From positions 212,550-276,549 of the forward strand of contig JAQUSJ010000001.1 in the NCBI GenBank assembly GCA_028715175.1: 64,000 nucleotides of DNA, in the 5' to 3' direction. This DNA is from Candidatus Daviesbacteria bacterium (GTDB taxonomy: Bacteria; Patescibacteriota; Microgenomatia; Daviesbacterales; UBA10151). How positions within the stretch are numbered: position 1 is the first letter of the stretch; each line of letters opens with the position of its first letter. Of this stretch, positions 1 to 64,000 are shown one piece after another. The position numbers and the translations under genes were made by a program. The notes beneath the pieces were generated by a model, which worked only from the letters and a program-made list of their open reading frames with translations, ran no database searches and was not told where the DNA came from.

Positions 1-1011
1 AGAAGAATTTTGGTGGAACTGCCCGGATTAAAAGATGCTTCCGCTGCTGCTAATTTGGTGGGGAAAACAGCTCAATTGGATTTTCGGGAATTGCCTGCCA
101 GCTTGTCTGCCCAGGAAATTGAAGCTACTAAATCAGGCATGCCGATAGTAGCTTTTGCCAAACAGACCGGTTTAACCGGTGCTGATTTAAAAAAAGCTCA
201 GGTTACTTTTGGAGGAGGTCGAGGAGCAAAAAGCGGACCGCAAGTAGCGATTGAGTTTACTGTCGAGGGTGCTAAGAAATTTGCGGAAATTACCAGAAGG
301 AATATAAATAGACCTTTAGCTATATTTTTGGATAATGAACTTATTTCTGCCCCGAATGTTGCTCAAGAGATTGACGGAGGGAATGCCGTTATTACCGGAC
401 AATTTACAACCGAAGAGGCTAAAGATTTGGCTATTGAACTTAATGCCGGCGCGCTGCCTGTACCCATAAAATTAATCAGCCAACATTTTGTCGGTCCCAC
501 GCTTGGTCAGGAATCAATTAATAAAAGTGTTGTTGCAGGAGCTATAGGACTTATGGTGATTAGTCTATATATGGCAGCTTTTTATGGCATTTTAGGACTG
601 GTTGCTGACGGGGCTTTAGTTATTTATACACTTTTAGTGCTGGCAATTTTTAAAACCGGTTTTTTTATTCCGCAATTACAATTTACTCTGACTTTGGCAG
701 GAATTGCCGGGTTTATATTATCAATTGGAATGGCGGTTGACGCCAACATTTTAATTTTCGAAAGAATGAAGGAGGAAATCCGTTGGGGGAAAACTAAACA
801 GGTAGCTCTGGAGCTAGGATTTAAAAGAGCTTGGTCTTCAATTTGGGCGTCAAATGTTTCCTCGCTTTTGACTGCTATTATTCTTTATGGGATGGGGACA
901 TCTTTGATCCGGGGGTTTGCCATAACTTTGGCAATTGGGGTTTTGGTTTCCATGTTTACAGCAGTTGTGGTGACCAGGACTTTTTTGGGATATTTAATAC
1001 GAGATAAGTAA
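1..1011 (+). CDS. secD: protein translocase subunit SecD (5' end cut by window edge)
   Basis: Open frame from nt 1 with no upstream stop; C-terminal SecD/SecF membrane domain (FKTGFFIPQ...AVDANILIFERMKEE); secF lies downstream. Confidence 0.85.
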   Translation, partial: RRILVELPGLKDASAAANLVGKTAQLDFRELPASLSAQEIEATKSGMPIVAFAKQTGLTGADLKKAQVTFGGGRGAKSGPQVAIEFTVEGAKKFAEITRRNINRPLAIFLDNELISAPNVAQEIDGGNAVITGQFTTEEAKDLAIELNAGALPVPIKLISQHFVGPTLGQESINKSVVAGAIGLMVISLYMAAFYGILGLVADGALVIYTLLVLAIFKTGFFIPQLQFTLTLAGIAGFILSIGMAVDANILIFERMKEEIRWGKTKQVALELGFKRAWSSIWASNVSSLLTAIILYGMGTSLIRGFAITLAIGVLVSMFTAVVVTRTFLGYLIRDK

Positions 1012-1012
1012 A

Positions 1013-1885
1013 ATGAACTTTACAAGCACGAGCCCTCATTATGAATATTTACGAAAAAAATGGACCGGCCGCCATCGCGCTATCCAAAATAAGTTTTGGG
1101 AAAAACATGGCGAATCCTTGAAACATTTAGCGCTAGGTTCACTCGGAGGATTGATGTTGCTGGCTGCGCCCCATCAGCCGCAATTGCTATCACAAAATTT
1201 AATCGTAAGCAGTAAAAGTGCGCTTAAAGGTTTTGACCGGAATGTCCTACTTGCCAAAGTTTTATCTGATAATGTACCTCCAGAGGTCAGGCCGCTAGAC
1301 CCGCTAGAGGAAAAAAATATTACCGATATTTTATCTCGTAATCTTGGTTTTAAAGTGGTAACACAGCTTAATAATATAAGATTAAACAGGAATTATGGTT
1401 TAATAGGAGGAGAGCAGCATTTATACCGTTATCCGGGTGATAACTTATATGCTCATGCAGATGCCACATCTGATTGGGCGAATTATGGTGATGCAGGAAT
1501 CGCTCCGGGATTAGGCGCTTGGGGTTATTTCGCACCCTCAAAGACAAGTTTTACAGAGACGGATAAACAAAAAGAGCGTTATTATCTGGCGATTCAAACA
1601 TTCCTGGCTCCGGGTTTTGCGGAAAATTTTGCCAGATACAGAGATTTTTTTAAATTTAGAAAAATGCTGGTGGTAAATCCGAAGACCGGTCAGGCAGTTG
1701 TGGCAGTTATTGGTGATGCCGGTCCGGCAGAATGGACGGGTAAACATCTGGGAGGATCGCCAGAAGTAATGAATGCAATAGGTTTGGCAACCGGATCAAG
1801 AAAAGGCCCGGTACTGTATTTTTTTATAGATGATCCGGAGAATGAGCTACCTTTAGGACCGGTTAGCGTCAGGAGTGAAGCATGA
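1013..1885 (+). CDS. hypothetical membrane-anchored protein; C-terminal segment (VVAVIGDAGPAEWTGKHLGGSPEVMNAIGL) weakly resembles RlpA/3D-type double-psi beta-barrel domains
   Basis: 290-aa ORF with one N-terminal TM segment (LALGSLGGLMLLAAP); starts 1 nt after the secD stop; domain resemblance comes from reading the motif only. Confidence 0.5.
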   Translation: MNFTSTSPHYEYLRKKWTGRHRAIQNKFWEKHGESLKHLALGSLGGLMLLAAPHQPQLLSQNLIVSSKSALKGFDRNVLLAKVLSDNVPPEVRPLDPLEEKNITDILSRNLGFKVVTQLNNIRLNRNYGLIGGEQHLYRYPGDNLYAHADATSDWANYGDAGIAPGLGAWGYFAPSKTSFTETDKQKERYYLAIQTFLAPGFAENFARYRDFFKFRKMLVVNPKTGQAVVAVIGDAGPAEWTGKHLGGSPEVMNAIGLATGSRKGPVLYFFIDDPENELPLGPVSVRSEA

Positions 1886-2214
1886 CTAGAACTTTTTTCT
1901 ACAGCCATTTAATTGAGATAGAATCAATTATTATTGAACTTGATAAGTTGGATTTGTCTCCAGAACAAAAAGAGCACCTTGCCAATTTAATAGATTCCAG
2001 TTTACATCATACTATTTTGGATGCAGTTTTATCCGAATTAACGCCGGCGGATAAAAAAGTTTTTCTGCAATCTCTGAAGGAAGATAATCATAATAAAATT
2101 TGGAAGTTTTTAAATGAAAAAATTGATAGCGTTGAAGAGAAAATTAAAAAAACAGCGAACGATCTTAAAAACGAACTCCACAAAGATTTAAAAGAAGCTA
2201 AGAAGTATAAATGA
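1882..2214 (+). CDS. hypothetical small charged/coiled-coil protein
   Basis: 110-aa ORF with 4-nt start/stop overlaps to both neighbours (operon-like) between secD and secF. Confidence 0.45.
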   Translation: MTRTFFYSHLIEIESIIIELDKLDLSPEQKEHLANLIDSSLHHTILDAVLSELTPADKKVFLQSLKEDNHNKIWKFLNEKIDSVEEKIKKTANDLKNELHKDLKEAKKYK

Positions 2215-3098
2215 AAAATTTAATGCGATTTAAATCATTATATTTTATTTTTTCATTACTTATAATTTTGCCGGGGTTATATTATTTAATTACTTCAGGA
2301 CTCCGACTAGGAATAGATTTTACCGGAGGAGCTTTGCTTGAATATCAATTTGAAAAAAATATAGACCCAAATGATTTGAAACAACAGATTTCTTCCCAAG
2401 GCATTGAGGTCGGTCAAATTAATTCCTCTTCAAATAATATTTATATAATCCGTACAAAGCCGGTAGATCAAAGTAAAATAAACCAACTTAAATTATCTTT
2501 GGGTGAAAAATTTGGTCAGGTAGAAGAACGCAGAGTAGAATTTGTGGGGCCGGTTGTCGGAGCTGAACTTAGTCAAAAAGCATTCATTGCAGTGGCGTTA
2601 GCATCTTTGGTAATTGTTTTATACATAGCTTTTTCTTTTAGAAAAATACCCAGACCGCAATCTTCGTGGAGATTTGGCATTACTGCGGTTGTGGCACTGA
2701 TCCACGATATATTGATAGTTGTGGGACTTTTTGCAATGCTAGGAAAATTTCTTGGGGTGGAAATTGATACTCTTTCCGTGACGGCGCTTCTCACGGTCAT
2801 AGGTTTTTCCGTGCATGATACTATTGTTGTTTTTGATAGGATAAGAGAAAATTTGACTAAACATATTGGCAAGAAATTCATCGATGTTGCTAATTTGTCA
2901 GTTATGCAGACTTTAGATAGGTCTTTAAACACCTCTTTGACGGTAGTTTTTGTGCTGTTGGCAATGCTACTTTTTGGCGGAGAAACTCTAAGATGGTTTG
3001 TGTTAACACTGCTGGTTGGTATTGTTTCCGGTACTTATTCTTCAATCTTTAATGCCACAGCATTACTCGTTTGGTGGGAAGAAAAATTAGGCCATTGA
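2211..3098 (+). CDS. secF: protein translocase subunit SecF
   Basis: GIDFTGGALLEYQF motif and SecF membrane domain. Confidence 0.85.
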   Translation: MKNLMRFKSLYFIFSLLIILPGLYYLITSGLRLGIDFTGGALLEYQFEKNIDPNDLKQQISSQGIEVGQINSSSNNIYIIRTKPVDQSKINQLKLSLGEKFGQVEERRVEFVGPVVGAELSQKAFIAVALASLVIVLYIAFSFRKIPRPQSSWRFGITAVVALIHDILIVVGLFAMLGKFLGVEIDTLSVTALLTVIGFSVHDTIVVFDRIRENLTKHIGKKFIDVANLSVMQTLDRSLNTSLTVVFVLLAMLLFGGETLRWFVLTLLVGIVSGTYSSIFNATALLVWWEEKLGH

Positions 3099-3128
3099 TA
3101 TTTGCTATAAATTGAATATAATTCTTTC

Positions 3129-3473
3129 ATGGAGAAAATAGAGCTAAGAAGTGTGCCCCCCAAAATAATAATACAAGCATATCTTAGTGAAGCAAGTGGA
3201 GGGTTTGGCTCATACGGTGGATTAGATGGTAAGGGTCCTATGGTAACTATTGATCGAGAAAAAGGGAGAATAGTTGTATTGCGTGGCTCTGATTTTAGAG
3301 GAAGATTAAGAAGATGGAAAGAATCAGGAGGAGAAAGTCTATGTCCATTACAACAAAAGCCTACGCTTGCAGTTTTAAATGCATTTGTTAATCACGATCC
3401 TCGCGCTTTCTATGATAGAAGGATTAATCAAATAGTAATGATACCTAGTGAAGTTGCTGTATCCGTTGGATGA
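3129..3473 (+). CDS. hypothetical protein (weak call)
   Basis: 114-aa ORF with no Shine-Dalgarno; 3' end overlaps the convergent cca gene by 29 nt. Confidence 0.25.
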   Translation: MEKIELRSVPPKIIIQAYLSEASGGFGSYGGLDGKGPMVTIDREKGRIVVLRGSDFRGRLRRWKESGGESLCPLQQKPTLAVLNAFVNHDPRAFYDRRINQIVMIPSEVAVSVG

Positions 3474-4845
3474 GATAATCTTTATTATTCTTTGACGAGT
3501 TTTCTAGGACTTCTTCAAAAAGTTTTTGTAGGATTTCACCAACTTTTGGGCCGGGTTTTAAATTAAGTTCTTTCATTACGTCATTACCATTAACTTTTAA
3601 ATCAGAAATAGTAAATGGTTTTTTGAGAACTTCTTTAATTCTTTTTTGAAACTCTTCCATCCTCCAGGAAACAGCTTTTTGAGTTCCGCCTCCCAAGCGA
3701 TCTCCAATCCGTAATGCTATCATGTCCTCGATGTTTTCTATTCCGACATTTTTAATAAATCTGCGGATAGCAGAATCAGTTTGCCGTTCATCAACTGTAA
3801 ACAAATGCCACCTCACAAGACGATATAATTTGTCAGTTTGTTTATTTGATAAATTAAATCTTTTGGCAATATCTAATACTAATTTGCCGCCAACAACATC
3901 GTGATTGTAAAAAGTAACATTTCCATCAGGTTCTGTTTTAACTGTTTTAGTTTTCCCGATATCATGCAAAAGCGCAGCAAACCTGACTAGTGGATCAGTG
4001 GATGGTGTATGTTTTAAAGTTAATAGGGAGTGTTCTCCAATGTCATAGATCCGGTCGTGCTTTGGTCCTTTTTGGACAATGCCAAAACATTTTTCCAGTT
4101 CCGGTAAGATAATTTGTAATATTCCCGCCTCCCTAAGTTTTATCATACCTATGTAAGGACTGCCTGAAACAAGGATTTTAAATAATTCATCATGTATTCG
4201 CTCAAAGGCGATTTCTTTAAGTAAGGTGGCATTTTCCAAAATTGCAGAATGAGTTTTTGGGTCAATTTCAAATTCCAGCTCTGAAGCTAACCTGATAGCC
4301 CTCATTAGACGCAGAGCATCTTCTTTAAACCTTTTATCAGGTTCTCCAACAGATCTGATTATTTTATTCTTAATATCATCCTGACCGTTAAAAGGGTCAA
4401 CTATATTTATGGATCCCGTTGTACTCAGACACGACTTATCAAGTTCGGGATAACAGTGGAGGGCTATTGCATTAATGGTAAAATCGCGTCTTGCCAGGTC
4501 TTCCTCTATTTGATCTGTCCAGGAAACTTCTACCGGGTGGCGGTGGTCTTTATAAACTCCTTCTTTTCTCATAGTTGTAATCTCGAAAATTCCACCTCCG
4601 AGGTGTTTTGTGTCTTTTGACGGAATTCCTACTGTGCCAAATTTATTATCATAAAATCCATCAGGAAAAAGTTTAAGGATTTCTTCTGGTTTGGCATCAG
4701 TTGTGAAGTCCCAATCAGAAATCCGCCGGCTGGCGGATCCCATCAGAAGATCTCTAACTGCCCCTCCCACAATATAAATTTGGAAATTAGATTGCTGCAA
4801 TTTATTTAAGATATTTTTTACCTCAGTTGGTAGTGTATAATTCAT
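3445..4845 (-). CDS. cca: CCA-adding tRNA nucleotidyltransferase (polyA-polymerase head domain plus HD domain)
   Basis: GGAVRDLLMG...DWDFTT nucleotidyltransferase motifs and an HD motif (LLHDIGK). Confidence 0.8.
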   Translation of the reverse strand: MNYTLPTEVKNILNKLQQSNFQIYIVGGAVRDLLMGSASRRISDWDFTTDAKPEEILKLFPDGFYDNKFGTVGIPSKDTKHLGGGIFEITTMRKEGVYKDHRHPVEVSWTDQIEEDLARRDFTINAIALHCYPELDKSCLSTTGSINIVDPFNGQDDIKNKIIRSVGEPDKRFKEDALRLMRAIRLASELEFEIDPKTHSAILENATLLKEIAFERIHDELFKILVSGSPYIGMIKLREAGILQIILPELEKCFGIVQKGPKHDRIYDIGEHSLLTLKHTPSTDPLVRFAALLHDIGKTKTVKTEPDGNVTFYNHDVVGGKLVLDIAKRFNLSNKQTDKLYRLVRWHLFTVDERQTDSAIRRFIKNVGIENIEDMIALRIGDRLGGGTQKAVSWRMEEFQKRIKEVLKKPFTISDLKVNGNDVMKELNLKPGPKVGEILQKLFEEVLENSSKNNKDYLIQRIQQLH

Positions 4846-4860
4846 GATGTTATTGTACTA

Positions 4861-4873
4861 CACCTCCGAGGTG
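4861..4873. repeat. half copy (CACCTCCGAGGTG) of the dispersed hairpin repeat, located 7 nt upstream of the recJ ATG
   Basis: Identical to the 3' arm plus CA of the full copies at 8280, 39355 and 42163; its GAGGTG could serve as the recJ Shine-Dalgarno. Confidence 0.5.
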
Positions 4874-4880
4874 AAATAGC

Positions 4881-6527
4881 ATGAAGTGGAAAATAGCCCC
4901 CAGGAAATCTGATAATTTAGTCGAGCAACTTTTAATCAACCGTGGTATTAAAACCGAAAAAGAAAAAGAGCAATTTTTCCATCCTAAAATTTCCGACTTT
5001 GCTAGTGATTTACAAATTCCCGGTATCAAAAGGGCCAATAAAAGAATTTTACAAGCAATCGAAAGAGGCGAGTTAATAATAGTTTATGGTGATTATGATG
5101 CGGATGGAATATGCGCCGCGGCTGTTTTATACAAAGGCTTAACTTCAATCGGAGCAAAAGTGCTGCCTTACATTCCACATAGAGAAAAAGAAGGGTATGG
5201 GATATCAAATATAGGACTTCAGTCTGTAAAGAATTCCGGCGCTGTAGTAGTGGTGACAGTTGATAATGGAATTGCGGCAGCAGATCAGGCAAAATTTGCC
5301 AAGAGCTTAGGTTTAGATTTAATAATTACGGATCACCATATTCCTGCCGAGCGGAAAAATAAACCTTTATGGCCGGATGCATATGCAATAATTCATTCAA
5401 CTAAGATGTGCGGAGCGGCAGTTGCCTGGTGTTTAATTAAGGATTTGATCGAAAAAGAGTTAGCTACGGAGTTGTTGCAATTTGTAGCAATTGCGACAAT
5501 TTGTGATCTTATTCCGTTGTTTGATTTAAACAGGGCATTTGTTTTTGAAGGGCTAAAAATTTTAAACCAGACAAAAAATCCGGGATTACTTTCATTGATA
5601 AAGGAATCCGGTATTTCTTTAGGAGAGATAGGATCTTTTGAGGTGGGTTATATAGTCGGTCCGAGGTTAAATGCCATGGGTAGACTAGAGCATGCTATTG
5701 ATTCCCTCAGGCTTCTTTGTACTAAAGATCCGGTTAAAGCAAAAAGATTGGCAAAACTTTTAGCTGACACAAATATCACTCGTCAAAAAATGACCATGGA
5801 AGCACTGGAGCAGGCAAAATTATTGATTGATAAACAAAAAAAGATTCATGTTATCTTTAGCAAAGATTGGTCTGCCGGAATTATTGGTTTAGTAGCCGGC
5901 AGGGTTTGCGAGGAATACTCGCGTCCGGCAATTGCCATATCTGTTGGTGAAGAGATTTCTAAAGGTTCTGCCCGGTCTATTGACGGGATAAATATTATTG
6001 AGTTGATCAGGAAACATTCTGACATTTTAATTGATGCGGGAGGGCATCCTGGCGCAGCCGGTTTTTCTCTTTTAAGCAAACATATTGAAGTGTTTAAGAA
6101 AAGATTAGAGGAAATTGCGATAGCATTACCGGAGGAGAAAAAAGTTTTGGAAATTGATGCAGAAGTTATTAGTAAACAGTTAAATAAAACTTTAATTCAT
6201 GAGTTACAAAAATTTGAGCCCTTTGGATTGGGCAATAGAAGACCAGTTTTTGTAACTAAAAATATGCAGGTTTCTGATATTAGGACAGTGGGGGAAGGAA
6301 AACATTTAAAATTTAAGGTCTCTCCCTCTGTCATCCTGAGCGGAGCGCAGCGAAGCGAAGGATCTAATGCGATTGATGCTATTGCCTTTGGAATGGGAGA
6401 TTGGGTGAATCTCTTAAAATCCGGCCAGATGCTAAACTTGGCATATAATTTAGAGTTGGATACTTATAATGGTAATGATAAAGTGCAATTAAAAGTTAAA
6501 GATATAGGTGTTAATCCTTCGGCGTAA
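4881..6527 (+). CDS. recJ: single-stranded-DNA-specific exonuclease RecJ
   Basis: DHH motifs (YGDYDADGICAAAVL, ITDHH) and DHHA1 region. Confidence 0.85.
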   Translation: MKWKIAPRKSDNLVEQLLINRGIKTEKEKEQFFHPKISDFASDLQIPGIKRANKRILQAIERGELIIVYGDYDADGICAAAVLYKGLTSIGAKVLPYIPHREKEGYGISNIGLQSVKNSGAVVVVTVDNGIAAADQAKFAKSLGLDLIITDHHIPAERKNKPLWPDAYAIIHSTKMCGAAVAWCLIKDLIEKELATELLQFVAIATICDLIPLFDLNRAFVFEGLKILNQTKNPGLLSLIKESGISLGEIGSFEVGYIVGPRLNAMGRLEHAIDSLRLLCTKDPVKAKRLAKLLADTNITRQKMTMEALEQAKLLIDKQKKIHVIFSKDWSAGIIGLVAGRVCEEYSRPAIAISVGEEISKGSARSIDGINIIELIRKHSDILIDAGGHPGAAGFSLLSKHIEVFKKRLEEIAIALPEEKKVLEIDAEVISKQLNKTLIHELQKFEPFGLGNRRPVFVTKNMQVSDIRTVGEGKHLKFKVSPSVILSGAQRSEGSNAIDAIAFGMGDWVNLLKSGQMLNLAYNLELDTYNGNDKVQLKVKDIGVNPSA

Positions 6528-6764
6528 TTATGTTGTTATAACCCACGCTCTGCCTATCCAGAATTCTGGGTTTTTAGTTCTATCAAAACCTATTATCCTA
6601 AAAATTTTATCTGCAGGATCTCTAAATCGCCCATTACCAATATAAATTCCTTCTGGTGAAACTGGTATGCTAACAGTTTTAAACTTTTCGCCTGGTTTAA
6701 GAGTTATGGCTGTTGGATTATTAAATAATTCTACTGCTTCAATATTGGGCATATATTTTTCCAT
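6528..6764 (-). CDS. hypothetical small protein
   Basis: 78-aa ORF directly downstream of the pheA terminator; start context ...GGGAGGTTTTTTAATGGAAAAATATATG duplicates the pheA start context. Confidence 0.4.
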   Translation of the reverse strand: MEKYMPNIEAVELFNNPTAITLKPGEKFKTVSIPVSPEGIYIGNGRFRDPADKIFRIIGFDRTKNPEFWIGRAWVITT

Positions 6765-6788
6765 TAAAAAACCTCCCGTTCGGGAGGT
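6765..6788 (-). terminator. rho-independent terminator after pheA (CCTCCC-GAAC-GGGAGG plus T6 on the minus strand)
   Basis: Perfect 6-bp GC stem followed by a U-run on the minus strand downstream of the pheA stop. Confidence 0.6.
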
Positions 6789-6978
6789 CTTTAATACCTT
6801 TCTTTTTTAGATAAAGTTTACCTAAAAAGATCTCCCTAAGAGCGCTCCGGTAAGGAGCACCAAAAGGAGGCCTAATAAGACTTCAATTCTTTTTAAATTT
6901 AAACTCAAACTTTTCGACATGATGATTATTATGCTAATAGCAGTCTCGTGATTTGTCAATAAGTGAGTAAACTATTTT

Positions 6979-7911
6979 TCATTGACCATTGATTGTGCCC
7001 GGATCTCTAGCACCTGCTGGCAACTCGGCTTTTCTGTATGAACCCAGTATTCTAAGTGAGGAACAGTAAGTAGTTTCTAGATCATTTATACCTTGTTTGA
7101 CCGTATCATTTTCAATATGCCCATCTATTGTAACCCAGAAAGCGTATTGTCTCATGATTCCGGTAGGTCGTGAATCTATTTTCGTTAAATTTATGTCGTA
7201 AGAAGCTAAAACCGTAAGGCATCTTGCTAACATTCCCGGACGATTGCTTTCGGGAACGATGAAGACGAGAGCAGTACTATCTTGACCGGTAGGTTTAGTC
7301 TCGCCTCTTCCCAGCATTAAGAAACGAGTAGAGTTGCCTTTCACGTCGCCTATATCTTCTGCAAGGATAGGTACATTGTATATTTGGGCGGCTCTTCTGC
7401 CAGCTATTGCTGCAATTTGTTTATTGTTTCTTGCAAGTTCAACTGCTGCCGTAGTGCTGGAGGACGGCTCTTGTTTTGCTTGGGGATAATTATTTAAAAG
7501 ATAAGTCCTGCATTGAGCTAAAGCTTGAGGATGGGAATGAATTTCGCTTATTTCAAATCCTGGCCATCCTATTAACATATGCTGAATACCTAATATTGTT
7601 TCCCCAAGTATAGTGATACGTCTTGTATGGTTTAGTTCTCTTAAAACCTCTACGACATCTCCTTCGATTGCATTCTCCACCGGAACGACCCCAATGTCAT
7701 AATCGCCTGCTTCTACAGCTTGTACTACTGTTGCATTATAAGGCAAGAAGACAGCATCCATTTCGTCTAGATAATTACCTAACAATTCCCATCTGGCTGC
7801 TTCCGTGTATGTTCCTTCAGGACCTAAACAAGCTACTCTAGGTTTGATTCTACCTTGAGTAAGCTCGATCTTTACCGGATAATTATTTATTAATAATTCG
7901 ATCTTATTCAT
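6979..7911 (-). CDS. pheA: prephenate dehydratase (PDT catalytic domain plus ACT domain, no chorismate mutase domain)
   Basis: ACLGPEGTYTEAA, ESNRPGML and TKIDSRP motifs. Confidence 0.8.
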   Translation of the reverse strand: MNKIELLINNYPVKIELTQGRIKPRVACLGPEGTYTEAARWELLGNYLDEMDAVFLPYNATVVQAVEAGDYDIGVVPVENAIEGDVVEVLRELNHTRRITILGETILGIQHMLIGWPGFEISEIHSHPQALAQCRTYLLNNYPQAKQEPSSSTTAAVELARNNKQIAAIAGRRAAQIYNVPILAEDIGDVKGNSTRFLMLGRGETKPTGQDSTALVFIVPESNRPGMLARCLTVLASYDINLTKIDSRPTGIMRQYAFWVTIDGHIENDTVKQGINDLETTYCSSLRILGSYRKAELPAGARDPGTINGQ

Positions 7912-7925
7912 ATATTTTTTCCACT

Positions 7926-7957
7926 AAAAAACCTCCGTTTAAAAAAAATACGGAGGT
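7926..7957 (-). terminator. pheA leader terminator (attenuator segments 3:4): AACCTCCGT-AUUUUUUUUAA-ACGGAGGTT plus U6, ending ~15 nt before the pheA ATG
   Basis: Hairpin plus U-run on the minus strand upstream of the pheA start, so it is not a downstream terminator; see the attenuator finding. Confidence 0.6.
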
Positions 7958-8001
7958 TAGTTAATTTTTAGTTGATTTTTCTCAGCAAAACCAACCTCCG
8001 C

Positions 8002-8052
8002 TTAAGCGAAGGTAAAGAAGAACCAATTAATTCTTCCTACTGGTTTTTGCAT
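8002..8052 (-). CDS. pheL: pheA leader peptide MQKPVGRINWFFFTFA (16 aa, 5 Phe in the last 7 codons)
   Basis: ATG...TAA small ORF on the minus strand inside the pheA leader; Phe codons overlap attenuator segment 1; resembles E. coli PheL ([15 protein letters not shown]). Confidence 0.6.
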   Translation of the reverse strand: MQKPVGRINWFFFTFA

Positions 8053-8059
8053 AGATATT

Positions 8060-8088
8060 AATCTAACAAATATTTTTGATCTTGTCAA
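8060..8088 (-). promoter_or_regulatory. putative sigma70-type promoter for the pheL-pheA leader (TTGACA-17 nt-TAGATT on the minus strand)
   Basis: Consensus -35 hexamer, 17-nt spacer, 4/6 match at -10. Confidence 0.4.
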
Positions 8089-8117
8089 CATGTACTTCCT
8101 GCTGTTATGATGCATTC

Positions 8118-9530
8118 ATGCAGAGTCGCACTTTAATTTTGGATTGTAAGAATAAAATAGGCAAAGAAGTTAAAATTTGCGGCTGGGTACATACCAGACG
8201 AGACCACGGCAAGATTCTATTTTTAGATGTTTTGGATAGATCTGGAATCATTCAGGTTGTAGTATCTCCAGACAGTGTCCACCTCGAAGGAGTCAAAGTC
8301 CACCTTCGAGGTGAAGAGTTGCAGGTGCAACGCTACCTGGAAGGTGGGTTGCATGCAATACATCCGCAAGATGTTGTTTGTATAACTGGGAGAGTAAACA
8401 AACGTCCGGAAAACCTTATTAACAAAAATATTCCTACAGGAGAAATAGAGATTTCAGCAAAAGAAATTGAAGTTTTATCTAAAGCGCAGGAGTTACCTTT
8501 TGATATGGGAGGTAAAGACTTAGATTTACAGCTGCCTACTTTACTTGATTATCGCTCCCTTACTTTGCGCCACCCGAAAGTCAAAGCCATTTTTAAAATT
8601 CAAGAAAGTTTACTAGAGGGATTTAGAAAAGCTGCCAAAGATTTGGGATGCACAGAGATTATAGTGCCGACGATTGTGGCAGGAGCGACAGAAGGCGGTG
8701 CGGAAGTTTTTAGAATAGACTATTTTGAACACAAAGCTTACCTTTCCCAAAGTCCCCAACTTTACAAACAAATGCTGGTTCCGGTATACGAGCGGGTTTT
8801 TACCATAGCCAAGGCTTACCGTGCTGAGCCATCAGTGACGACCAGGCATTTGACTGAAAGCACTCAAATGGATGTTGAGATTGGTTTTGTGGAATTTGAA
8901 GAGTTACTGGATATTTTGGAGAATGCAGCGATTAAGATGTTAAAAATCGCTGAAGAAGAATGTAAAGAGATTTTATCCGAGTTTGGAGTGGAGAAGACTG
9001 CTTTTGGCTCGCCTCGCTCCGCGGGCGGAGCGGGCAAAATTCCCAGGCTTACTTTAAGGGAAGCGCAAGATATTCTCTTAAAAGAATTTGGGCGGGACAA
9101 CAGAAAGGAAAAAGATCTAACGCCGCAGGATGAAGCAGATCTTTGTAAATGGGCAAAGAAAAGTCACGGTAGTGATTTTGTGACGGTGACACATTTTCCC
9201 ACCAATGCCAAACCATTTTACACAATGCCGGATCCGAAAAATCCGGAATATTCCTTAAGTTATGATTTATTATTCAGGGGAGTGGAAATTATGAGCGGCA
9301 GTCAGAGGATTAATGATTATCAACAGTTGGTTGATTCAATCAAATCAAGAGGTATGGATCCAAAATCTTTTGAGATGTATTTGCAGGCTTTTAAATTTGG
9401 TATGCCTCCGGAAGGTGGATTCTCCTTTGGGTTGGAAAGAATTACTATGCATGTTTTGAATTTAGCTAATGTTAGAGAAGCCAGTCTTTTCCCGAGAGAT
9501 ATGGAAAGAGTAGACACCAGGTTGAGATGA
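8118..9530 (+). CDS. aspS: aspartate--tRNA ligase, class IIb archaeal/eukaryotic type (AsnRS not excluded)
   Basis: OB-fold N-terminus (KICGWVHTRRDHGKILF), QSPQLYKQ, class II motifs (AYRAE, GSQR); true start probably the ATG at 8118 (MQSRTLIL...) rather than the ORF-track start at 8076. Confidence 0.75.
   Translation: MQSRTLILDCKNKIGKEVKICGWVHTRRDHGKILFLDVLDRSGIIQVVVSPDSVHLEGVKVHLRGEELQVQRYLEGGLHAIHPQDVVCITGRVNKRPENLINKNIPTGEIEISAKEIEVLSKAQELPFDMGGKDLDLQLPTLLDYRSLTLRHPKVKAIFKIQESLLEGFRKAAKDLGCTEIIVPTIVAGATEGGAEVFRIDYFEHKAYLSQSPQLYKQMLVPVYERVFTIAKAYRAEPSVTTRHLTESTQMDVEIGFVEFEELLDILENAAIKMLKIAEEECKEILSEFGVEKTAFGSPRSAGGAGKIPRLTLREAQDILLKEFGRDNRKEKDLTPQDEADLCKWAKKSHGSDFVTVTHFPTNAKPFYTMPDPKNPEYSLSYDLLFRGVEIMSGSQRINDYQQLVDSIKSRGMDPKSFEMYLQAFKFGMPPEGGFSFGLERITMHVLNLANVREASLFPRDMERVDTRLR
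8280..8313. repeat. dispersed hairpin repeat, copy inside aspS (CACCTCGAAGG-AGTCAAAGTCCA-CCTTCGAGGTG), in frame, encoding ...HLEGVKVHLRGE...
   Basis: 11-bp inverted repeat with 12-nt loop; both arms carry a compensatory change relative to the other copies (G>A paired with C>T). Confidence 0.7.
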
Positions 9531-10459
9531 GATACTATTTATATTCCGCCGGTTTGATTATTCTGGCAATAATTATCACAACAGCGATCCCATTCGTGGT
9601 AGAGTTTAGTGAAAATGAATTAATAAGTTCGGCTATCCCTTTAAATAATTCAAGCGTTGCCGGTATTCAGAAATATAATATTCCACCGGTTGTTGGCAGT
9701 TTACCGGTTCCAATCGTTTCTGCCCGCGCAGTTTTTATTGAGGATTTGGCGACTAATACAATCCTTTACCAGAAAGATGCTGACACTCCGCTTCCAATTG
9801 CATCTACTACAAAGATTATGACAGCTCTTGTTGGAGTAGAATATTTTAAACAAAATTCCATACTAACTATTGGAAGCAGCGCAAATATCCCCGGTTCCCG
9901 GGTAGGTTTAGTTTCCGGAGAAAATCTTAGCTTTAGATCATTGCTTTACGGTATGCTGTTGAATTCCGGTAATGATGCTGCTTTTGCTTTGGCAGAGAAT
10001 TACCCGGGCGGAGTTTTGAGTTTTATATCGGCAATGAATAAAAAAGTTTTAGAGCTAAATTTGCATAGTACCCACTTCGACAACCCTGCAGGCTTTGATA
10101 GCCCAAATCATTACTCTTCCGCAGCAGATCTTGCTAAAATTACAAAAGAAGCCTTAAAAAATTCCCAACTGGCAAGAATTTTTGCGACCAAAGAAACGAA
10201 TATAGTTTCTTTAGATAAAAGATATTCCCATCAATTATTTAATCTTAATAAATTACTAACCCAGATTAATGGGGTTTTAGGAATAAAGACCGGCACTACT
10301 GATCAAGCCAAAGAGAATTTAGTGACGTTGATCGAAAGGGACGGACATCGGGTTTTGATAATAATTCTCGGAAGCAATGACCGGTTTGGCGAAACTACGA
10401 GATTAATAGACTGGACTTATACGAATGTTACTTGGCCGGAGACTGAAACTCCCCGCTGA
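9527..10459 (+). CDS. dacA: D-alanyl-D-alanine carboxypeptidase (peptidase S11, PBP5-like)
   Basis: Active-site serine motif (ASTTKIMTAL) and SGN motif (LLNSGNDAA). Confidence 0.75.
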   Translation: MRYYLYSAGLIILAIIITTAIPFVVEFSENELISSAIPLNNSSVAGIQKYNIPPVVGSLPVPIVSARAVFIEDLATNTILYQKDADTPLPIASTTKIMTALVGVEYFKQNSILTIGSSANIPGSRVGLVSGENLSFRSLLYGMLLNSGNDAAFALAENYPGGVLSFISAMNKKVLELNLHSTHFDNPAGFDSPNHYSSAADLAKITKEALKNSQLARIFATKETNIVSLDKRYSHQLFNLNKLLTQINGVLGIKTGTTDQAKENLVTLIERDGHRVLIIILGSNDRFGETTRLIDWTYTNVTWPETETPR

Positions 10460-11501
10460 TTGCAGCAACATATGCAACAAAATTTGGACCTTCAAAAATA
10501 AATATTGGCTGTAAATATGGACTATACTCATCCGACAGAAAGTAACCAAGATATATAGAGGTTATAGAAACTTGTGGACTTTTCGGTTCAGAGATTACTA
10601 CGCCTTTCCCGCTTTTTAGATCTTCAAATGCAACTTCAGCTTCTTTAATCGGGTATGTTGCAAAGGTTGAGGTATCAATGGGGTAGTAGATGAAATCTAA
10701 AGACAAATAATAATCTAGCTTGTCGGCGCTGCCTGAAACAACTGCATTTACTAAAGATTTATCAAAATCGGCTGTAAAAATTGATTTTTTATCGATAGGG
10801 GAAGGCCAAAGTGAAATTTGAGCAGCAACAGCTTCCGATCTAAGTTGGGTTGGTATTAGCGCCTCTCCGGCATTTTTCAAAAAGGTTACTTTGGTTCTGC
10901 CGGTTTTGAGGTCGTCTTTCATTACTCCCAAAGTTGTGAGAGTTTGCTCAAAATCAGATACCAATTTATTATCGTTATCTAAGTTTACCTTTCCTGATAT
11001 TGTTGCTTCATTTCTGTATGAAAAGTTGCCTGAGTCTAGCTCAACAGTTAATGTTTTATTGCGAAGCAAGGAGGTTGCTTCATTTTGGTCAGTATATTTG
11101 TATTTTGTATCGCTTAAAATCTCCGGTGGAGCTACCAGGCCGAAATTTGCAGCTAAAGCCGAAGATCTGTCTGCAGAAAGGAATGTGGCAAAAGTTTGGG
11201 TGACGAAATAGACTTTAGTTATTTTTTCAAAACCGGAATCAACCCCTATTTTAGGTAAACCGCCTGTTGTTGTATCCAGCGAGTAGGAGAAATTTGATGT
11301 GGACACTTTGCTTTTTGGAAAATTAACTGGTGGGAGCGGGCCAAATCTGATGTCCGGTTTTTCTTCAACAGGCGGCAGATGAGCCAAATAATATGCATAC
11401 CACATTCGATAACCTATAAAACTGATTGTACCCAACACCAGTGCAATTATTGATACAGTTACAACTTGTCTTACGATGGCAGCAGTTTGAGTTAGAGTCA
11501 T
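10428..11501 (-). CDS. hypothetical membrane-anchored extracytoplasmic protein
   Basis: Probable start at the internal ATG (MTLTQTAAIVRQVVTVSIIALVLG...) giving one N-terminal TM; the ORF-track start at 11789 would overlap gltX. Confidence 0.5.
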   Translation of the reverse strand: MTLTQTAAIVRQVVTVSIIALVLGTISFIGYRMWYAYYLAHLPPVEEKPDIRFGPLPPVNFPKSKVSTSNFSYSLDTTTGGLPKIGVDSGFEKITKVYFVTQTFATFLSADRSSALAANFGLVAPPEILSDTKYKYTDQNEATSLLRNKTLTVELDSGNFSYRNEATISGKVNLDNDNKLVSDFEQTLTTLGVMKDDLKTGRTKVTFLKNAGEALIPTQLRSEAVAAQISLWPSPIDKKSIFTADFDKSLVNAVVSGSADKLDYYLSLDFIYYPIDTSTFATYPIKEAEVAFEDLKSGKGVVISEPKSPQVSITSIYLGYFLSDEYSPYLQPIFIFEGPNFVAYVAAISGEFQSPAK

Positions 11502-11516
11502 AAGTAAAAGTTCAAT

Positions 11517-12872
11517 GTGATCGCATACTATTATTATACAAGAATGGGAGATATAATAATCTGTGTGAAAATTAAAACTAGATTTGCGCCTTCCCCAACC
11601 GGAGTATTGCATATCGGGGGGGTTAGAACTGCGCTTTATGCATATTTGGTGGCCAAAAAAGCCGGCGGAGTTTTTTCGTTGCGGATTGAGGATACTGACA
11701 GGGCAAGGTTTGTAGAAGGCGCGACAGAAGATATTATTAAAACACTCAAATGGCTGGGACTCACATTTGACGGGGAGCCAATTTATCAATCCAGGAGAGT
11801 AGATTTATACAAAGAACAGGTAGAAAAACTGGTTGACTGCGGTAAAGCTTATGAAAAAGACGGGGCTGTCTGGTTTAAGGTCCAATTAAGCGGTAAAACT
11901 TCAATTGTTGATTTGGCGGGAGGAAGGAAAATTGAATTTGAAAATTCCACCCAAAAAGATTTCGTAATTTTAAAATCCGACGGTTACCCGACTTATCATC
12001 TGGCCCATGTAGTTGATGACCATTTAATGGAAACGAACCCTGTTATCAGGGGGGCGGAGTGGATTTCTTCAGTTCCAAAACATATCCAGCTTTTTGAGGC
12101 TTTCGGCTGGGAAATACCGCAATATGCGCATTTGCCTATTATTCTGGGGACTGACCGGTCAAAACTTTCCAAAAGGCACGGCGCCAAACCGGCATCCGAG
12201 TTTCGCGAAGATGGATTTTTAGCGGAAGCGATTTTAAATTATATGGCTTTACTTGGTTGGACACCGCCTTCAGGGAAAGAAATTTTGACACTTTCGGAAA
12301 TGGTTAAAGAATTTGATTTATCTGATGTTAATAGCGCAAATCCTATTTTTGACATTACAAAACTTGAATGGATGAACGGGGAATACATCAGGAAATCTCA
12401 AATCTCAAATCTCAAATCTCAAATTTTGGAATACTTAAAGGATCTTGCTGGGGGGGTTATGCCGGATCACCCAACAGAAGAAGAGTTAGAAAAAGTTGCA
12501 CCGCTTGTTAAAGACCGGATTAAAAAACTGTCTGATTTTATACCTTTAACAGATTTTCTCTGGGAGAAAGTAGAATATGATAAAGAAATTTTTAACAGAT
12601 TAAAGATTGATGATTTACGATTAAAGATGGAGAAAGTTCTGAAAAAAATGGGAGATATGGAAAAGCCATGGAAGGCAGACATGTTTGAAAAAACTTTTAG
12701 AGGGTTGGCAGACGAGATGGGGGTAAAAGCAGGGGATATGTTCCAATTAATTAGGGTGGCAATTTCTGGTCAAACTGTCACACCCCCTCTTTTTGAGAGT
12801 ATAGAGATTATAGGCGAGGAGGAAATTGTGAAAAGAATAAAAGCAGCAATAGAATTTTTACAAACTACTTAA
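11517..12872 (+). CDS. gltX: glutamate--tRNA ligase
   Basis: FAPSPTGVLHIGG (HIGH region) and KLSKR motif; start may be the downstream ATG (MGDII..., 11544). Confidence 0.85.
   Translation: MIAYYYYTRMGDIIICVKIKTRFAPSPTGVLHIGGVRTALYAYLVAKKAGGVFSLRIEDTDRARFVEGATEDIIKTLKWLGLTFDGEPIYQSRRVDLYKEQVEKLVDCGKAYEKDGAVWFKVQLSGKTSIVDLAGGRKIEFENSTQKDFVILKSDGYPTYHLAHVVDDHLMETNPVIRGAEWISSVPKHIQLFEAFGWEIPQYAHLPIILGTDRSKLSKRHGAKPASEFREDGFLAEAILNYMALLGWTPPSGKEILTLSEMVKEFDLSDVNSANPIFDITKLEWMNGEYIRKSQISNLKSQILEYLKDLAGGVMPDHPTEEELEKVAPLVKDRIKKLSDFIPLTDFLWEKVEYDKEIFNRLKIDDLRLKMEKVLKKMGDMEKPWKADMFEKTFRGLADEMGVKAGDMFQLIRVAISGQTVTPPLFESIEIIGEEEIVKRIKAAIEFLQTT
12393..12424 (+). repeat. tandem heptanucleotide repeat (AAATCTC) x4.5 inside gltX, translated SQISNLKSQISNLKSQ
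   Basis: Direct reading of the sequence. Confidence 0.7.
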
Positions 12873-12891
12873 AGTTGCGCAGCTCATAGTT

Positions 12892-13278
12892 TTGTGGTAT
12901 ATTCCGACCATGGAAGATTCAAGGTGGTTTCGGTTAATAACAATAGGGTTAATATTGGCAGCTTTGGCTGTCGGCTATTTTTTATTGAGCGGTCGGTTGA
13001 CTTCAAACAGTTTTATAAAAACAAAGTCCCAAACAACTAATGTAGTATCCGAAACAGCAAGCGCCACCCCGTCAGCATCAGTTTTGGGACAAGATGTACA
13101 GACTACTCCAACATCCAGCCCCAGGCAGACACCATCATCGGCATATGACAGGATAGCAAACCGCACACAAAATCAGGTCCAGACATTGCCGAAAACCGGT
13201 TTTTCACAAGTTCTGGCCGGAATTTTTTCAGTCGGGATTATGATTTCCGGCTGGGGCCTAAGACGATTTCCTCGTTAG
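12892..13278 (+). CDS. small secreted S/T/P-rich protein with C-terminal LPXTG sortase signal (LPKTG, hydrophobic stretch, RRFPR tail)
   Basis: N-terminal TM/signal segment, low-complexity middle, canonical sorting signal at the C-terminus. Confidence 0.55.
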   Translation: MWYIPTMEDSRWFRLITIGLILAALAVGYFLLSGRLTSNSFIKTKSQTTNVVSETASATPSASVLGQDVQTTPTSSPRQTPSSAYDRIANRTQNQVQTLPKTGFSQVLAGIFSVGIMISGWGLRRFPR

Positions 13279-13319
13279 TTTCCTAGATCAAAAATTGGTA
13301 TAATTTCCAAGGTAAGTAT

Positions 13320-13416
13320 TGCGGGATCGCCCGCCTGCAACGCTATGCCCGCTCGCATCGATATGCGAAGCGTTTCGGGCGAGCGTAGCATTGCGGGCAG
13401 GTCTAACGGTAGGACC
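13320..13416 (+). other. structured GIY-YIG leader containing two degenerate copies of the tRNA-Gln 5' end (13320-13329 TGCGGGATCG; 13392-13416 TGCGGGCAGGTCTAACGGTAGGACC) plus nested GC hairpins
   Basis: 22/26 identity of the second fragment to positions 1-26 of the downstream tRNA-Gln; an extended -10 box (TGGTATAAT) sits at about 13295-13303. Confidence 0.55.
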
Positions 13417-13656
13417 ATGTTTTATACTTATGTTTTAAAAAGCAAAAAGGATGGTAAGCTTTATATTGGATGGAGCGTTGATCTTAAGCATCGTGTTGAA
13501 CAGCATAGTAAAGGTTTAGTAAGAGCCACCAAGGATCGATTACCTATGGAACTCATATATTATGAAGCCTGTTTGAGTGAGAGTAATGCTATTTCCAGAG
13601 AGAAGCAATTAAAAACAGGTTTTGGTAGAGCTTATCTAAAAAGAAGATTAGGTTAA
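13417..13656 (+). CDS. GIY-YIG domain nuclease (small UPF0213-type)
   Basis: YTYVLKS...GKLYIGWSVDLKHRVEQH...E motifs (GIY-YIG); start set at the ATG right after the tRNA-like fragment. Confidence 0.7.
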   Translation: MFYTYVLKSKKDGKLYIGWSVDLKHRVEQHSKGLVRATKDRLPMELIYYEACLSESNAISREKQLKTGFGRAYLKRRLG

Positions 13657-13663
13657 TTAATAA

Positions 13664-13737
13664 TGCGGGATCGTCTAATGGTAGGACAACAGGCTCTGAA
13701 CCTGTTTATCTAGGTCCGACTCCTAGTCCCGCAGCCA
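13664..13737 (+). tRNA. tRNA-Gln (anticodon CUG)
   Basis: Hand-folded cloverleaf: acceptor TGCGGGA/TCCCGCA (U1:A72 as in bacterial tRNA-Gln), D stem GTCT/GGAC, anticodon stem ACAGG/CCTGT with loop CUCUGAA, T arm CTAGG-TCCGACT-CCTAG, discriminator G, encoded CCA. Confidence 0.85.
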
Positions 13738-13773
13738 AGTAGGGCACCCCAAGGTGACCGTACTTTTAAATTC

Positions 13774-14463
13774 ATGAGTAAAGTTAAAGAAATACGTTTT
13801 TGTGTTGGTAGTAAGAATAAAATGTCTTCATTAGTTTGGAAGATGTTTATAAATAACGAAGATGTGTATCTACTTGCAAGACAAATGGGTGGTTCTTGGA
13901 AGATTAGCCTACATAAAAGTGGAATATGTAGAGTTGCATTTAAACAAGAACTAGAAAAAGGTAAGGATAGACTTGTACTAAAATGGGATAAAGTTTATGT
14001 TGAAGATACTATATCTCCAAATATTGCGATTTTAGTTCCCCATGTTGACATAACTAAGGCGTTAAACAAAAATATTGAAAGTAGATTAAATAAAGATATT
14101 TTGTATATTGATTCCCCGTCAAATGATGAGAAAGTAGTTGTTAAAGTTTTTTACACAAAAAATGATGGAGTTGATTTAGAAAGTAAGTTGCCGGCTTCTC
14201 ATAAAAAACTTTTCCAATATGCACTTAAGAATGGTGAGGTAGTTTATTTGATTGCTTGGAAAGAAAAATTACAGGATGCCGAAATAACACAGCTTCGAGA
14301 TCAGGTATCAAAATTCCAAGTAAATGTCACTTCAGAAGAAGCTAAAAGTAAAATAGATACCGTTTTTGCTGTGTGGATAAACGAAGGTACGCAACAAACT
14401 CACCAACAACCTACTATAGTAAACTATCCATTAGGATATGAGCACTTAAAGGTTTCGTTATAA
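13774..14463 (+). CDS. hypothetical protein (no recognisable domain)
   Basis: 229-aa ORF immediately downstream of tRNA-Gln; AT-rich. Confidence 0.5.
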   Translation: MSKVKEIRFCVGSKNKMSSLVWKMFINNEDVYLLARQMGGSWKISLHKSGICRVAFKQELEKGKDRLVLKWDKVYVEDTISPNIAILVPHVDITKALNKNIESRLNKDILYIDSPSNDEKVVVKVFYTKNDGVDLESKLPASHKKLFQYALKNGEVVYLIAWKEKLQDAEITQLRDQVSKFQVNVTSEEAKSKIDTVFAVWINEGTQQTHQQPTIVNYPLGYEHLKVSL

Positions 14464-14642
14464 TGATACAAAGGTTCTAGACCGATACGCTCAGCAAAAG
14501 CTCGGTTCACTGTGCTCTTCCGCAGCCCAAAGAATGAAGGAGGAAATCCTAGTCTTGAGCGGCTGCACACTTTAGGTATCTGTGTATCCAATATAATTTT
14601 AGACTGATGCAAAATTGGATACTTCTGATATAATCCCTAATT

Positions 14643-15314
14643 GTGATTACGGAGTTTAACAGAGGACCTCAGCCCGTTAGTCTTGAGCATCAAGAGGTTG
14701 TAGAAAGACTAATTTCCTTTTCCAAGGTTGCTAATGCAGGATATTTTGATGAGTATGGTGTATTTGGGTTAGTACCAACTAACCGACCTACAACTTTAGA
14801 AAACCGTAGAGAATATTGGACTTTAGATCTTTTAGAATTTACCTCTGCCGAGGATAGACTTTGGATTGGAAGAAAGGGTTTAATGGTTGTATTTGGAGGA
14901 AGAGTGGGAAATGCAAGCGGAATGGAAATAGAACAAATGGCAGCCGGGAGACCTCGTCATATTTTAACTGCGGGAGATGTAAGAGAGATTAACCCATATA
15001 GGCGTTTTGAGGCTGTTGTACCTGAATCAGGATGGTTGTTTAGCATACATGCAGCCCTGAGGCAGCGTTTGTATGCTGGTTTAAGAGATGAAGATTTAGA
15101 AAAAATTTTGATGGGAGTAGAAGTAGGAAAGGAACCTCCGTTTTTTGATGACCATATCTATACCAAAGTTGAACCAGGACACGAAGGGAAAAGAGTGCAA
15201 GTTCTACCTTTTCATCCACAAAATGATGCAGTTGTTATAGATACGGAGACCAGGAAATTAATCCCAGTCCACAATGCTGCTATATTGTCAGAGGCCAGAT
15301 GGACAAAACAATAA
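14643..15314 (+). CDS. hypothetical protein (no recognisable domain)
   Basis: 223-aa ORF with GTG start; a TATAAT-like box at about 14628. Confidence 0.5.
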   Translation: MITEFNRGPQPVSLEHQEVVERLISFSKVANAGYFDEYGVFGLVPTNRPTTLENRREYWTLDLLEFTSAEDRLWIGRKGLMVVFGGRVGNASGMEIEQMAAGRPRHILTAGDVREINPYRRFEAVVPESGWLFSIHAALRQRLYAGLRDEDLEKILMGVEVGKEPPFFDDHIYTKVEPGHEGKRVQVLPFHPQNDAVVIDTETRKLIPVHNAAILSEARWTKQ

Positions 15315-15438
15315 CTACAAATTATTTATAAACTACAGTTTTGACCTTGATGCAAGATTATCGTTATAAGGACTAAGAAGTCTCTAAACTGGCCTGCTCA
15401 GCTTTTTAAATTTGCTAATATTTTGCTAATATGAATAC

Positions 15439-15606
15439 ATGTCTTCAAAAGTTCTAGTATATTTAGGTATGATTATTGGTTCCATTATAGGAGGGTATAT
15501 ACCAACATTATTTGGAGCAGGTTTAATTTCCTACACTTCAGTATTATTTAGCGGAATTGGTGCGATATTAGGAGCTTGGATTGGCTACAAATTAAGTAAT
15601 TTTTGA
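15439..15606 (+). CDS. small two-TM membrane protein (55 aa, glycine-zipper-like GxxxG repeats)
   Basis: ATG...TGA ORF below the ORF-track size cutoff, translated by hand: MSSKVLVYLGMIIGSIIGGYIPTLFGAGLISYTSVLFSGIGAILGAWIGYKLSNF. Confidence 0.35.
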   Translation: MSSKVLVYLGMIIGSIIGGYIPTLFGAGLISYTSVLFSGIGAILGAWIGYKLSNF

Positions 15607-15655
15607 GTAAAAAGTTCCAACTTTCAAATATTTTAACTTCTGGTATACTTTCATT

Positions 15656-16357
15656 ATGATTAATGATAAAAAGATTGGGATAATTGGTGGAGTTGGTCCT
15701 CAGTCAACGGATTTTATTTATGAGAAGATAATCCAGTTTTCTCAATCCAAGTATGGCGCTAAAGATAATGCTGATTATCCAAGACTGGTTATTGAGTCAG
15801 TTCCCATACCAGACTTTATTTCAAATAAAGATCATATAGAAGTGGCTAAAGAAATGTTAATTGATGCTGCAAAATCCTTATCTAATGCAGGAGCAACAAG
15901 GCTTTGCATTGGAAGTAATACGGTCCATATATTATTGGAAGAGTTAAGGACACAGACAGAAGTTCCTTTTATATCAATGATTGAGCTTGTTGCTAAAAAA
16001 TGTATAAACAGCGGTTTTAAGAAAGTAGGCGTTCTTGGGACTCCTGTCCTGATACAATCAAATCTGTATACTAGAGAACTGAAGAAAAATGACATTGAAA
16101 TTATTGCTCCGTCAGAGGAGCAACTAAAAATAGTTGAAGAAATTATAAGACATATCCTTGCCGGATCTAAAAGCGAGGATCAGAAAAAAGCATATATTGA
16201 TGTTCTTAATGATCTATTTAGCAAGGGTGCAGAGGCAATAATATTAGGGTGTACTGAGCTGCCTCTTGCCGTAAATTATGAAGCATTAGGCAACAGAACA
16301 ATTAACTCAGACGAAGTCTTAGCTGAAGGTATAGTCGATTACTACTATTCTGGATGA
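15656..16357 (+). CDS. aspartate/glutamate racemase family protein
   Basis: KIGIIGGVGPQST N-terminus and second catalytic Cys region (LGCTELPL). Confidence 0.75.
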   Translation: MINDKKIGIIGGVGPQSTDFIYEKIIQFSQSKYGAKDNADYPRLVIESVPIPDFISNKDHIEVAKEMLIDAAKSLSNAGATRLCIGSNTVHILLEELRTQTEVPFISMIELVAKKCINSGFKKVGVLGTPVLIQSNLYTRELKKNDIEIIAPSEEQLKIVEEIIRHILAGSKSEDQKKAYIDVLNDLFSKGAEAIILGCTELPLAVNYEALGNRTINSDEVLAEGIVDYYYSG

Positions 16358-16460
16358 TTTAAGTAATAAGTTTCTACATATTCAATCAGCACTAGTAGCA
16401 TTTTGGTCTTTAAAATAGGATCTTTTTAATGCTTTATGACAGTAGTATAATTAACCCGCT

Positions 16461-16703
16461 ATGAAAGTAAAAAAGTTAGATTATTTAATTAAATTAACCT
16501 ACGATAAGGTTTATAAAGGCTATGTGGCTGATGTAGTTAATTTATATGGTTGTATGTCTCAAGGCAGAACGAAAGAAGAAGCTTTAGCCAATATAGAAAA
16601 AGCAATTAAAGCCTATATGAAAGTAATGAATCTAAAAAGAGATAAAAACTCTGAGTTTAGAGAAAAATCAGTTGATACCCCATATCCTGTACTAAATGCC
16701 TAA
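16461..16703 (+). CDS. hicB: HicB-family antitoxin (UPF0150)
   Basis: YVADVVNLYGCMSQGRTKEEALANIEKAIKAY resembles the HicB N-terminal RNase H-like fold; overlaps hicA by 8 nt. Confidence 0.6.
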   Translation: MKVKKLDYLIKLTYDKVYKGYVADVVNLYGCMSQGRTKEEALANIEKAIKAYMKVMNLKRDKNSEFREKSVDTPYPVLNA

Positions 16704-16917
16704 GTTAACAAATATTTCAGGGAAAGAGGCTGTTAAAGCTTTTACAAAGTTTGGATATGCACATGTTCATACATCAGGAGATCATGCTATTCTGCAAAAA
16801 ATCGGATCACCAACGCTTTCGATACCATTACATAAAGAAGTAGCACCCTTTTTGCTAAAAGCTCAAGTAAAAAGAGCAAGCATTCCTCTAGAAGATTACA
16901 TTAAGGTTTTGAAATGA
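16696..16917 (+). CDS. hicA: HicA-family mRNA interferase toxin
   Basis: KEAVKAFTKFGYAHVHTSGDHAIL matches the HicA dsRBD-like motif (GSH). Confidence 0.6.
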   Translation: MPKLTNISGKEAVKAFTKFGYAHVHTSGDHAILQKIGSPTLSIPLHKEVAPFLLKAQVKRASIPLEDYIKVLK

Positions 16918-17498
16918 TAAGTTCTCACATAAAAGCAATTTTTATTCCAGGTTACCATGGTGCAGGTGAGGACATTTTATCTTCTAAGCATCAAATGTGG
17001 TTTGCCTGGTTGAAAGAGGGGTTGGAGAAGCTGGGGATGGAAGTCATTGCTAAGGATTATCCTGATGCTTATCTTTGCAGGGCAAATTATTGGCTGCCTT
17101 TTATTAAGGAGCTTGGAGCTGATGAGAACACTATTTTATTTGGTCACTCAACAGGCGCAATTGCAGCTATGAGATTCGCTGAAGAAAATAAAATTTTAGG
17201 GTCAGTTTTGGTTGGAAGCTATTATACTGATTTAGGTGATTCCGAAGAGAAAGCAAGCGGTTATTTTGACAACCCATGGCAATGGGAAAAGATAAAAAAC
17301 AATCAGAAATGGATAATCCAATTTCATTCAACAGATGATCCCTGGATTTCAAATGACGAAGCACACATGGTTCATGAAATGCTTACCAGCGAACTTCATG
17401 AATTCCATAACCAGGGACACTTTGGAGCTGATAGACCAAAAATGGAATTTCCTGAACTTTTAGAAGCTATTAAACAAAAATTCCCAGCCAAACAGTAA
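16914..17498 (+). CDS. alpha/beta serine hydrolase, RBBP9/YdeN-like
   Basis: GHSTG nucleophile elbow, conserved Asp/His downstream, ~190-aa size typical of the family. Confidence 0.65.
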   Translation: MISSHIKAIFIPGYHGAGEDILSSKHQMWFAWLKEGLEKLGMEVIAKDYPDAYLCRANYWLPFIKELGADENTILFGHSTGAIAAMRFAEENKILGSVLVGSYYTDLGDSEEKASGYFDNPWQWEKIKNNQKWIIQFHSTDDPWISNDEAHMVHEMLTSELHEFHNQGHFGADRPKMEFPELLEAIKQKFPAKQ

Positions 17499-17685
17499 TT
17501 TTGTCTATGCTTATTAGCAATTTGTGCACAAACCTGACTTGAGGGGTTACTGGAAACAACCACGTTATTAATATCTTTGCCAAACAGTTACGAATTTTGA
17601 TTTTTCTTCAAGAATCTTGACTCCCCAATCATTAAATCTCCAATAGCCGTATTGGTCTCCCTTTTGAATGATAGCAGTTTTTTCA

Positions 17686-17958
17686 CTAGTTAAAGTTTTT
17701 ATCAGGATTTTCCCAGATAATTACGTCTGTTTCTGTTTTGGTCCACTCTGGATAATCGTTAATGGCATTCTTGCATGCGGTTTGCAGCATGCTGTTATCA
17801 TTTGGGGATTTTGAACTGTTGTTTATGTTAAGCAACCCGTTATTTTGATTAGTTTTTTGTAGGGTGGGAAAAAGCAAAAGACAGCCGATACCAACTACGG
17901 CAATAATTGCAATTACAATCAGGATTGCTATTCCTTTTTGTCGTTGCGAAACATTCAT
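17686..17958 (-). CDS. hypothetical small secreted/membrane-anchored protein
   Basis: 90-aa ORF with N-terminal TM (IAILIVIAIIAVVGIGCLLLF). Confidence 0.4.
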   Translation of the reverse strand: MNVSQRQKGIAILIVIAIIAVVGIGCLLLFPTLQKTNQNNGLLNINNSSKSPNDNSMLQTACKNAINDYPEWTKTETDVIIWENPDKNFN

Positions 17959-18056
17959 ATTTTTAAGTATAGCATTTTATTATACTGTCTCACTTGCCTA
18001 TCCGAAGCCTTGTGCGGAGGATGGTTTAGCTGCGAGTTGAAGGATATAATGTAAGC

Positions 18057-18311
18057 ATGTATACGGTTTATATCCTAAGAACATCTTTAAATACTTTATA
18101 CATCGGTCAAACAAACAATCTAGAAAAAAGGTTAAAAGAACATCAAAATAAAAGCTCCAAATCAGCTAAATATATTCGTTATTTTCAATCTTCGCAGCTG
18201 GTTTATTCGGAAGAGTACGGGACTAAAATTGAAGCCATGGGTAGAGAATACGAGTTGAAACAGTGGACAAAAGCTAAAAAAGAAGCTTTAATTGCAGGGG
18301 GGATGAGATAA
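18057..18311 (+). CDS. GIY-YIG domain nuclease (small UPF0213-type), second copy
   Basis: YTVYILRT...LYIGQTNNLEKRLKEH motif; TATAAT at about 18040. Confidence 0.7.
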   Translation: MYTVYILRTSLNTLYIGQTNNLEKRLKEHQNKSSKSAKYIRYFQSSQLVYSEEYGTKIEAMGREYELKQWTKAKKEALIAGGMR

Positions 18312-18332
18312 TATTGTAGATGAGGTATTAAT

Positions 18333-19226
18333 ATGAATGGGTATCATGGAGTTTCAACTAATATCAAAGCTTTAAGAATTAGCGCTTTATTAATTCTGAT
18401 TTATTTTGTATTTGAAATTGCCATTGCTTTATCTACTGGTTCATTATCTTTACTTGCAGATGCCGGACATGAACTTTCTACTTTTGTGGCAATTGCAATT
18501 TCTTTACTTGCCATGCAACTTGCTACCCAAAAACCTACTCCCAAAAAAACCTTCGGTCTTTTAAGGATAGAAATTCTGGCTGCATTATTTAATGGTTTAC
18601 TTCTTTTGGGGATGGCCGGATTTATCATTATTCGAGGAATAGACAGATTACAAAATCCAATGGAGGTATCATCTTTGCCAATGTTTATTATGGCTTTTGG
18701 CGGCATTAGTCTTGAAATAGCCTCACTTTGGATTATGTATAAAGGTCAAAAAGAAAACTTGAATATAAGAGGTTCTTTTTGGCATGTAATGAATGCTTTT
18801 TTGGGGAGCGTGGCAGTGATCATTGCTGCAGCCTTTATTCAGTTTGGGCAAATCTATGTAGCTGATGCCTGGGCAGGTATACTTTTTGCCTTTATTCTTA
18901 TTTGGGCGTCTTTTGGAATAATTAAAGACTCATTTTTCATATTGATTGATGTTGCACCCAAAGAAGTTAATCTTATTTCTATAGAAAAGGAACTTTCAAA
19001 AATCCCCGGGGTAAAAAAGGTTCATCATTTTCATGCCAGAACCTTAGTGGGTTCTATAAAGACTTTTAGCGGACATCTGGTTGTTAAAGATATGAATCAA
19101 GCTGGAGGCATTCTTAAAAAAGCCAAACAGATCCTTGATAAAAAACATGGCTTTTCTCTATCAACCGTTCAAATAGAGGATGAAAATCTTTCAGAGACAG
19201 ACATTAAACAGTTAGAATATAAATAA
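18333..19226 (+). CDS. cation diffusion facilitator (CDF) family metal efflux transporter
   Basis: ADAGHELS and HxxxD-type TM motifs; C-terminal cytoplasmic domain. Confidence 0.75.
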   Translation: MNGYHGVSTNIKALRISALLILIYFVFEIAIALSTGSLSLLADAGHELSTFVAIAISLLAMQLATQKPTPKKTFGLLRIEILAALFNGLLLLGMAGFIIIRGIDRLQNPMEVSSLPMFIMAFGGISLEIASLWIMYKGQKENLNIRGSFWHVMNAFLGSVAVIIAAAFIQFGQIYVADAWAGILFAFILIWASFGIIKDSFFILIDVAPKEVNLISIEKELSKIPGVKKVHHFHARTLVGSIKTFSGHLVVKDMNQAGGILKKAKQILDKKHGFSLSTVQIEDENLSETDIKQLEYK

Positions 19227-19363
19227 GTGTTACAAGTCATACGGATATTCAATCTCAGGATTGGGAATACTTGTCGGCGCTTTTTATGGATTTGTTGAAG
19301 GTTTTGTGTGACTTGGAGCATTTGCCTGGTTGTATAATAAGTTATTAAAGAGGTAATCTTTAA

Positions 19364-20218
19364 ATGAATAAAAAACAATCTGTTGCGCTAAGTTCTGTTT
19401 TTGCAAGCATTGCTTTAACTGTGCTTAAGCTTGTTGTCGGGTTGACAACAGGCAGTATGGGAATTTTATCTGAAGCAGCCCACTCTTTTTTGGATTTTGG
19501 AGCAGCGCTGTTGACATTTTTTGCGGTAAGAGTTGGAGATAAAGAAGCTGATGAGAGTCACCATTTCGGTCATGAAAAGATAGAAAGCGTCTCTGCTTTA
19601 ATTGAAACAGGTTTGCTTTTTTTAACCAGCGCCTGGATTATTTATGAAGCAGTAAAAAGGTTGAGCACCGGAAAAGTGGAAATAGAAGTTACCTGGTATG
19701 CCTTTGCGGTAATGGCATTTTCTATAATTGTAGATTACTCCCGTTCACGGGCACTCAAGAAAGTAGCAAAGGAAACAAAAAGCCAGGCTTTGGAGGCAGA
19801 TGCTCTTCATTTTAGCTCGGATATTTTAAGCTCTTTGACGGTAATAGCAGGCTTGATCTTTGTTTGGTTGGGAATTGCCAAAGCTGATGCTATTGCAGCA
19901 ATTGGTGTTTCTTTATTTGTATTGCGCGTCGGGTATAGTTTAGGAAAAAGAACAATAGATGTATTAGTTGATACTGTGCCCTCTGGTTTATCAGAAAGAA
20001 TTATTGATCTTGTTCAACTGGTAGAAGGGGTTATTGCTATTAAACGGATACGCGTCAGACCGGCAGGCATTACTATTTTTATTGATATAACAATTACTGT
20101 AAGCGCTAAATTATCAATAACCAAAGCGCATGCTATTTCTGATAAAATTGAAAATAAAATCAAAAATTCGATTCCGGAGGCAGATATAACAATACATCTG
20201 GAACCTCATAGGTTCTGA
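19364..20218 (+). CDS. cation diffusion facilitator (CDF) family transporter (FieF-like)
   Basis: LSEAAHSFLDFGAALL and HHFGHEK motifs. Confidence 0.75.
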   Translation: MNKKQSVALSSVFASIALTVLKLVVGLTTGSMGILSEAAHSFLDFGAALLTFFAVRVGDKEADESHHFGHEKIESVSALIETGLLFLTSAWIIYEAVKRLSTGKVEIEVTWYAFAVMAFSIIVDYSRSRALKKVAKETKSQALEADALHFSSDILSSLTVIAGLIFVWLGIAKADAIAAIGVSLFVLRVGYSLGKRTIDVLVDTVPSGLSERIIDLVQLVEGVIAIKRIRVRPAGITIFIDITITVSAKLSITKAHAISDKIENKIKNSIPEADITIHLEPHRF

Positions 20219-20223
20219 AATCC

Positions 20224-21297
20224 TCATTCAGGATAACCGGTTATTAACAGGTTATCGTCAAATTTTTTTAGAGTGATGTTTTTTAAACGGATAGCTTTTT
20301 TTACAGTTTCTACTCCTTTTCCTCCAATACAGGCAGCTTTCCTCCCGCCGATAATAACAGGCGCTTGGAATGTGTATACTTTATCAATTGTTTTTGCATC
20401 AATAAAATTTCCCAAAGTCTCTCCGCCGCCTTCAACCAGGATGCTGATGATTTCTTTTTCTCGCAGCGCAGATAATAGTTTTGGTATTGTAATGTGTTCT
20501 TCGTTAAATGTAAGAATTGTGAAACTTTTACTTTCCAACTTTTTTCTTTTTTGCTGATTTGCTTTTGCGGTGGTGGCAATCATGACATTTGTGTCACGGA
20601 GGACGTCTGCATTCAGGGGAATTTGCAGTTTAGGATCAAGAATTATGCGTATCGGGTTTTTTCTGCCTTTTAATCCGGCTCCAAGGTTAGGGTTATCGGC
20701 AAGGACAGTATTAATACCAATAACCAATCCTTGATATCCGGCTCGCAGTCCCCGGGCAAAACGTCTTGCCTTTTCATTGGTGATCCATTTCGAATCGCCG
20801 GTTTTGGTTGCCATTTTCCCATCTAAGGAAGTAGCAAATTTTATGGCAACAAAAGGGCGTTTTTTTTCATGAAAAGTAAAAAATGCTTCATTTAATTTCC
20901 TGACATCCTGTTCTAGTATCCCAACAGAAGTTTCTATACCCGCTTTTTTTAATTTAACAATACCTTTTCCATGGATTTTTTGGTTGGGGTCAAGACTGGC
21001 GCATACAACTTTTTCGATCCCGCTTTTAATGATAGTGTCTGTACACGGAGGAGTTCTGCCAAAAATCGCGCAAGGCTCCAGACTGACATACATTGTTGCG
21101 CCTTTGGGGTTTTCTGTTGCTGTATTTAACGCTTCAGCTTCTGCATGGGCAAGTCCGACTTTACGGTGAAAGCCTTGCCCAATGACCCGTCCATTTTTAA
21201 CTATGACGGCTCCAACCATTGGGTTGGGATTGGTCCAGCCCAAGCCTTTTTTAGCCAGCCTAAGAGTTTCCTTGAGGAATTTAATATCGTTATTCAT
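20224..21297 (-). CDS. ribD: bifunctional riboflavin biosynthesis deaminase/reductase RibD
   Basis: Cytidine/dCMP deaminase zinc motifs (HAEAEAL...PCAIFGRTPPC) plus a C-terminal RibD reductase domain. Confidence 0.85.
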   Translation of the reverse strand: MNNDIKFLKETLRLAKKGLGWTNPNPMVGAVIVKNGRVIGQGFHRKVGLAHAEAEALNTATENPKGATMYVSLEPCAIFGRTPPCTDTIIKSGIEKVVCASLDPNQKIHGKGIVKLKKAGIETSVGILEQDVRKLNEAFFTFHEKKRPFVAIKFATSLDGKMATKTGDSKWITNEKARRFARGLRAGYQGLVIGINTVLADNPNLGAGLKGRKNPIRIILDPKLQIPLNADVLRDTNVMIATTAKANQQKRKKLESKSFTILTFNEEHITIPKLLSALREKEIISILVEGGGETLGNFIDAKTIDKVYTFQAPVIIGGRKAACIGGKGVETVKKAIRLKNITLKKFDDNLLITGYPE

Positions 21298-21304
21298 GAT
21301 GTTG

Positions 21305-21907
21305 TTAAACTAGTTTTAATTTATGACCGAGTTTATATTTTTTGGTGCGTAGATAGCCAGCATCTATTGGATTAGGAGGAATTTCCAGCGGAATAATTTC
21401 TTTAATAGTTATCCCGAAGTTTTCGATCTGGCTGATCTTATCGGGGTTGTTGGTTAGAAGATTAATCTTACAGATATTAAGGTCTTGTAAAATTTGTGCA
21501 GCTACCTCATATGTGCGGGGATCTGCGGCAAATCCCAACTGTTCATTTGCCTGTACTGTGTCAAAACCTCGCTCCTGCAGGGCATAAGCCTTAATTTTAC
21601 TCCCAAGCCCAATGCTTCTTCCTTCCTGATTTAAATAAATTAAGATGCCGTTTTTGGCTTTACCTATTTTTTTTAAACTTTCTTCCAATTGATCCCGGCA
21701 ATCACACCGCAGGGAGGTAAAAACTTCGCCAGTTAGGCATTGTGAGTGAATTCTGACTAAAGCCGGCTGTTTAATTTTTTGGTTGCTGAGTAAAACCACA
21801 TGTTCCAGATTGTCCTCGAGCGATTTGTAGATTCTGATTTGGAAGATTCCATAAGTCGTGGATAAGGTAGCAGTAGCTATTTTTATAATAGTTTGATTGT
21901 TGTTCAT
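21305..21907 (-). CDS. ribA: GTP cyclohydrolase II (stand-alone, no DHBP synthase domain)
   Basis: RIHSQCLTGE...CDCRDQL zinc motif; about 200 aa. Confidence 0.8.
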   Translation of the reverse strand: MNNNQTIIKIATATLSTTYGIFQIRIYKSLEDNLEHVVLLSNQKIKQPALVRIHSQCLTGEVFTSLRCDCRDQLEESLKKIGKAKNGILIYLNQEGRSIGLGSKIKAYALQERGFDTVQANEQLGFAADPRTYEVAAQILQDLNICKINLLTNNPDKISQIENFGITIKEIIPLEIPPNPIDAGYLRTKKYKLGHKLKLV

Positions 21908-22386
21908 AGGTCTATCTTTGCTAGCGTGTTGATAGTTTCAAGAAGAGCTTTGGCTGCTTCAATTCCTTTATTATATTTGCCCGTACTTCTTTTTTTGGCC
22001 TGTGCCAAGTTGTAGGTGGTGAGAATTTCAAAGATTATGGGAATATCAAACTCCAGGGTAATCTTCATGAGGGCTTTGGCAGACTGGTTGGCCAGGATTT
22101 CAAAGTGGTAAGTTTCCCCTTTGATAATGATGCCAAAGGTAACTATTCCGTCATATATTTTTTTGGCGGCAAGCCGTCTGGTTACAAGTGGAATTTCCCA
22201 GGAACCCGGCACTTCAAATGTAGTGATATTGCTCCCTTTGACACCGCTTTTGATCAGATGGTTTCTGCAGGCATTTTCTAAGCTTTTAGTTAAATCCTGA
22301 TGGTAATTAGCCCTGACAATGGCAATTTTTAAGTTTTGATTATGTTTGCTATATTTAATTGGATTTTTGGATAAATCTTTAATCAT
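21904..22386 (-). CDS. ribH: 6,7-dimethyl-8-ribityllumazine synthase
   Basis: KIAIVRANYHQDLT...FEVPGSWEIP. Confidence 0.8.
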   Translation of the reverse strand: MIKDLSKNPIKYSKHNQNLKIAIVRANYHQDLTKSLENACRNHLIKSGVKGSNITTFEVPGSWEIPLVTRRLAAKKIYDGIVTFGIIIKGETYHFEILANQSAKALMKITLEFDIPIIFEILTTYNLAQAKKRSTGKYNKGIEAAKALLETINTLAKIDL

Positions 22387-22955
22387 TTTAGCCTCTTTAC
22401 ATACTTTGCCAGAATATCGACTTCAATGTTGACAAAGTCATTTTTTTTGATGGTATGCAGCATGGTGTTGGTCCAGGTATAGGGGATTATTCCAACCGTG
22501 AAATAATTTTTACCTCCCTCTGCGATGGTTAAAGAGATGCCATTAACAGCTACTGAGCCTTTCCTGACCATATATCTGGAAAGTTTGCGGGGAACAGAGA
22601 ATTTTAAGATATGACTGATTCCTTGTTTAGCGATATTAGTTAGTTTGGCTATCCCGTCTGCGTGACCTTGGACAATATGGCCGGATATAAAATCCGCTGG
22701 AGTCAAAGGTAGTTCCAGATTAACCAGGTCGTCTGTTTTAAGATTTTCTAACATTGTTTTATTTAATGTTTCGGGCATAATTTCAACTGAAAACATGCGG
22801 GGAGTTTTTTTTGAAACGGTCAGGCAAACACCGTTGACTGAAACGCTTGTGCCGTTTCTAATTTTTTTACAGAAGTTAAGGTCGGCCGCAAATATAAAAG
22901 TTGCACCTGCTTTTTTCTTAAGTTTTCCTAAATGTGTAATAATTCCTGTAAACAC
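22383..22955 (-). CDS. ribE: riboflavin synthase alpha subunit
   Basis: VFTGIITHLGKL N-terminus and second lumazine-binding repeat; start moved to the GTG at 22955 (the ORF track gives a TTG at 22982). Confidence 0.75.
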   Translation of the reverse strand: MFTGIITHLGKLKKKAGATFIFAADLNFCKKIRNGTSVSVNGVCLTVSKKTPRMFSVEIMPETLNKTMLENLKTDDLVNLELPLTPADFISGHIVQGHADGIAKLTNIAKQGISHILKFSVPRKLSRYMVRKGSVAVNGISLTIAEGGKNYFTVGIIPYTWTNTMLHTIKKNDFVNIEVDILAKYVKRLK

Positions 22956-22980
22956 GCACAAAGTATACCATGTCTCCCAC

Positions 22981-23004
22981 AAAAAAACTCGCGCAAAGCG
23001 AGTT
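22981..23004 (-). promoter_or_regulatory. terminator-like hairpin (ACUCGC-UUUGC-GCGAGU plus U7) ending immediately before the ribE start, within a ~75-nt leader that also carries a 10-bp GAAA-tetraloop hairpin (23011-23034); putative promoter TTGACC-17-TATAAG at 23038-23066 (minus strand)
   Basis: Read directly from the sequence; no FMN-riboswitch-like conserved segments present. Confidence 0.4.
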
Positions 23005-23105
23005 TTCTTGAAAAGCTATCTTTCGATAACTTTTAATCTTATATCAAATGGTTTAAGTTTGGTCAAGTAGTACAAAATAGATCAAATCATTGATATAATA
23101 GTTAT

Positions 23106-23558
23106 ATGATTTATCTTGCTACAGATCATGCAGGTTTTGAGTTAAAAGAAAAGATTAAAGAATTCTTAAAAAAAGCAGGATATGAAGTAGAAGATTTTGG
23201 TGCAAATACGTTTGATCCGGAGGATGATTATCCTGATTTTATTTCTAAAGCTGCAGAGGCCGTATCAAAAAATCCAAGTAGCAGGGCTATAATTTTGGGG
23301 GGTTCAGGACAAGGAGAGGCAATGGTTGCCAATAAATTTCCAAATGTCAGAGCGGCAGTATATTATGGATCCGCAGAGCAAATACCTGGCTTAACCCGTC
23401 AGCACAACGATTCTAATGTTTTGTCCCTGGGGGCGAGATTCTTAAAAGAGGATACGGCAATTGAGGCTGTTAAATTATTTTTACAAACCCCGTTTTCAAA
23501 TGAAGAACGGCACACCAGACGAATTGAGAAGATTAAAAAGATAGAAGAGAAACCTTAA
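23106..23558 (+). CDS. rpiB: ribose-5-phosphate isomerase B
   Basis: MIYLATDHAGFELKEKI... RpiB/LacAB fold; extended -10 (TGATATAAT) 7 nt upstream, so likely leaderless. Confidence 0.8.
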   Translation: MIYLATDHAGFELKEKIKEFLKKAGYEVEDFGANTFDPEDDYPDFISKAAEAVSKNPSSRAIILGGSGQGEAMVANKFPNVRAAVYYGSAEQIPGLTRQHNDSNVLSLGARFLKEDTAIEAVKLFLQTPFSNEERHTRRIEKIKKIEEKP

Positions 23559-24206
23559 ATGGTGCAAATTATTCCTGCGATACTGGATACAACCCCCGAA
23601 GATTTTAAGAAGCATGTTGAACAGCTTAAACATTCCGTATCTTTTCAGGAAGGTTGGGTACATATTGACTTTGAGGATAATGAATTTGTTCAAAATAAGA
23701 CAGTTGACATTACTACAGTTATCAAAACCCCCATTTCCCTTAACAAAGAAGCGCATTTAATGGTTGTTCATCCTTTGCAGTGGATAGACAAGTTAAAAGA
23801 AGCTTCCTTTAAGAGAGTTATTTTTCACTTTGAATCAAAGGATGATATTTTGGAATGTATCAGTAAGATAAAACAGTTAGAGATGGAAGCTGGAATTGCT
23901 TTAAATATTGATACTCCGGTTGAGAGCTTAGAGCCATTTAAAGACAAACTTGATTCAGTACTCGTAATGTCAGTTGTTCCAGGATTTCAAGGTCAGCCGT
24001 TCCTGCCGGAAGCGCTTGATAAAATTAAGGCTTTAAAAAAATTGAATTGGTCTGGTAGAATTGCAGTTGACGGGGCAGTCAGAGACAGCAATGCCAAGCA
24101 AATCATTGAGGCAGGTGCGGACCAGCTGATAATTGGCTCCTATCTTTTAAAAGGGGATATTGATGAAAACCTGGAAAACTTGTGGGAGGTTATTTTAGAT
24201 GAGTAA
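23559..24206 (+). CDS. rpe: ribulose-phosphate 3-epimerase family protein (divergent)
   Basis: IIPAILD...HIDFEDNEFVQN pattern of Rpe TIM barrels; pentose-phosphate gene neighbourhood. Confidence 0.6.
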   Translation: MVQIIPAILDTTPEDFKKHVEQLKHSVSFQEGWVHIDFEDNEFVQNKTVDITTVIKTPISLNKEAHLMVVHPLQWIDKLKEASFKRVIFHFESKDDILECISKIKQLEMEAGIALNIDTPVESLEPFKDKLDSVLVMSVVPGFQGQPFLPEALDKIKALKKLNWSGRIAVDGAVRDSNAKQIIEAGADQLIIGSYLLKGDIDENLENLWEVILDE

Positions 24207-24828
24207 CGGAATACCTAAAGCTGAATCTATAAATCAGATTGCTATTTTTGGCTCTTCTCATATTGATGAGAACAATGCATTATTTAAAGAAGCTTTTGAA
24301 GTCTGCGAAAAGTTGGCAGAAGCTGGATATGTCATAGTTAACGGAGGCGGACCGGGAGTGATGAGAGCGGCAAGCATGGGAGCTAAGGCTGCAGCATGTA
24401 AAGTGATTGGGGTGACTTTTCAGGCGGATCCGAAGATGCATTTTGAAGGAAGAGATCCTTTTAATAGGGTGGATATAGAGATCAAAACAAAAAATTACGT
24501 CGAAAGAACACTGACGCTTTTAAAGGAAGGACAAGTTTATGTAATTTTTAATGGGGGAACAGGGACTATTTCCGAATTTGGCATGGCTTGGGGTTTGGCT
24601 AAACTTTATTTTGGTCATCATAAACCACTAGTTCTGTATGGAAAATTTTGGGAAAATATTATCCAGGTATTTAAGGATAATATGATTCTGCGGCCGGAAG
24701 AGCTGGAAGTTTATAAAATTGTTGACAGCCCGGATGCAGTTCTACAAGCAATATTGGATTTTGAAAATGAATTAAAACAGGGGCAACACTTGTACGTTAA
24801 AGCGATAACCGACGATTTTAGTATATGA
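24199..24828 (+). CDS. LOG family protein (TIGR00730-type, cytokinin riboside 5'-monophosphate phosphoribohydrolase-like)
   Basis: GGGPGVM and NGGTGTISE motifs. Confidence 0.7.
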   Translation: MSNGIPKAESINQIAIFGSSHIDENNALFKEAFEVCEKLAEAGYVIVNGGGPGVMRAASMGAKAAACKVIGVTFQADPKMHFEGRDPFNRVDIEIKTKNYVERTLTLLKEGQVYVIFNGGTGTISEFGMAWGLAKLYFGHHKPLVLYGKFWENIIQVFKDNMILRPEELEVYKIVDSPDAVLQAILDFENELKQGQHLYVKAITDDFSI

Positions 24829-25643
24829 ATATTCATAAATTAGAGGAAACAGCCAATCTAATCCGCCAGGATATTATCAAAATGTTACTTGAGGCCGGAT
24901 CAGGGCATACGGCCGGGTCTTTGGGGATGACTGATATCTTTGCCGCACTCTATTTTCATATTTTAAACTATGATCCGGCAAAACCAGGCTGGAGCGGACG
25001 CGACAGATTAGTTTTGTCCAACGGCCACATCTGTCCAGTGTTATATGCCAGTATGGCTCGTGCGGGCTATTTTCCCGCCTCAGAACTTAAGACGCTGCGC
25101 AAGTTGGGCAGCAGATTACAAGGTCATCCCCATCGGACTTCTTTACCCGGGATTGAAACAACCTCCGGACCCTTAGGTTCTGGCTTGTCGCAGGCTGCGG
25201 GTTTGGCTTTAGCCGGACGCATGGATAAGGCCAGCTGGCGGGTGATTTGTTTAACATCAGACGGGGAGCATGATGAGGGCAATACCTGGGAAGCAGTGAT
25301 GTTCGCCGGTAAAAATAAGCTGCATAATTTAACAGCTGTAATCGATAGAAATAATATTCAAATTGACGGATTTACGGAAGATGTTATGCCGCTTGATAGT
25401 TTACGGGCAAAATATGAAGCTTTTAACTGGCATGTTATTGAGATTGACGGACATAATATGCAGGAAATTATTAATTCTTTTAACAAAGCTAAGACGATTT
25501 TGGAAAAACCGACGGTAATAATTGCCCATACGATTCCCGGGAAAGGGGTAAGTTTTATGGAAGGAAAATACGAATGGCATGGAAAATCGCCTAATAAAGA
25601 GGAGACTAAAAGGGCTTTGGCAGAGCTTAAAAATCATGATTAA
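24825..25643 (+). CDS. transketolase, N-terminal (TPP pyrophosphate-binding) subunit
   Basis: GHTAGSLG, DRLVLSNGH, TSDGEHDEGN motifs. Confidence 0.8.
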   Translation: MNIHKLEETANLIRQDIIKMLLEAGSGHTAGSLGMTDIFAALYFHILNYDPAKPGWSGRDRLVLSNGHICPVLYASMARAGYFPASELKTLRKLGSRLQGHPHRTSLPGIETTSGPLGSGLSQAAGLALAGRMDKASWRVICLTSDGEHDEGNTWEAVMFAGKNKLHNLTAVIDRNNIQIDGFTEDVMPLDSLRAKYEAFNWHVIEIDGHNMQEIINSFNKAKTILEKPTVIIAHTIPGKGVSFMEGKYEWHGKSPNKEETKRALAELKNHD

Positions 25644-26625
25644 TCCAAAAGCATATTTGAACCCGAAATTATTTGATCCCGGTGTTGAACAGGCGCCGAC
25701 CCGGAATGGTTATGGCGAAGGTTTAGTTTTAGCAGGGGAAGAAGATGAACAGGTAGTGGCGCTTTGCGCAGACTTAACCGAATCTACAAAGGCCAAAGCT
25801 TTTGCCGAAAAATTTCCGCAAAGGTTTATTGAGGTGGGGGTAGCTGAGCAAAATTTAGTGACAGTTGCAGCCGGTATGGCTCTTTTGGGAAAAATTCCTT
25901 TTGCTTCATCTTTTGCTACTTTTTCGCCGGGCAGGAACTGGGAGCAAATCAGAACAACTGTTTGTTATAACGACGTGCCGGTTAAAATTGTCGGTTCTCA
26001 TGTCGGTGTCAGTGTTGGGCCTGACGGAGCAACACATCAAGCTTTGGAAGATATAGCCATGATGCGGAGTTTGCCTAATATGATAGTAATTTCCCCGGCA
26101 GATGCAATTGAAGCTAAAAAAGCCACGCTGGCTATGGCCAAGCTGTCTAAGCCTTGTTATCTCAGGTTGTCCAGAGATAAAACACCTGTTGTAACTACGG
26201 AGCAAACCCCTTTTAAGATAGGGAAGGCAGAAATTTTCTATGAGGGAGATGACGTGGCAGTGATTGCCACCGGGCCGATGGTTTATAGGGCTTTGCTGGC
26301 TGCTAAAGAACTACAGTTGCGCAAAATATCTGTTCGAGTAATAAATTGCCACACTATCAAACCTTTAGATAAGCAGTTAGTGATAAATGCAGCTAAAGAT
26401 TGCGGAGCAATAGTTACAGCAGAAGAACATCAGGTTACAGGCGGTTTGGGAGGTGCGGTTGCGGAAGTCATTTCGCAAAATTTTCCCGTGCCTTTAAAAA
26501 TTATCGGCGTTGAAGACAGATTTGGAGAATCAGGTGAATCAGAGGAACTGTTTACAAAATTCGGCTTAACAAAGGAAGCAATTATGAAAGCTATCACTCA
26601 TATTTTACGAGTGAAAGAAAGGTGA
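25636..26625 (+). CDS. transketolase, C-terminal (pyrimidine-binding) subunit
   Basis: Start taken at the ATG overlapping the upstream stop (ATGA); transketolase pyrimidine and C-terminal domains. Confidence 0.8.
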   Translation: MINPKAYLNPKLFDPGVEQAPTRNGYGEGLVLAGEEDEQVVALCADLTESTKAKAFAEKFPQRFIEVGVAEQNLVTVAAGMALLGKIPFASSFATFSPGRNWEQIRTTVCYNDVPVKIVGSHVGVSVGPDGATHQALEDIAMMRSLPNMIVISPADAIEAKKATLAMAKLSKPCYLRLSRDKTPVVTTEQTPFKIGKAEIFYEGDDVAVIATGPMVYRALLAAKELQLRKISVRVINCHTIKPLDKQLVINAAKDCGAIVTAEEHQVTGGLGGAVAEVISQNFPVPLKIIGVEDRFGESGESEELFTKFGLTKEAIMKAITHILRVKER

Positions 26626-26631
26626 GATGAC

Positions 26632-27060
26632 ATGATTTCATTTAGTTTGTCAAACCGGTTGATTTTTGTTTTCAGCTTACTGGGTTTAAGTGTGGCTTCT
26701 TTTTTGTTTTATAAATACGGTTTAAACGAATCAGTGTTTTGCCCGATTGGCAAAGGGTGTGACATTGTTCGAACTAGTTCCTATTCCCATATTTTAGGTA
26801 TCCCGATTCCTTTTTTGGGGGTTGTCTACTACTTAACAATGGCGCTACTTTCAGTAGTGCACTCCCATCAGCTGCCACATAAGCTAGTGAGGAAATTACA
26901 ATTATTAGCTTCTACCTTTGCAGTAGGTTTTGGGGTGTATCTGACCTTTTTGGAAGTTTTTGTAATCAGAGCTTATTGTTTTTGGTGTTTAATGTCATTT
27001 ATAATATCGGTCGTGATTTTTTTGGCAATAGTTGTATCCCGCTATGAAATACGAAACTAA
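26632..27060 (+). CDS. vitamin K epoxide reductase (VKOR) family membrane protein
   Basis: 4-TM ~140-aa protein with loop Cys pair (CPIGKGC) and TM CxxC (CFWC). Confidence 0.6.
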   Translation: MISFSLSNRLIFVFSLLGLSVASFLFYKYGLNESVFCPIGKGCDIVRTSSYSHILGIPIPFLGVVYYLTMALLSVVHSHQLPHKLVRKLQLLASTFAVGFGVYLTFLEVFVIRAYCFWCLMSFIISVVIFLAIVVSRYEIRN

Positions 27061-27670
27061 AATTTTAGGAGCCATTTTAATTATTACTGTTGTTATCCTT
27101 TTTGGCGGTATTTTCTTGCTCAGCAGAAACCAGGAGAATAATATTTTCCAGATCGATTATTCCAGGGGACAAAAAATTGGCAGTGATAGCGCCAAAGTAA
27201 GGATGGTAGAGTTTTCGGATTTTGAGTGTCTTGCCTGTAGCGCTGTTGAACCATATATTGTAAAGCTTCGGGCTGCGGATCCAAGTAAAATCCAGCTTAT
27301 TTATCGCCATTTTCCGCTTTCTCAGCATGCCCATTCCAGCCAGGCGGCAGCCTTGGCTGAGGCGGCCGGGGAGCAAGGCAAATTTTGGGAAATGCATGAC
27401 AAGCTTTTAGAGACTCAAGCGAAGTGGTCTTCTATGAACGATGCAACAGCTTTTTTTATGGATTTAGTGAAAGAGCTGGGGTTGGATGAAGATAAAATTA
27501 AGCAGACGATGGCAGGAAATGTTATAAAAGCGAAAATTGACAGCGATGTAGCTGAGGGAAACAGTTTGGGAATCAGTCAAACGCCAACCTTTTTTGTAAA
27601 CGGACGGAAACTTGATTTGCAAAAGTTTGAAGATTTAGATACTCTTGTAGAGCAAGAACTAAAGAAGTAA
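27032..27670 (+). CDS. DsbA-family thiol:disulfide oxidoreductase, membrane-anchored
   Basis: N-terminal TM, thioredoxin-fold CxxC (FECLACS). Confidence 0.7.
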   Translation: MYPAMKYETKILGAILIITVVILFGGIFLLSRNQENNIFQIDYSRGQKIGSDSAKVRMVEFSDFECLACSAVEPYIVKLRAADPSKIQLIYRHFPLSQHAHSSQAAALAEAAGEQGKFWEMHDKLLETQAKWSSMNDATAFFMDLVKELGLDEDKIKQTMAGNVIKAKIDSDVAEGNSLGISQTPTFFVNGRKLDLQKFEDLDTLVEQELKK

Positions 27671-27686
27671 GATAAAAATACCAGAA

Positions 27687-28499
27687 ATGAGCGATCTTTC
27701 TCCAATAAACAACATAATTAATCTTTCCGGAAAGGCAGCTGTGGTGACCGGAGGAGCTATGGGTATTGGTTTTGGAATAACTTACAGGCTGGCTGAGGCT
27801 GGGGCAAAAGTGATGATTGCCGATTTTAAGGAAGCAGAATCGCTGATAGCTGTCCGGAAATTAACGGAAAAAGGCTGGACGGCAAAATCTGTTAAAGTGG
27901 ATGTTTCAAATGAAGAAAATGTTAAAAAGATGGTTGCGGAAACCGTCAGTGCTTTTGGGAGTTTGGATATATTAGTTAATAATGCCGGAATTTACCCGAG
28001 TATGACTCTTTCGCAGATGAGTCTGGTTGATTTTGATAAGGTTTTGTCTGTGAACCTGAAAGGAGTTTTTCTATGCACAAAATATGTTTGCGAACAAATG
28101 ATAAAACAAGGAAAGGGAGGAAAGATAATTAACATTACTTCTATTGATGCGCTTCATCCTTCTTCCATAGGGCTAGCTCATTATGATGCTTCCAAACACG
28201 GAGTTTGGGGTTTTACCAAAAACGTGGCCCTGGAGTTGGCCTCCCACAAAATTTGGGTTAATGCTATTGCGCCGGGGGGGATTGCAACGCCGGGAGTACA
28301 GGTAATGCAAGGTAAAGCTCCTGTGCCGGCAGGCGTGGATATGTCTAAAATGCTGGAAGGTTTCCTGGCTAAAATTCCCATGCACAGGATGGGAGAGCCG
28401 GACGATATCGGCAAAGTTGCGCTGTTTTTGGCCTCAGACATGTCTTCCTATATGACCGGCAGCCAGATAGTGGTGGACGGCGGAGTTTTGCTTTCTTAA
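27687..28499 (+). CDS. SDR-family oxidoreductase
   Basis: TGGAMGIG Rossmann motif, NNAG, YDASK catalytic tetrad. Confidence 0.75.
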   Translation: MSDLSPINNIINLSGKAAVVTGGAMGIGFGITYRLAEAGAKVMIADFKEAESLIAVRKLTEKGWTAKSVKVDVSNEENVKKMVAETVSAFGSLDILVNNAGIYPSMTLSQMSLVDFDKVLSVNLKGVFLCTKYVCEQMIKQGKGGKIINITSIDALHPSSIGLAHYDASKHGVWGFTKNVALELASHKIWVNAIAPGGIATPGVQVMQGKAPVPAGVDMSKMLEGFLAKIPMHRMGEPDDIGKVALFLASDMSSYMTGSQIVVDGGVLLS

Positions 28500-28511
28500 A
28501 AATCCCTGGCA

Positions 28512-28557
28512 TTGACATGATTCCCCTATCTAATATATGATATCCCCTATGGGGGGA
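28512..28557 (+). promoter_or_regulatory. csoR promoter (consensus TTGACA at 28512-28517) with putative CsoR operator: duplicated TCCCCTAT boxes and GC inverted repeat ATCCCC-TAT-GGGGGGA
   Basis: Read directly; CsoR-family operators are typically G/C-tract inverted repeats overlapping the promoter. Confidence 0.5.
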
Positions 28558-28585
28558 CTATGATCCTTCGACAGACTCAGGACCT

Positions 28586-28858
28586 ATGACATACAGACCT
28601 AAAGATACGGAGGAACGCATATTGCATAGACTAAAGATTGTCAAAGGGCATCTGCAAAAGATTATCCAGATGGTTGAAGACGATCATTATTGTATTGATG
28701 TAATTCACCAATCCCAGGCTGTTCAGAGAGCTTTGGAAGAAACAGATGGCGTGCTTTTGGAAAATCACCTTAAGACTTGTGTTGTTGATCACATTAAAAA
28801 AGGCGAAGTAGAATCTTCCATAAAAGAAATTATGAATGTTTTTAAGAAAAGGAAATAA
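28586..28858 (+). CDS. csoR: CsoR/RcnR-family metal-sensing transcriptional repressor (copper-type C-H-C ligand set)
   Basis: HYCIDVIHQ...C signature of the DUF156 four-helix bundle repressors. Confidence 0.75.
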   Translation: MTYRPKDTEERILHRLKIVKGHLQKIIQMVEDDHYCIDVIHQSQAVQRALEETDGVLLENHLKTCVVDHIKKGEVESSIKEIMNVFKKRK

Positions 28859-28860
28859 TT

Positions 28861-29361
28861 ATGGTTGACAAAAAGATAATTATCGGTTTAATAGTTTTCA
28901 CCCTTCTTCTATTGGGTGGAGGGATCTATGTTTTAAGTATTTCCTCTGCTCCTGTTAAGATTACATCTTCGCAGAATGCCAAGGCAGCGGTTGATCAAAA
29001 AACTTTTGATTGGGGTAATATTCCGATCAATGGAGGCAATGTCACCAAGACTTTTACTATCAAAAATACAGGTACAGATGTATTGAAATTGATCGGAGTA
29101 AAAACTTCCTGTACTTGTACCAAAGCCCAAGTAGTAATAGATGGTAAAACCAGTCCTTATTTTAGTATGCACGCCACTTCTTCTTGGGTTGGTGAAGTAG
29201 CACCGGGTAAAGAAGCCCAACTGACAGTTATTTTTGATCCTGCTTTTCATGGTCCTACAGGAGTTGGACCTACGGAAAGATTAATATCCGTAGAGACAAA
29301 TGATATCCAAAATCCAAAATTAGAGTTTTCTTTGAAAGGGGTAGTGGTAAAGGATAAATGA
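28861..29361 (+). CDS. DUF1573-like Ig-fold protein with N-terminal TM and CTC motif
   Basis: WGNI...G..V..TF.IKNTG...L.I..V..SCTC pattern typical of DUF1573; domain assignment from memory of the family, not a search. Confidence 0.5.
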   Translation: MVDKKIIIGLIVFTLLLLGGGIYVLSISSAPVKITSSQNAKAAVDQKTFDWGNIPINGGNVTKTFTIKNTGTDVLKLIGVKTSCTCTKAQVVIDGKTSPYFSMHATSSWVGEVAPGKEAQLTVIFDPAFHGPTGVGPTERLISVETNDIQNPKLEFSLKGVVVKDK

Positions 29362-30287
29362 AAAACTTTAAAAAAATTCTGATGAAAGCCGTACCTTTGT
29401 GGATGGTATTTATAATTGTTTTAAATTCCACTTTAGCTATGGGGTTACTGCAGTATTATTTGATGAAACAGGAACTAAATAGGAATATTGCTGCTCTTGC
29501 AAAAACCACTAAAAATCCGGAAGAATTAATTCAAATTCTAAAACAACAAGTTCTACCGCAAGATGGTTACAAAACTTCCTTAAAGTGGAAAGATTTGGGG
29601 AGAAAACTGGTTGAGGCAGGAGCTATCGACAAGGCCAAATTTGAAGCGAGTTTAGGTGCAGATGCCGATGGTAAGGCTGACATGAAATATATGGATGGTA
29701 GCTCAGAAGATAATGTCGTAATTAGCGAAAAGAATTCCCATTTTGTGGTTAATTTCTTTTGGGCGCTGGGTTTAGTAAATAAAAGCAAAGTTTTAGATGA
29801 AGGGCCAATGAAGGTGGGGGGTACTCCAACCGGAAATTTTGCCTCAACCGGAGGCTGGACACTGGGAGCAAAAGAACCGATGGAAATTTATTCCTCCGAG
29901 GAAATATTATCCCTTAATTCTTTCCAGAAAGATTTGGTGAAGAAAATAGCGGATAATGTGTTCCGGATTTGTTGTGGTAATGCCACCAGTTTTCCTGACT
30001 GCAATCATGGTATGGCGGCCTTAGGTTATATTGAATGGGCTGTTTATAATGGCCTTCCGGAAGATCAGATATACAAAGATCTTCTTGCCTTTAACTCATT
30101 TTGGTTTCCGCAAAATTATGTAGAAATGGCGGCATATTTTGACAAACAAGGTATTAAATGGAAAGATGTCGATCCTAAACTGGCGCTAAGTAAAGATTAT
30201 TCTTCAAATCAGGGTGCAGCCCGCATCAAGCAATCTATCCAAGGTGTGCCCGGACTGCAAATTCAAGGTGGAGGTTGCGGGGCATAG
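29358..30287 (+). CDS. hypothetical membrane-anchored extracytoplasmic protein with Cys/His cluster (CCGN...PDCNHG) and C-terminal GGGCGA
   Basis: 309-aa ORF, one N-terminal TM, translationally coupled to neighbours. Confidence 0.5.
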   Translation: MKNFKKILMKAVPLWMVFIIVLNSTLAMGLLQYYLMKQELNRNIAALAKTTKNPEELIQILKQQVLPQDGYKTSLKWKDLGRKLVEAGAIDKAKFEASLGADADGKADMKYMDGSSEDNVVISEKNSHFVVNFFWALGLVNKSKVLDEGPMKVGGTPTGNFASTGGWTLGAKEPMEIYSSEEILSLNSFQKDLVKKIADNVFRICCGNATSFPDCNHGMAALGYIEWAVYNGLPEDQIYKDLLAFNSFWFPQNYVEMAAYFDKQGIKWKDVDPKLALSKDYSSNQGAARIKQSIQGVPGLQIQGGGCGA

Positions 30288-31124
30288 ATGGAAAATGTAT
30301 TGTTTCAGACTTCCCTTATTGCCGCGTTTGTGGCAGGAATGGTAGCTTTGTTTGCCCCTTGTTGCATCACCTTTTTACTCCCTGCATATTTAGGTAGTGT
30401 GTTTAAGGAAAAAGAGAAAGTGGTGCTGATGACTCTTGTGTTTGGGGCAGGGATCTTTGTGGTACTTTTACCTGCGGTTTTGGGAGTGGCTTTTATTTCT
30501 CACTTGTTATTCCGATATCATGACGTTATTTATATTTTAGGAGGGGTTATCATGTTAACGGTAGCAGCAACTACCTTTTTGGGTATTAAATTACCCATGC
30601 CTGGTTTAAATAGGTTTAATGTCGGGGGAAGAACTGATGTGGTTTCAATTTTTACATTAGGGATTATTTCCGGTATTACCAGCGCTTGTTGCGCCCCGGT
30701 TTTGATCGGTATTATGACTTTGACTCTTTTTTCACCAAGCTTTTTCGGAGCCTTTCTGATAGGTGGGATGTATGTACTGGGGATGATAATCCCATTGCTT
30801 TTGATTGCGGTTTTCCTTTCAGATAAGATGCCGAAATTTATTCTTCTGAAAAAACCAATTTGGATATTAGATATTTTGGGCAAATCTTATGCGGTGATTA
30901 TAAGTAATGCAGTAGCAGCGATTGTATTTTTAATCACCGGACTATTGGCTTTGGGGTTAACGATGACAGGGAGGTTGTCTGCGGAAAATATGGATGTATT
31001 TACCAAGAATATTACAAATGTCTTAAGTAATGTGAATAATGTGATAGGAGGCAACATATTACTGAATGTTCTTTTTGTAATTGCTTTAATAGGGTTTGTT
31101 TATTGGGTATCAAAAAAGGTTTAA
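30288..31124 (+). CDS. CcdA/DsbD-like transmembrane thiol-disulfide electron transporter (DsbD_2 family)
   Basis: Conserved Cys in TM1 (FAPCCITFLLP) and TM4 (TSACCAPVLIG), 6-8 TM topology. Confidence 0.55.
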   Translation: MENVLFQTSLIAAFVAGMVALFAPCCITFLLPAYLGSVFKEKEKVVLMTLVFGAGIFVVLLPAVLGVAFISHLLFRYHDVIYILGGVIMLTVAATTFLGIKLPMPGLNRFNVGGRTDVVSIFTLGIISGITSACCAPVLIGIMTLTLFSPSFFGAFLIGGMYVLGMIIPLLLIAVFLSDKMPKFILLKKPIWILDILGKSYAVIISNAVAAIVFLITGLLALGLTMTGRLSAENMDVFTKNITNVLSNVNNVIGGNILLNVLFVIALIGFVYWVSKKV

Positions 31125-31359
31125 AACATATTAATAGGAGATGATATTAAATGACAGGTTATGGCATAGGTATTTTGGGAATAATTTTTTGGATAGTTTA
31201 TTTTATTTGACCTGTCTGTAAGCCGAATTATTATGCCTCAAGAGGTTACAGCGGATGGAGTACGGATGAACGCAAAGAAAATGGATTACGAAAAGCAAAG
31301 CATATCGGCTTTTAGGACGCTTACAGACGGAAATTTGGGGTGCGAAGAGGGGAGTCTAA

Positions 31360-31677
31360 GTGGCAGTTGCAGTTGAAGTATTGGGGATAAGTTTTAAGGC
31401 TGGATCGACAAATAGATGTATGGGATGTCCATTTGCCGGTCTTTGTACACCTTGCCGACCACAAGGCACTAAAACAGATTCGATAATTAAAAGACCTAGT
31501 TTTGAAGGAGAGGCTAAGGAACTAACAGTTGATATGATTGCACCTTTAGGCAGTATCCCTTTTAGGTTAGAAGGAAGTGGAGGGCATCCAATAAGAAGTG
31601 AAAAAACTTGCTCTAAATGCGGTAAAGAAGTTTCCACCTGCTTACACTCGAAGGAGAATTTAGTAGGTGATGAATGA
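31360..31677 (+). CDS. hypothetical Cys-rich protein (CMGCPFAGLCTPC ... CSKCGKEVSTC)
   Basis: GTG start with GGGGAG Shine-Dalgarno; same strand as the operon; a fully overlapping antisense ORF was rejected. Confidence 0.4.
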   Translation: MAVAVEVLGISFKAGSTNRCMGCPFAGLCTPCRPQGTKTDSIIKRPSFEGEAKELTVDMIAPLGSIPFRLEGSGGHPIRSEKTCSKCGKEVSTCLHSKENLVGDE

Positions 31678-31777
31678 GGAATTTTTTGGAACTTATTGCG
31701 GAGGGGGTTGTGAAAATTGTCCGTATATCGACGAGGAAGGCAATCGTCGAAAAATAAATAACTACTTAAAAAGATAA
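31670..31777 (+). CDS. small Cys-containing peptide MNEEFFGTYCGGGCENCPYIDEEGNRRKINNYLKR (35 aa)
   Basis: Hand-translated ATG...TAA ORF overlapping the upstream stop (ATGA-type coupling); below the ORF-track cutoff. Confidence 0.3.
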   Translation: MNEEFFGTYCGGGCENCPYIDEEGNRRKINNYLKR

Positions 31778-31798
31778 TTTTAAAAAGGGGGTGAGAAA

Positions 31799-32062
31799 AT
31801 GTTAAACGCAAAAGCTTTTGCCAATGCAGCTACAGCTGTAATGGCTGTGTATTATATAGTTTGTGCTTTGTTGTCATATTCTATGCCTGATTTAATTTTT
31901 GGTATTGCAAAGTCATGGATGCATTCAATAAGTATTGAATCACTTAAGGCGGCATCCGTGCCGGATATTGGATCGCTATTTTTGGGATTTGTGACTCTGG
32001 CAGGATTAACTTGGCTGACAACATATGGCACAATTTGGTTGTACAACCGTTGGGCAAGGTAA
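31799..32062 (+). CDS. hypothetical small membrane protein (3 TM)
   Basis: 87-aa hydrophobic ORF with GGGGGTGAG Shine-Dalgarno. Confidence 0.45.
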   Translation: MLNAKAFANAATAVMAVYYIVCALLSYSMPDLIFGIAKSWMHSISIESLKAASVPDIGSLFLGFVTLAGLTWLTTYGTIWLYNRWAR

Positions 32063-32170
32063 TGGGTTTTGATAGGATATTTAAATGGAATTTATTTTAA
32101 CTTTACTACTAGTATTAGCGTGTCCTTTAATGATGTTATTTATGCACAGGGGAGGTGGACACAAACACAG

Positions 32171-32530
32171 ATGAGTACAGATAAGATTATAGTCACAGTA
32201 GCTGGACTTGCAGGGATAATTTTTATCTATTGGTTTTTCCTGATGAAGAAGGAGAAAGAGGTTAGTGTTGCCGGAGAAGTAGATATCACCGTTTCTGGCG
32301 GATATTCGCCGGAAGTTATTTCTATTCCTTTAGGGAAACCTACAAAAATAAATTTTATCAGAACTGACCCGACTGAGTGTTTATCCGAAGTGGTATTGCC
32401 GGATTTTAAAATTAAAAAACAACTGCCATTAAATCAAAAAGTAACTGTAGAAATAACTCCGAAAGAAAAAGGAGAGTTTGGTTATGCTTGTGGTATGAAC
32501 ATGTATCACGGAAAGATAATAGTCAAATGA
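32171..32530 (+). CDS. cupredoxin-like domain protein, membrane-anchored (C-x-M-x-M-x-H-G motif: [14 protein letters not shown])
   Basis: Start set at the ATG with GGGAGGTGGA Shine-Dalgarno; N-terminal TM; same domain as the C-terminus of the ORF at 34728. Confidence 0.55.
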
Positions 32531-34728
32531 CAGAAGTTAAAAAAACTTTTCCGATCAAAGGAATGCATTGCGCTTCTTGTGTGCGGGTAATTGAGAAATC
32601 GCTGTCAGAGCTACAGGGAGTTTCCAGTGCAGCAGTCAATCTGGTAACAGAAAAAGCGAGTATCGTTTATGATCCGAGTCGAGCGAGCGACCAGGATTTG
32701 GCATCGGCTGTTGCAAACGTAGGATATAAAGCGGTTTTAGAGCAGAAGCTTATGAACAAAGATGAACAAAAACAGGAAAAGCAAAAAGAGCTTAAAAGTC
32801 TAAGGAACAAGGTGATGTTCTCTTTGATTTTAGGTACCTTTATTGTCTGGGGATCTTTTCCGGGACTGATGGAATTTGCGCCCGTGTTTTTACGAAATAA
32901 TTTGGTACAGTTTCTTTTGGCTATCCCTGTACAATTTTGGGCAGGACTGACATTTTATAGGGCGGCAATTCCGGCTATAAAGCATCGTACAGCCAATATG
33001 GATACTTTAGTTGCACTGGGTACCTCTGTTGCTTTTTCCTACTCCGCATTTGTGACAGCGTTCCCTCAAGTTATGCAAAGTATCGGGATCGAACCGGCAA
33101 CTTATTTTGATGTTTCAACGATTATTATTGGCTTGATACTCCTAGGACGCTACTTTGAAGCCAAAGCCAAGGCAGGCACGTCTGAAGCGATAAAGCGGTT
33201 GATCGGATTGCAGGCAAAAACGGCCAGGGTAGTAAAGAACGGTCAGGAAGTTGATATCCCAATTTCACAAGTTTCAGTTGGTATGGTTATCAGGGTTAGG
33301 CCGGGAGAAAAGATTCCGGTTGACGGGAAAATTCTGGAAGGAGGGAGTTCTATTGACGAGTCAATGGTAACAGGTGAAAGTATGCCTGTTGACAGAACAA
33401 AAGGAGACAGCGTGGTAGGGGCAACAATCAATAAAACCGGTACGTTTACTTTTAAAGCCACTAAAATCGGCAAAGATACACTGTTGTCGCAAATTATCAA
33501 ACTGGTGGAAGAAGCCCAAAGCTCTAAAGCTCCAATACAGCGGTTGTCAGATTTAATTTCCTCGTATTTTGTGCCGGCGGTAATAATGCTGGCAATTTTA
33601 ACTTTTGTAATCTGGTATATCTTCGGGCCTGTCCCGAGTTTTCTTTTTGCCATGTTAAATATGGTGGCGGTTTTGATTATTGCCTGTCCTTGCGCCATGG
33701 GGCTGGCTACTCCTACAGCTATAATGGTGGGGACAGGATTGGGGGCGAGTAAAGGAATCCTAATTAAAGACGCATCCAGTTTAGAAACTGCCCATAAAAT
33801 TGATACGGTAATTTTTGACAAAACCGGAACCCTTACTTACGGGAAACCGACTGTAACGGATATCGTGGGTGATGTTTTACAGCTGGCTGCATCTTTAGAA
33901 AAAGGATCAGAACATTCTCTAGCAGAGGCAATCGTCAGAAAAGGGGAAGAAAAAAAGGTCAGGTTTTTGAAAGTAACCGGGTTTAAGGCGATCCCCGGGT
34001 ATGGGGTGAAAGGCAAAGTGGAGGGGAAACTGGTGGTTTTTGGCAACAGGAGGTTAATGGAAAAAGAGAATATTACGTTTGCAAGGCTAGACCTTGCAAA
34101 GCTGGAGGAGGAGGGAAAGACTGTAATGATGTTGGGAGTAAACTCTAAATTTAGAGGTTTAATTGCGGTGGCAGATACTTTAAAAGATACTGCAAAAGAC
34201 GCTGTCGGGAAATTGCGAAAACTGGGCATAGAAGTGATTATGATCACAGGAGACAACCAAAGAACGGCACATGCTATTGCATCTAAAGCGGGTATAAAAA
34301 CTGTGTTGGCAGAAGTGTTGCCTGATGAAAAAGAAAAAGAAGTCAAAAGACTGCAAGCTGAAGGGAAAAAAGTGGCTTTTGTGGGAGATGGGATCAATGA
34401 CGCCCCGGCCTTGGCACAAGCGGATGTGGGAATTGCTATGGGAGCTGGGACTGATGTGGCTATAGAATCAAGCAATATTACTCTGGTTAATAAGGATTTG
34501 CGTTCAATAGCCACAGCCATCAATTTATCAAAAAAGACTATGAGGACTATCAAGCTTAATCTTTTTTGGGCTTTTGGTTATAATGTAATTTTAATCCCGG
34601 TAGCCATGGGAGTTTTGTATCCTTTTTTCCATATCTTATTGAATCCGATTTTTGCTTCGGCAGCGATGGCTTTAAGTTCAATATCGGTTGTGAGTAATTC
34701 GCTATTTTTGAAAAAGGCGAAAATCTGA
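32527..34728 (+). CDS. copA: copper-translocating P1B-type ATPase
   Basis: N-terminal HMA (GMHCASC), CPC in TM6, [17 protein letters not shown]; start at MTEVKK (ATGA overlap with the upstream gene). Confidence 0.9.
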
Positions 34729-35708
34729 TGGATTTAATAACGATATTTTTTATTGGTTTAACAGCCGGAGGGTTAGGGTGTGTGGCAGTCCAGGGAGGGC
34801 TTTTAGCCTCGGCTGTTACTGCCAGAAAAGAACTGGACCAAAAAGATAAAAATGATATTATCCCGACTTTATCGTTTCTTTCGGCAAAACTTGTAAGTCA
34901 CGCTATTTTAGGGGGAGCTTTGGGGCTTTTTGGGGCTGCTTTGTCTATCTCCAATAATGTTAGGACTACTGTGCAAATTATTGCCGGCATTTATATGATT
35001 ATAGTTGCCTTAGATTTATTGAATGTTCACCCAATTTTCCGCTATTTTATTATCCAGCCTCCAAGGTTTTTAACCAAAATGGTGAGAAATAGATCAAGAA
35101 GCGCTGATATTTTTGCACCGGCCATTTTAGGGACAATGACAATTTTTATCCCATGCGGGACGACTTTGGCAATGGAGGCTTTAGCTATTTCTTCAGGATC
35201 TGCTGTAAAAGGCTCATTGATTTTAATTGCTTTTGTATTGGGTATCTCCCCGATCTTTTTTGGTTTAGGTTATATTACTGCCAAATTAAGCGATAATTTC
35301 AGGCAGACTTTTTTTAAAATCGCCGCTTTTATCATTATTTTTGTAGGACTTGCCACGATCAATAATACTTTGGGGGCGGCAGGATTTCCAATAATAACCA
35401 TTGATTTAGGCGGTAGAGAGCTCCAAACGAGGAATATTGCAGCCAGCCAGGAATACCAGATCCAAATTTCAGGCAGTGGTTATAGCCCGAATTATTTAAA
35501 AGTTAAAAAAGGATTGCCTGTTAAAATTACTCTTATTTCAAACAATACTTATGGTTGTGCTTTGGCTTTTAGGATTCCTTCTTTGGGGATTTCCAAAAAT
35601 TTAAAACCAACAGATTCCCAAACTTTTGAATTTACACCAACTGAAATTGGGCAAATAACGTTTAGCTGTTCAATGGGCATGTACCGCGGAATTATTGAGG
35701 TGATTTAG
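34728..35708 (+). CDS. membrane permease-like domain (~200 aa, TauE/SafE-like, weak) fused to C-terminal cupredoxin-like domain (FSCSMGMYRGIIEV)
   Basis: 6-7 predicted TMs followed by a domain paralogous to 32171..32530. Confidence 0.5.
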   Translation: MDLITIFFIGLTAGGLGCVAVQGGLLASAVTARKELDQKDKNDIIPTLSFLSAKLVSHAILGGALGLFGAALSISNNVRTTVQIIAGIYMIIVALDLLNVHPIFRYFIIQPPRFLTKMVRNRSRSADIFAPAILGTMTIFIPCGTTLAMEALAISSGSAVKGSLILIAFVLGISPIFFGLGYITAKLSDNFRQTFFKIAAFIIIFVGLATINNTLGAAGFPIITIDLGGRELQTRNIAASQEYQIQISGSGYSPNYLKVKKGLPVKITLISNNTYGCALAFRIPSLGISKNLKPTDSQTFEFTPTEIGQITFSCSMGMYRGIIEVI

Positions 35709-35927
35709 ATGACTAAAAAGAAATTTAAAATAATAGGCATGCATTGTACATCTTGTGCCATGACCATTGATATGGATTTAGAGGATTTGCCTGGGGTAAA
35801 AATGGCTCAGACAAACTACGCTCGCCAAACCACTGAAGTAGAATTTGATCCTAAAAGAGCGACAGATAGTTTAATTCTGGAAACTATTAAAAAATCAGGA
35901 TATACTGCAGTTCCCCTTGAAACTTAA
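35709..35927 (+). CDS. copZ: copper chaperone, heavy-metal-associated domain
   Basis: GMHCTSC MxCxxC motif, 72 aa. Confidence 0.8.
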   Translation: MTKKKFKIIGMHCTSCAMTIDMDLEDLPGVKMAQTNYARQTTEVEFDPKRATDSLILETIKKSGYTAVPLET

Positions 35928-35951
35928 TACCAAATACATAATACTTAATAC

Positions 35952-36935
35952 ATGTTCGACTTAATCTCCATCGGGGATGCCAGGATTGACAATTTTGTTC
36001 ACTTGCCGAAGGCTCATATAAGTTGTACTTTGAACAGGGAAAACTGCGAAATTTGTTTGAATTACGGGGATAAAATTCCGGTAGACGAGATGCGGTGTTT
36101 GCCTGCAGGAAATAATAACAATAATGCTGTGGGCGCAGCCAGATTGAAGATGAAAACAGCCCTTTACGGCAATATTGGCGGCGACGGCAACGGCAGAATG
36201 ATTCTGGATCATTTAAGAAAAGAAGGTGTTGTCACGCGCTACGTGATTGTAAACAAAGATGTGCCGACAGAGCAATCGATAGTTTTAACATACCAGGGCG
36301 AGCGGACGATTTTAGTTTATCATTATCCCTGGGATTATAATTTGCCTGATTTGGAGCGGGCCAGATGGGTCTATTTTAGTTCCGTGTCTTATTCATACAC
36401 CAAGACCTCTTTAATTTCTCAAATTGAAAGCTATATAGAAAGAACCGGAGCGAATTTGGCTTTCGGTCCCGGAACAAATCAATTAAAAGACGGGGTCAAA
36501 AAATATCCGAAATTGCTTTCTTTGACCAAAGTTTTTATCCTGAATAAGGAAGAAGCCAAAAAAGTTTTGGAAATTCCGGAGGAGAAAAAAGCGGACATCA
36601 AGAAGTTGCTTATTGGTTTGGCGGATTTAGGTCCGGAGATGGTGGTAATTACCGATGGAGAGGATGGGTCATACGGATTTGATGGAGATAAATTCTACAA
36701 AATCGGGATTTTTCCGGCAAATTTAGTGGAGATGACCGGAGCAGGCGACGCGTATTCGACAGGTTTTCTGGCAGGTCTTTTTCATGGAAATAGTTTAGCG
36801 CAGGCAATGCGGTGGGGTGCGGCAAACGGGGCATCAGTTGTGGAACAAACCGGCGCGCAAACAGGACTTTTGAGCTTGCATCAAATGCAGGAGAAATTAA
36901 AGATGAATCCTAAAATTATTGCAAAAGAAATATAG
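35952..36935 (+). CDS. PfkB-family carbohydrate kinase (ribokinase-like)
   Basis: GAGDAYSTGF anion-hole/catalytic motif near the C-terminus. Confidence 0.7.
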   Translation: MFDLISIGDARIDNFVHLPKAHISCTLNRENCEICLNYGDKIPVDEMRCLPAGNNNNNAVGAARLKMKTALYGNIGGDGNGRMILDHLRKEGVVTRYVIVNKDVPTEQSIVLTYQGERTILVYHYPWDYNLPDLERARWVYFSSVSYSYTKTSLISQIESYIERTGANLAFGPGTNQLKDGVKKYPKLLSLTKVFILNKEEAKKVLEIPEEKKADIKKLLIGLADLGPEMVVITDGEDGSYGFDGDKFYKIGIFPANLVEMTGAGDAYSTGFLAGLFHGNSLAQAMRWGAANGASVVEQTGAQTGLLSLHQMQEKLKMNPKIIAKEI

Positions 36936-36947
36936 CGTAGCCGGTTT

Positions 36948-37670
36948 TTAATGTACGACCACGCGGGTACCGGGATTTTCTGCAGTTGCTCTGACAGCAC
37001 CCTGGCCGGATGGAACAGTTGGTCCGGCCCAATCAAAAATTTGGGCAGCAGAGGCAAGAGGAGAGTTAACGCAGCCATGACTCATCGGGTGGCCGAAATT
37101 ATTATGCCAGTAAGCCCCATGAATGGCATAACCCAAGTGAAAGAACATATTATTCGGAACATTAGGCAGGTTGTAGTAAGTGCCCAAGGCTTGCGATCCT
37201 CCTGTCATACTTTGACTTCTGGTTTTATACCAGATATTGAAAGTTCCTCTGGGGGTAGGAGCCCATAGGCCGGTAGAAACCGGGAATTCCATGACTAGCC
37301 TGTTTCCTTCCCAAGCCCTAAGCCGTTGTTCGTCTAAAGATATATCAATCCATTTTTCTTCTCCGGCAGGATTGGTTGTACCCAGTACTGTCTGGTTATT
37401 GTCCTGATTTTGGGCTAGAGATTCTGAGTATGCATAAGCAAGCGATGTTTTAGGATAGTCTATAACTTTGTTGTTATAGGTAGCGGTACTGGCTTCCTCA
37501 TTAAACTTGCCGTCTGATTTGGCAACCGTACTGGCATCGCAGCAGGAGGTGGTTGGGTCGCCGGAAATGTCTAATTTATAAACGATTGTCCGCCTGATTG
37601 ATTGAAAATTAAAAGCAACGAAGAGAGTAACAGCTATTATTAGTAGAAGAGGTATCAGACGGTGCAGCAT
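36948..37670 (-). CDS. L,D-transpeptidase (YkuD domain), membrane-anchored
   Basis: HGAYWHNNFGHPMSHGCVN catalytic His/Cys motif. Confidence 0.75.
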   Translation of the reverse strand: MLHRLIPLLLIIAVTLFVAFNFQSIRRTIVYKLDISGDPTTSCCDASTVAKSDGKFNEEASTATYNNKVIDYPKTSLAYAYSESLAQNQDNNQTVLGTTNPAGEEKWIDISLDEQRLRAWEGNRLVMEFPVSTGLWAPTPRGTFNIWYKTRSQSMTGGSQALGTYYNLPNVPNNMFFHLGYAIHGAYWHNNFGHPMSHGCVNSPLASAAQIFDWAGPTVPSGQGAVRATAENPGTRVVVH

Positions 37671-37765
37671 ATAAAAGTTTTGCGCTTCCGTCTTAGCACA
37701 ATTTAATTGTGAGGCAAAATTGCTCTGGACGTCAAGAGGGAGTTTCGCTTAAGATAGAAAATTAC

Positions 37766-38677
37766 ATGAAAAAACTAGCTATTCCGGTAACTATTTTGAC
37801 TGCTCTCCTTGCAGTTTTGTTTATAATCAGTTCAAGCAAGGAGGCGGAGAATTTAATCTCCCCTCTTGCAAAGGGGACAAGAGTTTTAGGGATAAACCAG
37901 TGGTTTCCGGGAAATACAAATATAGCTCAAGCAGATGCTCCAGGAGTGAGCGCGGAAGCAGTTTTGTTTGTTGATACAAAGACCGGGCAGGTTCTTTTTT
38001 CAAAAAATCCCAATAAAAAATTGCCGATTGCCTCTTTGGTTAAGGTTATGACAGCGCTTGTGGCTTTGGAACACAAGAGTATGGATGATGAATTTTTTGT
38101 TTCCCGGCATGCAGCCGAGACTGAACCTGATAAAATGTTGCTTATTGCCGGAGAAAAATTAACTTTAAGAGAACTTTTGGATGGAGTCTTTTTAATATCG
38201 GCAAATGATGCGGCAGAAGTCTTGAGCGAAGGCACAACGGGAAGCAGGGATGAATTTATCAAGTTGATGAATGATAAGACAGAACAGTTAGGAATGAAAG
38301 AAACTTATTTCGTAAACCCCACCGGATTGGATGAAGATTCCAATAATTCATATTCAACGGTTTATGATTTGGCTATTTTGACGCGATTTCTGATAAGGCA
38401 CTACCCGGAAGTTGTTGATATTTCCAGGACGGAACATATTTATTTACCGAAAACGGAGAATCACCAGGATTATGATATGTATTCCGGGATAAACCTTTTA
38501 ACTTCATATCCGGGGGTTGTGGGTTTTAAAACCGGTTATACCCCGGAGGCAGGGTTGACTTTAATAACTTTGGCAAGGAAAAACGGACATGAGGTGATAG
38601 GGGTACTTTTGGGGTCCGGGGACAGGCGGGATGAGGCAAGAGAAATTTTGGACTATTCGTTTAATAAACTAAAGTGA
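37766..38677 (+). CDS. D-alanyl-D-alanine carboxypeptidase (peptidase S11), second paralogue
   Basis: ASLVKVMTAL (SxxK) and SANDAA motifs; start at MKKLAIPV... with N-terminal TM/signal. Confidence 0.75.
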   Translation: MKKLAIPVTILTALLAVLFIISSSKEAENLISPLAKGTRVLGINQWFPGNTNIAQADAPGVSAEAVLFVDTKTGQVLFSKNPNKKLPIASLVKVMTALVALEHKSMDDEFFVSRHAAETEPDKMLLIAGEKLTLRELLDGVFLISANDAAEVLSEGTTGSRDEFIKLMNDKTEQLGMKETYFVNPTGLDEDSNNSYSTVYDLAILTRFLIRHYPEVVDISRTEHIYLPKTENHQDYDMYSGINLLTSYPGVVGFKTGYTPEAGLTLITLARKNGHEVIGVLLGSGDRRDEAREILDYSFNKLK

Positions 38678-38853
38678 GTGGAAAAAGTTTTGGGGAAGGG
38701 GTATGCTGAGGGTATGATTGTAAAAGTTAAGGAAGGTTTTAGGGTGGTGGCGGAGAGTGGGAGAAATATGGGAACTTATTCAACCAAAGAACAGGCAGAG
38801 AAAAGGCTTAGACAAATTGAAATGTTTAAACACATGAGGAAAGGATAGAATTT

Positions 38854-39120
38854 ATGTTAGGATTTAGCTGGAAAAGATTTTTGATTACTTTGGGGTTAAG
38901 TGTGTTGGTGTGGGTAGTGAGTGGTTTTACTCAAGCTTTGATCGGATTTCCGAATTACTTTACAATTTTCCATACATGTAGTTTAACTGGTTACCCTATT
39001 GCTTTGTGTATATCTAGTAACGATCAGGCTAAAGTAGCTTTGATATCTTTTGTAAATATTATCCTGTGGTTTTGGGTTATCCATTTATTTTGGGGATTGT
39101 TTCAGAAACGTGGCAAGTAA
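38854..39120 (+). CDS. hypothetical small membrane protein
   Basis: 88-aa hydrophobic ORF; 3' end overlaps the convergent large gene. Confidence 0.35.
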   Translation: MLGFSWKRFLITLGLSVLVWVVSGFTQALIGFPNYFTIFHTCSLTGYPIALCISSNDQAKVALISFVNIILWFWVIHLFWGLFQKRGK

Positions 39121-42078
39121 ACCAAAAGAGGCTAAGGTTATTATGCCTCCGGAAACTATCAATAAACCGCCAAGAAATTCTTCCGCTGGCTTTTCATCAT
39201 TTTTATTGGAGATTAAATTTTTCTGTTCTTCCAGGACTTTGCTGACATTGATTTGATCGGAAATATGGTTGGGGTTTTGGAAGGTAATTCCCAAGACGTC
39301 CGGCGTAGACAAGATGGAGTTTGATGATTGATTTGTGGTTTCTCTCTTGGAGTTCACCTCGGAGGAGTCAGAGTCCACCTCCGAGGTGCTAACTGTGTTG
39401 GAGGTAGAATTTGATGAAGTACCAGAGGAGATGATTGAAGTGGGGGTTTGTGTAGGAGTTGGGATGAGAGTAGGAGACGGGGACACAGCAATTTCTATAG
39501 TGATAGATTGGGGGATTTCTTCGTTACCCAAGTTATCAATTGATTTGATTTGGATAGTGGTTGTTCCCGGATTAGAAATAGTGAACGGCCCGGTATATGT
39601 CTGTACTGTTTGACCATTATCTAAGCTATATTCAATCCTTAGTATTCCTGATTCAGTATCGCTTCCGGTTAAAGTTATAGTAACTGGTCCAGTATAAACA
39701 CCTGAAGAATCTTTAGTACCGGAAATTTGAATATTGGTAACGGGCGGTGTTTGGTCTAATGCTGCAGAACCGGTAGTTTCGCTGGTAGGATTAATGGGGA
39801 TATTTATTTCGCTTGACGAATCAGGATAAAAATTAAGCGAAGGGGAAGTATCTAAAGCAGGATCAAGAGTAAATTCTACTTTGCCAACTTGAGGAATAGC
39901 AATGTCTTTATAAATTGTGGTTTTGGATATTTTATCTTGTTTGTAGGTCCTTTTTTTGAGGCTAGTAGTTTTAGAGTTATTGGACGGATTTTTACGAGTT
40001 GTTTTTACTTTTACTTTTGCAGCTTTCTTTTTAACAAAAGCGTGTTTGGTATTGCCGGAAGTGGTACAAGAGACATCCGGAATATTTTCTTCTATTTCTC
40101 CTTTGTCATTTAAACCGCAGTGGCGGTTTTGATCATCGTATAAATCTAATTCTCCATCATCTAAGGAAATTTGTTCGCCTTCCAGAACAATTTTTTCGTC
40201 TTTTACTTCAACTGGTAAGGAATTATCATCATTCAAAATTGCTTTGACGGTTTGCATGGCTGTTCCATTGCTGGAAACTAGATCACCATGCTCTTGCTCT
40301 ACATAATAAATTTTGGTTGCACCTGAGATATCAATACTGTCGTTTTTAAGTGAAGCGCTGTACAGGGGGACTGTACCATCGCCATTAACAAAAACTTCGT
40401 CTCTTTTGGGTATTAAATTAATTGGCCAGGTTACCCACCAAGTTTCGTGGATTTGGCCTAAGGTGGATTGACTAGAGCCAACTATTTCGTAAACCTTTAC
40501 ATCATTAGTCTGATTAAACAATGAATCTTGTAAGGTATGAAATTCTTCCCCAATATTAAATGCTGTCATATTATGCCCTAGATTAGATAGAAGTGTTTTT
40601 GTTTGATTAAAATTTAATGCCCCGATTTCATTATTATTATCAATATCTCTATCATCTTTGTATGGATAAGAAATTGTATTATCTGTATTGGTATAGAAAT
40701 CGAAATATTTTGAAGAGGGTAGTAATTCAAATATGCTTGGTAAATTTTGAGAAGTATCTTTAGTTTCGCTGGGTGGAATACCGAGTTTAAATAATCTAAA
40801 ATCATAGCCTAGCCATGATCCATATCTTAAGGTTTTGAGACTATCTACTGCTCCTAAATGTGGAACTCCCAGTTCTATCAATTTATTGACCTTAGCAGCT
40901 TTTACTGAGTCTGAAATATAATACCTTGCTACCAGGCCTCCCATAGAGTGGACTACCAGATTAACTTGAGATTGACCGGAAGCTATTTTGGCGGTTTCAA
41001 TGAGATTGTCTAAACTGTCTTTAGTGTTTCTGACATCTTTTCTCCAATCATATGGAAAGGTAAAGAAATTTTTACCTTTCTCGTACCCCATTCCGGTAAA
41101 AAACGAATCAATATCAGAATACCCAAAAGAAGTTAAGTCTCCTGTTAAACTTAAAGCAGCCTCTGGGGTTTGCCCATCGGTTTTTAACCGTAAAATATCA
41201 AAATAATCATCATCTCCCAGTTCCGCAGCCTTATCCTGATTTACCCAAATCTTTTCATTGCTGGAATAAGCATGAGAATATGTTCCGCCATGGCCGTCTT
41301 GAGCAGACCAAATAATATCCTGAGATGCCTTTATCTCTGACCCGCCAATTCCCGGAATAAAAATTACCGGTAATCTTGGAGGTGGAGGTGGAGGCGAAGT
41401 GTTACTCAAGATAAAATATAAATCATCTTTAGTGCTGGAAAATACATTGCAACCAGAATTTGAAGTTTGAGAATTCCAGATATATTGAGAAGCGTTACAG
41501 AATCCGTTATCAAAAGCATATCTTAAGCCTCCGCCGCTAAATAAATCAGATCCCCCATGTCCTCCCGGACCATAAGCAGCGCTTGTAAATAATATTTTAC
41601 CGCTGCCCGCGTTACCATTATTGGCATTGGTTATAAATATTAAGTACCGGTGTCCAGGGATGAAATTATAATTCCGGCAGGAAAAATCAATGGTAACATC
41701 TTCGTATCCGATTGGGACGCCAGTTGTTGTAAAAGTTAAACCGTCTAATGGGTCATTATGGTTAGTTCCAGGACAGCCAATTATATATGAATTATTATTA
41801 TCCTTGTCGTAGATACGGGTGTTTCTGGTGGTAAAATCAAATTGATTTAGATTGGTCCGGGAAGTACTAACTCTGAACGTGAAAGAGGATGCGGTGCCGG
41901 ATAAATTATTTCCTAATTCTTGTAAAGCCTCCCAAACAGTTAGTGGATCGCTCCAGGTTTGAGTTTGTTCCGCTACAGAAACAGCAGAGATATTAGAAGT
42001 TGAGGCCACAAAAAGTCCTGCTACAAAAATAAGCCGTATATATTGGCGAAATGGCAGTTTTATATTCACTTTTAACAC
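39085..42078 (-). CDS. large surface protein: signal peptide, lipase/acyltransferase-like alpha/beta-hydrolase domain (GIGGSEI...LVVHSMGGLVARYY), Ig-like domain, S/T-rich linker, C-terminal TM anchor
   Basis: GxSxG nucleophile elbow (HSMGG) of PGAP1/LCAT-like lipases; C-terminal hydrophobic stretch GGLLIVSGGIITLASFGLLATFL plus KQSPK. Confidence 0.6.
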   Translation of the reverse strand: MLKVNIKLPFRQYIRLIFVAGLFVASTSNISAVSVAEQTQTWSDPLTVWEALQELGNNLSGTASSFTFRVSTSRTNLNQFDFTTRNTRIYDKDNNNSYIIGCPGTNHNDPLDGLTFTTTGVPIGYEDVTIDFSCRNYNFIPGHRYLIFITNANNGNAGSGKILFTSAAYGPGGHGGSDLFSGGGLRYAFDNGFCNASQYIWNSQTSNSGCNVFSSTKDDLYFILSNTSPPPPPPRLPVIFIPGIGGSEIKASQDIIWSAQDGHGGTYSHAYSSNEKIWVNQDKAAELGDDDYFDILRLKTDGQTPEAALSLTGDLTSFGYSDIDSFFTGMGYEKGKNFFTFPYDWRKDVRNTKDSLDNLIETAKIASGQSQVNLVVHSMGGLVARYYISDSVKAAKVNKLIELGVPHLGAVDSLKTLRYGSWLGYDFRLFKLGIPPSETKDTSQNLPSIFELLPSSKYFDFYTNTDNTISYPYKDDRDIDNNNEIGALNFNQTKTLLSNLGHNMTAFNIGEEFHTLQDSLFNQTNDVKVYEIVGSSQSTLGQIHETWWVTWPINLIPKRDEVFVNGDGTVPLYSASLKNDSIDISGATKIYYVEQEHGDLVSSNGTAMQTVKAILNDDNSLPVEVKDEKIVLEGEQISLDDGELDLYDDQNRHCGLNDKGEIEENIPDVSCTTSGNTKHAFVKKKAAKVKVKTTRKNPSNNSKTTSLKKRTYKQDKISKTTIYKDIAIPQVGKVEFTLDPALDTSPSLNFYPDSSSEINIPINPTSETTGSAALDQTPPVTNIQISGTKDSSGVYTGPVTITLTGSDTESGILRIEYSLDNGQTVQTYTGPFTISNPGTTTIQIKSIDNLGNEEIPQSITIEIAVSPSPTLIPTPTQTPTSIISSGTSSNSTSNTVSTSEVDSDSSEVNSKRETTNQSSNSILSTPDVLGITFQNPNHISDQINVSKVLEEQKNLISNKNDEKPAEEFLGGLLIVSGGIITLASFGLLATFLKQSPK
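39355..39388. repeat. dispersed hairpin repeat copy inside the lipase-like gene (CACCTCGGAGG-AGTCAGAGTCCA-CCTCCGAGGTG), in frame (…STSEVDSDSSEV… on the minus strand)
   Basis: Near-identical to the copy at 42163. Confidence 0.7.
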
Positions 42079-42162
42079 TAGAATTATTGATCGTGAAAAG
42101 GGTCAATACAAGATGTCTTTAAGATGCTTTAAGGTAACAAACAAATACAGATTTACCCTGTC

Positions 42163-42196
42163 CACCTCGGAGGAGTCAAAGCCCACCTCCGAGGTG
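42163..42196. repeat. dispersed hairpin repeat copy, intergenic, abutting the ppiB -10 box (GAGGTG-TATAAT)
   Basis: CACCTCGGAGG-AGTCAAAGCCCA-CCTCCGAGGTG followed by TATAAT at about 42198 and the ppiB ATG at 42210. Confidence 0.7.
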
Positions 42197-42209
42197 TATA
42201 ATTGGGCAG

Positions 42210-42899
42210 ATGTTTACCAATCAAAAGGTTTTGGGAATGCTTTTAATTGTTTTTATAATCGGAACGGCAATTTATTTTACTGTTACAAAGTTTAGTCGGG
42301 ATGTCAGTAATTTATCTGTGACTCCGACTCCTGCTCCACAGGATATAAATTTTACACTTAATTCAACCCCTGCTCCTTCGGCGGCGAATGTGGCGCAGAC
42401 CCAATCAACTGAACTGCCTTTAGCCAAAAACAAAAGACTTGACCGGTTTCCCGGCATATTAAGACCGGAAGTTTTGCAAAATAAAAAAGCGGTTATCCAA
42501 ACTTCTAAAGGTCTCATCCAGTTGCAAATTTACCCCGAAGCATCTATGGCTGCTTCTAATTTTATGCTTTTAGCTGCTAATGGTTTTTATGACGGATTAA
42601 CTTTTCATCGGGTAGAAGATTGGGTGGTTCAGGGCGGCGATCCAACTGGTACAGGGTCTGGTGGACCCGGGTATCAGTTTCCTGATGAGCAGATTATAAG
42701 AGCATATGTGAAAGGTATAGTTGCTATGGCAAATTCAGGACCAAATACTAACGGCAGCCAGTTTTTTATATTAAAAAAAGATAGCGCACTTCAGCCGAAT
42801 TACACAATTTTTGGCCAGGTTATTTCCGGCCAGGAGGTGGTAGATAAAATAGCTGTTGGGGAGATAATGCAAAGAGTTCTGATCCAAGACCTCCAGTAG
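42210..42899 (+). CDS. ppiB: cyclophilin-type peptidyl-prolyl cis-trans isomerase, membrane-anchored
   Basis: FHRVEDWVVQGGDPTGTGSGGPGYQF and SGPNTNGSQFFI motifs; N-terminal TM. Confidence 0.8.
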   Translation: MFTNQKVLGMLLIVFIIGTAIYFTVTKFSRDVSNLSVTPTPAPQDINFTLNSTPAPSAANVAQTQSTELPLAKNKRLDRFPGILRPEVLQNKKAVIQTSKGLIQLQIYPEASMAASNFMLLAANGFYDGLTFHRVEDWVVQGGDPTGTGSGGPGYQFPDEQIIRAYVKGIVAMANSGPNTNGSQFFILKKDSALQPNYTIFGQVISGQEVVDKIAVGEIMQRVLIQDLQ

Positions 42900-42976
42900 C
42901 TTTCAGCTATCAGTCTTCAGTCATCAGACAGTTGTAATTTAAATCTGAAAGCTGACAGCTGAAGACTGACGACTAT
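42900..42976. repeat. long imperfect palindrome (arms ~30 nt, 11-nt perfect core TCAGTCTTCAG/CTGAAGACTGA, AT-rich 15-nt loop) immediately after the ppiB stop
   Basis: Read directly; the left arm also contains a TCAGTCN 7-mer x3. Confidence 0.55.
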
Positions 42977-43034
42977 ACCATATATTGTATATTGACACTT
43001 TAAGGTACCAATATGTTATGTTATACTGGGTTTC

Positions 43035-43475
43035 ATGAAATGTCCATTTTGCCAAAGTAATTTGAGTAAAGTTAAAGACAAAAGAGCAGTTCTGCGTCGC
43101 GGAGAGATAAGACGTCGTCGGGAATGTTTAAAATGTTCGAAGCGTTTTACAACTTACGAAATTCTGGCTGAGATAGAAATTTTGGTAATTAAAAAAGACG
43201 GGAAAAAGGAACCATATGAACGGGAAAAATTGCAGAGAGGATTGAATAGAGCTTTAGAGAAAAGACCGGGTGTTGACAGGGTTGAAAGCATTCTTGATAG
43301 AATAGAAAGCCGGATTAGAACTAAGCACTTGCAGGAAATTCCCTCGCAAACTTTGGGGAAGTGGGTATTATCAGAGTTGAAAAAACTAGATCCGGTTGCC
43401 TATTTGCGGTTTGCAAGCGTTTACCGGACTTTTTCTGACCCAAAGGATTTTAAAAAAGAGCTGGAAACCTTATGA
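43035..43475 (+). CDS. nrdR: transcriptional repressor NrdR
   Basis: N-terminal zinc ribbon (CPFC...CLKC) plus ATP-cone. Confidence 0.85.
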   Translation: MKCPFCQSNLSKVKDKRAVLRRGEIRRRRECLKCSKRFTTYEILAEIEILVIKKDGKKEPYEREKLQRGLNRALEKRPGVDRVESILDRIESRIRTKHLQEIPSQTLGKWVLSELKKLDPVAYLRFASVYRTFSDPKDFKKELETL

Positions 43476-46105
43476 AAAGAATCAGAAACAAAAACAAAAT
43501 AGCAGCTAAGCCCACTCTGCAGGTGGTGGCTGTGCCTAGAGTTCATGACAGGAGAAAGACTAATGGTGAAGATCGATTTAAGAGGTTGGATAAAAATGGT
43601 CGCACTTTTGAAACAAGATTTATTCCGCGCTATAAATTTATACCAGAGTTGCCGGGCGGTTTGCCTGAACCAACATTCTCTGAGAGTGCAAATAAAATTT
43701 TGAATGAAAGATATCTTCTAAAGAGCAGTAATTTGGAAATAGCTGAAACTGTTGCGGAGAGATTTTGGCATATTGCTTTTGATATTGCCTCAGGTGATAT
43801 TGATTTTGGTGCAACTACAAAAAATGTGACAGAGTTGGCAAAAAGTTTCTATACCATGATGGTGCGCCAGGAATTTTTGCCTAATTCTCCGACAATAATG
43901 AATGCCGGAAAACAAAACGGGTTGCAGTATTCTGCCTGTTTTGTTTTGCCGATTGGGGATTCGCTGCCGGAAATTTTTGATACCATAAAATATGCGGCTT
44001 TGATTCACCAAACAGGCGGAGGAACGGGTTTTGCTTTTTCCAGGCTTCGCCCGGCAGGGAGCATTGTCAATACCACAGGCGGTGTGGCCTCCGGACCGGT
44101 TTCGTTTTTGCGGGTATTTAATGCTGCTACAGAATCTATTAAGCAGGGCGGTACGAGACGTGGGGCGAATATGGGAATTTTGCGGGTTGACCACCCCGAT
44201 ATTCTGGAATTTATCAGGTGCAAGGCAGAATTGGATGATTTAAATAAACCGGTATATGAAGGTATCGCCCAGTTCTTGCCGGATTCCTCTGTCAGAGACT
44301 TTGTCAAGACTTTGCTTTTGGATAAGCAGATTGCCAATTTTAATATCTCTGTAGCGCTGACAAATAAATTTATGGAAGCGCTGGCAAAAGGCAAAGATTA
44401 TGATTTGGTGAATCCCGGCAACGGAGAGGTAGTTGGCAAATTAAACTCAAGAGAGGTTTTTGATGAGATTGTGGAACGGGCTTGGAAAACAGGTGATCCA
44501 GGACTTATATTTATTGACAGGATTAATGATTCACCTTCCAATCCGGTGCCATCTTTAGAAACTATTGAATCTACTAATCCATGCGGTGAACAACCTCTGG
44601 CTCCCTGGGACGCATGTAATTTAGGATCCATAAATTTGGGTAAATTTGTCCGCCAGTTGGCGGATGGGAGTTTGGATGTGGATTGGGAAAGATTGGAACA
44701 AACTACCAAACTGGCGGTACATTTTCTGGATAATGTGGTTCAGACAAATCCCTTTACCTTAAAACAAATTTATGATGAAGTGCATCAAAACAGAAGGATA
44801 GGTCTTGGGGTAATGGGTTTTGCCGACATGTTGTTTAAGCTAAAGATTTCATATAACTCTGTGGAAGCGTTGAGCCTGGCCGGCAGACTAATGAAGTTCA
44901 TTAATGAAGTAGGACACGGCGCTTCGCAAGGTCTGGCAGTGGAAAGAGGTCCTTTTCCAAACTGGACCCTGTCAATTTATGCCGATAAACACTCTTCTGC
45001 TTTCAAAAACAGGCCTGAATCCAGTGCTTATGTTGGCGGAAGAAAAATCAGGAATTCAACAATTACAACCATTGCCCCAACAGGCACGATTTCTATTATT
45101 GGGGATTGTTCCTCCGGAATTGAGCCGGTATTTGCGCTTAGCTTTATCCATAAAGCTAAAGCTAAAGGTGATGAATACAGGACATTAACCATCGCCAATC
45201 AAACTTTTGCCGATATTGCTAAAGAACAGGGTTTTTGGAGCGAAGACCTGGCAGCTAAGGTACTTGAGCATGGGTCTGTTAGAAATATCCCTGATGTGCC
45301 GGAAGACTGGCAGAAAGTTTTTGTGACGGCCCAGGAGATTGAGCCAGTGTGGCATGTTAGAATGCAGGCAGCTTTCCAGGCATATACGGATAATGGGGTT
45401 TCTAAAACAATAAACCTTCCCGGTATCGCAACGCGTGATGATGTAAGGACTGCATACATGATGGCTTATGAGACAGGTTGTAACGGGATAACAATTTATA
45501 GGGACGGTTCCAAAAGTACCCAGGTTTTAAATGTTTCTTCCAGTTTGAATGAACAAGTCGAATCTGAATCGGCTCCCATTGCCGAGAGGCCGATGATCCT
45601 CCGGGGTAGGACTTACAAGGTTTCAACGCCTGTGGGGGAGGCTTTTATTACTGTTAACAGGGATGCAAGCGGTCAACCTTTTGAAGTTTTTGTAACTGTC
45701 GGGAGAGCCGGTATGCACACTATGGCAGATGCGGAAGCTATGGGACGACTGGTTTCCTTATCGCTTCGTTTGGCAAGAGGAGCAAAAGAAACAGATCCAA
45801 AAGCAGTAGCATTGAAAATTGTCGGACAACTGCGGGGGATTGGTGGAGCATCATCAGTAGGTTTTGGAAAAAATAGGGTGCAGAGTTTGGCAGATGCAAT
45901 TGCCAAAGTTTTGGCAGAAGACTTAGCGGAGACTGGAACGGAGGAGACTGCGGAAACTTTACCGCAGTCAAATACAGGTACAGATGACGTGACACCGGCT
46001 CTATCACACAACCAGGCAGATCTTTGTCCGGAATGCGGCAGTGTTTCTTTCGTGATGGAAGAAGGCTGCAAAAAATGTCACTCATGTGGATACTCCATGT
46101 GTTAA
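43472..46105 (+). CDS. nrdJ: adenosylcobalamin-dependent (class II) ribonucleotide reductase, with ~70-aa basic N-terminal extension and C-terminal Cys4 zinc finger
   Basis: NSPTIMNAGK, CFVL, active-site segments; C-terminal CPECG...CKKCHSCG. Confidence 0.8.
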   Translation: MKRIRNKNKIAAKPTLQVVAVPRVHDRRKTNGEDRFKRLDKNGRTFETRFIPRYKFIPELPGGLPEPTFSESANKILNERYLLKSSNLEIAETVAERFWHIAFDIASGDIDFGATTKNVTELAKSFYTMMVRQEFLPNSPTIMNAGKQNGLQYSACFVLPIGDSLPEIFDTIKYAALIHQTGGGTGFAFSRLRPAGSIVNTTGGVASGPVSFLRVFNAATESIKQGGTRRGANMGILRVDHPDILEFIRCKAELDDLNKPVYEGIAQFLPDSSVRDFVKTLLLDKQIANFNISVALTNKFMEALAKGKDYDLVNPGNGEVVGKLNSREVFDEIVERAWKTGDPGLIFIDRINDSPSNPVPSLETIESTNPCGEQPLAPWDACNLGSINLGKFVRQLADGSLDVDWERLEQTTKLAVHFLDNVVQTNPFTLKQIYDEVHQNRRIGLGVMGFADMLFKLKISYNSVEALSLAGRLMKFINEVGHGASQGLAVERGPFPNWTLSIYADKHSSAFKNRPESSAYVGGRKIRNSTITTIAPTGTISIIGDCSSGIEPVFALSFIHKAKAKGDEYRTLTIANQTFADIAKEQGFWSEDLAAKVLEHGSVRNIPDVPEDWQKVFVTAQEIEPVWHVRMQAAFQAYTDNGVSKTINLPGIATRDDVRTAYMMAYETGCNGITIYRDGSKSTQVLNVSSSLNEQVESESAPIAERPMILRGRTYKVSTPVGEAFITVNRDASGQPFEVFVTVGRAGMHTMADAEAMGRLVSLSLRLARGAKETDPKAVALKIVGQLRGIGGASSVGFGKNRVQSLADAIAKVLAEDLAETGTEETAETLPQSNTGTDDVTPALSHNQADLCPECGSVSFVMEEGCKKCHSCGYSMC

Positions 46106-46135
46106 GCTTTCCACCCCAAGGGCACAAAAATATCT

Positions 46136-46177
46136 AAATATCCGCAGGTGTCAATACAAATCCACCCCAAGGGTGGA
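46136..46177. repeat. 42-bp direct repeat, left copy (AAATATCCGCAGGTGTCAATACAAATCCACCCCAAGGGTGGA)
   Basis: Direct reading. Confidence 0.8.
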
Positions 46178-46190
46178 TACGGCTGTCAGT

Positions 46191-46841
46191 CTAGTCTTCA
46201 ACATCTAATAGTTGGTGTTTTATTAATTCCAATTTCTGGGCATAATCAACTTGGTCTAGAACAAATCGCTGATAGTGTTTGGATGATTTGAAGAGACATA
46301 GGATAGCTTCTTTATTACAAATTCCGTCGGTATCATTCTCAATGTATTCCCTATAAGAAGACCAGCGATATTGATTTAGATCTTTTACCAAAAATGAAGC
46401 AATTGGATTTAAATGGATGTAACGGGAAGCATGGCTTAATTGCTCATCAGATTCTATAAGTACTGCCTTAAATTCTCCTTGCAGCAGAGGACCAACACGG
46501 TTATATTTTACATTGTAATATTTAGTATAACTGTTGCTTAGCTTGCTAATAAATTCTGTAATTCCACCATCTTTTAACTGTTTTATTAGGAAATGAAAAT
46601 GATTTGACATGAGGCAATAACAGATTATTTCAACTATTTTTTTGCTTGAATCAGGTTTGAAAATTGAATAAGCGAGAAATTTAGAAAGTTTTGGCTTGGG
46701 TCCTGCAAGCTGGTAGTAACACATTGTTTTAATGAGTCGTGAATAATCCCAACTTTTTTCAAAAATACTTCTTTTTTCTACACCACGATTGTAAATGTGG
46801 TAATATTGCCCGTTTACAAATGGAAAAATTCTAGAAGGCAT
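46191..46841 (-). CDS. REP-associated tyrosine transposase (RAYT) / IS200-like HUH Y1 transposase
   Basis: HUH motif (MSNHFHFLI) and C-terminal catalytic Tyr motif (SHASRYIHLNPI). Confidence 0.7.
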   Translation of the reverse strand: MPSRIFPFVNGQYYHIYNRGVEKRSIFEKSWDYSRLIKTMCYYQLAGPKPKLSKFLAYSIFKPDSSKKIVEIICYCLMSNHFHFLIKQLKDGGITEFISKLSNSYTKYYNVKYNRVGPLLQGEFKAVLIESDEQLSHASRYIHLNPIASFLVKDLNQYRWSSYREYIENDTDGICNKEAILCLFKSSKHYQRFVLDQVDYAQKLELIKHQLLDVED

Positions 46842-46859
46842 CTGAAGCTAGCATAGCTT

Positions 46860-46901
46860 AAATATCCGCAGGTGTCAATACCAATCCACCCCAAGGGTGG
46901 A
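46860..46901. repeat. 42-bp direct repeat, right copy (one mismatch versus the left copy)
   Basis: Direct reading. Confidence 0.8.
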
Positions 46902-46937
46902 CATTTTACTATAGACATGGTTTGTTAAAATCAGCTC

Positions 46938-47471
46938 ATGAATAAAGAAAAAGGTTTGGTTATTTTATATACCGGTGAGGGGAAGGGGAAAACCACGGCT
47001 GCCTTGGGTTTGGTTCTTCGGGCTGTGGGCCATCAGAAAAAGTGTCTGGTAGTCCAGTTCGGAAAAGCCTGGTTTACCGGTGAGCTTGAAGGGGTTAGAC
47101 ATCTTAAGCCTTATGTCAAATTTATCCAGGGAGGTAAAGGGTTTGTCAAGATTTTAGGAGACGATCTTCCCCTAAAAGAACACAAACAGGTTGCTAATGA
47201 CACCTTTAAGCTATTATCTAAAGAGATTATCTCTGGAAAATGGGATGTGGTGGTGGCAGATGAAATAATTGGGGCAACCTCATCCAGACTTCTTCCCGAG
47301 AGCTTGGTTTTGAAATTAATTGCAGATAAACCTGAGGAGTTGGATTTAGTATTAACCGGTCACCATGCATCAAAGAAATTAATTGGGATGGCGGATTTAG
47401 TAACCGAAATGCGGGAAGCAAAACATCCTTACCAAAAAGGAATTCTGGCAAAAAAGGGTATTGACTTTTAG
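46938..47471 (+). CDS. cobO: ATP:cob(I)alamin adenosyltransferase (CobA/CobO/BtuR type)
   Basis: VILYTGEGKGKTTAALGLVLRAVGHQKKCLVVQFGK P-loop signature. Confidence 0.8.
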   Translation: MNKEKGLVILYTGEGKGKTTAALGLVLRAVGHQKKCLVVQFGKAWFTGELEGVRHLKPYVKFIQGGKGFVKILGDDLPLKEHKQVANDTFKLLSKEIISGKWDVVVADEIIGATSSRLLPESLVLKLIADKPEELDLVLTGHHASKKLIGMADLVTEMREAKHPYQKGILAKKGIDF

Positions 47472-47509
47472 CACTCATTGCACTAAACTGCTAATAGTTT
47501 TAAGAAAAT

Positions 47510-49942
47510 ATGGTTGATTTCATTAAATCGATTACGCCAACTTCAACAGAACCTTTAAAGTTGAAACCGACTATGCCGGTTGGTCCGCTTAGGGATACGG
47601 TTATTTTTCCCGGCAACTCAGTCCCGATTATATCCGGTAGACCAAGATCTAAAGCCGCGCTAGATGTGGTATGGAATAGCGATAAATTGATAGTTTTTGT
47701 TACTCAAAAAAATTCCCGGATTGAAGACCCGACAGAAAAAGATCTGTATAAAGTTGGTACTGTTTGTCTGATAAGACGGGTAGTTAAAAATCCTGAAGGA
47801 GAATATACACTGCAGGCAGAAGGGCTTTCCAGGGTGTACTTAAAAAGCTTTACCAAGATAGAGCCTTATTTAGAAGCGGAAATAGAAGAAATCCCCGAAC
47901 TTTACGAAAAAAGCGAACAAACAGAAGCATTGGTTAGAACTGTTAGAGAACAAATGAAACGGTTTCTGGAGTTGGGCGGTAACCCATTTTTTGACCAAAG
48001 CAATTTCGCCAACTGGTCCCTTTTTACCTATAGCGATGATCCCAATCAGTTGGTAAACTCGATAACTCAATCTATAGATTTTAAAACCATAGACAAACAA
48101 CAGATTCTAGAAATGGTTTCTGCAGGGGAGCGGTTGCAACGGCTATCTGAGCTTTTGGCAAAAGAGATAAGAATTCTGGAAATATCCCAGAAAATTTCAT
48201 CGCAAACTCAAGAGCGTGTTTCCAAAATGACCAAGGAAGCAATACTGCGGGAACAGATGAAGAGCATCGAAGAAGAGCTGGGCGGGGCAGATACAGAGCA
48301 TCAGGAAATTAAAGAATTTGAACTCAAAATCAAAAAGAGCGGCATGCCGAAAGAGGTTTTGGAAAGGGCAAAGAAAGAACTGGGGAGGTTGGCCAAGATG
48401 TCTTCCTACAACCCGGAAGCAGGCTATATCAGAAATTATCTGGAATGGTTGACAGATTTACCCTGGAAGCACAGTAAAAAAGGTAAAGTTGATTTGAAAA
48501 AAGCAGAGGGAATTTTGGAAGAAGATCACTACGGTTTAAAGAAAGTAAAAGAGCGTATTCTTGAGTATCTGGCTGTTTACAAGCTTGCAGGCAAAATGAG
48601 AGGACCGATCCTTTGTTTCGTCGGCCCGCCGGGTACAGGTAAAACTTCCATCGGAAAATCTATTGCCAGAGCTTTGAGCCGGAAATTTATCAAAGTATCT
48701 CTGGGTGGAATACGTGATGAGGCGGAAATAAGAGGACACCGCAGAACTTATGTCGGTTCTATGCCGGGTAGGATTATCCAGGGAATAAAACAGGCCGGCA
48801 CCACCAACCCGGTTTTTATGCTGGATGAGATTGATAAAATCGGGACAGACTACAGAGGCGATCCTTCGGCAGCACTTCTTGAGGCGCTTGATCCTGAACA
48901 AAACGAAGGCTTTTCCGATCATTATTTGGAAGTCTCATACGATCTTTCCAATGTTATGTTCATTACAACTGCAAATATTTTGGACACAATTCCACCGGCG
49001 CTTCGGGACAGGCTTGAAGTGATCAGATACCCGGGTTACACGGAAGATGAAAAGTTCCATATTGCTAAAAAATTCTTAATTCCCAAGCAAATGCAAAATC
49101 ATGGGTTCAAAAAGGACCAGATTGAGTTTCAAGATGAAGCTATTTATTCAATTATTAGGGGTTACACAAGAGAGGCCGGAGTTAGAAATTTGGAAAGAGA
49201 AATCTCAGCGGTCCTAAGAAAGGTGGCAAGAAAAATAGCAGAAGGAAATGGTGAGGTGAAGAAATTTATAATCCTTTCTAAGGATATCCATAGTTTTCTG
49301 GGACCAATCAAATTCTTACCAATTTTGGCTGAAAAGATGGATGAAATCGGGATGGTTACCGGTCTTTCTGTGACAGAGGCCGGAGGAGAGATTTTGTTTA
49401 TTGAAGTCACTTTAATGCCCGGAAAAGGCAATTTGCTTTTGACAGGACAACTGGGGGATGTGATGAAAGAGTCTGGTCAAGCAGCAATGTCTTATGTTAG
49501 GGCTCACTGGGCTGATTTGGGATTGCCGGAGCGGTTTTTCCAAAAGGTTGATGTGCATGTTCATGTTCCGGAAGGAGCAATTCCAAAAGATGGCCCCTCA
49601 GCAGGGATAGCTCTTACAACTGCCATTGTTTCCGCATTCACAAAAATTCCGGTCCATAAAGATATAGCCATGACCGGTGAGGTTACGTTAAGAGGACGAG
49701 TTTTGGAAATAGGTGGATTCAAAGAAAAAGTTTTGGCAGCTCACCGGGCCGGAGTAAAAGTTATAATTGCACCCTCTGATAATGAAAAAGATTTGGAAGA
49801 TATTCCGGATTATGTACAAAAGGATCTTAAATTTATCTTTGTCAAACATATGGATGATGTTTTGAAGGTGGCACTGATTAGGTCTCCTCAACCAGCACCA
49901 CGAAAAAGAATCCCAATTTCTCCACCAGCATATCTGGCTTAA
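47510..49942 (+). CDS. lon: ATP-dependent Lon protease
   Basis: LON N-domain, Walker A (GPPGTGKTS), Ser-Lys dyad region (KDGPSAG...K). Confidence 0.9.
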
Positions 49943-50006
49943 ATTATCTTCTTGACTAATTCTAGGTAGGTAGTGTAAATTCTAAGATACTGCTCCGAAA
50001 GACTTC

Positions 50007-52013
50007 ATGGATTTCATATTAAATAATGCAAATTTAATAATTTGGGCTGCGGTGGCGGCTGCGCTTCTGTATGGCTTTTGGCTTATTATTGAAATTTTAA
50101 GAAAAGATTCCGGCGATGAAAAAATGAAAGAGATTGCCTCTGCCATTCAAATCGGAGCCTCAGCATATTTGCAAAGACAATACAAGGTGGTTGCCATGGT
50201 TGCTCTGGTTCTTGCGGCACTGATCTACTACGCATTGGGTAAAGATACTGCGATTGGATTTTTGATAGGTGCTTTTCTTTCGGCTCTGGCCGGTTTTATC
50301 GGCATGAGTGTGGCAGTGAGGGCTAATGTCCGTGTGACGGAGGAAGCTAAGAAAGGTTTATCCGGGGCTTTTATTTTGGCATATAAAGGCGGGGCAGTGA
50401 CAGGATTTCTGGTGGTAGGTTTAGCGCTCGCCGCAGTTTACGGGTTTTTTCAATATACCAATGGAGATCTGAAATCTTTAGTAGGGTTGGGGTTTGGCGG
50501 CTCTTTGATAAGTGTTTTTGCCCGGCTTGGCGGGGGCATATTCACTAAAGGTGCGGATGTCGGGGCGGATTTAGTGGGGAAGATTGAAGCAGGAATTCCT
50601 GAAGACGATCCGAGAAACCCGGCTGTCATTGCGGATAATGTGGGGGATAATGTCGGGGATTGTGCCGGAATGGCGGCAGATATTTTTGAAACCTATATTG
50701 TGACCGCCATTGCCTCTATGATATTAGGCCAACTCTTGTTTCCAGGATACAGCAATGCCGTGATGTTTCCCCTCTTAATCCTTGCTATGGGAATCCTGGC
50801 TTCGATTGTAGGATCGTTCTTTGTTAAATTGACGGGTAAAAACATCATGAAAGCTCTTTATAAAGGGATGATAGCAACTAGCGCTGTTTGCGCAGTTTTA
50901 TTTTATCCTGTTGCCTACAGCGTTATGGGAGACAACGGTATCATAAGCGTTTTTAATTTATACCTGGCATCTTTAATCGGAATACTGGTGACTGCGGGAA
51001 TGGTACTCATAACCGAATATTATACAGGTACGGAGTACTCCCCTGTCCAAAATTTAAGCCTGGCTTCCAAAACAGGCCATGCCACCAATATCATTGCAGG
51101 ACTTGCTTTGTCTATGCGTTCAACTTTTGCTCCGGTAATTTTAATCTCCGCAGCGGTATTATTAAGTTTTATGTTTGCGGGGCTTTATGGAATTGCTTTG
51201 GCCGGTGTGGCAATGCTTTCTTTAGCCGGAATTGTAGTGGCGATAGATGCATTTGGTCCGATTACAGATAATGCAGGCGGAATTGCAGAGATGGCAGATC
51301 TCCCGTCGAAAGTTCGCGATGTGACAGATCCGCTGGATGCTGTCGGGAATACGACTAAGGCTGTGACTAAAGGATATGCGATTGCTTCGGCAGCACTGGC
51401 AGCAATGGTTTTGTTTACAGCATATGCTCAGGAATTTTCTTCTCAAGGCTCGCAGTTGCAGTTTTCATTATCAGACCCTAATGTTTTGATAGGACTTTTT
51501 ATTGGTGGTTCGCTTCCCTACCTTTTTGCCTCCTATGCAATGGAAGCTGTAGGGCGGGCCGGAGGGGCAGTGGTTGAGGAAGTAAGGCGTCAGTTTAAGA
51601 CGATAAAGGGGATTATGGAAGGTAAGGCAAAACCTGATTATGCAAAGTGTGTTGATATTGTGACTCAATCGGCGCAAAAGGAGATGATTGTACCTGCTTT
51701 GATCCCTGTTTTGTCGCCGGTCATTGTGGGATTTGCCTTGGGTCCGGTGGCTTTGGGCGGGATGCTGGTGGGATCAATTGTGACAGGGATTTTTGTGGCG
51801 GTTTCTATGACCACAGGAGGCGCTGCCTGGGATAATGCCAAAAAGTATATTGAGTCGGGTAAGTTTGGAGGGAAGGGTTCTGAAACCCATAAAGCAGCAG
51901 TCACAGGGGATACAGTTGGCGACCCTTACAAGGATACAGCCGGTCCGGCAATAAACCCCATGATAAAAGTTGTTAATATCGTTGCCTTACTTCTGGTACC
52001 ATTCTTAAGATAA
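50007..52013 (+). CDS. hppA: membrane-bound proton/sodium-translocating pyrophosphatase
   Basis: [26 protein letters not shown] and other H+-PPase signatures; ~16 TM. Confidence 0.9.
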
Positions 52014-52038
52014 ATTTGTTATCCTTTAAACAAATAAT

Positions 52039-53136
52039 ATGGATAGTGAAAAAGTGAGTGATTCTGCTCTATTAGATAGCCCTATCCCTCTTGAACTATA
52101 TTCTTTAGCAGGATGGAAAGAAGTTCCAATTAGGGAAAACGGTGAACCTTTAGTTCCACTGGGGCCATTTTCTGGAAGTGATGAAATTTTTACCCATGCA
52201 ATATATTTTGGTGAAAAAAAAGACTCCCCTTATCCAAGCGGGTCTTTAGAAGGAAGCTTGGTGACTATGTTTGTACGCCAAGAGGTAGTCAGACAGCTCA
52301 AAAGAGCACAAGCTCTTTTACCTTCAGGGATGCATTTGCTTGTTTTTGATGCCTATCGTACCTTGCAAGTTCAACAATCTTTGTATGATGTGTATCTAAA
52401 TGAATTAAAGAAAATACATCCTGATTGGACAGACGACCAATTATCAGTTGACACTCAAAGGTATGTTTCTGTACCCTCAACAGATTCTAATCGTCCATCG
52501 CCGCATAATACCGGTGGTGCTGTTGATGTGGCAATTTTTCAGCTTCCTGAAGAGGTAGAGATAGATGTGCAACGAATTAATAACGAGCTGGCCACGTTAG
52601 AAAATAAGGATTGGGAGGAGGCATATAGATTGGAAATGAGAAAAATTGGTCTGATTGAAGCAAACATGCAGCTACTGAATTTTGGTACTAGATTTGATTA
52701 TGGAGGAGTTGAAGCTTCTCTTAATTATTTTGAAAAACTGGCTACTAAAAGGAGTTTAACTGCTGAGGAACAAGAGGCCCAAAGCAACAGAAGACTTCTT
52801 TATAACACTATGGTAAATGTTGGTTTTGAGCCGTATGAGGATGAATGGTGGCATTTTAATTCTAAAAAATCCCAGATGGGCGCAAAGGTAGCGGGTTTAG
52901 ATCATGCTGAGTATGGTCCAATGCAGCTTTCTCCTGAAAACTCTGCACATGAGAAGATGCGTAGAGATCATTGGACTGGTTCAGTAATAATTTCCAACCA
53001 TGATTTTGGTTCCAAGTTAGGATTACCTCTTTCACCAGCAATGAGAGCAGCCCAGGCAGGTGTTTCTGAAGTAGGCGATATTAGAAATACTCAATCACCT
53101 TGCGCAGAAGTCATAACACCACAAAAACCTACGTGA
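52039..53136 (+). CDS. VanX/DdpX-like D-Ala-D-Ala dipeptidase (peptidase M15D) with N- and C-terminal extensions
   Basis: SxHxxGxAxD motif (SPHNTGGAVDVAI) and DEWWHF motif. Confidence 0.65.
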   Translation: MDSEKVSDSALLDSPIPLELYSLAGWKEVPIRENGEPLVPLGPFSGSDEIFTHAIYFGEKKDSPYPSGSLEGSLVTMFVRQEVVRQLKRAQALLPSGMHLLVFDAYRTLQVQQSLYDVYLNELKKIHPDWTDDQLSVDTQRYVSVPSTDSNRPSPHNTGGAVDVAIFQLPEEVEIDVQRINNELATLENKDWEEAYRLEMRKIGLIEANMQLLNFGTRFDYGGVEASLNYFEKLATKRSLTAEEQEAQSNRRLLYNTMVNVGFEPYEDEWWHFNSKKSQMGAKVAGLDHAEYGPMQLSPENSAHEKMRRDHWTGSVIISNHDFGSKLGLPLSPAMRAAQAGVSEVGDIRNTQSPCAEVITPQKPT

Positions 53137-53163
53137 ATTTGGTTTTATATTTACAACGTTTAC

Positions 53164-53200
53164 AAACCCGGTTTGTCAATACGAATTCAAACCGGGTTTT
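53164..53200. terminator. bidirectional terminator hairpin between convergent genes (AAACCCGGTTTG-13 nt-CAAACCGGGTTT flanked by A/T runs)
   Basis: 12-bp perfect stem. Confidence 0.6.
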
Positions 53201-53220
53201 CAGGTTGGTTATGGTGCTTA

Positions 53221-53637
53221 TTAGGTAAGTCCGCCAGCTGGCGGAGGAGGTGGCTGGTTGCCAAAAAGGGCATTTTTTACCTCATTCACTACTTGATCTG
53301 GGGTATAAGATGCTTTAATCAAATAAGCCTGGGCCCCCAGCTCAAACCCTTCTTTTATAACCGCTTCCTGACCTAAATTTGTTAAAAGAATGGTGATCAT
53401 CGGGGAGTTTGGGTTTTGGGTTTTAAATTCGCGGAGCAGTTGCAAACCATTAATCCCCGGAAGCATGATATCCAAAAGAAGTAAATCAAAAGGTTCATTT
53501 TTTAGTGTTTCCAAACCGCTTTGTCCGTCCACTGCGCTTTTCACCGCAAATCCTGCTTTGGCGAGCTGCCTTGTGTACAACTCCCTGATGAAATCCTCGT
53601 CTTCAACAAGTAAAATTTTCTTTGGTGTCGGACCCAT
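53221..53637 (-). CDS. stand-alone response regulator receiver domain (CheY-like) with C-terminal Pro/Gly tail
   Basis: LLVEDED...DLLLLDIMLPG...K receiver motifs; no output domain. Confidence 0.8.
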   Translation of the reverse strand: MGPTPKKILLVEDEDFIRELYTRQLAKAGFAVKSAVDGQSGLETLKNEPFDLLLLDIMLPGINGLQLLREFKTQNPNSPMITILLTNLGQEAVIKEGFELGAQAYLIKASYTPDQVVNEVKNALFGNQPPPPPAGGLT

Positions 53638-53660
53638 ATACTTTATTTTATATTAATAGT

Positions 53661-55148
53661 TTAATAATTCAAAGTCCCGGATTGAATAGCTCCGGAAACA
53701 AATTTGTTGTTTTCTGAAACAGCGGTACTTAAGGTTACAATTGGTAAAGTAAAGGAAAATCTGCTGCCTTTTCCCGGTTCTGATTCAACCCAGATTTTAC
53801 CGTGAAGTTTTTCTATAATTGATTTAGAGATGTATAATCCCAGACCCGTGCCTTTGCTTGCTTGTTGCAGCTTATTAGAAACTCTGAAGAATTTACTAAA
53901 GAGGTGCGGAATTGCCTCCGGCGGTATCCCGATACCGTTGTCTGAGACAGTAGTCGTAATGTCATTCGGGGAAACTTTTACAAAAACCTCTATTTTTCCA
54001 TTTGGATTAGTGTAGTTTATTGCATTAGAGACAAGGTTGGTTATTACTTCGTTTATTCTGATAGGGTCGGTAATAACTTTGGGTAATGTTTCAGTTGGCG
54101 GAAGTGTACTCAAGACAATATTTTTTTGAGTAGCTTGACTTTTTAAATCTTCAACCGCCTTGGTTAGTATAGGCAGATAGTCGGTTGGTTGCGGAGAAAC
54201 GGATAGTTGCTCTTTTTCGATTTTATTAACATTAAGCAGATTTTGAATCAAGGTTTGGAGCTGTTTGGCAGCCACAAATGCTTTGTTCAACAGATCTAGA
54301 TTTTCTGCAGGGACTTTGCCTTTGTTTTCATCGAGGAATACAGACAGATAACCGACAATACTGGTTAAGGGTGTTTTTAACTCATGTGATGCCATAGACA
54401 CAAAATCCAATTTCATTTGCTCCAGCTCTTCTTCTTGAGATAGATCATGGATTATTAAAATGCAGTTTAGATTAGTTTGTACCGCACTGCCGACCTGTGT
54501 AGTCGTCAGTTTGACTTTGACTTGTCTGCCATCTTTGCCGATAAGTCTTGCTGTTTGGTTAAAGCTTTCCTGACAGTAAGTTTTAACCAGGATTTCTTCT
54601 TGGTCGGAGAATAGATGGATCGCCTGGTCAACCGATTTACCAAGGACATCGGATTCTCTGAGACCTGTCAGCTCTTCTGAAGCTTTATTCAAAAACACGA
54701 TATTTTTATTAAAATCCAACGCAATAATTCCATCAATTATTGATGAAAGAATCTCGTCAAATTTATTTTTTTCTGAGATTGCAGTAGCCTGATCATTTTC
54801 AAGTTGCTGGATTATTTTTGAGAGTTTGTCTGTCATGAGGTTAAATGAGTTGCCTACGTCTTCAAATTCATCGTTTGAGTGAAGACTAATTCTATGATTA
54901 AGATTGCCATTGGAAAAAATCTGTGCGCTTTTAATAAAAGTGTCCAGCGGTTGCAATATCCAAAGTACTAATACGACAGCTAAAATTGCGCTGGCTGCTG
55001 CTGCCAGAATATAAAGCAAGGCTGTGAGCGGGATGATCAGTCCCAGAAGACAGGGAAAGATTGTCGCTAAAACTACAATTAGGATAACTTTAAAACGGAG
55101 TGTTTTTTTTGCCTGTTTAACAGGCGAGCTTTGGGCAGCTTGGTTCAT
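53661..55148 (-). CDS. sensor histidine kinase (2 TM, HAMP-like, PAS, HisKA, HATPase_c)
   Basis: H-box (MASHELKTPLTSI), N, G1 (DNGIGIP), G2 (GTGLGL) boxes. Confidence 0.85.
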   Translation of the reverse strand: MNQAAQSSPVKQAKKTLRFKVILIVVLATIFPCLLGLIIPLTALLYILAAAASAILAVVLVLWILQPLDTFIKSAQIFSNGNLNHRISLHSNDEFEDVGNSFNLMTDKLSKIIQQLENDQATAISEKNKFDEILSSIIDGIIALDFNKNIVFLNKASEELTGLRESDVLGKSVDQAIHLFSDQEEILVKTYCQESFNQTARLIGKDGRQVKVKLTTTQVGSAVQTNLNCILIIHDLSQEEELEQMKLDFVSMASHELKTPLTSIVGYLSVFLDENKGKVPAENLDLLNKAFVAAKQLQTLIQNLLNVNKIEKEQLSVSPQPTDYLPILTKAVEDLKSQATQKNIVLSTLPPTETLPKVITDPIRINEVITNLVSNAINYTNPNGKIEVFVKVSPNDITTTVSDNGIGIPPEAIPHLFSKFFRVSNKLQQASKGTGLGLYISKSIIEKLHGKIWVESEPGKGSRFSFTLPIVTLSTAVSENNKFVSGAIQSGTLNY

Positions 55149-55247
55149 GTTATTTCCAGCGTAACAGAAGTGAGATCCTTGTTCAACTCTAACTTTGGCC
55201 TGTACTGAGTCCTTCGGTAGAACTCAGGGTAGACTGCGCCGAAGTGT

Positions 55248-55321
55248 ACCGCCAACGGGAGTCGAACCCGTGATTTCTTGGATGAGAACCAAGTGTCCTG
55301 GACCACTAGACGATGGCGGCA
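55248..55321 (-). tRNA. tRNA-Glu (anticodon CUC); CCA not encoded
   Basis: Reverse complement GCCGCCATCGTCTAGTGGTCCAGGACACTTGGTTCTCATCCAAGAAATCACGGGTTCGACTCCCGTTGGCGGTA folds as a cloverleaf and closely matches bacterial tRNA-Glu (UCGUCUAGnGGcCCAGGACAC D-arm); coordinates +/-1. Confidence 0.85.
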
Positions 55322-55386
55322 AGTCAAACTTGCCAGTCGAGTTTGACTCGACGGCGTGGTCAAATTATACTTACCAGACACTTAAT

Positions 55387-55415
55387 TGACAAGATATGTT
55401 AATCAATATATAATC
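55387..55415 (+). promoter_or_regulatory. consensus sigma70 promoter (TTGACA-17-TATAAT) driving the ~165-nt greA leader
   Basis: Perfect hexamers and spacing. Confidence 0.6.
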
Positions 55416-55558
55416 CATTTTAATATGACACTTGCTAAAGCAATGGTTTCAAAAAAAATTGTCTCCCTTTTCACATCTCCTTGCCGGGGGGGCCACTATG
55501 GCCAACAGGCGCAGGGAGGTCTTTTTAGGTAAAAAAACCTAAAATCCCAAAGCAAAGG

Positions 55559-55585
55559 AGACCTCCTCAAAAGGGAGGTTTTTTA
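55559..55585 (+). promoter_or_regulatory. greA leader terminator hairpin (ACCUCC-UCAAAAG-GGAGGU plus U6) ending at the greA ATG; upstream GGGAGGUC could pair alternatively with GACCUCC (antiterminator)
   Basis: Read directly; E. coli greA has a leader terminator (GraL). Confidence 0.45.
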
Positions 55586-56076
55586 TGGCTGGAGTAAAAC
55601 AACAATTGACAAGAAACGGACAAAATATCTACATTACTGCCAAGGGTTTAGCTGATGCTAAAGTAGAGTTGGAGTTTTTGAAAAAGACTAAGAGGGTTCA
55701 AATTGCCGAAAAAATTCATCAGGCCAGAGAATATGGAGATCTGGCTGAGAACTCTGAGTATGATGCTGCGCTGGAAGAACAGGCTATGGCAGAAAGCCGC
55801 ATTTCGGATTTAGAGGACATCCTTAAAAGCGCAAAAATCATAGAAAATCAGCATACTCAAGATTTTGTGGTGATCGGATCAACAGTCAAAGTTGAGATGG
55901 ATGAAGGAATTGATGAATTTACTATAGTAGGAAGAGTTGAAGCTGATCCCTCCAAAAAAAGAATCTCCAATGAATCGCCTTTAGGTCAAGCTCTTATGGG
56001 TGTTCAAAAAGGAGAAACAATTGAGGTAACAACGCCGATAGTCAGATATAAGTGTAAGGTTCTTGACATAAAATAA
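55585..56076 (+). CDS. greA: transcription elongation factor GreA
   Basis: N-terminal coiled coil with conserved acidic tip (YGDLAENSEYDAA) plus FKBP-like C-domain. Confidence 0.85.
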   Translation: MAGVKQQLTRNGQNIYITAKGLADAKVELEFLKKTKRVQIAEKIHQAREYGDLAENSEYDAALEEQAMAESRISDLEDILKSAKIIENQHTQDFVVIGSTVKVEMDEGIDEFTIVGRVEADPSKKRISNESPLGQALMGVQKGETIEVTTPIVRYKCKVLDIK

Positions 56077-56103
56077 AAAGAGTTAAAATTAGAGGATAAA
56101 ATA

Positions 56104-57408
56104 ATGCCTAAAATGCCTAAAAGATTTGCAAAAGAGCCTTTAATTGAATTTAATCCAAAACTGCCAAAGCTTTCTGAGAACGAGAGTAAAGTTTTAAAGC
56201 TTTTGGTGGAAGCGGCAAAATTGATCGTCCCAATTTATAAACTTCAGGAAAACCAAAAACCCCTAGAAGGAATTAAAAAAGCAGCAAAAAAAAATCCGGC
56301 AATCCTTTCTCCATATACCGTAATTGAAGAACAAAATGGGAAACTGGTAGCAATTCCTTACCATGTCAAATATGCAGATTTATTAAAACCTATTGCAGAG
56401 AAATTGAGAGAAGCAGCCAAAATAACAGAGAACAAAGAGTTCGGTAAAGCGTTAAAGATCCAAGCAAAAGTTTTATTGGATGGAACTTACGAGCAAGCAA
56501 GTGCTGCATGGCTTAAGATGGAGCCATATATTTTAGATATATCCATCGGCCCGCTACATCATTATGACGATCGATTATTTTTCTCAAAGGCCTCTTATCA
56601 TGCTTGGGTGGGAGTAATTGATAGAGAAGGAACAGATAGACTCCTTAATTATAAGGCTGTGACACTAAGTGTGAGGAGGAAGACGCTTTCGCCCAAGGAG
56701 CGAATTGAACCAAAAAAAATGAAGGTGAAGGTGCTAGATGTAGTTATATTTTCGGGTATTATGGCCCGAACAAAATTTGTGGGGTTAAATCTGCCGATTG
56801 ATACAAATTTTGTTGAAAAATATGGGGCTGATGTTACTCTTTTTAATCAATCAAATGACTTAAGGTTTATGGAACAGGTTCTGCCAACTTTTAATCAAAT
56901 ATTCTCAAAAGATTTTAAACAAGGTTTTAGCGAGGAGGATTTAAGAAGAGGCTATCTGCGTTACACTGCCCTCCACGAACTGGCCCACAGCTATCTTTAC
57001 TATAAAAATGCCGCTAAAAACTTGGAAGATTTATTTCTTTGTATTTATGAACTTGCTGCTACTATTTTGGGACTTCGCTTGGCAGGATCATTGTTACTGA
57101 AAGATAGGATTACAGATAAACAACTTCAGTCCATGATTGTAGCCTATACTAGCAGATGTATCTACTTAATGAAGAAAGGCGGAAATGGTAGATTTATGAT
57201 GAAGTATGTTTTGGGAAGCACTATATTTATTAACTTCATGCTTGAGAGTGGTGCTTTAAGATGGATTGACAATCAGATTATTTCTAATTTCACCAAAATA
57301 TTTGTTTCGCTGCACGATTTATCGAATATATTAGAGAGTTTATTGATTCAAGGTACCAGAAAAGATGCAGAGTCCTTTATAAATAAGTATGCAAGTGATT
57401 TGTCTTGA
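56104..57408 (+). CDS. hypothetical protein with HExxH zinc-metallopeptidase-like motif (TALHELAHSY)
   Basis: 434-aa soluble ORF; motif only. Confidence 0.45.
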   Translation: MPKMPKRFAKEPLIEFNPKLPKLSENESKVLKLLVEAAKLIVPIYKLQENQKPLEGIKKAAKKNPAILSPYTVIEEQNGKLVAIPYHVKYADLLKPIAEKLREAAKITENKEFGKALKIQAKVLLDGTYEQASAAWLKMEPYILDISIGPLHHYDDRLFFSKASYHAWVGVIDREGTDRLLNYKAVTLSVRRKTLSPKERIEPKKMKVKVLDVVIFSGIMARTKFVGLNLPIDTNFVEKYGADVTLFNQSNDLRFMEQVLPTFNQIFSKDFKQGFSEEDLRRGYLRYTALHELAHSYLYYKNAAKNLEDLFLCIYELAATILGLRLAGSLLLKDRITDKQLQSMIVAYTSRCIYLMKKGGNGRFMMKYVLGSTIFINFMLESGALRWIDNQIISNFTKIFVSLHDLSNILESLLIQGTRKDAESFINKYASDLS

Positions 57409-57450
57409 ATTTTTATTTCAATGAAAGTATAATTTCAAATCTACAAAGCT

Positions 57451-58353
57451 ATGGCTACAGAGGCGGCGGAAGCAGGAGACTCATTAAGAGAATCAGTTGG
57501 TTTATCTCTCGTATTACCACGAGGAAACCCGGTAACACGTATCCATAATGGGATTTTTTATGAAACTCACAGAGTAACACCCAATAATATGTGGGCATTA
57601 AGATTTAGAGCTTTGCCTTTTGAAAAACAGCTAGGTTATGATTCGTTCCGTACCCATGATGAAATTCGTCACCATATCCAGCCCAGACCTGGTCGATTAG
57701 TAGAAGTAGAATTTGCCAGAATAAGATATAAGGGTGAAATGGTAGATATCGGGGTTGTTACTCAGGAGATAGCAGATATTTCTGTAGATGGACAGAAAAA
57801 AAGAGGATTGTCCATAGGAGTTAAGGTAGTTGACCCCAAATTTGAAAATCGCGATATAGGCACTCAACTTTTAATAGATGCGCTTCTTGAACACGATGGA
57901 ATTGATTTTGTTACAGGTAGAAGCAGAAATGGACGCGTATACCGTTATCTCGAGAAGTCTTTCCTTATCGAGAAAACTTTTCCGCTTGACGGAGAATTTA
58001 CTCCTGAAATTGTGGAAGCGCTTCGTCAAATTCTCGATATAACTAATTTCAAACAAATAGCAGATTTAAGAATCGGTCTTTGTGTAGGTATTTATCCTCT
58101 GGCAGATAGCGCACTTTTTATTGCTCCTAAAAATAACCCAGCAGCTGAAAGAATTGTTAATAGACTGACAGAATTGGGGGTGGAACCTGGAGGACTGAAT
58201 GGGCTAAGGTATTATGCAGTGGTTGATAAAGAGGCAGTAATGACTGCAAGGGATAAATATGCAGGAAACGAGATTTTAGAATCTACTCCTAGGTTATCGT
58301 CCTTAGGAACTTTACGTGACAAAATCGTTAGTTTGTTTCCTTGTCGTCATTAG
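57451..58353 (+). CDS. hypothetical protein
   Basis: 300-aa ORF with no recognisable motif. Confidence 0.45.
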   Translation: MATEAAEAGDSLRESVGLSLVLPRGNPVTRIHNGIFYETHRVTPNNMWALRFRALPFEKQLGYDSFRTHDEIRHHIQPRPGRLVEVEFARIRYKGEMVDIGVVTQEIADISVDGQKKRGLSIGVKVVDPKFENRDIGTQLLIDALLEHDGIDFVTGRSRNGRVYRYLEKSFLIEKTFPLDGEFTPEIVEALRQILDITNFKQIADLRIGLCVGIYPLADSALFIAPKNNPAAERIVNRLTELGVEPGGLNGLRYYAVVDKEAVMTARDKYAGNEILESTPRLSSLGTLRDKIVSLFPCRH

Positions 58354-58393
58354 ACTTCTTTTAAAAATTCACAGCTTCGGTTATACTTTACCC

Positions 58394-59872
58394 ATGGCTT
58401 TAGAGGATTTGCAGAAAGAAAGACTTAAAAAGTTAAAAAATATTCAAAGATTAGGGATTAATCCATATCCCGCCTACGCTAAAGCTGCGGCGGGCAAGCC
58501 TGCAAGAATTGATATTGATCGCGCACGCAAGTTGATGGGTAAGAAAATGGTGGTGGCCGGAAGAATCAGGTCGTTGCGTCCTCATGGCAAAATTACTTTT
58601 GCAGACATAGAAGATGTAACAGGCAAGGTTCAGCTTCTTTTTAGACAGGATAACCTCAAGGGTGAAAAATATGACTTCTTACAAAATCTTGATCTGGGAG
58701 ATTTTATTGAAGTTTCTGGTGAAGTAATGAGAACTCAAGCTGGAGAAATTACAGTTGATGTGGTAACTCTTTCAATTTTAACCAAAAGTTTACGTCCTCT
58801 TCCCTCAAACTGGTATGGACTAAAAGATGTGGAAGAAAGATACAGGAAAAGATATGTTGACCTTTTGATGAACCCGGGCGTCAAAGAAATTTTAGAGACC
58901 CGCTCCAAAATCATTTATACAATCCGTAAATTTTTAATAGAAGAAAAAGGATATATTGAAGTAGAAAACCCGGTTTTGCAGCCTGTTTATGGCGGGGGAA
59001 GAGCCAAACCTTTTAAAACTCATCATAATTCTTTAGATAGCGATTTTTATCTTCGCATTTCCAATGAGCTTTATTTAAAAAGGCTGATTGTGGGAGGTTT
59101 TGAGAAAGTTTTTGAAATCGGACATGTTTTTCGTAATGAAGGCATGGATAGAAATCATAACCCGGAATTTACCATGTTTGAAACAATGGAGGCTTATGCA
59201 GATTATAAAGATAATATGAATTTGATAGAGGAGATGTTTGAATATGTAGTCAAAAAGGTCTTTGGTAAAACAAAGCTTTCGTATCAAGGGAAAATGATTG
59301 AATTTAAAAGGCCCTGGCAAAGGATTAAATTGATAGATTTATTTAAAAAGCATACCGGAGTGCATTTACATGAAATTGATACTTTAGAAAAAGCAACTTC
59401 TCTAGCCAAAAAATTAGGAGTTGAGATAAAAGATTATATGACTGATGGAGAGATACTGTTGGAGATTTTTGAAAAAAAGTGTACAGATCAGCTGATTCAG
59501 CCGACATTTGTATATGATTATCCAGCTGATTTTTATCCCTTGGCAAAAAGGTGTGCTGATAACCCTAAGCTGGTTGAGAGCTTTGATATTTATGTGGCGG
59601 GAATGGAGATGGGAACCAATTGGAGCGAACAAAATAATCCCCAGGCTTTAAAAGAAGCCTGGATTGTTGAAAAAAAGAAAATGAAAAAAGGCAATTTGGA
59701 GGCTCAGAAGACTGACGAGGATTTTCTGGAAGCTTTGGAGTATGGTATGCCGCCTACTTCTGGTATCGGCCCGGGGTTGGATAGATGGGTAATGGTAATG
59801 ACTGATTCCCCTTCCATCTCGGATGTAATAGCATTTCCCATGCTAAGACCTGTGAAGAAAAACAAAAAATGA
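58394..59872 (+). CDS. lysS: lysine--tRNA ligase (class II)
   Basis: Start at MALEDLQK...; HVFRNEGMD motif 2, GMEMG, C-terminal motif 3. Confidence 0.85.
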   Translation: MALEDLQKERLKKLKNIQRLGINPYPAYAKAAAGKPARIDIDRARKLMGKKMVVAGRIRSLRPHGKITFADIEDVTGKVQLLFRQDNLKGEKYDFLQNLDLGDFIEVSGEVMRTQAGEITVDVVTLSILTKSLRPLPSNWYGLKDVEERYRKRYVDLLMNPGVKEILETRSKIIYTIRKFLIEEKGYIEVENPVLQPVYGGGRAKPFKTHHNSLDSDFYLRISNELYLKRLIVGGFEKVFEIGHVFRNEGMDRNHNPEFTMFETMEAYADYKDNMNLIEEMFEYVVKKVFGKTKLSYQGKMIEFKRPWQRIKLIDLFKKHTGVHLHEIDTLEKATSLAKKLGVEIKDYMTDGEILLEIFEKKCTDQLIQPTFVYDYPADFYPLAKRCADNPKLVESFDIYVAGMEMGTNWSEQNNPQALKEAWIVEKKKMKKGNLEAQKTDEDFLEALEYGMPPTSGIGPGLDRWVMVMTDSPSISDVIAFPMLRPVKKNKK

Positions 59873-60459
59873 ATATAATTGACTTAAAGAAAATATTGAA
59901 AGTTTTTTTGACGCTGCAATGGGCTAAAGAGCTTCCCAGACAGGGTTTTATTGCCTTGGGTTTTAAAAGGAATGAAGCGGACTCTGTTGCAGCACATTCT
60001 TTTACAACGGGACTGCTTGCCTATTTTTTGGCCAGACAATTACAAAAAGAAGGTATAAAAATAAATGCCGATAAAGTTTTGAAGATGGGACTTGTACATG
60101 ATATCGGCGAAACAATTGTTGGAGATGTCGGGACTTTTGTAAAAGGTATGGCAGGCGGAGTTTTTCGCAATATCGAAGAAGAAGGAGTGAAAGCGTTGCT
60201 TGAGGGTTTGGATTCGGAACAGGAAATAATAGAGTTGGTTGAAGAATATAACGAGAGAAAATCTGTTGAAGCAAGGGTGGTGAAAACGGCAGACAATCTG
60301 GATGCCCTGGCACAAGCCAAGGGTGTACCTGGGGCTCGAGATGCGTTAAAATATTTTAAGCAAGTGCATCATATAACTAAATTCGACTGGCACAAAAAGG
60401 CAGTTGATTTGATACTTTCCGGGGAGGTAGAACCTGCCAGAGGCTGGCAGAAACACTGA
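59869..60459 (+). CDS. HD-domain phosphohydrolase (YfbR-like 5'-deoxynucleotidase family)
   Basis: H...HD metal-binding motifs (AHSF..., LVHDIGE). Confidence 0.6.
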   Translation: MNIIDLKKILKVFLTLQWAKELPRQGFIALGFKRNEADSVAAHSFTTGLLAYFLARQLQKEGIKINADKVLKMGLVHDIGETIVGDVGTFVKGMAGGVFRNIEEEGVKALLEGLDSEQEIIELVEEYNERKSVEARVVKTADNLDALAQAKGVPGARDALKYFKQVHHITKFDWHKKAVDLILSGEVEPARGWQKH

Positions 60460-60461
60460 TC

Positions 60462-61700
60462 ATGTTAGATATTAATTACATTAGAGATAATTTGGAAAAA
60501 GTAAAAAAGGGAGTGGTTGCTAAAGGTTATCCTGTGGATTTGGTAGATAAAGTTTTGGAGCTTGATAAAACTCGCCGGCAGTTAATACAGGAAATTGACG
60601 AACTTCGCTCAAGAAAAAATAAAGCAGCTGAGGCAAGAGACGTGGAGACTGGTAAAAAAATTAAGGATGATCTTCATGAGAAAGAACCAAGACTTAAGAA
60701 AACAGAAGAAGAACTGGAAGAAGTATTAATTGCTATTCCTAATCCTCCATCTCCAGAGGCCCCTATTGGTAAAGACGAAAACGAGAATAAAGTTGTTAAA
60801 ACTTGGGGGCAACCGCAAGAATTTAAATTTAAACCCCGTGACCATATTGAGCTGGGGGAAAATTTGGGGATACTTGATTTTGAAAGTGGGGCTAAAGTTG
60901 CAGGATCTCAATTTTACTTTCTTTATAATGAAGGAGCGCTTTTAGAAATTGCATTGATACAGTTTGCTTTAAGCCTTTTATCCAAAGAAGGATTTACGCC
61001 GGTTATTACCCCTGATTTGGCTAAATCAAGACATTATTTGGGAACCGGATATAATCCGAAAGGTAAAGAGGCACAAACTTATACCATTGAAGGAGAGGAT
61101 TTGGGACTTATCGCAACGGCAGAAGTAGCATTGGCCGGTAAACATGCAGATGAGATTATCCCCGAGAAAGACTTGCCTATAAAATATATTGGTTATTCTC
61201 ACTGTTTTCGGAAAGAAGCTGGATCCTATGGTAAATATTCAAAAGGTTTATTTCGAGTCCATCAATTCACCAAAGCAGAGATTTTTATTTACTGTCTACC
61301 GGAGGAATCAGAAAAAATGCATCAATATCTACTATCCTTGGAAGAAAAGATTTATCAGGAACTTAAAATTCCTTACCGAGTAGTGGAAATGTGTACAGGG
61401 GACTTAGGAGCCATGGCCGCCCGGAAATTTGATATCGAAGCCTGGATGCCGGGTAGAAATGAATATGGAGAGGTGACATCTACTTCAAATTGCACAGACT
61501 ATCAGGCTAGGAATTTAAATATTCGCTTGAGGAGAAAAACCGGTGAATTGGAGTTTGCACATATGCTAAATGGAACCGCAATTGCAACCTCAAGATCAAT
61601 TATTGCCATCTTGGAAAATTTTCAAACTGAAGATGGCTCAGTTAAAATTCCCGAGGTTTTACAAAAATACGCCGGATTCTCCGAAATTAAACCTAAATAA
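60462..61700 (+). CDS. serS: serine--tRNA ligase
   Basis: N-terminal coiled-coil arm, class II motifs (FRKEAGS, GYSHCFR...), GNAIAT-like C-terminus. Confidence 0.85.
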   Translation: MLDINYIRDNLEKVKKGVVAKGYPVDLVDKVLELDKTRRQLIQEIDELRSRKNKAAEARDVETGKKIKDDLHEKEPRLKKTEEELEEVLIAIPNPPSPEAPIGKDENENKVVKTWGQPQEFKFKPRDHIELGENLGILDFESGAKVAGSQFYFLYNEGALLEIALIQFALSLLSKEGFTPVITPDLAKSRHYLGTGYNPKGKEAQTYTIEGEDLGLIATAEVALAGKHADEIIPEKDLPIKYIGYSHCFRKEAGSYGKYSKGLFRVHQFTKAEIFIYCLPEESEKMHQYLLSLEEKIYQELKIPYRVVEMCTGDLGAMAARKFDIEAWMPGRNEYGEVTSTSNCTDYQARNLNIRLRRKTGELEFAHMLNGTAIATSRSIIAILENFQTEDGSVKIPEVLQKYAGFSEIKPK

Positions 61701-61702
61701 AC

Positions 61703-62761
61703 CTATATTCCTTGTCTTTGGCGGATGAGATCAGCTGCAGAAGTTGCAGACGGAGTGCCTCCTACTTGCCCAAAGCTTGCTGAACCTGTAGCAGTTGAGG
61801 GAGAAGGTTGCGCAGAAGTTGTGGCAATTGGTAGAGTGGGTTTAACTTGAGTTGTTTGCGGCGTGGTCGTTGCCGGCAAACTTGTTGTCCCCTTAGACGG
61901 TTGGCCAATGCCAAGTATAAAATATGCGGAAGCGCCTATTACTAAGATTAGCAGTCCCCCTGCTCCTACACCAAGCAGCCATTTTGGTATACCTTTGCGA
62001 CTTTCAACAGAAAGCGTTGATACTTCCGGGTTTGTAGTTGGGCTTGCGGGAGATGTAACTAATGTTTCAGGCGCAGATTGAACCAAATCTTGCTGCGGGT
62101 TATTGGTTATTAGATGAGAAAGATCTGTCGGAGCAGCTTCCTGGTTATTCATCCAGCTTGGCTGTGAGGGATTTGCAGGTGTTTCGCCCCATGGATTGTC
62201 TAGCGGTGAAGTAGCAGGAGACGGTTCATTGATGCCGCCGATAGGGTTAGCAGCCGGAGGAGTGAAAGTGGGAATTGATTCCGGTTGAGTTGGAGCTGGT
62301 ATCGGTGGTGTTGGAGTTTGCGGCTGTGGAATTGGTTCCGGTTCGCTCGGAACTGGAGGGGTCCAGGTAGAGGTTTGCGGGTTTGACCACGGGTTGGATA
62401 CTGCTGGTTCCGGTAGTACTGTAGGTTGGGTCGGCGGCTGGACTGGGGATGGAGGAGTCCAAACTGAGCTAAGATCAGGTCCGGCGCTTACTGATGCAGG
62501 CGGGCTAGCGCCCGGACTGGTTTGAGTTGTATCTTGAGCCCATGGAGAAAGAGGAGCTTGAGCGGGGCCTGGTTCCATAAAGGGTGTAGCAGGTTCTGAA
62601 ACTGGAGGCCAACTTGGTATCGGAGATGGTGGTGGAGCTGGTGTCTGGTTTGGTTCAACAATTGGTTGCGGTTGGGTGGGGGTTGGTTCCGGTTCGCTCG
62701 GAGCTGGTATCGGTGTCGGATTTAGGTTAGTAGGTGAATTTTGGTTATTAGGGTTATCCAT
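61703..62761 (-). CDS. Pro/Thr/Ser-rich low-complexity protein with a single internal TM segment
   Basis: 352-aa ORF; internally repeated PEPEP.P.QP blocks; TM (LLGVGAGGLLILVIGASAYFIL). Confidence 0.45.
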   Translation of the reverse strand: MDNPNNQNSPTNLNPTPIPAPSEPEPTPTQPQPIVEPNQTPAPPPSPIPSWPPVSEPATPFMEPGPAQAPLSPWAQDTTQTSPGASPPASVSAGPDLSSVWTPPSPVQPPTQPTVLPEPAVSNPWSNPQTSTWTPPVPSEPEPIPQPQTPTPPIPAPTQPESIPTFTPPAANPIGGINEPSPATSPLDNPWGETPANPSQPSWMNNQEAAPTDLSHLITNNPQQDLVQSAPETLVTSPASPTTNPEVSTLSVESRKGIPKWLLGVGAGGLLILVIGASAYFILGIGQPSKGTTSLPATTTPQTTQVKPTLPIATTSAQPSPSTATGSASFGQVGGTPSATSAADLIRQRQGI

Positions 62762-62823
62762 TAGGGCAGTTTTCTAGATAGTGTTAGTGTAAGGCAAGAA
62801 TATACTTATTGTCAATCATTTTA

Positions 62824-62853
62824 TTGCGAAGCAAGAAGCTTGTCTTATATAAT
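62824..62853 (+). promoter_or_regulatory. putative secA promoter (TTGCGA-18-TATAAT)
   Basis: Near-consensus hexamers 28 nt upstream of the secA ATG. Confidence 0.45.
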
Positions 62854-62881
62854 ATGTGGTACAAAACAAAGCTTACTATTT

Positions 62882-64000
62882 ATGTTAAATTTCCTTGGAA
62901 AACTGCTAGATTCAAATGAGAGAGAAATAAAAAAATTTAAAGTTGTTGTTGATGCGATAAATGATCTTGAAAAAAGAGTATCAAAATTATCGGACAAGGA
63001 GCTTAAAGGTAGTTTTGCAAAATTTAGGTTAGAGCATAGAAACGGGAAAAGTTTAGATGAGCTGTTGCCGGAAGTATTCGCTTTCGTCCGTGAAGCCTCC
63101 AAAAGAACTATCAAGCAGCGCCATTTCGATGTTCAAATGATGGCTGCAATTACTTTGCATCAAGGTAAAGTAGCCGAACAGAAAACAGGTGAAGGAAAGA
63201 CGCTGTCGGCAACTCCGTCATTATTTTTAAATGCAATAGCCGGAAAAGGCGTGCATCTTGTGACTGTTAACGATTATCTGGCTCAGAGAGATTGCGGTTG
63301 GATGGGACCAATCTATTTTGCGCTTGGAGCAAGTTGCGCCACCATAATTCATGACGGCGCTTTTATTTATGATCCGAAATATAAAGATCTTGGCCACGGC
63401 GATAAACGATTACAACATCTCCGTCCGGTTACCAGGCAAGACGCTTACAATGCGGATATAACTTATGGAACGAATAATGAGTTTGGTTTTGATTACCTTA
63501 AAGACAATATGGTTTTTCGATTGGCGGATCAATCGCAACGCGGTCACTTCTTTGCAGTTGTTGATGAGGTGGACTCGATATTAATTGATGAAGCCAGAAC
63601 TCCGCTTATTATCTCTCAACCGGCACAGGAAGCAACGGAAAAATATTACGAGTTTGCCAAGATTATCGATACTCTTTCCCCGTCCGACTATGTCGTTGAC
63701 GAAAAGTTAAAGACAGCTAATCTTACAGAGCATGGAACTCTGAAAATAGAGAAGATGCTAAAAGTAGATAACCTCTATGAAAAGGATTTTTCTACTCTTC
63801 ATCATTTGGAAGAAGCTCTAAAGGCAAAAACTTTATTTCAGAAGGATAAAGATTATGTAGTGAAAGACGGGGAAGTAATTATTGTTGATGAATTTACTGG
63901 AAGACTTATGTTAGGACGAAGGTACTCGGAAGGGTTGCATCAGGCAATTGAAGCCAAGGAAGGCGTTTCAATTCAACAAGAGTCACAAACGCTGGCAACA
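62882..64000 (+). CDS. secA: preprotein translocase ATPase SecA (3' end cut by window edge)
   Basis: Hand translation MLNFLGKLL...[12 protein letters not shown]...[11 protein letters not shown]...[20 protein letters not shown] (Walker A, DEAD-like); absent from the ORF track because no stop falls in the window. Confidence 0.9.

Follow-up and report, generated by a model that had tools for sequence, protein, structure and literature searches.

Does the short region upstream of a prephenate dehydratase gene (pheA) in a bacterium of the Candidate Phyla Radiation (CPR) hold a phenylalanine attenuator of the kind known from E. coli? The host, Candidatus Daviesbacteria (CPR/Microgenomates), is uncultured and small-genomed with about 39% G+C, so that an earlier note, made from the letters alone, was right in its guess of a reduced-genome, AT-rich lineage. 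The same note had proposed a classic ribosome-mediated Phe attenuator at this site. We examined the proposal within a stretch of 64,000 nucleotides (the window) and in related loci. Sequence comparison and folding models together suggest, with a probability of roughly 0.85, that the leader is a ribosome-mediated transcription attenuator that ties pheA expression to the availability of charged tRNA-Phe. It would be a genuine Phe attenuator, known in kind but new to this lineage.

Architecture of the pheA leader

The elements on which the argument depends are as follows, with promoters and open reading frames (ORFs) as read in the sequence.

8083-8088, minus strand: -35 hexamer TTGACA of the leader promoter
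8060-8065, minus strand: -10 hexamer TAGATT, separated from the -35 by a 17-nt spacer
8002-8052, minus strand: leader ORF of 16 codons plus TAA, MQKPVGRINWFFFTFA, with homologous ORFs in relatives
8015-8038, minus strand: 10-bp hairpin inside the ORF, in which AGGAAGAAUU pairs with GGUUCUUCUU (UGG/Phe codons)
8008-8025, minus strand: putative regulatory codons UGG UUC UUC UUU ACC UUC (W10 F11 F12 F13 T14 F15)
8006-8013, minus strand: segment 1, ACCUUCGC, codons T14-F15-A16, pairing with segment 2 (covariation)
7989-8001, minus strand: segment 2, GCGGAGGUUGGUU
7950-7962, minus strand: segment 3, AACUAACCUCCGU
7926-7938, minus strand: segment 4, ACGGAGG followed by U6, the predicted terminator 3' arm and U run
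7904-7924, minus strand: candidate coupling mini-ORF, GUG GAA AAA AUA UAU GAA UAA
6979-7911, minus strand: pheA, monofunctional prephenate dehydratase of 310 aa (Pfam PDT and ACT), the putative regulated gene
8082-8120, plus strand: divergent aspS promoter, TTGTCA-18-TATGAT, with probable start ATG 8118

The proposed TTGACA-17-TAGATT promoter is present on the minus strand with 10 of 12 consensus matches, and a TG at 8068-8067, two bases upstream of TAGATT, gives it an extended -10. Its -35 hexamer overlaps the -35 TTGTCA (8082-8087, plus strand) of the divergent aspS promoter; the true aspS start is probably ATG 8118, 6 nt past the -10 box. The 16-codon Phe-rich ORF that had been placed within 7926-8091 was recovered as well, running from ATG 8052 to TAA at 8004-8002. 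Its last seven codons include four for Phe and one for Trp, and the gene that follows encodes prephenate dehydratase, an identification that Pfam supports by finding both the PDT and the ACT domain. The pheA ATG at 7911 lies 14 nt past the end of the U run at 7926, in agreement with the distance of about 15 nt first given. A GTG at 7924 was rejected as the true pheA start, since its reading frame is not that of pheA and the alignment of PheA N-termini begins at ATG 7911. The 64-kb window yielded no chorismate mutase and no aromatic aminotransferase, which weighs against the attenuator reading. A generic scan of the window for codon-run ORFs followed by terminators returned no convincing further amino-acid-run attenuator besides a Leu-rich ORF at 6920.

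Segment 2 can pair either with segment 1, through its first 8 nt, or with segment 3, over 13 bp; segment 3 supplies the 3' strand of this antiterminator and, with its last 9 nt, the 5' arm of the terminator. Helices 1:2, 2:3 and 3:4 are mutually exclusive through these common strands. Helix 1:2 is as the earlier note described it, with 8 bp and a UUAA loop that holds the stop codon (-11.6 kcal/mol). The antiterminator pairing stands too, with the length corrected from about 11 to 13 bp (-18.9 kcal/mol, or -21 as a duplex). Helix 3:4, also predicted beforehand as excluding 2:3, has 9 bp, five of them G-C, and an 11-nt loop, at about -12.2 to -12.7 kcal/mol (7958-7926, including U6). The 9-nt cores originally assigned were GCGGAGGUU (8001-7993) for segment 2, AACCUCCGU (7958-7950) for segment 3 and ACGGAGGUU (7938-7930) for segment 4, the last of which takes in the first two U of U6 (7931-7926). 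The terminator was missing from a simple terminator scan because scan loops were restricted to 3-8 nt; its unusually large, U-rich 11-nt loop and modest stability of about -12 kcal/mol count against the attenuator reading. As a whole, the 152-nt leader folds at -47 kcal/mol, compared with -26 +/- 3.4 kcal/mol for dinucleotide-preserving shuffles (z = -6.1, 0/200 as good), and the 2:3 duplex is stronger than all 1000 random windows drawn from the same sequence. The 10-bp hairpin inside the ORF, which is present only in some relatives (L081, L178 and L089), may act as a pause or protector hairpin.

Conservation and codon content in relatives

We collected most comparative loci by exact-protein look-ups, all 12 of which were used. 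In addition, a scan of public genome contigs by PheA alignment and a scan of metagenome contigs with a single protein gave at least three usable close relatives (L001, L087 and L089). The set comprises 16 leaders across 14 distinct related loci on Daviesbacteria-type contigs, with PheA identity between 41% and 97%; a Levybacteria protein falls into one 90%-identity cluster. These loci are not assembly duplicates, as their sequences and gene orders differ. The Phe-rich mini-ORF and the hairpins, on whose presence in relatives the earlier note had staked its proposal, are conserved across this set: each of the 16 leaders has an ATG-initiated ORF of 15-27 codons, an in-frame aromatic run, a terminator, a U run and an antiterminator. 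Wherever a relative has an intergenic region preceding pheA or DAHP synthase, this region contains the aromatic mini-ORF, terminator and antiterminator, with a sole exception that has a T-box instead. A scan for aromatic mini-ORFs with terminators, on both strands of the Daviesbacteria-type loci and of the 64-kb window, returned almost only these leader sites.

Compensatory changes in the stems had been suggested as a further check, and all three helices keep pairing through double changes. The cores of 1:2, 2:3 and 3:4 are each 89-90% paired, compared with 41-66% when slid, and of the 7 pairs in each core, 4, 5 and 6, respectively, show changes on both sides, although these covariation statistics lean towards structure, the cores being hand-registered and the sequences related. 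Hand-registered 7-nt cores were used in place of a covariance model because whole-leader alignments by MAFFT misplaced divergent copies, putting segment 3 or the stems of L001, L083b and the window out of register. At every locus the 2:3 duplex falls within the best 0-1.4% of random windows. The peptide N-termini and the spacers drift freely, whereas the codon run, its frame and the position of the stop relative to segment 2 are kept.

The spacing of the promoter suggests how the leader ORF may be initiated. In the window copy the -10 box ends 7 nt before the leader ATG at 8052, a distance that probably puts the 5' end of the transcript on the A of the AUG or beside it. The corresponding distance is 6-12 nt in 14 of the 16 leaders (25 nt in L001, ambiguous in L083b), and reading of the upstream sequences by eye revealed a Shine-Dalgarno sequence before the leader ORF in none of the 16. 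From this spacing and the lack of a Shine-Dalgarno, the leader ORF is probably leaderless or nearly so. Such initiation fits the genome-wide pattern: a strong -10 box lies 6-9 nt before the start codon of 10 of 53 genes, compared with 3.6% of all ATGs (a five-fold excess), and no more than 17 of 54 genes carry a motif resembling a Shine-Dalgarno.

The identity of the codons appears to follow the gene downstream. Leaders before pheA alone are mostly Phe-only, whereas those of DAHP synthase operons mix Phe, Tyr and Trp. Tyr codons are found in 4 of 4 leaders of operons that contain DAHP synthase and in 2 of the 12 others (Fisher p = 0.008). At L083 two predicted attenuators stand in tandem, with YFWFYF before DAHP synthase and FFFF before pheA. 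The exceptional relative, L167, has a pheA-pheS-pheT operon and, at the same place, a T-box (RF00230) that scores 78 bits (E = 2e-17) against a threshold of 93. It shares with the window leader the regulated gene, the position, the signal (tRNA-Phe charging) and the ending in a terminator and U run, but it would sense uncharged tRNA directly, by RNA-tRNA pairing without translation. Stem I of this T-box is very short, and its loop contains UUC. In the window no T-box match was obtained at the gathering threshold, and around the leader none at E <= 10.

A predicted ribosome-dependent switch and its alternatives

Folding of the leader under alternative constraints, another of the checks suggested beforehand, was carried out on the nascent RNA with the ribosome footprint masked, in a model that describes equilibrium only. 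With the ribosome masked on the aromatic codons, the terminator 5' arm was sequestered at -18 to -30 kcal/mol in 16/16 leaders; with the ribosome at the stop codon, it was sequestered in none. The folds thus switch in the model as they do for E. coli pheL, whose known behaviour was recovered by the same script. In the modelled window copy, segment 2 stays free with the A site anywhere from W10 to F13 (to T14 in the footprint scan), and the last permissive codon in the per-codon footprint scan is the end of the aromatic run. The antiterminator was also favoured with the ribosome on early codons, which are not discriminated at equilibrium, the antiterminator having a higher intrinsic stability than 1:2; correct behaviour would therefore depend on kinetics, and the per-codon stall scan is informative only at the 3' boundary of the permissive window.

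Taken together, a Phe-codon ORF, a terminator, mutually exclusive helices and appropriate codon placement, which characterize leader-peptide attenuators, were all found in sequence and model, and they suggest the following sequence of events. A leaderless mRNA, as the -10 spacing indicates, would begin at or next to the leader AUG, and a ribosome would load once the 5' end emerges and then follow the polymerase. When Phe-tRNA is plentiful, the ribosome is predicted to reach the UAA in the 1:2 loop and to cover segment 2, upon which the 9-bp 3:4 hairpin and U6 would end transcription 14 nt short of pheA. Under Phe-tRNA scarcity, the modelled ribosome stalls at the Phe codons, covering segment 1 but not segment 2; the 13-bp 2:3 helix would then pair before segment 4 is made, no terminator would form and pheA would be transcribed. 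Without any ribosome, 1:2 and 3:4 should both form, leading to termination.

The terminator may have a further role. Segment 4 contains a Shine-Dalgarno-like GGAGG located 7 nt before GUG 7924, which opens the candidate coupling mini-ORF; the stop of this mini-ORF overlaps the pheA start (AUGAAUAA). The geometry is common to most relatives. In 13/16 leaders a start codon follows the GGAGG of the terminator arm at a distance of 6-8 nt, as against a background of 0.40 after T6-8 runs (p ~0.001-0.004); this start codon belongs either to the gene itself or to a mini-ORF that ends on the gene's ATG. This spacing suggests that the GGAGG probably serves as the ribosome-binding site of the six-codon mini-ORF, and the same 3:4 hairpin may also gate translation. 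It is the least supported part of the proposal and the least supported step of the mechanism, and we put the coupling mini-ORF forward as a hypothesis only, because the enrichment is modest and stops near A-rich gene starts are common.

The same geometry would be expected if the leader acted purely on translation, with 3:4 hiding the GGAGG, no termination taking place and a stalled ribosome opening 3:4 by way of 2:3. The frequency of the GGAGG spacing over background, the nature of the start codon that follows it and the lack of a good Shine-Dalgarno of pheA's own are all consistent with such control. However, an uninterrupted U6-U8 directly follows the stem in every leader, which is a hallmark of intrinsic termination, and L083b and L181 keep the hairpin and U run without a suitably spaced start codon. 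Translational control is compatible with the transcriptional mode; as the sole mechanism we regard it as improbable.

A switch that dispenses with the ribosome and responds to a protein, tRNA or metabolite appears less probable still. On this view the Phe-rich ORF would arise only as a side effect of a strand kept pyrimidine-rich for pairing, and it is true that segments 1-4 are CCUCC/GGAGG-type repeats whose U/C-rich strands would encode Phe, Ser or Leu in any event, and that the same platform occurs before greA, behind an ORF without an obvious codon run. Such a by-product would not account for the ATG just past the -10 box that sets the Phe frame of the U-rich stretch in 16/16 leaders, nor for the UGG and UAU/UAC codons, which are not pyrimidine-only and sit exactly where DAHP synthase is regulated. 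The retention of run, frame and stop position while N-termini and spacers drift also argues against it, as does the lack of any riboswitch or T-box model match in the window copy. That the arrangement is an ordinary or chance one, made up of a promoter, a spurious small ORF and an insulating or terminating hairpin, is scarcely credible. AT-rich intergenic DNA does yield many promoter-like hexamers (17 here vs 8 expected) and small ORFs, but the neighbouring aspS is transcribed divergently, which leaves no need for a terminator, and the whole arrangement is conserved and covarying down to 41% PheA identity, with the folding z-score of -6.1 pointing the same way.

Relation to known attenuators and distribution

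The attenuator favoured here most closely resembles that of E. coli pheL-pheA, with which it shares its mechanism in the folding model. Both leaders have 15-16 codons ending in FFFTF, one further codon and a stop, both measure about 126 nt from ATG to U run, and their local cores are alike (ACCUUC / GGGAGG / CCUCCC / G-rich arm and U run). They differ in that E. coli pheL has a Shine-Dalgarno, AAGGAAACAAAC-ATG (AAGGA 7 nt before the ATG), which the Daviesbacteria leader lacks. In E. coli, moreover, the Phe codon run pairs with a purine-rich strand further downstream to give a long helix, of which the window copy has only a degenerate version alongside its short 1:2 hairpin over T-F-A-stop. The regulated enzyme is a monofunctional PDT-ACT protein in the window and a chorismate mutase/PDT fusion in E. 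coli.

The description of the leader as of enterobacterial type is borne out. Of all Rfam families, Phe_leader (RF01859) has the highest bit score at the window leader, although at 25.3 bits (E = 0.031) this is well below the gathering threshold of 55 bits, which no copy reaches. The other scores are 31.6 bits for L170, 18.2 for the L083 pheA leader and 51.1 (E = 4e-8) for the L083 DAHP-synthase leader; the matches in L170 and in the L083 DAHP-synthase leader extend over the full length of the model. Conversely, with a profile built from the 16 Daviesbacteria-type leaders, a search of 1.05 Mb recovers E. coli pheL at E = 1e-4 to 5e-4, and roughly 160 non-CPR pheA loci gave no match.

At loci L094, L095, L114/L129 and L130, too, a pheA homologue is immediately preceded by a terminator, and this in turn by a short ORF such as MKVTQTYFWFYPTPSLEG. 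These loci probably belong to Bacteroidota, an assignment to which their promoters point, as these resemble the Bacteroidetes TAnnTTTG type. The L094 leader has no Phe_leader match, and the Daviesbacteria-type profile finds none of these leaders. Amino-acid attenuators were reportedly predicted in Bacteroidetes/Chlorobi by Vitreschak et al. in 2004.

Leaderless leader peptides have been described elsewhere. In D. deserti, 14 putative leader peptides are encoded on leaderless transcripts before aminoacyl-tRNA synthetase and amino-acid biosynthesis genes (PMC4007540), and classical attenuators occur in Corynebacterium and Streptomyces (PMC1262725). The leaderless leaders of Deinococcus and Actinobacteria lack a Shine-Dalgarno and open directly with the ORF, as the -10 spacing suggests for Daviesbacteria, but they come from another phylum and have no sequence relation to the Daviesbacteria leader. 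Searches of the literature, with incomplete coverage, found no report on leader peptides or attenuation in CPR, Patescibacteria or Daviesbacteria; this textbook E. coli-type switch does not seem to have been described before in their branch.

The same platform carries Ile-rich and Leu/Val-rich leaders before other genes, which encode small proteins of unknown function; Pfam and NCBIfam searches with the unknown proteins behind these other leaders gave no match. We tentatively consider, at somewhat less than even odds, that the pheA leader is one output of a modular, re-codable attenuator system that is wide in Microgenomates (Daviesbacteria and Levybacteria). Such a system would have a common leaderless platform, consisting of a GGGAGG segment 2, a spacer hairpin, CCUCCC-loop-GGGAGG-U6 and a start codon, in which the terminator arm would double as a ribosome-binding site. 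Its codon runs would be Phe or Phe/Tyr/Trp before pheA and DAHP synthase, and Ile or Leu/Val before genes for small proteins, with a further copy before greA. The platform may share ancestry with enterobacterial pheL. If this is true, supposedly auxotrophic bacteria run a regulon that senses tRNA charging.

The mechanism itself is textbook, and the advance therefore lies in its distribution and use, not in its kind. Leader-peptide attenuation requires a ribosome close behind RNA polymerase. We know of no CPR bacterium that has yet been grown alone, and a conserved, covarying family of switches would provide sequence-level evidence for transcription-translation coupling in this radiation. CPR bacteria are generally reported to be without complete amino-acid pathways (PMC7143001). 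For prephenate dehydratase and DAHP synthase, control by aromatic tRNA charging is predicted in Daviesbacteria and Levybacteria at least, which would argue for the use of these genes in biosynthesis. The codon run would also serve as a readable label of specificity, giving functional hints for unknown genes behind such attenuators; among the candidates are the ORFs of 202 aa in L170 and 129 aa in L175, as well as the small proteins that follow Ile-rich and Leu/Val-rich leaders.

The pheA leader and its relatives

An earlier note had proposed a promoter, a mini-ORF, four pairing segments and a run of six U residues upstream of pheA, and all of these were found on the minus strand of the window.

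Features of the pheA leader (boxes, segments and U run by sequence reading; pheA by domain search)
8088-8083, minus: -35 box TTGACA
8065-8060, minus: -10 box TAGATT with TG upstream of it, 17-nt spacer from the -35 box
ATG 8052 to TAA 8004-8002, minus: leader ORF MQKPVGRINWFFFTFA, ATG 7 nt past the -10 box
8013-8006, minus: segment 1, ACCUUCGC
8001-7993, minus: segment 2, GCGGAGGUU
7958-7950, minus: segment 3, AACCUCCGU
7938-7930, minus: segment 4, ACGGAGGUU
7931-7926, minus: U6 run
ATG 7911, minus: pheA, 310-aa prephenate dehydratase with PDT and ACT domains

Folding of the window leader gave three mutually exclusive helices: 1:2, the anti-antiterminator (8 bp, -11.6 kcal/mol); 2:3, the antiterminator (13 bp, -18.9 kcal/mol); and 3:4, the terminator (9 bp, about -12 kcal/mol). 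The lengths of 1:2 and 3:4 are those first proposed, whereas 2:3 exceeds the original estimate of about 11 bp. These energies, together with a whole-leader folding z of -6.1 versus dinucleotide-preserving shuffles, support the pairing scheme. The hairpin is not the terminator of a neighboring gene, because aspS runs divergently from the leader. The divergent aspS and leader promoters use nearly identical 6 bp as their -35 boxes (window 8082-8120), with the aspS box TTGTCA (8082-8087, plus) overlapping the leader TTGACA (8088-8083, minus). Judged by sequence, aspS probably starts at ATG 8118, 6 nt past TATGAT, the TTG at 8076 of the longest ORF being disfavored.

Comparison loci were collected by exact-protein look-ups and two collection scans, with PheA identity ranging from 97% to 41% among the matches listed; in protein comparison, the window PheA is identical to that of a metagenome-assembled Candidatus Daviesbacteria genome, and its nearest relatives are all Daviesbacteria. 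Among the loci gathered, the same device lies in every intergenic region preceding pheA or DAHP synthase, with L167 as the sole exception. Comparison with relatives thus bore out the proposal, in that the aromatic mini-ORF and hairpins are kept upstream of these genes and compensatory changes are seen.

Leader peptides in the comparison loci
L081: MQKPVGRINLFFFTFA
L178: MQKSGKTFLFFFTFA
L176: MKQYSNVTIFSFFFFTFA
L177: MKQCNNLAIFGFFTFA
L181: MQIQTRLSSTTFFEFFFTFA
L179: MQILDKKAFGFFTSAS
L089: MTNQRRLFSFFFTFRKEGGLLG
L170: MNLRSNLYFWFNFTFRKEGGLLG
L168: MKSAVNVFWFRYFSFTFRKEGGLN
L175: MNFNKFTWFKYFTFTFRKEGGLK
L001: MNLIKTWNFYFYFTFQKGGGLLG
L083a (first leader, upstream of DAHP synthase): MNILKQSNYFWFYFTSPREAS
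L083b (second leader, upstream of pheA): MNIKQQLTNIPNKEFFFFTPPKDGGHS
L180: MKNISQTSYFWFYFSS
L172: MVTKSNTFRTWFFFSS

Loci L170 and L172 are Daviesbacteria by protein-cluster names, and the L178 cluster contains a Levybacteria protein. A blind scan for an aromatic mini-ORF plus terminator, covering the 64-kb window and the Daviesbacteria-type loci on either strand, returned the known sites, one extra copy in L170 and two intragenic false positives. Three called PheA starts (P0039, P0064 and P0066, in L172, L179 and L181) were rejected; they fall within the attenuator, and the real starts lie past the U run. The called start is in the spacer just beyond the leader ORF in L172 (3001-3072; real start ATG 3073), inside segment 3 in L179 (3001 onward) and inside the terminator loop in L181 (1989-2030).

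Segments 1-4 occur in several sequence flavors, and all four vary in concert.

Sequence flavors (segments 1, 2, 3, 4)
ACCUUCGC; GCGGAGG; CCUCCG-; -CGGAGG
ACCUUCC; GGAGGGAGG; CCUCCC; GGGAGG
AGCUCC; GGGAG; GCUCCC; GGGAG
ACUCCGCC; GGACGGGGG; CCCCCGCC; GCGGGG
CCUUCC; GGGGGGG; CCCGCC; GGCGGG

Pairing in 7-nt cores; the alignment was registered by hand, and hand registration and sequence kinship inflate the figures (helix; cells paired; cells paired with the 3' partner slid; pairs with double-sided changes)
1:2; 88.8%; 41-59%; 4/7
2:3; 88.8%; 51-66%; 5/7
3:4; 89.8%; 49-61%; 6/7

In an alignment-free test, the duplex between the region following the aromatic run and the terminator 5' arm ranked in the best 0-1.4% at every locus, against 1000 random windows per locus drawn from that same locus. 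This agrees with the hand-registered counts; conservation extends beyond sequence to structure.

Codon logic and initiation

To model switching, the ribosome footprint was masked codon by codon and the RNA was folded as before the terminator 3' arm exists. With the A site on aromatic codons, the terminator 5' arm is predicted to be sequestered in the antiterminator in all 16 leaders (the window copy and 15 from relatives), the antiterminators lying at -18 to -30 kcal/mol versus -10 to -24 kcal/mol for the terminators. Once the A site reaches the stop codon, the arm is no longer sequestered in these leaders, and in the per-codon scan the end of the aromatic run is the last permissive codon. As a positive control, the E. 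coli pheL leader from an annotated genome gave the textbook result with the same script: codons from 5 to F14 are permissive, and the model yields the terminator when the ribosome sits on early codons, on the last sense codon or on the stop, and when no ribosome is present. The window copy without a ribosome is likewise predicted to form 1:2 and 3:4, that is, to terminate. For many of the 16 leaders the equilibrium model gives a stable antiterminator at early codons as well, and real behavior must therefore depend on folding order.

Leaders of pheA alone carry Phe codons only or Phe plus one Trp, except in L170 and L175. DAHP synthase is the entry step for all three aromatic amino acids, and operons that include it have mixed Phe/Tyr/Trp runs in four of four cases; Tyr codons occur in 4/4 of these leaders versus 2/12 others (p = 0.008, relatedness ignored). 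Loci L083 and L084 carry tandem attenuators, with YFWFYF upstream of DAHP synthase and FFFF upstream of pheA.

The pheA leader is real and conserved, and we consider it highly probable (roughly 85%) that it is a Phe-responsive, ribosome-mediated transcription attenuator. A switch built of RNA alone, in which the ORF plays no part, is unlikely, since the UGG and UAY codons in the runs are not pyrimidine-only and the frame, start and stop position of the ORF are retained while the remainder drifts.

The upstream sequences of all 16 leader ORFs lack a Shine-Dalgarno sequence, and in 14 of them the leader ATG lies 6-12 nt past the end of a good -10 box (7 nt in the window copy and 6-8 nt in six others; the gap is 25 nt in L001 and unclear in L083b). 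From this arrangement we infer that the leader mRNA would be leaderless or nearly so. Leaderless mRNAs seem common in this genome, because a Shine-Dalgarno-like motif precedes only 17 of 54 window genes and a strong -10 box ends 6-9 nt before the start codon in 10/53 window genes versus 3.6% of all ATGs. Outside this 53-gene set, the -10 box of the divergent aspS (ATG 8118) ends 6 nt upstream of its ATG. A ribosome could load on a 5'-terminal AUG once the RNA emerges, which would suit an attenuator; leader peptides on leaderless mRNAs have been reported in Deinococcus deserti (PMC4007540).

The terminator hairpin might additionally gate translation. Its 3' arm is GGAGG-like, and in 13/16 leaders the U run separates this arm from a start codon by 6-8 nt. 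In L180, L172, L001 and L175 the gene itself begins at this codon or is in frame with it; the remaining ones open mini-ORFs of 4-14 codons with a stop that overlaps or adjoins the ATG of the gene, including the window mini-ORF (GUG 7924 to UAA 7906-7904, minus, overlapping the pheA AUG at 7911) and ATGA overlaps in L170, L176, L177 and L178. Because the start-codon enrichment after the U run is modest (p ~0.001-0.004 versus a 40% background) and some genes behind leaders have their own weak GGAG or GGAA, we give such gating even odds at best.

Relation to known attenuators

Among Rfam families, Phe_leader (RF01859, the E. coli pheL type) had the top bit score on the window leader, at 25.3 bits, which is far under the curated threshold of 55 and places the leader outside the family. 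Scores were 31.6 bits for the L170 leader and 51.1 bits (E = 4e-8, full model) for the L083 DAHP-synthase leader. An nhmmer profile of the 16 leaders retrieved E. coli pheL (E = 1e-4 to 5e-4, 1.05 Mb) and gave no match in about 160 pheA loci of other phyla. E. coli pheL and the Daviesbacteria leaders share FFFTF followed by one codon and a stop, the cores ACCUUC, GGGAGG and CCUCCC, and overall length. However, pheL has a Shine-Dalgarno sequence and a long Phe-codon helix, whereas the Daviesbacteria leaders lack the former and differ at the latter, and the regulated enzyme differs. By these models, the window leader appears to work like RF01859 and to be closer to it than expected of a generic attenuator; the likeness may reflect shared descent or convergence under codon constraints.

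PheA homologues in other metagenomes have their own aromatic leader ORFs and terminators, such as MKVTQTYFWFYPTPSLEG and MKSFASFRYYYFYFAWKCEAGSCV (L094, 2326-2445; L095, 41-115; L114/L129, ~2320-2470; L130, ~2317-2460), with upstream motifs that resemble the Bacteroidetes TAnnTTTG promoter. The L094 leader is probably from Bacteroidota; it alone of this group was searched against Rfam Phe_leader, with no match, and the Daviesbacteria-type profile matched none of the group. Leader-peptide attenuators are described from Proteobacteria, Actinobacteria, Firmicutes and Deinococcus (PMC2965389, PMC1262725, PMC4007540), and a literature search of incomplete coverage found none in CPR, Patescibacteria or Daviesbacteria.

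In L167, with PheA at 74% identity, pheA is the first gene of a pheA-pheS-pheT operon and is preceded by a T-box in place of the leader ORF (2724-2966; 78.1 bits, E = 2e-17 over the full model length, under the Rfam threshold of 93). This T-box has a very short stem I, a loop with UUC and a long terminator after it. Exchanges between T-boxes and leader peptides are known between phyla (PMC2965389); the exchange here is among close relatives, with tRNA-Phe charging indicated as the common signal.

Copies of the element's 3' half before other genes

The 16-leader profile also matches the 3' half of the element (segment 2, spacer hairpin, CCUCCC-loop-GGGAGG-U6 and start codon) elsewhere, with a preceding ORF that varies by site.

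Further leaders and copies
L175, 315-431: Ile-run leader MQRFVSQIIIEIITFQKGGLS (QIIIEIIT), before a 282-aa protein
L178, 977-1098: Ile-run leader MKLKTLSIISIIITSPKGGYFA (SIISIIIT), before a 137-aa protein
L168, ~225-337: Ile-run leader (NIIKIIIS), before 83- and 93-aa proteins
L170, 3884-3992: second aromatic leader MDNNHKTSYWFFAFV, ATG overlapping the last pheA codons, 8 nt before the stop
Window, 6920-6822, minus: Leu/Val/Ile-rich 32-codon ORF MSKSLSLNLKRIEVLLGLLLVLLTGALLGRSF, downstream of pheA
Window, 55425-55584, plus: copy upstream of greA, within 55387-55587

The 137-aa protein of L178 is related to a 96-aa protein of L176 and a 145-aa protein of L083; the small proteins behind the Ile and Leu/Val-rich leaders have no Pfam or NCBIfam assignment. 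The second L170 leader has an antiterminator and a terminator. Behind them lies a 202-aa ORF, a candidate new aromatic-metabolism gene, which has a perfect Shine-Dalgarno sequence and matches no Pfam or NCBIfam family.

Directly past the pheA stop (window 6766-6959, minus) lies a promoter, TTGACA-17-TAGCAT, with the MSKSLSLNLKRIEVLLGLLLVLLTGALLGRSF ORF 10 nt after its -10 box, then two hairpins and GACCUCCC-GAAC-GGGAGG-U6-A-AUG opening a 78-aa ORF without a Pfam or NCBIfam match. The MSKSLSLNLKRIEVLLGLLLVLLTGALLGRSF ORF is conserved in L081, L083, L088, L001 and L172. In length and composition it resembles the E. coli ilvL leader; its role may be that of a branched-chain amino-acid attenuator, or it may encode a small membrane protein. 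Upstream of greA (55387-55587, plus) are a promoter, TTGACA-17-TATAAT, a 35-codon ORF and a copy ending in CCUCCUCAAAAGGGAGG-U6-AUG. The window contains exactly two copies of the 19-mer GGGAGRTCTTTTTAGRTAA, one upstream of greA and one at 6836-6818, with 0 expected by chance.

The surrounding window (G+C about 39%) has housekeeping content: secDF, CCA-adding enzyme, recJ, aspS, gltX, lysS, a riboflavin operon, pentose-phosphate genes, nrdR, ribonucleotide reductase, lon, H+-pyrophosphatase and greA. The 64 kb hold no aromatic-pathway gene besides pheA. GC skew is positive in all 4-kb bins of 1-64000, and the plus strand carries most genes; strong strand disparity has been reported in other Microgenomates (PMC7143001). 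The riboflavin operon (ribE, ribH, ribA, ribD; 22982-20224, minus) is preceded, within 22983-23075 (minus), by a promoter, TTGACC-17-TATAAG, and a leader of about 60 nt with two hairpins, the second followed by U7 directly before the start codon; Rfam detected no FMN riboswitch there.

Two Ile leaders and two Leu/Val-rich ORFs were put through the switching model, and in each the permissive window has its 3' limit at or near the end of the codon run. Because the 3' half recurs behind differing ORFs and these runs fit the permissive window, the copies suggest a modular attenuator family. The mechanism itself is textbook; the novelty lies in the lineage (CPR/Microgenomates), in the reuse of the 3' half and in a start that is probably leaderless.

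Follow-up and report, generated by a model that had tools for sequence, protein, structure and literature searches.

A 64,000-nt stretch of the genome of Candidatus Daviesbacteria, a member of the Candidate Phyla Radiation (CPR), was analysed in full and is referred to here as the window. It contains members of a family of short hairpin repeats with conserved arm pairing, some of which reside in frame within genes, as well as a gene for a RAYT-like Y1 transposase. The repeat is probably a miniature REPIN (mini-REPIN) that is translated in frame within genes and was spread by a RAYT-like Y1 transposase. Such a mini-REPIN would be a non-autonomous hairpin-forming repeat, copied when its single-stranded DNA hairpin is recognised in trans by a RAYT-like HUH/Y1 tyrosine transposase. 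If a copy lands in a gene of a gene-dense CPR genome, its translation would add a short hydrophilic loop (HLxG...HLxG or TSE...TSEV) to the host protein, and the copy would persist where that protein tolerates the loop. No paper tying RAYTs or such repeats to CPR was found in the literature searched.

Copies, architecture and covariation of the repeat

The whole window was searched for the pattern CACCTCGGAGG-N12-CCTCCGAGGTG with up to 3 mismatches allowed and 100 shuffles as control. The 34-nt hairpin was matched at three positions, at 8280-8313 with 2 mismatches and at 39355-39388 and 42163-42196 with 0 mismatches each, whereas the shuffles gave 0 matches (chance expectation 0). The loop AGTCARAGYCCA is common to all three doublets, and the predicted single-stranded DNA hairpin energies lie between -12 and -14 kcal/mol (z ~ -4). 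Five perfect 13-nt units (CACCT-NNN-AGGTG) and three doublets were counted in the window, against 0.00-0.05 expected; two of the three doublets and one of the two singlets are intragenic.

4593..4605, strand not assigned: 13-nt singlet CACCTCCGAGGTG within the gene for the CCA-adding enzyme, reading HLGG
4861..4873, strand not assigned: 13-nt singlet CACCTCCGAGGTG, intergenic, between cca and recJ
8280..8313, plus strand: 34-nt doublet (putative mini-REPIN) in aspS, arms CACCTCGAAGG and CCTTCGAGGTG, loop AGTCAAAGTCCA
39355..39388, plus strand: 34-nt doublet, loop AGTCAGAGTCCA, in the Ser/Thr-rich linker of an LCAT-like ORF
42163..42196, plus strand: 34-nt doublet with loop AGTCAAAGCCCA, intergenic, where the LCAT-like ORF and a PPIase gene diverge

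The first-pass annotation of this DNA had counted four copies. The hairpin was found at 8280, 39355 and 42163 as described, but the supposed half hairpin at 4861 is a complete 13-nt palindromic unit. The translation of the 39355 copy, the two singlets (4593 and 4861), a third arm in aspS and the existence of a stem-pair subfamily had escaped that annotation.

Each arm is a 13-nt mini-palindrome, CACCT-NNN-AGGTG, with a 5-bp mini-stem and a 3-nt loop. The element consists of two inverted 13-nt units with an 8-nt spacer between them and T-Y in front; the T-Y tag and the 34-nt doublet together form a 36-nt unit of 12 codons, without stop codons in five of the six frames. The repeat is dispersed, with five perfect CACCT-NNN-AGGTG units in the window (0.01 expected) and numerous copies in both public scans. 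In the scan of genome contigs the matches listed belonged mostly to Microgenomates and other CPR, and the viral contigs searched gave 0 matches. The metagenome scan, anchored on the loop with no bias on the arms, yielded at least 91 distinct elements when 6 or more of the 8 pairs were required; this filter slightly favours pairing, yet the distribution is clearly bimodal.

Among the matches listed, 73 of 91 elements pair at 8/8 free positions (chance hits pair at 0-5), the arms are paired in 97% of cells, and the central base is nearly always complementary between the arms. The covariation score of these listed elements was 0.33 vs 0.115, a value reached by 0 of 500 shuffles; 45 double-sided changes were observed vs 14.2 in shuffles, part of this apparent compensation being automatic should doublets arise by inverted duplication, since most of the varying stem positions (6-8) are the triloops of the two inverted 13-nt units. 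This family-wide conservation of pairing bears out the earlier proposal that selection acts on the hairpin. Discrete stem subfamilies, e.g. TTCC/GGAA, occur among the listed elements; the loop and the stem foot are conserved and the middle varies freely. About 15 single mismatches, judged by eye, showed no clear bias between G-T and A-C that would separate RNA-level from DNA-level selection.

Arm-to-arm spacings peak at 18, 21, 24, 30 and 36 nt, and 86 of 122 are multiples of three. The 5' end of the listed elements is asymmetric, with T at -2 in 71% and Y at -1 in 90%; positions -3 and beyond are unconstrained, and no target consensus besides T-Y was detected. In the same elements no target-site duplication of k = 1-4 rose above chance, and orientation relative to GC skew was weakly biased (40:23, p = 0.04).

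Residence in genes and turnover

At least 76% of the elements among the matches listed (69 of 91) fall within ORFs of 150 aa or more, 44 in sense and 25 in antisense orientation, and the loop sequence is conserved in both. In the window, the 39355 doublet is in frame within the LCAT-like ORF (997 aa, 39085-42078, minus strand), where its antisense reading is TSEVDSDSSEV. No genes bracketed by two elements were obvious in the fetched loci. The same genomes also contain other, unrelated in-frame GC-rich palindromic inserts, as well as a GIY-YIG plus hairpin insertion.

The doublet in aspS was confirmed to be in frame and reads HLEGVKVHLRGE. It forms part of a longer insertion:

8278..8346, plus strand: whole aspS insertion, 69 nt or 23 codons

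This insertion opens with a TC tag (8278-8279), followed by the 34-nt doublet and by a 46-nt hairpin (8301-8346) that reuses the middle arm, the third arm TACCTGGAAGGTG at 8334-8346 pairing with 8301-8311. Orthologues of AspRS were aligned, as the first-pass annotation had advised, and the segment is an insertion, because about three quarters of the orthologues are without it. The protein loop measures 35 aa in the window vs 11 aa in empty orthologues; among the 100 orthologues parsed, 64 have the 11-aa loop, and element-type peptides, read in two different frames, occur in 24. The site tolerating the loop belongs to the N-terminal OB-fold domain, where it falls between two strands, and the mediocre AlphaFold model (mean pLDDT 61) hints that the insert may be a disordered surface loop. 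An exact-sequence look-up of the window's AspRS returned no record. The two mismatches of the aspS copy are G8A and the pairing C-to-T change; this compensatory pair, noted at first reading, is real but represents a subfamily state, also present in 22 of the 91 independent elements listed elsewhere, and not an event in situ.

The recurrence of HLxGVKAHLxG peptides in several AspRS orthologues might suggest selection on the encoded peptide. The repeat DNA is nevertheless read in at least four frame/orientation combinations giving unrelated peptides, which effectively refutes this reading, and the element also occurs in intergenic DNA. Peptide selection, or a merely fortuitous similarity with its chance expectation of 0, is thus barely conceivable. 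The element-encoded peptides are presumably neutral.

Comparison of loci revealed insertion polymorphism. At the cca site, where the window has the 4593 singlet, a 40-nt doublet is found in locus L001, 34-nt doublets in L003, L066, L216 and L156, and a 49-nt doublet in L042. The window and L001 (93-95% identical) differ there by 27 nt, the length of spacer plus arm. Loss of one arm and the spacer between two near-identical arms would have left the 4593 and 4861 singlets as remnants. The recJ-upstream singlet (4861) is absent from L002 and L003, the 42163 doublet is absent from the syntenic locus L254, and the whole 21-kb locus L002 is without an element.

These data also bear on the view that the repeat is a DNA or RNA signal beneficial to the host and kept by selection, perhaps as a protein-binding site (nucleoid, repair or uptake) or as a hairpin that stabilises mRNA, pauses translation or sequesters the Shine-Dalgarno sequence (CACCTCC, GGAGGTG). 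The elements are nearly identical across CPR phyla, and orthologous loops retain them, in different classes, while the flanking loop residues diverge; their arms also act as extragenic REP-like repeats in unrelated phyla, and the 4861 singlet, the only copy at Shine-Dalgarno distance, places GAGGTG 7 nt before the recJ ATG. On the other hand, about three quarters of the AspRS orthologues and the entire L002 locus manage without the element, the stem subfamilies (TTCC/GGAA and others) destroy the GGAGG core, one repeat per roughly 8-20 kb is a low density for an uptake signal, and no Rfam family matched the repeat in the window, where only two tRNAs reached the gathering score. The RNA-level role offered earlier as an alternative is not favoured, because the loop is the same in sense and antisense elements. 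Two specific candidates were rejected: a 13-bp palindrome bound by a dimeric protein or used as a DNA-uptake sequence, since the subfamilies keep arm pairing and often break the self-palindrome and density is low, and a Shine-Dalgarno/anti-Shine-Dalgarno hairpin, since the TTCC/GGAA subfamilies abolish the motif and most copies lie far from start codons. Taken as a whole, a host signal appears distinctly improbable.

The transposase gene and the mode of spread

A search for a RAYT, likewise advised by the first-pass annotation, identified a RAYT-like Y1 transposase gene in the same window.

46191..46841, minus strand: RAYT-like Y1/HUH transposase gene, 216 aa, identified by PF01797, motifs and fold match
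46135..46177, plus strand: 43-nt repeat beside the transposase gene, with mini-hairpin TCCACCC-CAA-GGGTGGA and promoter-like box TTGACACCTGCGGATATTTA
46859..46901, plus strand: second 43-nt repeat, 98% identical, on the opposite side of the gene

The protein carries the HUH motif as NHFHFLIKQ and the catalytic Tyr in SRYIHLNP. The Pfam family PF01797 (Y1_Tnp) scored 28.9 bits (cut-off 23), and the sole NCBIfam match was REP_Tyr_transpos (E 6e-13, under the equivalog cut-off). The best PDB fold match of its AlphaFold model (pLDDT 85) was 4ER8, E. coli TnpA-REP bound to a REP hairpin (E 1.3e-6), with further matches to 2A6M and 2XM3. A single-sequence PDB search with the transposase returned nothing significant; profile and fold searches were needed. 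Homologues of the transposase are present in 8 loci that had been fetched solely for their element content.

A partial extra copy of the 43-nt repeat lies at 46110-46126. The hairpin flanking the window gene, and likewise its orthologues in Daviesbacteria, is TCCACCC-TTG-GGGTGGA, which has only the TCCACC/GGTG foot in common with the dispersed element and is not dispersed within the window. Sister RAYT-like genes in loci L045, L241, L244 and L250 have REPIN-type flanks, CACCT-CTA-AGGTG. In L250 a 37-nt doublet, CACCTCTAAGGTG-TCTGCAGATTT-CACCTTAGAGGTG, adjoins the sister gene; a dispersed element in L071 has an identical spacer, and L250 has a dispersed doublet 1.1 kb from the gene. None of the transposase homologues examined is flanked by the exact CACCT-CSG-AGGTG; their flanks are of the CTA/CCA type and the TCCACCC type.

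A selfish palindrome could also have spread without a RAYT, the nearby Y1 transposase being a coincidence. A different nuclease might have acted (GIY-YIG genes abound here), or template switching or hairpin-primed copying in the course of replication, or natural transformation with recombination between alleles. This would agree with the difference between the dispersed element and the hairpins flanking the window's Y1 gene, with the weak strand bias and the absence of target-site duplication, with the unrelated in-frame palindromes and the GIY-YIG plus hairpin insertion of the same genomes, and with the swapping of element classes at one loop, as cassette-like conversion would give. It sits less well with the 13-nt units of the same design that flank the sister Y1 genes and with the L250 doublet, which shares the spacer of a dispersed element beside a Y1 gene; furthermore, a conserved loop and stem foot with a free middle fits a hairpin-binding protein, and no GIY-YIG gene was seen adjoining the elements. 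We hold spread without a RAYT to be a tenable, if unlikely, account.

The transposase gene occupies a single locus, is syntenic in L254-L256 and is better conserved to its closest relative than AspRS (98% vs 93%), features that also speak for a host-beneficial signal. In a further reading, mini-REPINs and the syntenic, highly conserved RAYT-like gene would form an ancient, vertically inherited CPR partnership, with the repeats residing mainly in essential protein-coding genes and maintained there for a DNA-level function. Selection, or homogenisation driven by the RAYT or by recombination, would then maintain repeats at the same protein loops across phyla, and the repeats, instead of being merely tolerated, would contribute, for example, to replication or repair, to chromosome structure or to DNA uptake. 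The near-identity across phyla and the persistence at orthologous loops could reflect host-level selection or gene conversion, not transposition. We regard such a partnership as unlikely.

The favoured reading is that of mini-REPINs copied via a single-stranded DNA intermediate, in which the 34-nt elements would have been mobilised by the window transposase or a paralogue. If confirmed, it would extend REPIN/RAYT biology to the CPR, in the smallest known format. It would show how a selfish or commensal repeat survives in genomes that have hardly any intergenic space: the repeat contains no stop codon and its length is a multiple of three, so that even essential genes (among them aspS, cca and recJ) read it through as a surface loop. 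Such repeats would explain a large part of the puzzling differences in length among conserved CPR proteins. In practical terms, they could provide strain-typing markers, a map of insertion-tolerant loops in essential enzymes, and a compact hairpin and enzyme pair open to biochemistry.

Comparison with known systems

REPIN and REP-RAYT systems are described from Pseudomonas fluorescens and E. coli (PMC3116915, PMC2817692, PMC3733652), a REPIN being by definition an inverted doublet in which compensatory changes are frequent, with an asymmetric 5' tail and with singlets regarded as its remnants (PMC3116915). The present repeats likewise form inverted doublets of a short palindromic unit that fold into a long hairpin, compensatory variation is common, singlets are remnant-like and the 5' end is asymmetric; the Y1/HUH transposase has TnpA-REP (4ER8) as its closest solved relative and is inherited at a fixed locus, and its sister genes are flanked by units of the CACCT-CTA-AGGTG type. 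The mini-REPINs differ in size, with a 13-nt unit and doublets of 34-49 nt against ~20-40 nt for REPs and ~70-110 nt for REPINs, and in having lengths tuned to multiples of three. In the REP super-families one end carries GTAG or CGTC as an unpaired tag (PMC3733652), whereas the mini-REPINs have T-Y only. REPs and REPINs are predominantly extragenic, whereas at least 76% of the mini-REPINs are intragenic and in frame. Their hosts are CPR and not Proteobacteria, and the gene-repeat pairing is putative for the exact arm type.

The first-pass annotation had suggested a REP/MITE-like mobile sequence tolerated inside coding regions. The REP likeness and the tolerance hold, but the MITE label fails because no target-site duplication accompanies the element, which is also much too short, with arms of 11-13 nt and a total of 34-49 nt against terminal inverted repeats of 15-30 bp, 70-300 bp in total and a target-site duplication in MITEs.

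Rickettsia palindromic elements (RPEs) and the intragenic REPs of Opitutus terrae and R. conorii have been summarised together (PMC3733652). Like RPEs, the mini-REPINs are palindromes inserted in frame in still-functional ORFs, including housekeeping genes, and add short extra peptide segments. RPE-1 elements measure ~100-150 bp. The mini-REPINs, 34-49 nt long and found in CPR, are set apart from RPEs by size and host, not by sequence alignment; RPEs are also without a known transposase, and with mini-REPINs one and the same protein loop carries different classes from genome to genome.

With the IS200/IS605 TnpA proteins (IS608, ISDra2) and their palindrome-only derivatives the system shares the superfamily PF01797, the fold (2A6M, 2XM3), the (here presumed) single-stranded DNA hairpin substrates and the lack of target duplication. 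A mini-REPIN is, however, a single symmetric hairpin without distinct left and right ends, and the transposase gene is single-locus and syntenic, not multi-copy. Single-stranded transposition of the IS200/IS605 type shows a strong strand bias, whereas the replication-strand bias of the mini-REPINs is weak (40:23).

Mobile hairpins of ~20-50 nt that can sit in coding sequence are known as very small dispersed repeats in cyanobacteria and as GC-cluster or 'byp' palindromes in yeast mitochondria. Byps are skipped by the ribosome, whereas mini-REPINs are open in frame, have a length of 3n and are presumably translated. Sequences and hosts of the mini-REPINs are unrelated to those of the cyanobacterial and the yeast repeats.

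The aspS insert and its relatives in the window

The first-pass annotation had described a dispersed 34-nt hairpin repeat with a copy translated in frame inside aspS, and both observations were borne out. When the window was searched with the consensus arms, leaving the 12-nt loop free and allowing up to three mismatches, exactly three sites matched (8280, 39355 and 42163); shuffled sequences gave no match. These doublets, each made of two inverted arms and a loop, have the loop AGTCARAGYCCA in common, and the 11-bp stem at each site was predicted to fold as single-stranded DNA with -12 to -14 kcal/mol (z about -4). The presumed half copy at 4861 turned out to be a complete 13-nt palindrome, hereafter a singlet.

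Copies and parts of the element in the window
8280-8313: 34-nt doublet CACCTCGAAGGAGTCAAAGTCCACCTTCGAGGTG in aspS (ORF 8076/8115-9530), in frame, read as HLEGVKVHLRGE
8334-8346: degenerate third arm of the aspS insert, pairing with 8301-8311
39355: 34-nt doublet within the gene of a 997-aa LCAT-like protein, whose Ser/Thr-rich linker it encodes in part (TSEVDSDSSEV, minus strand)
42163: 34-nt doublet, intergenic
4861: 13-nt singlet CACCTCCGAGGTG, a full palindrome
4593: 13-nt singlet identical to the 4861 unit, inside the CCA-adding enzyme gene (cca)

Because of its third arm, the aspS insert comprises 69 nt in full (8278-8346). AspRS homologues identified the organism as Candidatus Daviesbacteria (CPR, Microgenomates), the top match being 93% identical (assembly GCA_028712705.1). 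Among 100 orthologues with a parsable loop, measured between the conserved ...IQVV and QDVV... motifs, the loop was 11 aa long in 64 and 10-13 aa long in 76. Longer loops were present in 24 and carried element-type peptides in two different frames, namely HLEGVKAHLRG (homologues P0006, P0008 and P0017) and TSEESKPTSEV or TSKESEPTFEV (P0009, P0065, P0071 and P0100). Since most loops are short and the longer ones contain element peptides in two frames, the aspS segment is an insertion into a permissive loop. The refuting condition named in the first-pass annotation, an equivalent segment in all AspRS orthologues, thus does not apply. The AlphaFold model of AspRS, which places insert residues 52-80 (pLDDT <50) between strands 45-50 and 87-96, lends weak support because its mean pLDDT is only 61.

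A second palindromic insert, unrelated to the hairpin family, lies in frame in aspS at 9006-9032. This GC-rich 27-nt segment (stem CGCTCCGC/GCGGAGCG, peptide GSPRSAGGA) is single-copy in the window and missing in the 93%-identical orthologue; variants occur at the same site in about 16 of 120 more distant orthologues. At 4861-4880 the GAGGTG of the singlet sits 7 nt 5' of the recJ ATG. The comparison loci L002 and L003 lack this singlet and have a shorter region upstream of recJ without a comparable Shine-Dalgarno motif; the singlet may be a repeat remnant providing the recJ ribosome-binding site. The 21-nt-period repeats (GGTTCCGGTTCGCTCGGAGCTGG-like) at 62268-62715, within the Pro/Thr-rich ORF 61703-62761, are an ordinary low-complexity coding repeat.

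The closest relative, locus L001, is 93-95% identical to the window across 21 kb. In cca, a singlet in the window corresponds to a 40-nt doublet in L001, and the difference of 27 nt equals the spacer plus one arm. The cca loop was compared in Daviesbacteria-like orthologues between GTVG[IV] and EITTMRKEG.

States of the cca loop
Empty: L002, L207, L082
Singlet: window
40-nt element: L001
Antisense 34-nt element, differing stem subfamilies: L003, L066, L216, L156
49-nt element: L042

In addition, the linker of the LCAT-like protein contains a three-arm composite in L054, the 42163 copy is absent from syntenic L254, and L002 has no element over 21 kb. These varied states at orthologous sites indicate that the elements are gained, lost and exchanged, yet they stay near-identical in sequence while flanking loop residues diverge.

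GC-rich inserts without counterpart in the window were seen in L001, 44 nt in cca (6180-6223) and 78 nt, or 26 codons, in recJ (7386-7463), which indicates that several kinds of short in-frame insert come and go between genomes 93-95% identical. Around the tRNA gene 13664-13734 the window has two extra blocks relative to L001 (region 13320-14491), which together resemble a further small mobile unit.

Extra blocks around the tRNA gene
13320-13663: 344 nt, long GC-rich hairpin and 103-aa GIY-YIG ORF (13345-13656), abutting the tRNA gene
13732-14491: 760 nt, 229-aa ORF without Pfam match

Stem conservation, gene context and distribution

A metagenome scan was anchored on the loop and three inner pairs only, so that the arms were not selected on. 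Matches with at least 6 of 8 free positions paired were taken as elements; this filter is slightly biased toward pairing, yet the distribution was clearly bimodal, with 8/8 in 73, 7/8 in 15 and 6/8 in 3 of the distinct matches listed and 0-5 of 8 in the remaining, chance-like matches. The resulting elements (at least 91) represent 36 distinct sequences, with the stem paired in 97% of cells. Double-sided stem changes numbered 45 versus 14.2 in shuffles, and the covariation score was 0.33 versus 0.115, each exceeded in 0 of 500 shuffles; in slid controls the covariation collapsed.

Among the 91 elements listed, stem variation fell mostly at positions 5-8, defining subfamilies (CCG/CGG 24, CGA/TCG 22, CGG/CCG 8, TTCC/GGAA 7, TGGA/TCCA 5 and others). 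The aspS copy (G8A with C-to-T) had been put down to compensatory mutation; pairing is indeed kept, family-wide, but this state is the second commonest subfamily and thus no local compensatory event. The 34-mer consists of two inverted CACCT-NNN-AGGTG units and an 8-nt spacer, stem positions 6-8 being the 3-nt loop of the 13-nt mini-palindrome. As the triloops of the two units are reverse-complementary, they look like compensated pairs in the long hairpin. In some variants, with CACCC...GGGTG and GGGGG/CCCCC (L003), the long hairpin is retained and the mini-stem weakened, which argues that long-hairpin pairing is important in its own right.

The elements listed carry an asymmetric 5' tag, oriented by the loop (T at -2 in 71%, pyrimidine at -1 in 90%) and independent of the frame or strand of the host gene; T at -2 was also present in 13 of 19 elements of the 49-nt class. 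No target-site duplication was found among them. Tag and 34-nt hairpin together measure 36 nt, or 12 codons, and the 37-, 40-, 43- and 49-nt classes with two extra bases would likewise be multiples of three. Direct reading of the sequence shows a TGA in one of the six frames; the other five are open.

At least 69 of the 91 elements listed lie in ORFs of at least 150 aa, and the exact-arm set behaved in the same way. The 44 sense elements use the TSEES (23), HLxG (15) and PRR (6) frames, and all 25 antisense elements the TSEVGFDSSEV frame. With four combinations of frame and orientation in use, and intergenic copies besides, selection on the peptide, or mere chance, is highly improbable. A DNA or RNA signal of benefit to the host is an unlikely alternative reading of the element; the sense-RNA form of it, which corresponds to the RNA-level role first suggested, is not favoured, given that the loop stays conserved whichever way the element is oriented to transcription. 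Orientation was weakly coupled to local GC skew (40:23, p = 0.04).

An exact-arm scan, with one genome per species, gave at least 117 loci. Most of the matches listed belong to Microgenomates (Davies-, Curtiss-, Roizman-, Beckwith-, Woese-, Gottesman- and Levybacteria), Saccharibacteria, Berkelbacteria or the 'Patescibacteria group'. Others are MAGs titled 'uncultured Gammaproteobacteria/Pseudomonadales' of 35-45% GC and CPR-like content (L012, L016, L035, L045, L054 and others), whose labels look wrong: L035 ('Gammaproteobacteria') and Curtissbacteria L004 share the same flank, and L054, in synteny with the window, aligns to 36949-41755. Length classes of 34 (loop AGTCAAAGCCCA), 36, 37 (TGAAAAATTCTCACA), 40, 43, 45 and 49 nt, each in both loop orientations, were found among the matches listed, and start-to-start spacing of arms peaked at 18, 21, 24, 30 and 36 nt. 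No viral contig had the element pattern and no Rfam family matched.

The arms CACCTCSGAGG/CCTCSGAGGTG also occurred, among the matches listed, in unrelated non-CPR MAGs as short-loop, multi-copy, REP-like hairpins.

Non-CPR MAGs with these arms
Calditrichia: L032, L044, L053, L106
Anaerolineales: L062, L063, L069, L108, L119
Saprospiraceae/Lewinellaceae: L026, L047, L057, L109
Rubrobacter: L015, L028, L084, L095, L096

The Calditrichia and most Anaerolineales copies are spanned by short ORFs only and therefore look extragenic; those of Saprospiraceae/Lewinellaceae are spanned by long ORFs.

The RAYT-like transposase and its candidate link to the element

For the cognate RAYT, a search for which was recommended in the first-pass annotation, a RAYT-like candidate was found within the window by motifs, Pfam and fold.

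46191-46841, minus strand: Y1 transposase ORF, 216 aa, Pfam PF01797 (28.9 bits, cut-off 23)

The product contains both the HUH motif (NHFHFLIKQ) and that of the catalytic Tyr (SRYIHLNP). Its sole NCBIfam match was 'REP-associated tyrosine transposase' (E 6e-13, under the equivalog cut-off), and its profile reached ISDra2 TnpA and E. coli TnpA-REP in the PDB. The AlphaFold model was good (pLDDT 85, pTM 0.83), and its top structural match, ranking above the IS608 and ISDra2 transposases, was 4ER8, 'REP associated tyrosine transposase bound to a REP hairpin' (E 1.3e-6, target TM 0.74).

Two copies of a 43-nt repeat holding the mini-hairpin TCCACCC-CAA-GGGTGGA bracket the gene, the whole spanning 46135-46901. 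Its neighbours are a CobA-like gene and Lon on one side and RNR/NrdR/PPIase genes on the other, and they are kept in L254-L256, RNR being directly next in L254 and L256 and following two inserted ORFs in L255. Orthologues of 69-98% identity are syntenic with the same flanks in several Daviesbacteria, a pattern suggestive of a RAYT passed on vertically and not of a hopping IS. At 98% identity to the closest relative of the window, this gene is better conserved than AspRS (93%). Homologues number more than 4,700, many on contigs of about 1 kb.

By tblastn, transposase homologues (38-43% identity) were found in eight loci fetched solely for carrying the element, and on both sides each homologue has a short palindrome of its own (loop about 3 nt). 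The L045 subfamily, of over 4,500 mainly CPR homologues, is flanked by (TT)CCACCT-CTA-AGGTGG(AA), which is the element's 13-mer with another triloop. In L250 a 37-nt doublet, CACCTCTAAGGTG-TCTGCAGATTT-CACCTTAGAGGTG, precedes the Y1 gene and has exactly the spacer of the dispersed element of L071, CACCTCCGAGGTG-TCTGCAGATTT-CACCTCGGAGGTG; a singlet follows the gene, and a second doublet lies 1.1 kb off. This is the same arrangement as the REPtron/REPIN known from Proteobacteria (PMC3116915; PMC3733652). All that the flanks of the window gene have in common with the dispersed elements is the TC-CACC...GGTG foot, and no Y1 gene flanked by exact arms of the CSG or TCG triloop type was found among the homologues examined. 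A role of the enzyme on the element is a candidate link, and spread of the same kind of selfish palindrome by another route is a less probable alternative, though not a negligible one.

Interpretation and comparison with known systems

The best-supported reading, which we consider probable, takes the aspS hairpin for a mini-REPIN, a non-autonomous element that would be copied as a single-stranded DNA hairpin by RAYT-like Y1 transposases. Selection would filter the elements to stop-free multiples of three, which would let them survive within coding sequence, nearly all of these small genomes, and singlets would be the remnants after deletion. The finding overturns no principle; it is relevant to REPIN/RAYT biology, CPR genome evolution and the tolerance of proteins to insertion. 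In the literature searched, the element sequence did not occur, and no report of RAYTs or of repeats of this kind in CPR was found.

The element had been called a REP/MITE-like mobile sequence tolerated in coding regions. It does not qualify as a MITE, and it departs from classical REPs in three features that define them: the GTAG/CGTC tag, the extragenic location and the size. The REP side of that proposal is supported: the element would work like a REPIN, and it sits within genes, as do the Rickettsia RPEs and the intragenic REPs of Opitutus (PMC3733652).

Follow-up and report, generated by a model that had tools for sequence, protein, structure and literature searches.

What do the genes that lie between the copper repressor gene csoR and the export genes copA and copZ do? 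An earlier note on this DNA, which comes from a Candidatus Daviesbacteria (CPR) genome, had described one plus-strand run from csoR to copZ with translationally coupled genes, and had suggested an extracytoplasmic copper-handling or disulfide-repair system. The gene array is real: in the ORF list of the window (the whole stretch of 64,000 nucleotides that was analysed), every ORF was present on the plus strand where the note had placed it, and the overlaps between genes could be read. The interpretation is partly supported. The explanation that we favor, and to which we give about an even chance of being correct, is a CsoR-repressed copper-stress operon that combines a Cu(I) export layer with a surface thiol module kept reduced by a CcdA-type conduit.

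Organization and regulation of the operon

The gene order is csoR, DUF1573, X309, M278, DUF5676, the cupredoxin protein gene, copA, a DsbD_2-cupredoxin fusion and copZ, where X309 is the product of the 309-aa ORF and M278 is the 278-aa CcdA-like membrane protein. All features of the operon described below are on the plus strand. The operon consists of two translationally coupled blocks with one strong promoter ahead of them and a conserved CsoR box. A 2-nt gap separates csoR from the DUF1573 gene, which overlaps the X309 gene by ATGA, and the X309 stop codon abuts the ATG of M278. Further downstream, the cupA-like gene and copA share an ATGA overlap, copA and the fusion gene share a TGATG overlap, and the stop codon of the fusion abuts the ATG of copZ.

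The promoter-like site, TTGACA-18-TATGAT (28512..28541; sigma-70-like, 11/12 matches), was the best match of its kind in the 11.5 kb that were scanned (26000-37500). The GC inverted repeat ATCCCCTATGGGGGGACT begins directly after its -10 element, so that this candidate CsoR operator (ATCCCC-TAT-GGGGGGACT, 28542..28559) abuts it. Sites of the form C4-N2-6-G4 occur twice in the 64-kb window compared with 0.6 expected from shuffles, and 29 of the 59 related loci compared have the same box ahead of csoR. The csoR gene (28586..28858; PF02583, E 1e-23) codes for a Cu(I)-sensing repressor with conserved Y35, C36, H61, C65 and E81, residue numbers that we take to match those of M. tuberculosis CsoR for its Cu(I) site and second shell. 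The earlier assignment of a CsoR-type repressor with a GC inverted-repeat operator is borne out. CsoR would sense Cu(I) and then leave the operator.

Copper export genes

The protein encoded at 32171..32530 (Cupredoxin_1, E 8e-24), which had been listed as an unknown cupredoxin-like protein, is a homologue of Streptococcus pneumoniae CupA (E 3.2e-25, PDB 2MRY/4F2E) and, by this homology, a membrane-anchored Cu(I) chaperone. Its residues C70, C107, M109 and M111 are invariant in 64 homologues. An upstream start giving a 153-aa cupredoxin ORF was rejected as too early, since the homologues are 119 aa long and the true start is at 32171. CupA acts on the cytoplasmic face.

CopA, a P1B-type Cu(I) ATPase (32527..34728; Pfam E1-E2_ATPase, Hydrolase and HMA), has an N-terminal HMA domain, and the CPC, YN and MALSS motifs could be read in its translation. 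The 326-aa fusion (34728..35708) combines a six-TM DsbD_2 domain (E 1.6e-28) carrying C18 and C143 with a CupA-like Cupredoxin_1 domain at the C-terminus (C277, C314, M316, M318; E 7e-9 to CupA). The K+R counts of its loops place the DsbD_2 loops as in DsbD, and hence the C-terminal domain is predicted to face outward. CopZ (35709..35927; PF00403, E 6e-13) is an HMA copper chaperone with an MHCxxC motif, and it also matches two NCBIfam models for CopZ, at E 1e-13 and 7e-12, in each case below the curated cut-off. On the strength of this homology, the first layer would be ordinary cytoplasmic Cu(I) export, with CopA supplied by both CopZ and the membrane-anchored CupA-like chaperone.

A close comparison is the CopY-CupA-CopA system of Streptococcus pneumoniae (PDB 4F2E, 4F2F; PMC7558416). 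As in that system, the cupA-like gene directly precedes copA, and the 119-aa product is anchored in the membrane at its N-terminus and has the C...CxMxM site. Here, however, the N-terminal domain of CopA is HMA and not cupredoxin, CopZ is also present, CsoR takes the place of CopY, and DsbD_2 carries a second CupA-like domain, which is predicted to face outward.

The DUF1573 protein and X309

The DUF1573 protein (28861..29361; PF07610, E 1e-13) is a signal-anchored Ig-like protein, in line with the earlier description of a DUF1573-like Ig-fold protein with a CTC motif. It also matches the NCBIfam OS_HP2 (seleno)protein family (E 1.6e-12), and selenoprotein members of the DUF1573 family have UGC at the CxC position. 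The residues S83-C84-x-C86-T87, M103 and H130 are conserved among 76 homologues. X309 (29358..30287) likewise has an N-terminal signal anchor; it is extracytoplasmic and membrane-anchored and belongs to an undescribed family. It had no sequence match in Pfam, NCBIfam or the PDB, and Foldseek found no PDB fold match to its mostly helical predicted model despite the confidence of the latter (AF2 pLDDT 91.6). The searches gave 3222 homologues and 493 clusters at 50% identity. W135, R203, C205, C206, D214, C215, H217 and G218 are invariant and M219 is nearly so, which gives the pattern CC...DCNH followed by a C-terminal GGxCG tail that contains C307.

This tail allows another reading, in which its Cys holds a persulfide or sulfane sulfur like the GGCGG arm of SoxY, a motif that we presume to be comparable; rhodanese would load X309 and the CcdA-like conduit would reset it. 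Such chemistry could serve, for example, to trap Cu(I) in the form of a copper-sulfur species. The tail Cys of nearly all 87 homologues stands three residues from the C-terminus with a Gly before it, and the pLDDT of the tail is lower than that of the core. Furthermore, in 10 loci, 8 of them without M278 nearby, X309 and an extracytoplasmic rhodanese form a single fusion protein, and rhodanese is also found next to X309. The CcdA orthologue SoxV, according to a reference cited in PMC10451225, reduces a periplasmic thioredoxin of the Sox pathway. Nevertheless, we consider sulfur carriage quite improbable, as X309 is mostly helical, no sox, sqr or persulfide dioxygenase genes were found nearby, and CsoR retains the His of its Cu(I) site. 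The SoxY fold is Ig-like, and persulfide-sensing CstR-type relatives of CsoR are not known to have this His.

Elsewhere X309 is joined to a multi-TM domain carrying GCPxCG, adjoins Ferric_reduct together with an NAD-binding protein, or adjoins a CcmH-DUF1573 fusion, so that with the rhodanese fusions a redox theme persists where M278 is missing. In two loci, L091 and L090, a longer form (X309-long) adjoins COX2-like/cupredoxin genes, and L091 has in addition a gene for a Fer4_5 protein, which we compare, by assumption, with the cupric reductase CcoG. The COX2-like neighbors in L091 suggest copper delivery rather than detoxification and count against the favored explanation. On this reading X309 and DUF1573 would be extracytoplasmic copper chaperones or insertases that serve cupredoxins or proteins of the CuA type, comparable to Sco1/PCuAC with TlpA/CcdA as reductant; the Sco/TlpA pattern is that of a reductant-dependent, Cys-based Cu chaperone. 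We regard this as unlikely, because copA, copZ and cupA accompany the genes in an operon that CsoR represses and that copper excess would induce, both here and in most CPR loci, and the window locus has no respiratory cuproenzyme gene.

M278 and the proposed thiol module

The CcdA-like assignment of M278 (30288..31124) is supported, and the protein is a divergent member of the CcdA family. Its family profile matches Thermus CcdA (PDB 5VKV) with an E of 1.1e-5, and C25 and C134 align to both active-site Cys of the latter. NCBI records call it CcdA, and some homologues match PF02683. The predicted model is poor (pLDDT 51.8), and a C-terminal extension of ~100 aa is present. The vicinal pairs C25-C26 and C134-C135 are invariant and lie inside TM segments, and H78 is also invariant. 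In CcdA such doubled Cys are atypical, whereas MerT and other soft-metal transporters typically have them.

M278 might therefore transport Cu(I) (or Ag/Hg) through these two pairs instead of conducting electrons, with DUF1573 and X309 as extracytoplasmic metal donors or acceptors in the manner of MerP and MerT. The DsbD/CcdA superfamily includes many metal-ion transporters, and DUF1573, X309 and DUF5676 have sets of Cys, His and Met typical of Cu(I) ligands. We find this relay rather unlikely: both canonical CcdA redox Cys align exactly, an absent M278 is replaced by rhodanese, a CxxC membrane domain or a ferric-reductase-like protein and not by a transporter, an ATP-driven exporter is already encoded as CopA, and import driven from a copper-induced promoter would be harmful.

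Context and residues instead point to a second layer, a cell-surface thiol module that would center on the previously undescribed X309. M278 and the DsbD_2 domain would be two CcdA/DsbD-type conduits that move reducing equivalents outward from the cytoplasm. They would keep reduced the Cys sites of three proteins predicted to be membrane-tethered and extracytoplasmic, namely DUF1573 (SCxCT with Met/His), X309 (CC, DCNHGM and the flexible GGxCG arm) and the DsbD_2-fused CupA-like domain. Once reduced, these proteins could bind exported Cu(I) or hand it on, or they could reverse disulfides formed by copper catalysis. More speculatively, the X309 tail Cys would probably shuttle Cu(I) or electrons into the predicted CC/C/H pocket. 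The usual acceptor of CcdA is a thioredoxin-fold protein; none is encoded in the operon, which counts against the conduit reading.

The proposed module resembles the Scs (suppressor of copper sensitivity) system, ScsB/C/D of Salmonella, Caulobacter and Proteus, which is copper-induced and whose ScsC also binds Cu(I) (PMC10907172, PMC3322552, PMC8900818). In both, a DsbD-superfamily membrane electron transporter would supply extracytoplasmic, envelope-protecting Cys proteins. The acceptors here, however, are the Ig-like DUF1573 and the unclassified X309 and not thioredoxin-fold proteins, the conduit is a short CcdA type with vicinal CC pairs whereas ScsB has periplasmic domains, and the regulator is CsoR. 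The host cell, presumably a single-membrane CPR bacterium, also differs from Scs hosts. The homology of M278 to CcdA, with both redox Cys conserved, relates the locus to the CcdA to ResA/StoA/Etrx and SoxV to SoxW/SoxS to SoxY pathways as well, and the final client of the Sox pathway has a C-terminal Gly-Cys arm, as X309 does. In contrast to these pathways, no gene for a thioredoxin-like acceptor is present, each active Cys of M278 is doubled, M278 carries its extension, and X309 is helical and unrelated to SoxY. Finally, CopL (S. aureus copBL) and CopG, which has a CxCC tetranuclear Cu cluster and a Cys-rich motif of vicinal Cys, His and Met, are extracytoplasmic copper-binding resistance proteins, surface or periplasmic accessories encoded with copper exporters. 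X309, a predicted copper-handling protein, has no sequence or family relationship to either.

Linkage across genomes

Co-occurrence of the core triplet with copA in relatives, whose absence the earlier note had named as a refutation, was found. The genome scan covered the best-scoring 80 of at least 585 loci, and the sample hence leans towards relatives of this genome. Enough flanking sequence was available for 53 species-level loci, of which 43 have X309, 42 DUF1573, 40 M278 and 37 csoR within 6 kb of copA, and 48 have some copper gene nearby. Although X309 lacks any Pfam, NCBIfam or PDB match, it adjoins copper-pump genes in dozens of the examined species. The core triplet remains linked to csoR/copA across many CPR lineages despite its shuffled order (D-X-M, D-M-X or X-D-M), and every component has invariant soft-metal or redox residues (Cys/His/Met). 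In Anaerolineae loci copper genes accompany X309, but M278 is absent and DUF1573 mostly so, which counts against the favored explanation.

Many of the loci come from related CPR lineages, and the 65-89% identity among the top X309 matches could reflect recent transfer of a cassette. That the triplet merely accompanies copA, through shared ancestry or as a mobile cassette, is nonetheless very improbable in our estimate. The linkage persists through changes of gene order, through domain fusions and through transfer to Anaerolineae and Micrarchaeota, stop/start overlaps bind DUF1573-X309-M278 to csoR, and a rough estimate puts the probability of lying near the only copA copy of a ~1-Mb genome by chance at ~1%, versus 81% observed.

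Genes outside the conserved core

A Cys-rich 105-aa ORF (31360-31677) and a 35/36-aa Cys ORF (about 31667-31777), previously counted as components of the locus, are not part of the conserved system. Both fall within a genome-specific insertion of ~590 bp (approximate bounds 31211..31785) that had no counterpart in 87 related loci and no Rfam match; neither ORF had a match across these loci, and the rare homologues of the 105-aa ORF adjoin mevalonate-pathway genes in unrelated contexts. The insertion truncates a conserved small peptide gene, of which 19 codons remain as a pseudogene (31151..31210). This remnant was recognised by DNA alignment to loci L086, L087 and L001, and intact Met/Gly-rich TM peptides of 42-45 aa are encoded in at least 20 loci. 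The supposed small 3-TM protein that follows is an 87-aa, 2-TM member of DUF5676 (31799..32062; PF18926, E 8e-16) with invariant C22 and H42, present in 21 of the 53 well-flanked loci.

The genes upstream of the operon belong to the Pfam families VKOR and DSBA. They had been described as immediately adjacent, but an SDR gene (27687-28499) intervenes and the promoter lies downstream of it, which leaves the VKOR-DsbA pair outside the operon; its synteny is limited to Daviesbacteria (12 of 85 loci).

Organization of the operon

The earlier note had described a coupled plus-strand array of genes behind csoR, headed by a GC-rich inverted repeat. We confirm this observation, because the ORFs and their families, the couplings, a promoter-like site and a recurring box were all found. 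Four genes of the plus strand, csoR (28586-28858, PF02583), the DUF1573 gene (28861-29361, PF07610), the gene of a 309-residue protein that we call X309 (29358-30287) and that of a 278-residue membrane protein, M278 (30288-31124), are joined by stop/start overlaps or abutments. After a stretch of 675 bp (31124-31799) they are followed on the same strand by a DUF5676 gene (31799-32062) and by a second block joined in the same manner, which consists of a cupA-like cupredoxin gene (32171-32530), copA (32527-34728), a DsbD_2-cupredoxin fusion (34728-35708) and copZ (35709-35927). Pfam and NCBIfam scans confirmed all the named families of the array and returned nothing for X309 or, as a single sequence, for M278.

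Of the promoter-like sites in a stretch of 11.5 kb, TTGACA-18-TATGAT (28512-28541) scores best. Directly 3' of its -10 element lies ATCCCC-TAT-GGGGGGACT, that is, ATCCCC-N3-GGGG, a GC-rich, pseudo-palindromic candidate for the CsoR operator. The 64-kb window contains two sites of the form C4-N2-6-G4 against 0.6 expected, and the box next to the -10 recurs upstream of csoR in 29 of 59 related loci. The CsoR protein (Trns_repr_metal domain, PF02583, E 1.2e-23) carries the Cu(I) ligand set Cys36, His61 and Cys65 and the second-shell residues Tyr35 and Glu81, the numbers of which we take to be equivalent to those of M. tuberculosis CsoR. Conservation among 59 homologues is 95% for Y35, 98% for C36, 98% for H61, 81% for C65 and 95% for E81. 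A role as a persulfide sensor was rejected, as this CsoR retains the Cu(I)-site His.

An SDR gene and the promoter lie between the operon and a VKOR-DsbA pair that had previously been placed immediately upstream of the locus, and hence we do not count the pair as a part of the operon. Its synteny recurs in no more than 12 of 85 loci, most of them from Daviesbacteria. An Rfam scan of the window at gathering thresholds found two tRNAs and nothing else. Elsewhere in the window (24825-26625), an ORF of 272 aa is followed, with a slight overlap, by one of 348 aa. Judged by eye from the translations alone, the pair resembles a transketolase split into its N-terminal and C-terminal halves.

The export layer

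The export layer of CsoR, CupA, CopA and CopZ is ordinary. CopA, a P1B-1 Cu(I) ATPase, has E1-E2 ATPase, HAD and N-terminal HMA domains by Pfam, and its transmembrane CPC motif and its YN and MxxSS (as MALSS) motifs can be read in the translation. The stand-alone cupredoxin-like protein, to which the earlier note had assigned no role, is instead a close homologue of S. pneumoniae CupA (PDB 2MRY/4F2E; E 3.2e-25 over 86 residues). Its residues C70, C107, M109 and M111 show no variation among 64 homologues and coincide with the copper ligands of CupA in the alignment, so that the Cys...Cys-x-Met-x-Met site would be of the binuclear Cu(I) type. The N-terminus is hydrophobic, as of a TM anchor, the gene overlaps copA by ATGA, and the annotated ORF of 153 aa begins too early, the homologues being 119 aa long. 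The characterised CupA is a Cu(I) chaperone anchored in the membrane, which gives copper to CopA on the cytoplasmic side; a review describes it as confined to a few streptococci (PMC7558416). Because of the homology to this cytoplasmic-side chaperone, the component can be regarded as already known and is probably not extracytoplasmic. The locus thus extends the reach of CupA to CPR bacteria, in which a CupA-like domain is also fused to a DsbD_2 membrane domain.

In this fusion (326 aa), the C-terminal domain is CupA-like too (E 7e-9), and C18, C143, C277, C314, M316 and M318 are conserved. The Lys/Arg counts of its loops suggest that both termini are outside and that this CupA-like copy probably faces outward. 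The architecture of a six-TM DsbD_2 domain followed by a CupA-like domain is present in 18 of 53 well-flanked loci, and we found no description of it. The 87-aa protein encoded upstream of the cupA-like gene, formerly listed as a small 3-TM protein, belongs to DUF5676, a 2-TM family, with C22 and H42 invariant. In a Levybacteria locus (L003), the cupA-like gene and copA are separated by an inserted gene of the bAvd/23S_rRNA_IVP type (10714-11076).

X309 is a large family without a name

The product of the 309-aa ORF is identical to the PHE48_01460 protein of a Candidatus Daviesbacteria MAG, which places the window in a CPR/Patescibacteria genome. It consists of an N-terminal signal anchor and a domain of about 250 aa, and the CC/C/H cluster noticed earlier (C205-C206, C215 and H217) is invariant among its homologues together with W135, R203, D214 and G218; M219 is near-invariant. 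A search at E<=1e-3 gave 3222 homologues. At 50% identity the family falls into at least 493 clusters, and at least 585 confirmed matches came from scanning genomes that represent species. Among the matches listed, the X309-bearing genomes are mostly Patescibacteria, with some Anaerolineae/Chloroflexi and Micrarchaeota.

The earlier note had proposed profile searches for the unassigned ORFs, and these leave X309 outside described families by each of four tests: profile searches of Pfam-A, NCBIfam and PDB sequences found none, and a Foldseek comparison of the AF2 model with PDB folds gave no match (best E 1.0, TM about 0.2). The model itself is confident (pLDDT 91.6) and predicts a mostly helical protein with a less ordered tail. 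X309 is therefore a large protein family without a name and without a solved relative.

The Gly-rich tail of X309, GG[GS]CG[AV], places a Cys three residues from the C-terminus. It bears on a rival explanation, in which the locus performs persulfide-carrier chemistry, as SoxY ends in GGCGG. The likeness is, however, limited to the C-terminal GGxCG tail: SoxY has an Ig-like fold, whereas X309 is mainly helical and has no match to a Sox family in Pfam or NCBIfam.

Linkage of X309 to copper genes

We counted linkage with profile HMMs in 53 loci with enough flanking sequence, taking a distance of 6 kb from X309; the loci that came from the genome scan are the best-scoring 80 of at least 585 and lean towards relatives of the window genome. 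Within this distance X309 is accompanied by copA in 43 loci, DUF1573 in 42, M278 in 40 and csoR in 37; any copper gene is present in 48 and the full triplet of DUF1573, X309 and M278 in 34. The same picture was obtained with tblastn. The earlier note had made its reading depend on conservation next to copA in relatives, and the three genes of the triplet do show it. Since the gene order varies (DUF1573-X309-M278, DUF1573-M278-X309, X309-DUF1573-M278 and M278-X309 were all seen), the linkage is not merely inherited synteny.

DUF1573 and the CcdA-like protein

The call of a DUF1573-like protein with a CTC motif holds: it matches PF07610 with 51.5 bits (cut-off 26.1) and, though below the curated cut-off of that model, NF041425 (OS_HP2) with E 1.6e-12. 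The subfamily keeps S83-C84-x-C86-T87, M103 and H130, the two Cys being conserved at 99-100% in 76 homologues. Because the DUF1573 family has selenoprotein members with a UGC motif (PMC9312934, PMC13188914), the position of which we assume to be that of the CxC, a redox or metal role of this motif may be proposed. A profile search of the PDB produced weak Ig-like matches only, with neither DsbD-alpha nor a copper chaperone among them, and our literature searches found no paper that joins DUF1573 to copper.

M278 is named CcdA in NCBI records. Its assignment as CcdA/DsbD-like is borne out by the family profile, which matches Thermus CcdA (PDB 5VKV) with E 1.1e-5 over residues 8-179 and aligns C25 and C134, in PC...P and C..P motifs, with the two CcdA redox Cys, one of TM1 and one of TM4. 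The window protein alone misses PF02683, which some homologues match, and its AF2 model, computed from a shallow alignment, is too poor for use of the fold (pLDDT 51.8). No gene for a thioredoxin-fold extracytoplasmic acceptor was found in the operon, the upstream DsbA lying outside it.

Directly after each aligned Cys, M278 has an extra invariant Cys (C26 and C135). These CC pairs are the substance of a rival explanation, a Mer-like relay that would pass Cu(I) through M278. We nevertheless read M278 as an electron conduit and not as a transporter, chiefly because of what takes its place elsewhere. In 10 loci (L035, L037, L039, L040, L056, L057, L076, L078, L080 and L082), the X309 ORF has 392-411 aa and carries at its N-terminus a fused extracytoplasmic rhodanese, the active-site loop of which reads CKTGRM; in 8 of these loci the M278 gene is not nearby. 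Other lineages have long forms of X309, fused to an N-terminal multi-TM domain with GCP[VA]CG for which we found no credible match in Pfam or NCBIfam. The neighbours of these long forms also have to be considered under a further rival, the delivery of copper to cuproproteins: in L090 (4488-10948) there is a P-type ATPase next to a cupredoxin, a rhodanese and a membrane protein of ferric-reductase-like type that has an NAD-binding partner, and in L091 (410-8382) a CcmH-DUF1573 fusion, more DUF1573 genes, a PCYCGC protein, COX2-like proteins, Fer4_5 and a rhodanese. All the alternative partners of X309 are thiol, sulfur or electron-transfer modules.

Proposed function

The locus is best described as a copper-stress operon with putative envelope thiol support. 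We give about even chances to the explanation that a reductant-fed thiol layer keeps the surface copper-handling proteins reduced. By sequence or strong homology, binding of Cu(I) to CsoR, in which Y35, C36, H61, C65 and E81 are conserved, is expected to derepress the operon, and CopZ and the CupA-like chaperones to feed CopA. M278 and the DsbD_2 domain would move reducing power outward and thereby maintain in reduced form the Cys, His and Met sites of DUF1573, of X309 and of the CupA-like part of the fusion. In this form the proteins could take up exported Cu(I) or hand it on, or could mend disulfides that copper has produced; the tail Cys of X309 might, speculatively, act as a swinging arm.

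A bolder version, which we consider rather doubtful, makes X309 the first representative of a new fold and of a new family that serves copper defence outside the cytoplasm. Together with the Ig-like CxC DUF1573 protein and the double-CC CcdA variant, it would form a self-contained, reductant-driven surface machine, in which Cu(I) released by CopA is caught by the swinging C-terminal Cys arm and rendered harmless, be it through sequestration, through hand-off or, with the help of rhodanese, as copper-sulfur species. If true, envelope copper defence would have a third form besides multicopper oxidases and binders of the Cus/CopL type, and this form would be widespread among CPR bacteria, some Chloroflexi and archaea of the DPANN group.

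The nearest functional parallel is the copper-induced Scs system (PMC10907172, PMC3322552, PMC8900818), and the likeness is functional only. According to Pfam and NCBIfam, the operon proteins include neither an ScsB-type DsbD with periplasmic domains nor the thioredoxin-fold partners ScsC and ScsD. CcdA pathways, including SoxV-SoxW, are further parallels. Because the defining acceptor proteins of Scs and of the CcdA pathways are absent, the locus is not a member of either. In our literature searches no paper dealt with this locus in CPR, and the triplet, in particular X309, has no description in the libraries and literature covered.

To our knowledge, CPR bacteria cannot be cultivated alone, and next to nothing is known of their envelope physiology. 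The locus offers a concrete stress system built of small proteins amenable to expression in other hosts, and the copper link supplies a starting hypothesis for X309, which has a confident predicted structure and an invariant Cys/His motif without a family name. CPR cells are probably single-membrane; if the reductant-driven model holds, the known connection of copper stress with the thiol redox of the envelope, represented by Scs and DsbC/DsbD, would be widened to such cells.

A genome-specific insertion between the M278 and DUF5676 genes

Close relatives of the window locus encode, at the place matching 31124-31799, a Met/Gly-rich single-TM peptide of 42-45 aa, MMGxWGY...DLILLGxWLWKQIQKK (L086, 9805-9942; L087, 2988-3122; L001, 9856-9984). 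The gene is intact in at least 20 loci, flanked by the CcdA-like gene on one side and by DUF5676 or cupA on the other. The peptide has no credible match in Pfam or NCBIfam and may be a small membrane peptide of copper loci. In the window only a frame-shifted remnant of 19 codons is left (31151-31210), as the gene is truncated by an insertion of about 590 bp (approximately 31211-31785) that is found only in this genome.

Beyond the peptide remnant, BLAST detected nothing in 87 loci that corresponds to the insertion, nor a repeat of it within the window, and hence it is not a mobile element repeated there; nor is it a known RNA, since a permissive Rfam scan of 31050-31900 gave nothing credible. 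The insertion bears a promoter-like site (31207-31234), a Cys-rich ORF of 105 aa and an ORF of 35 aa with CGGGCxxC. Both Cys-rich ORFs had been listed as components of the locus. They lie within a genome-specific insertion, are absent from the 87 loci and, not being conserved, were rejected as parts of the system. A homologue search found none for the 35-aa ORF. Three rare homologues of the 105-aa ORF (40-46% identity), which have its N-terminus and CxxC motifs in common, adjoin genes of the mevalonate pathway and not copper genes.

In L001, a related Daviesbacteria locus, two extra genes follow DUF5676 (10283-11136). Their products have no credible match in Pfam or NCBIfam; one is a TM protein of 141 aa with an ACCAHH motif and the other a secreted protein of 143 aa.
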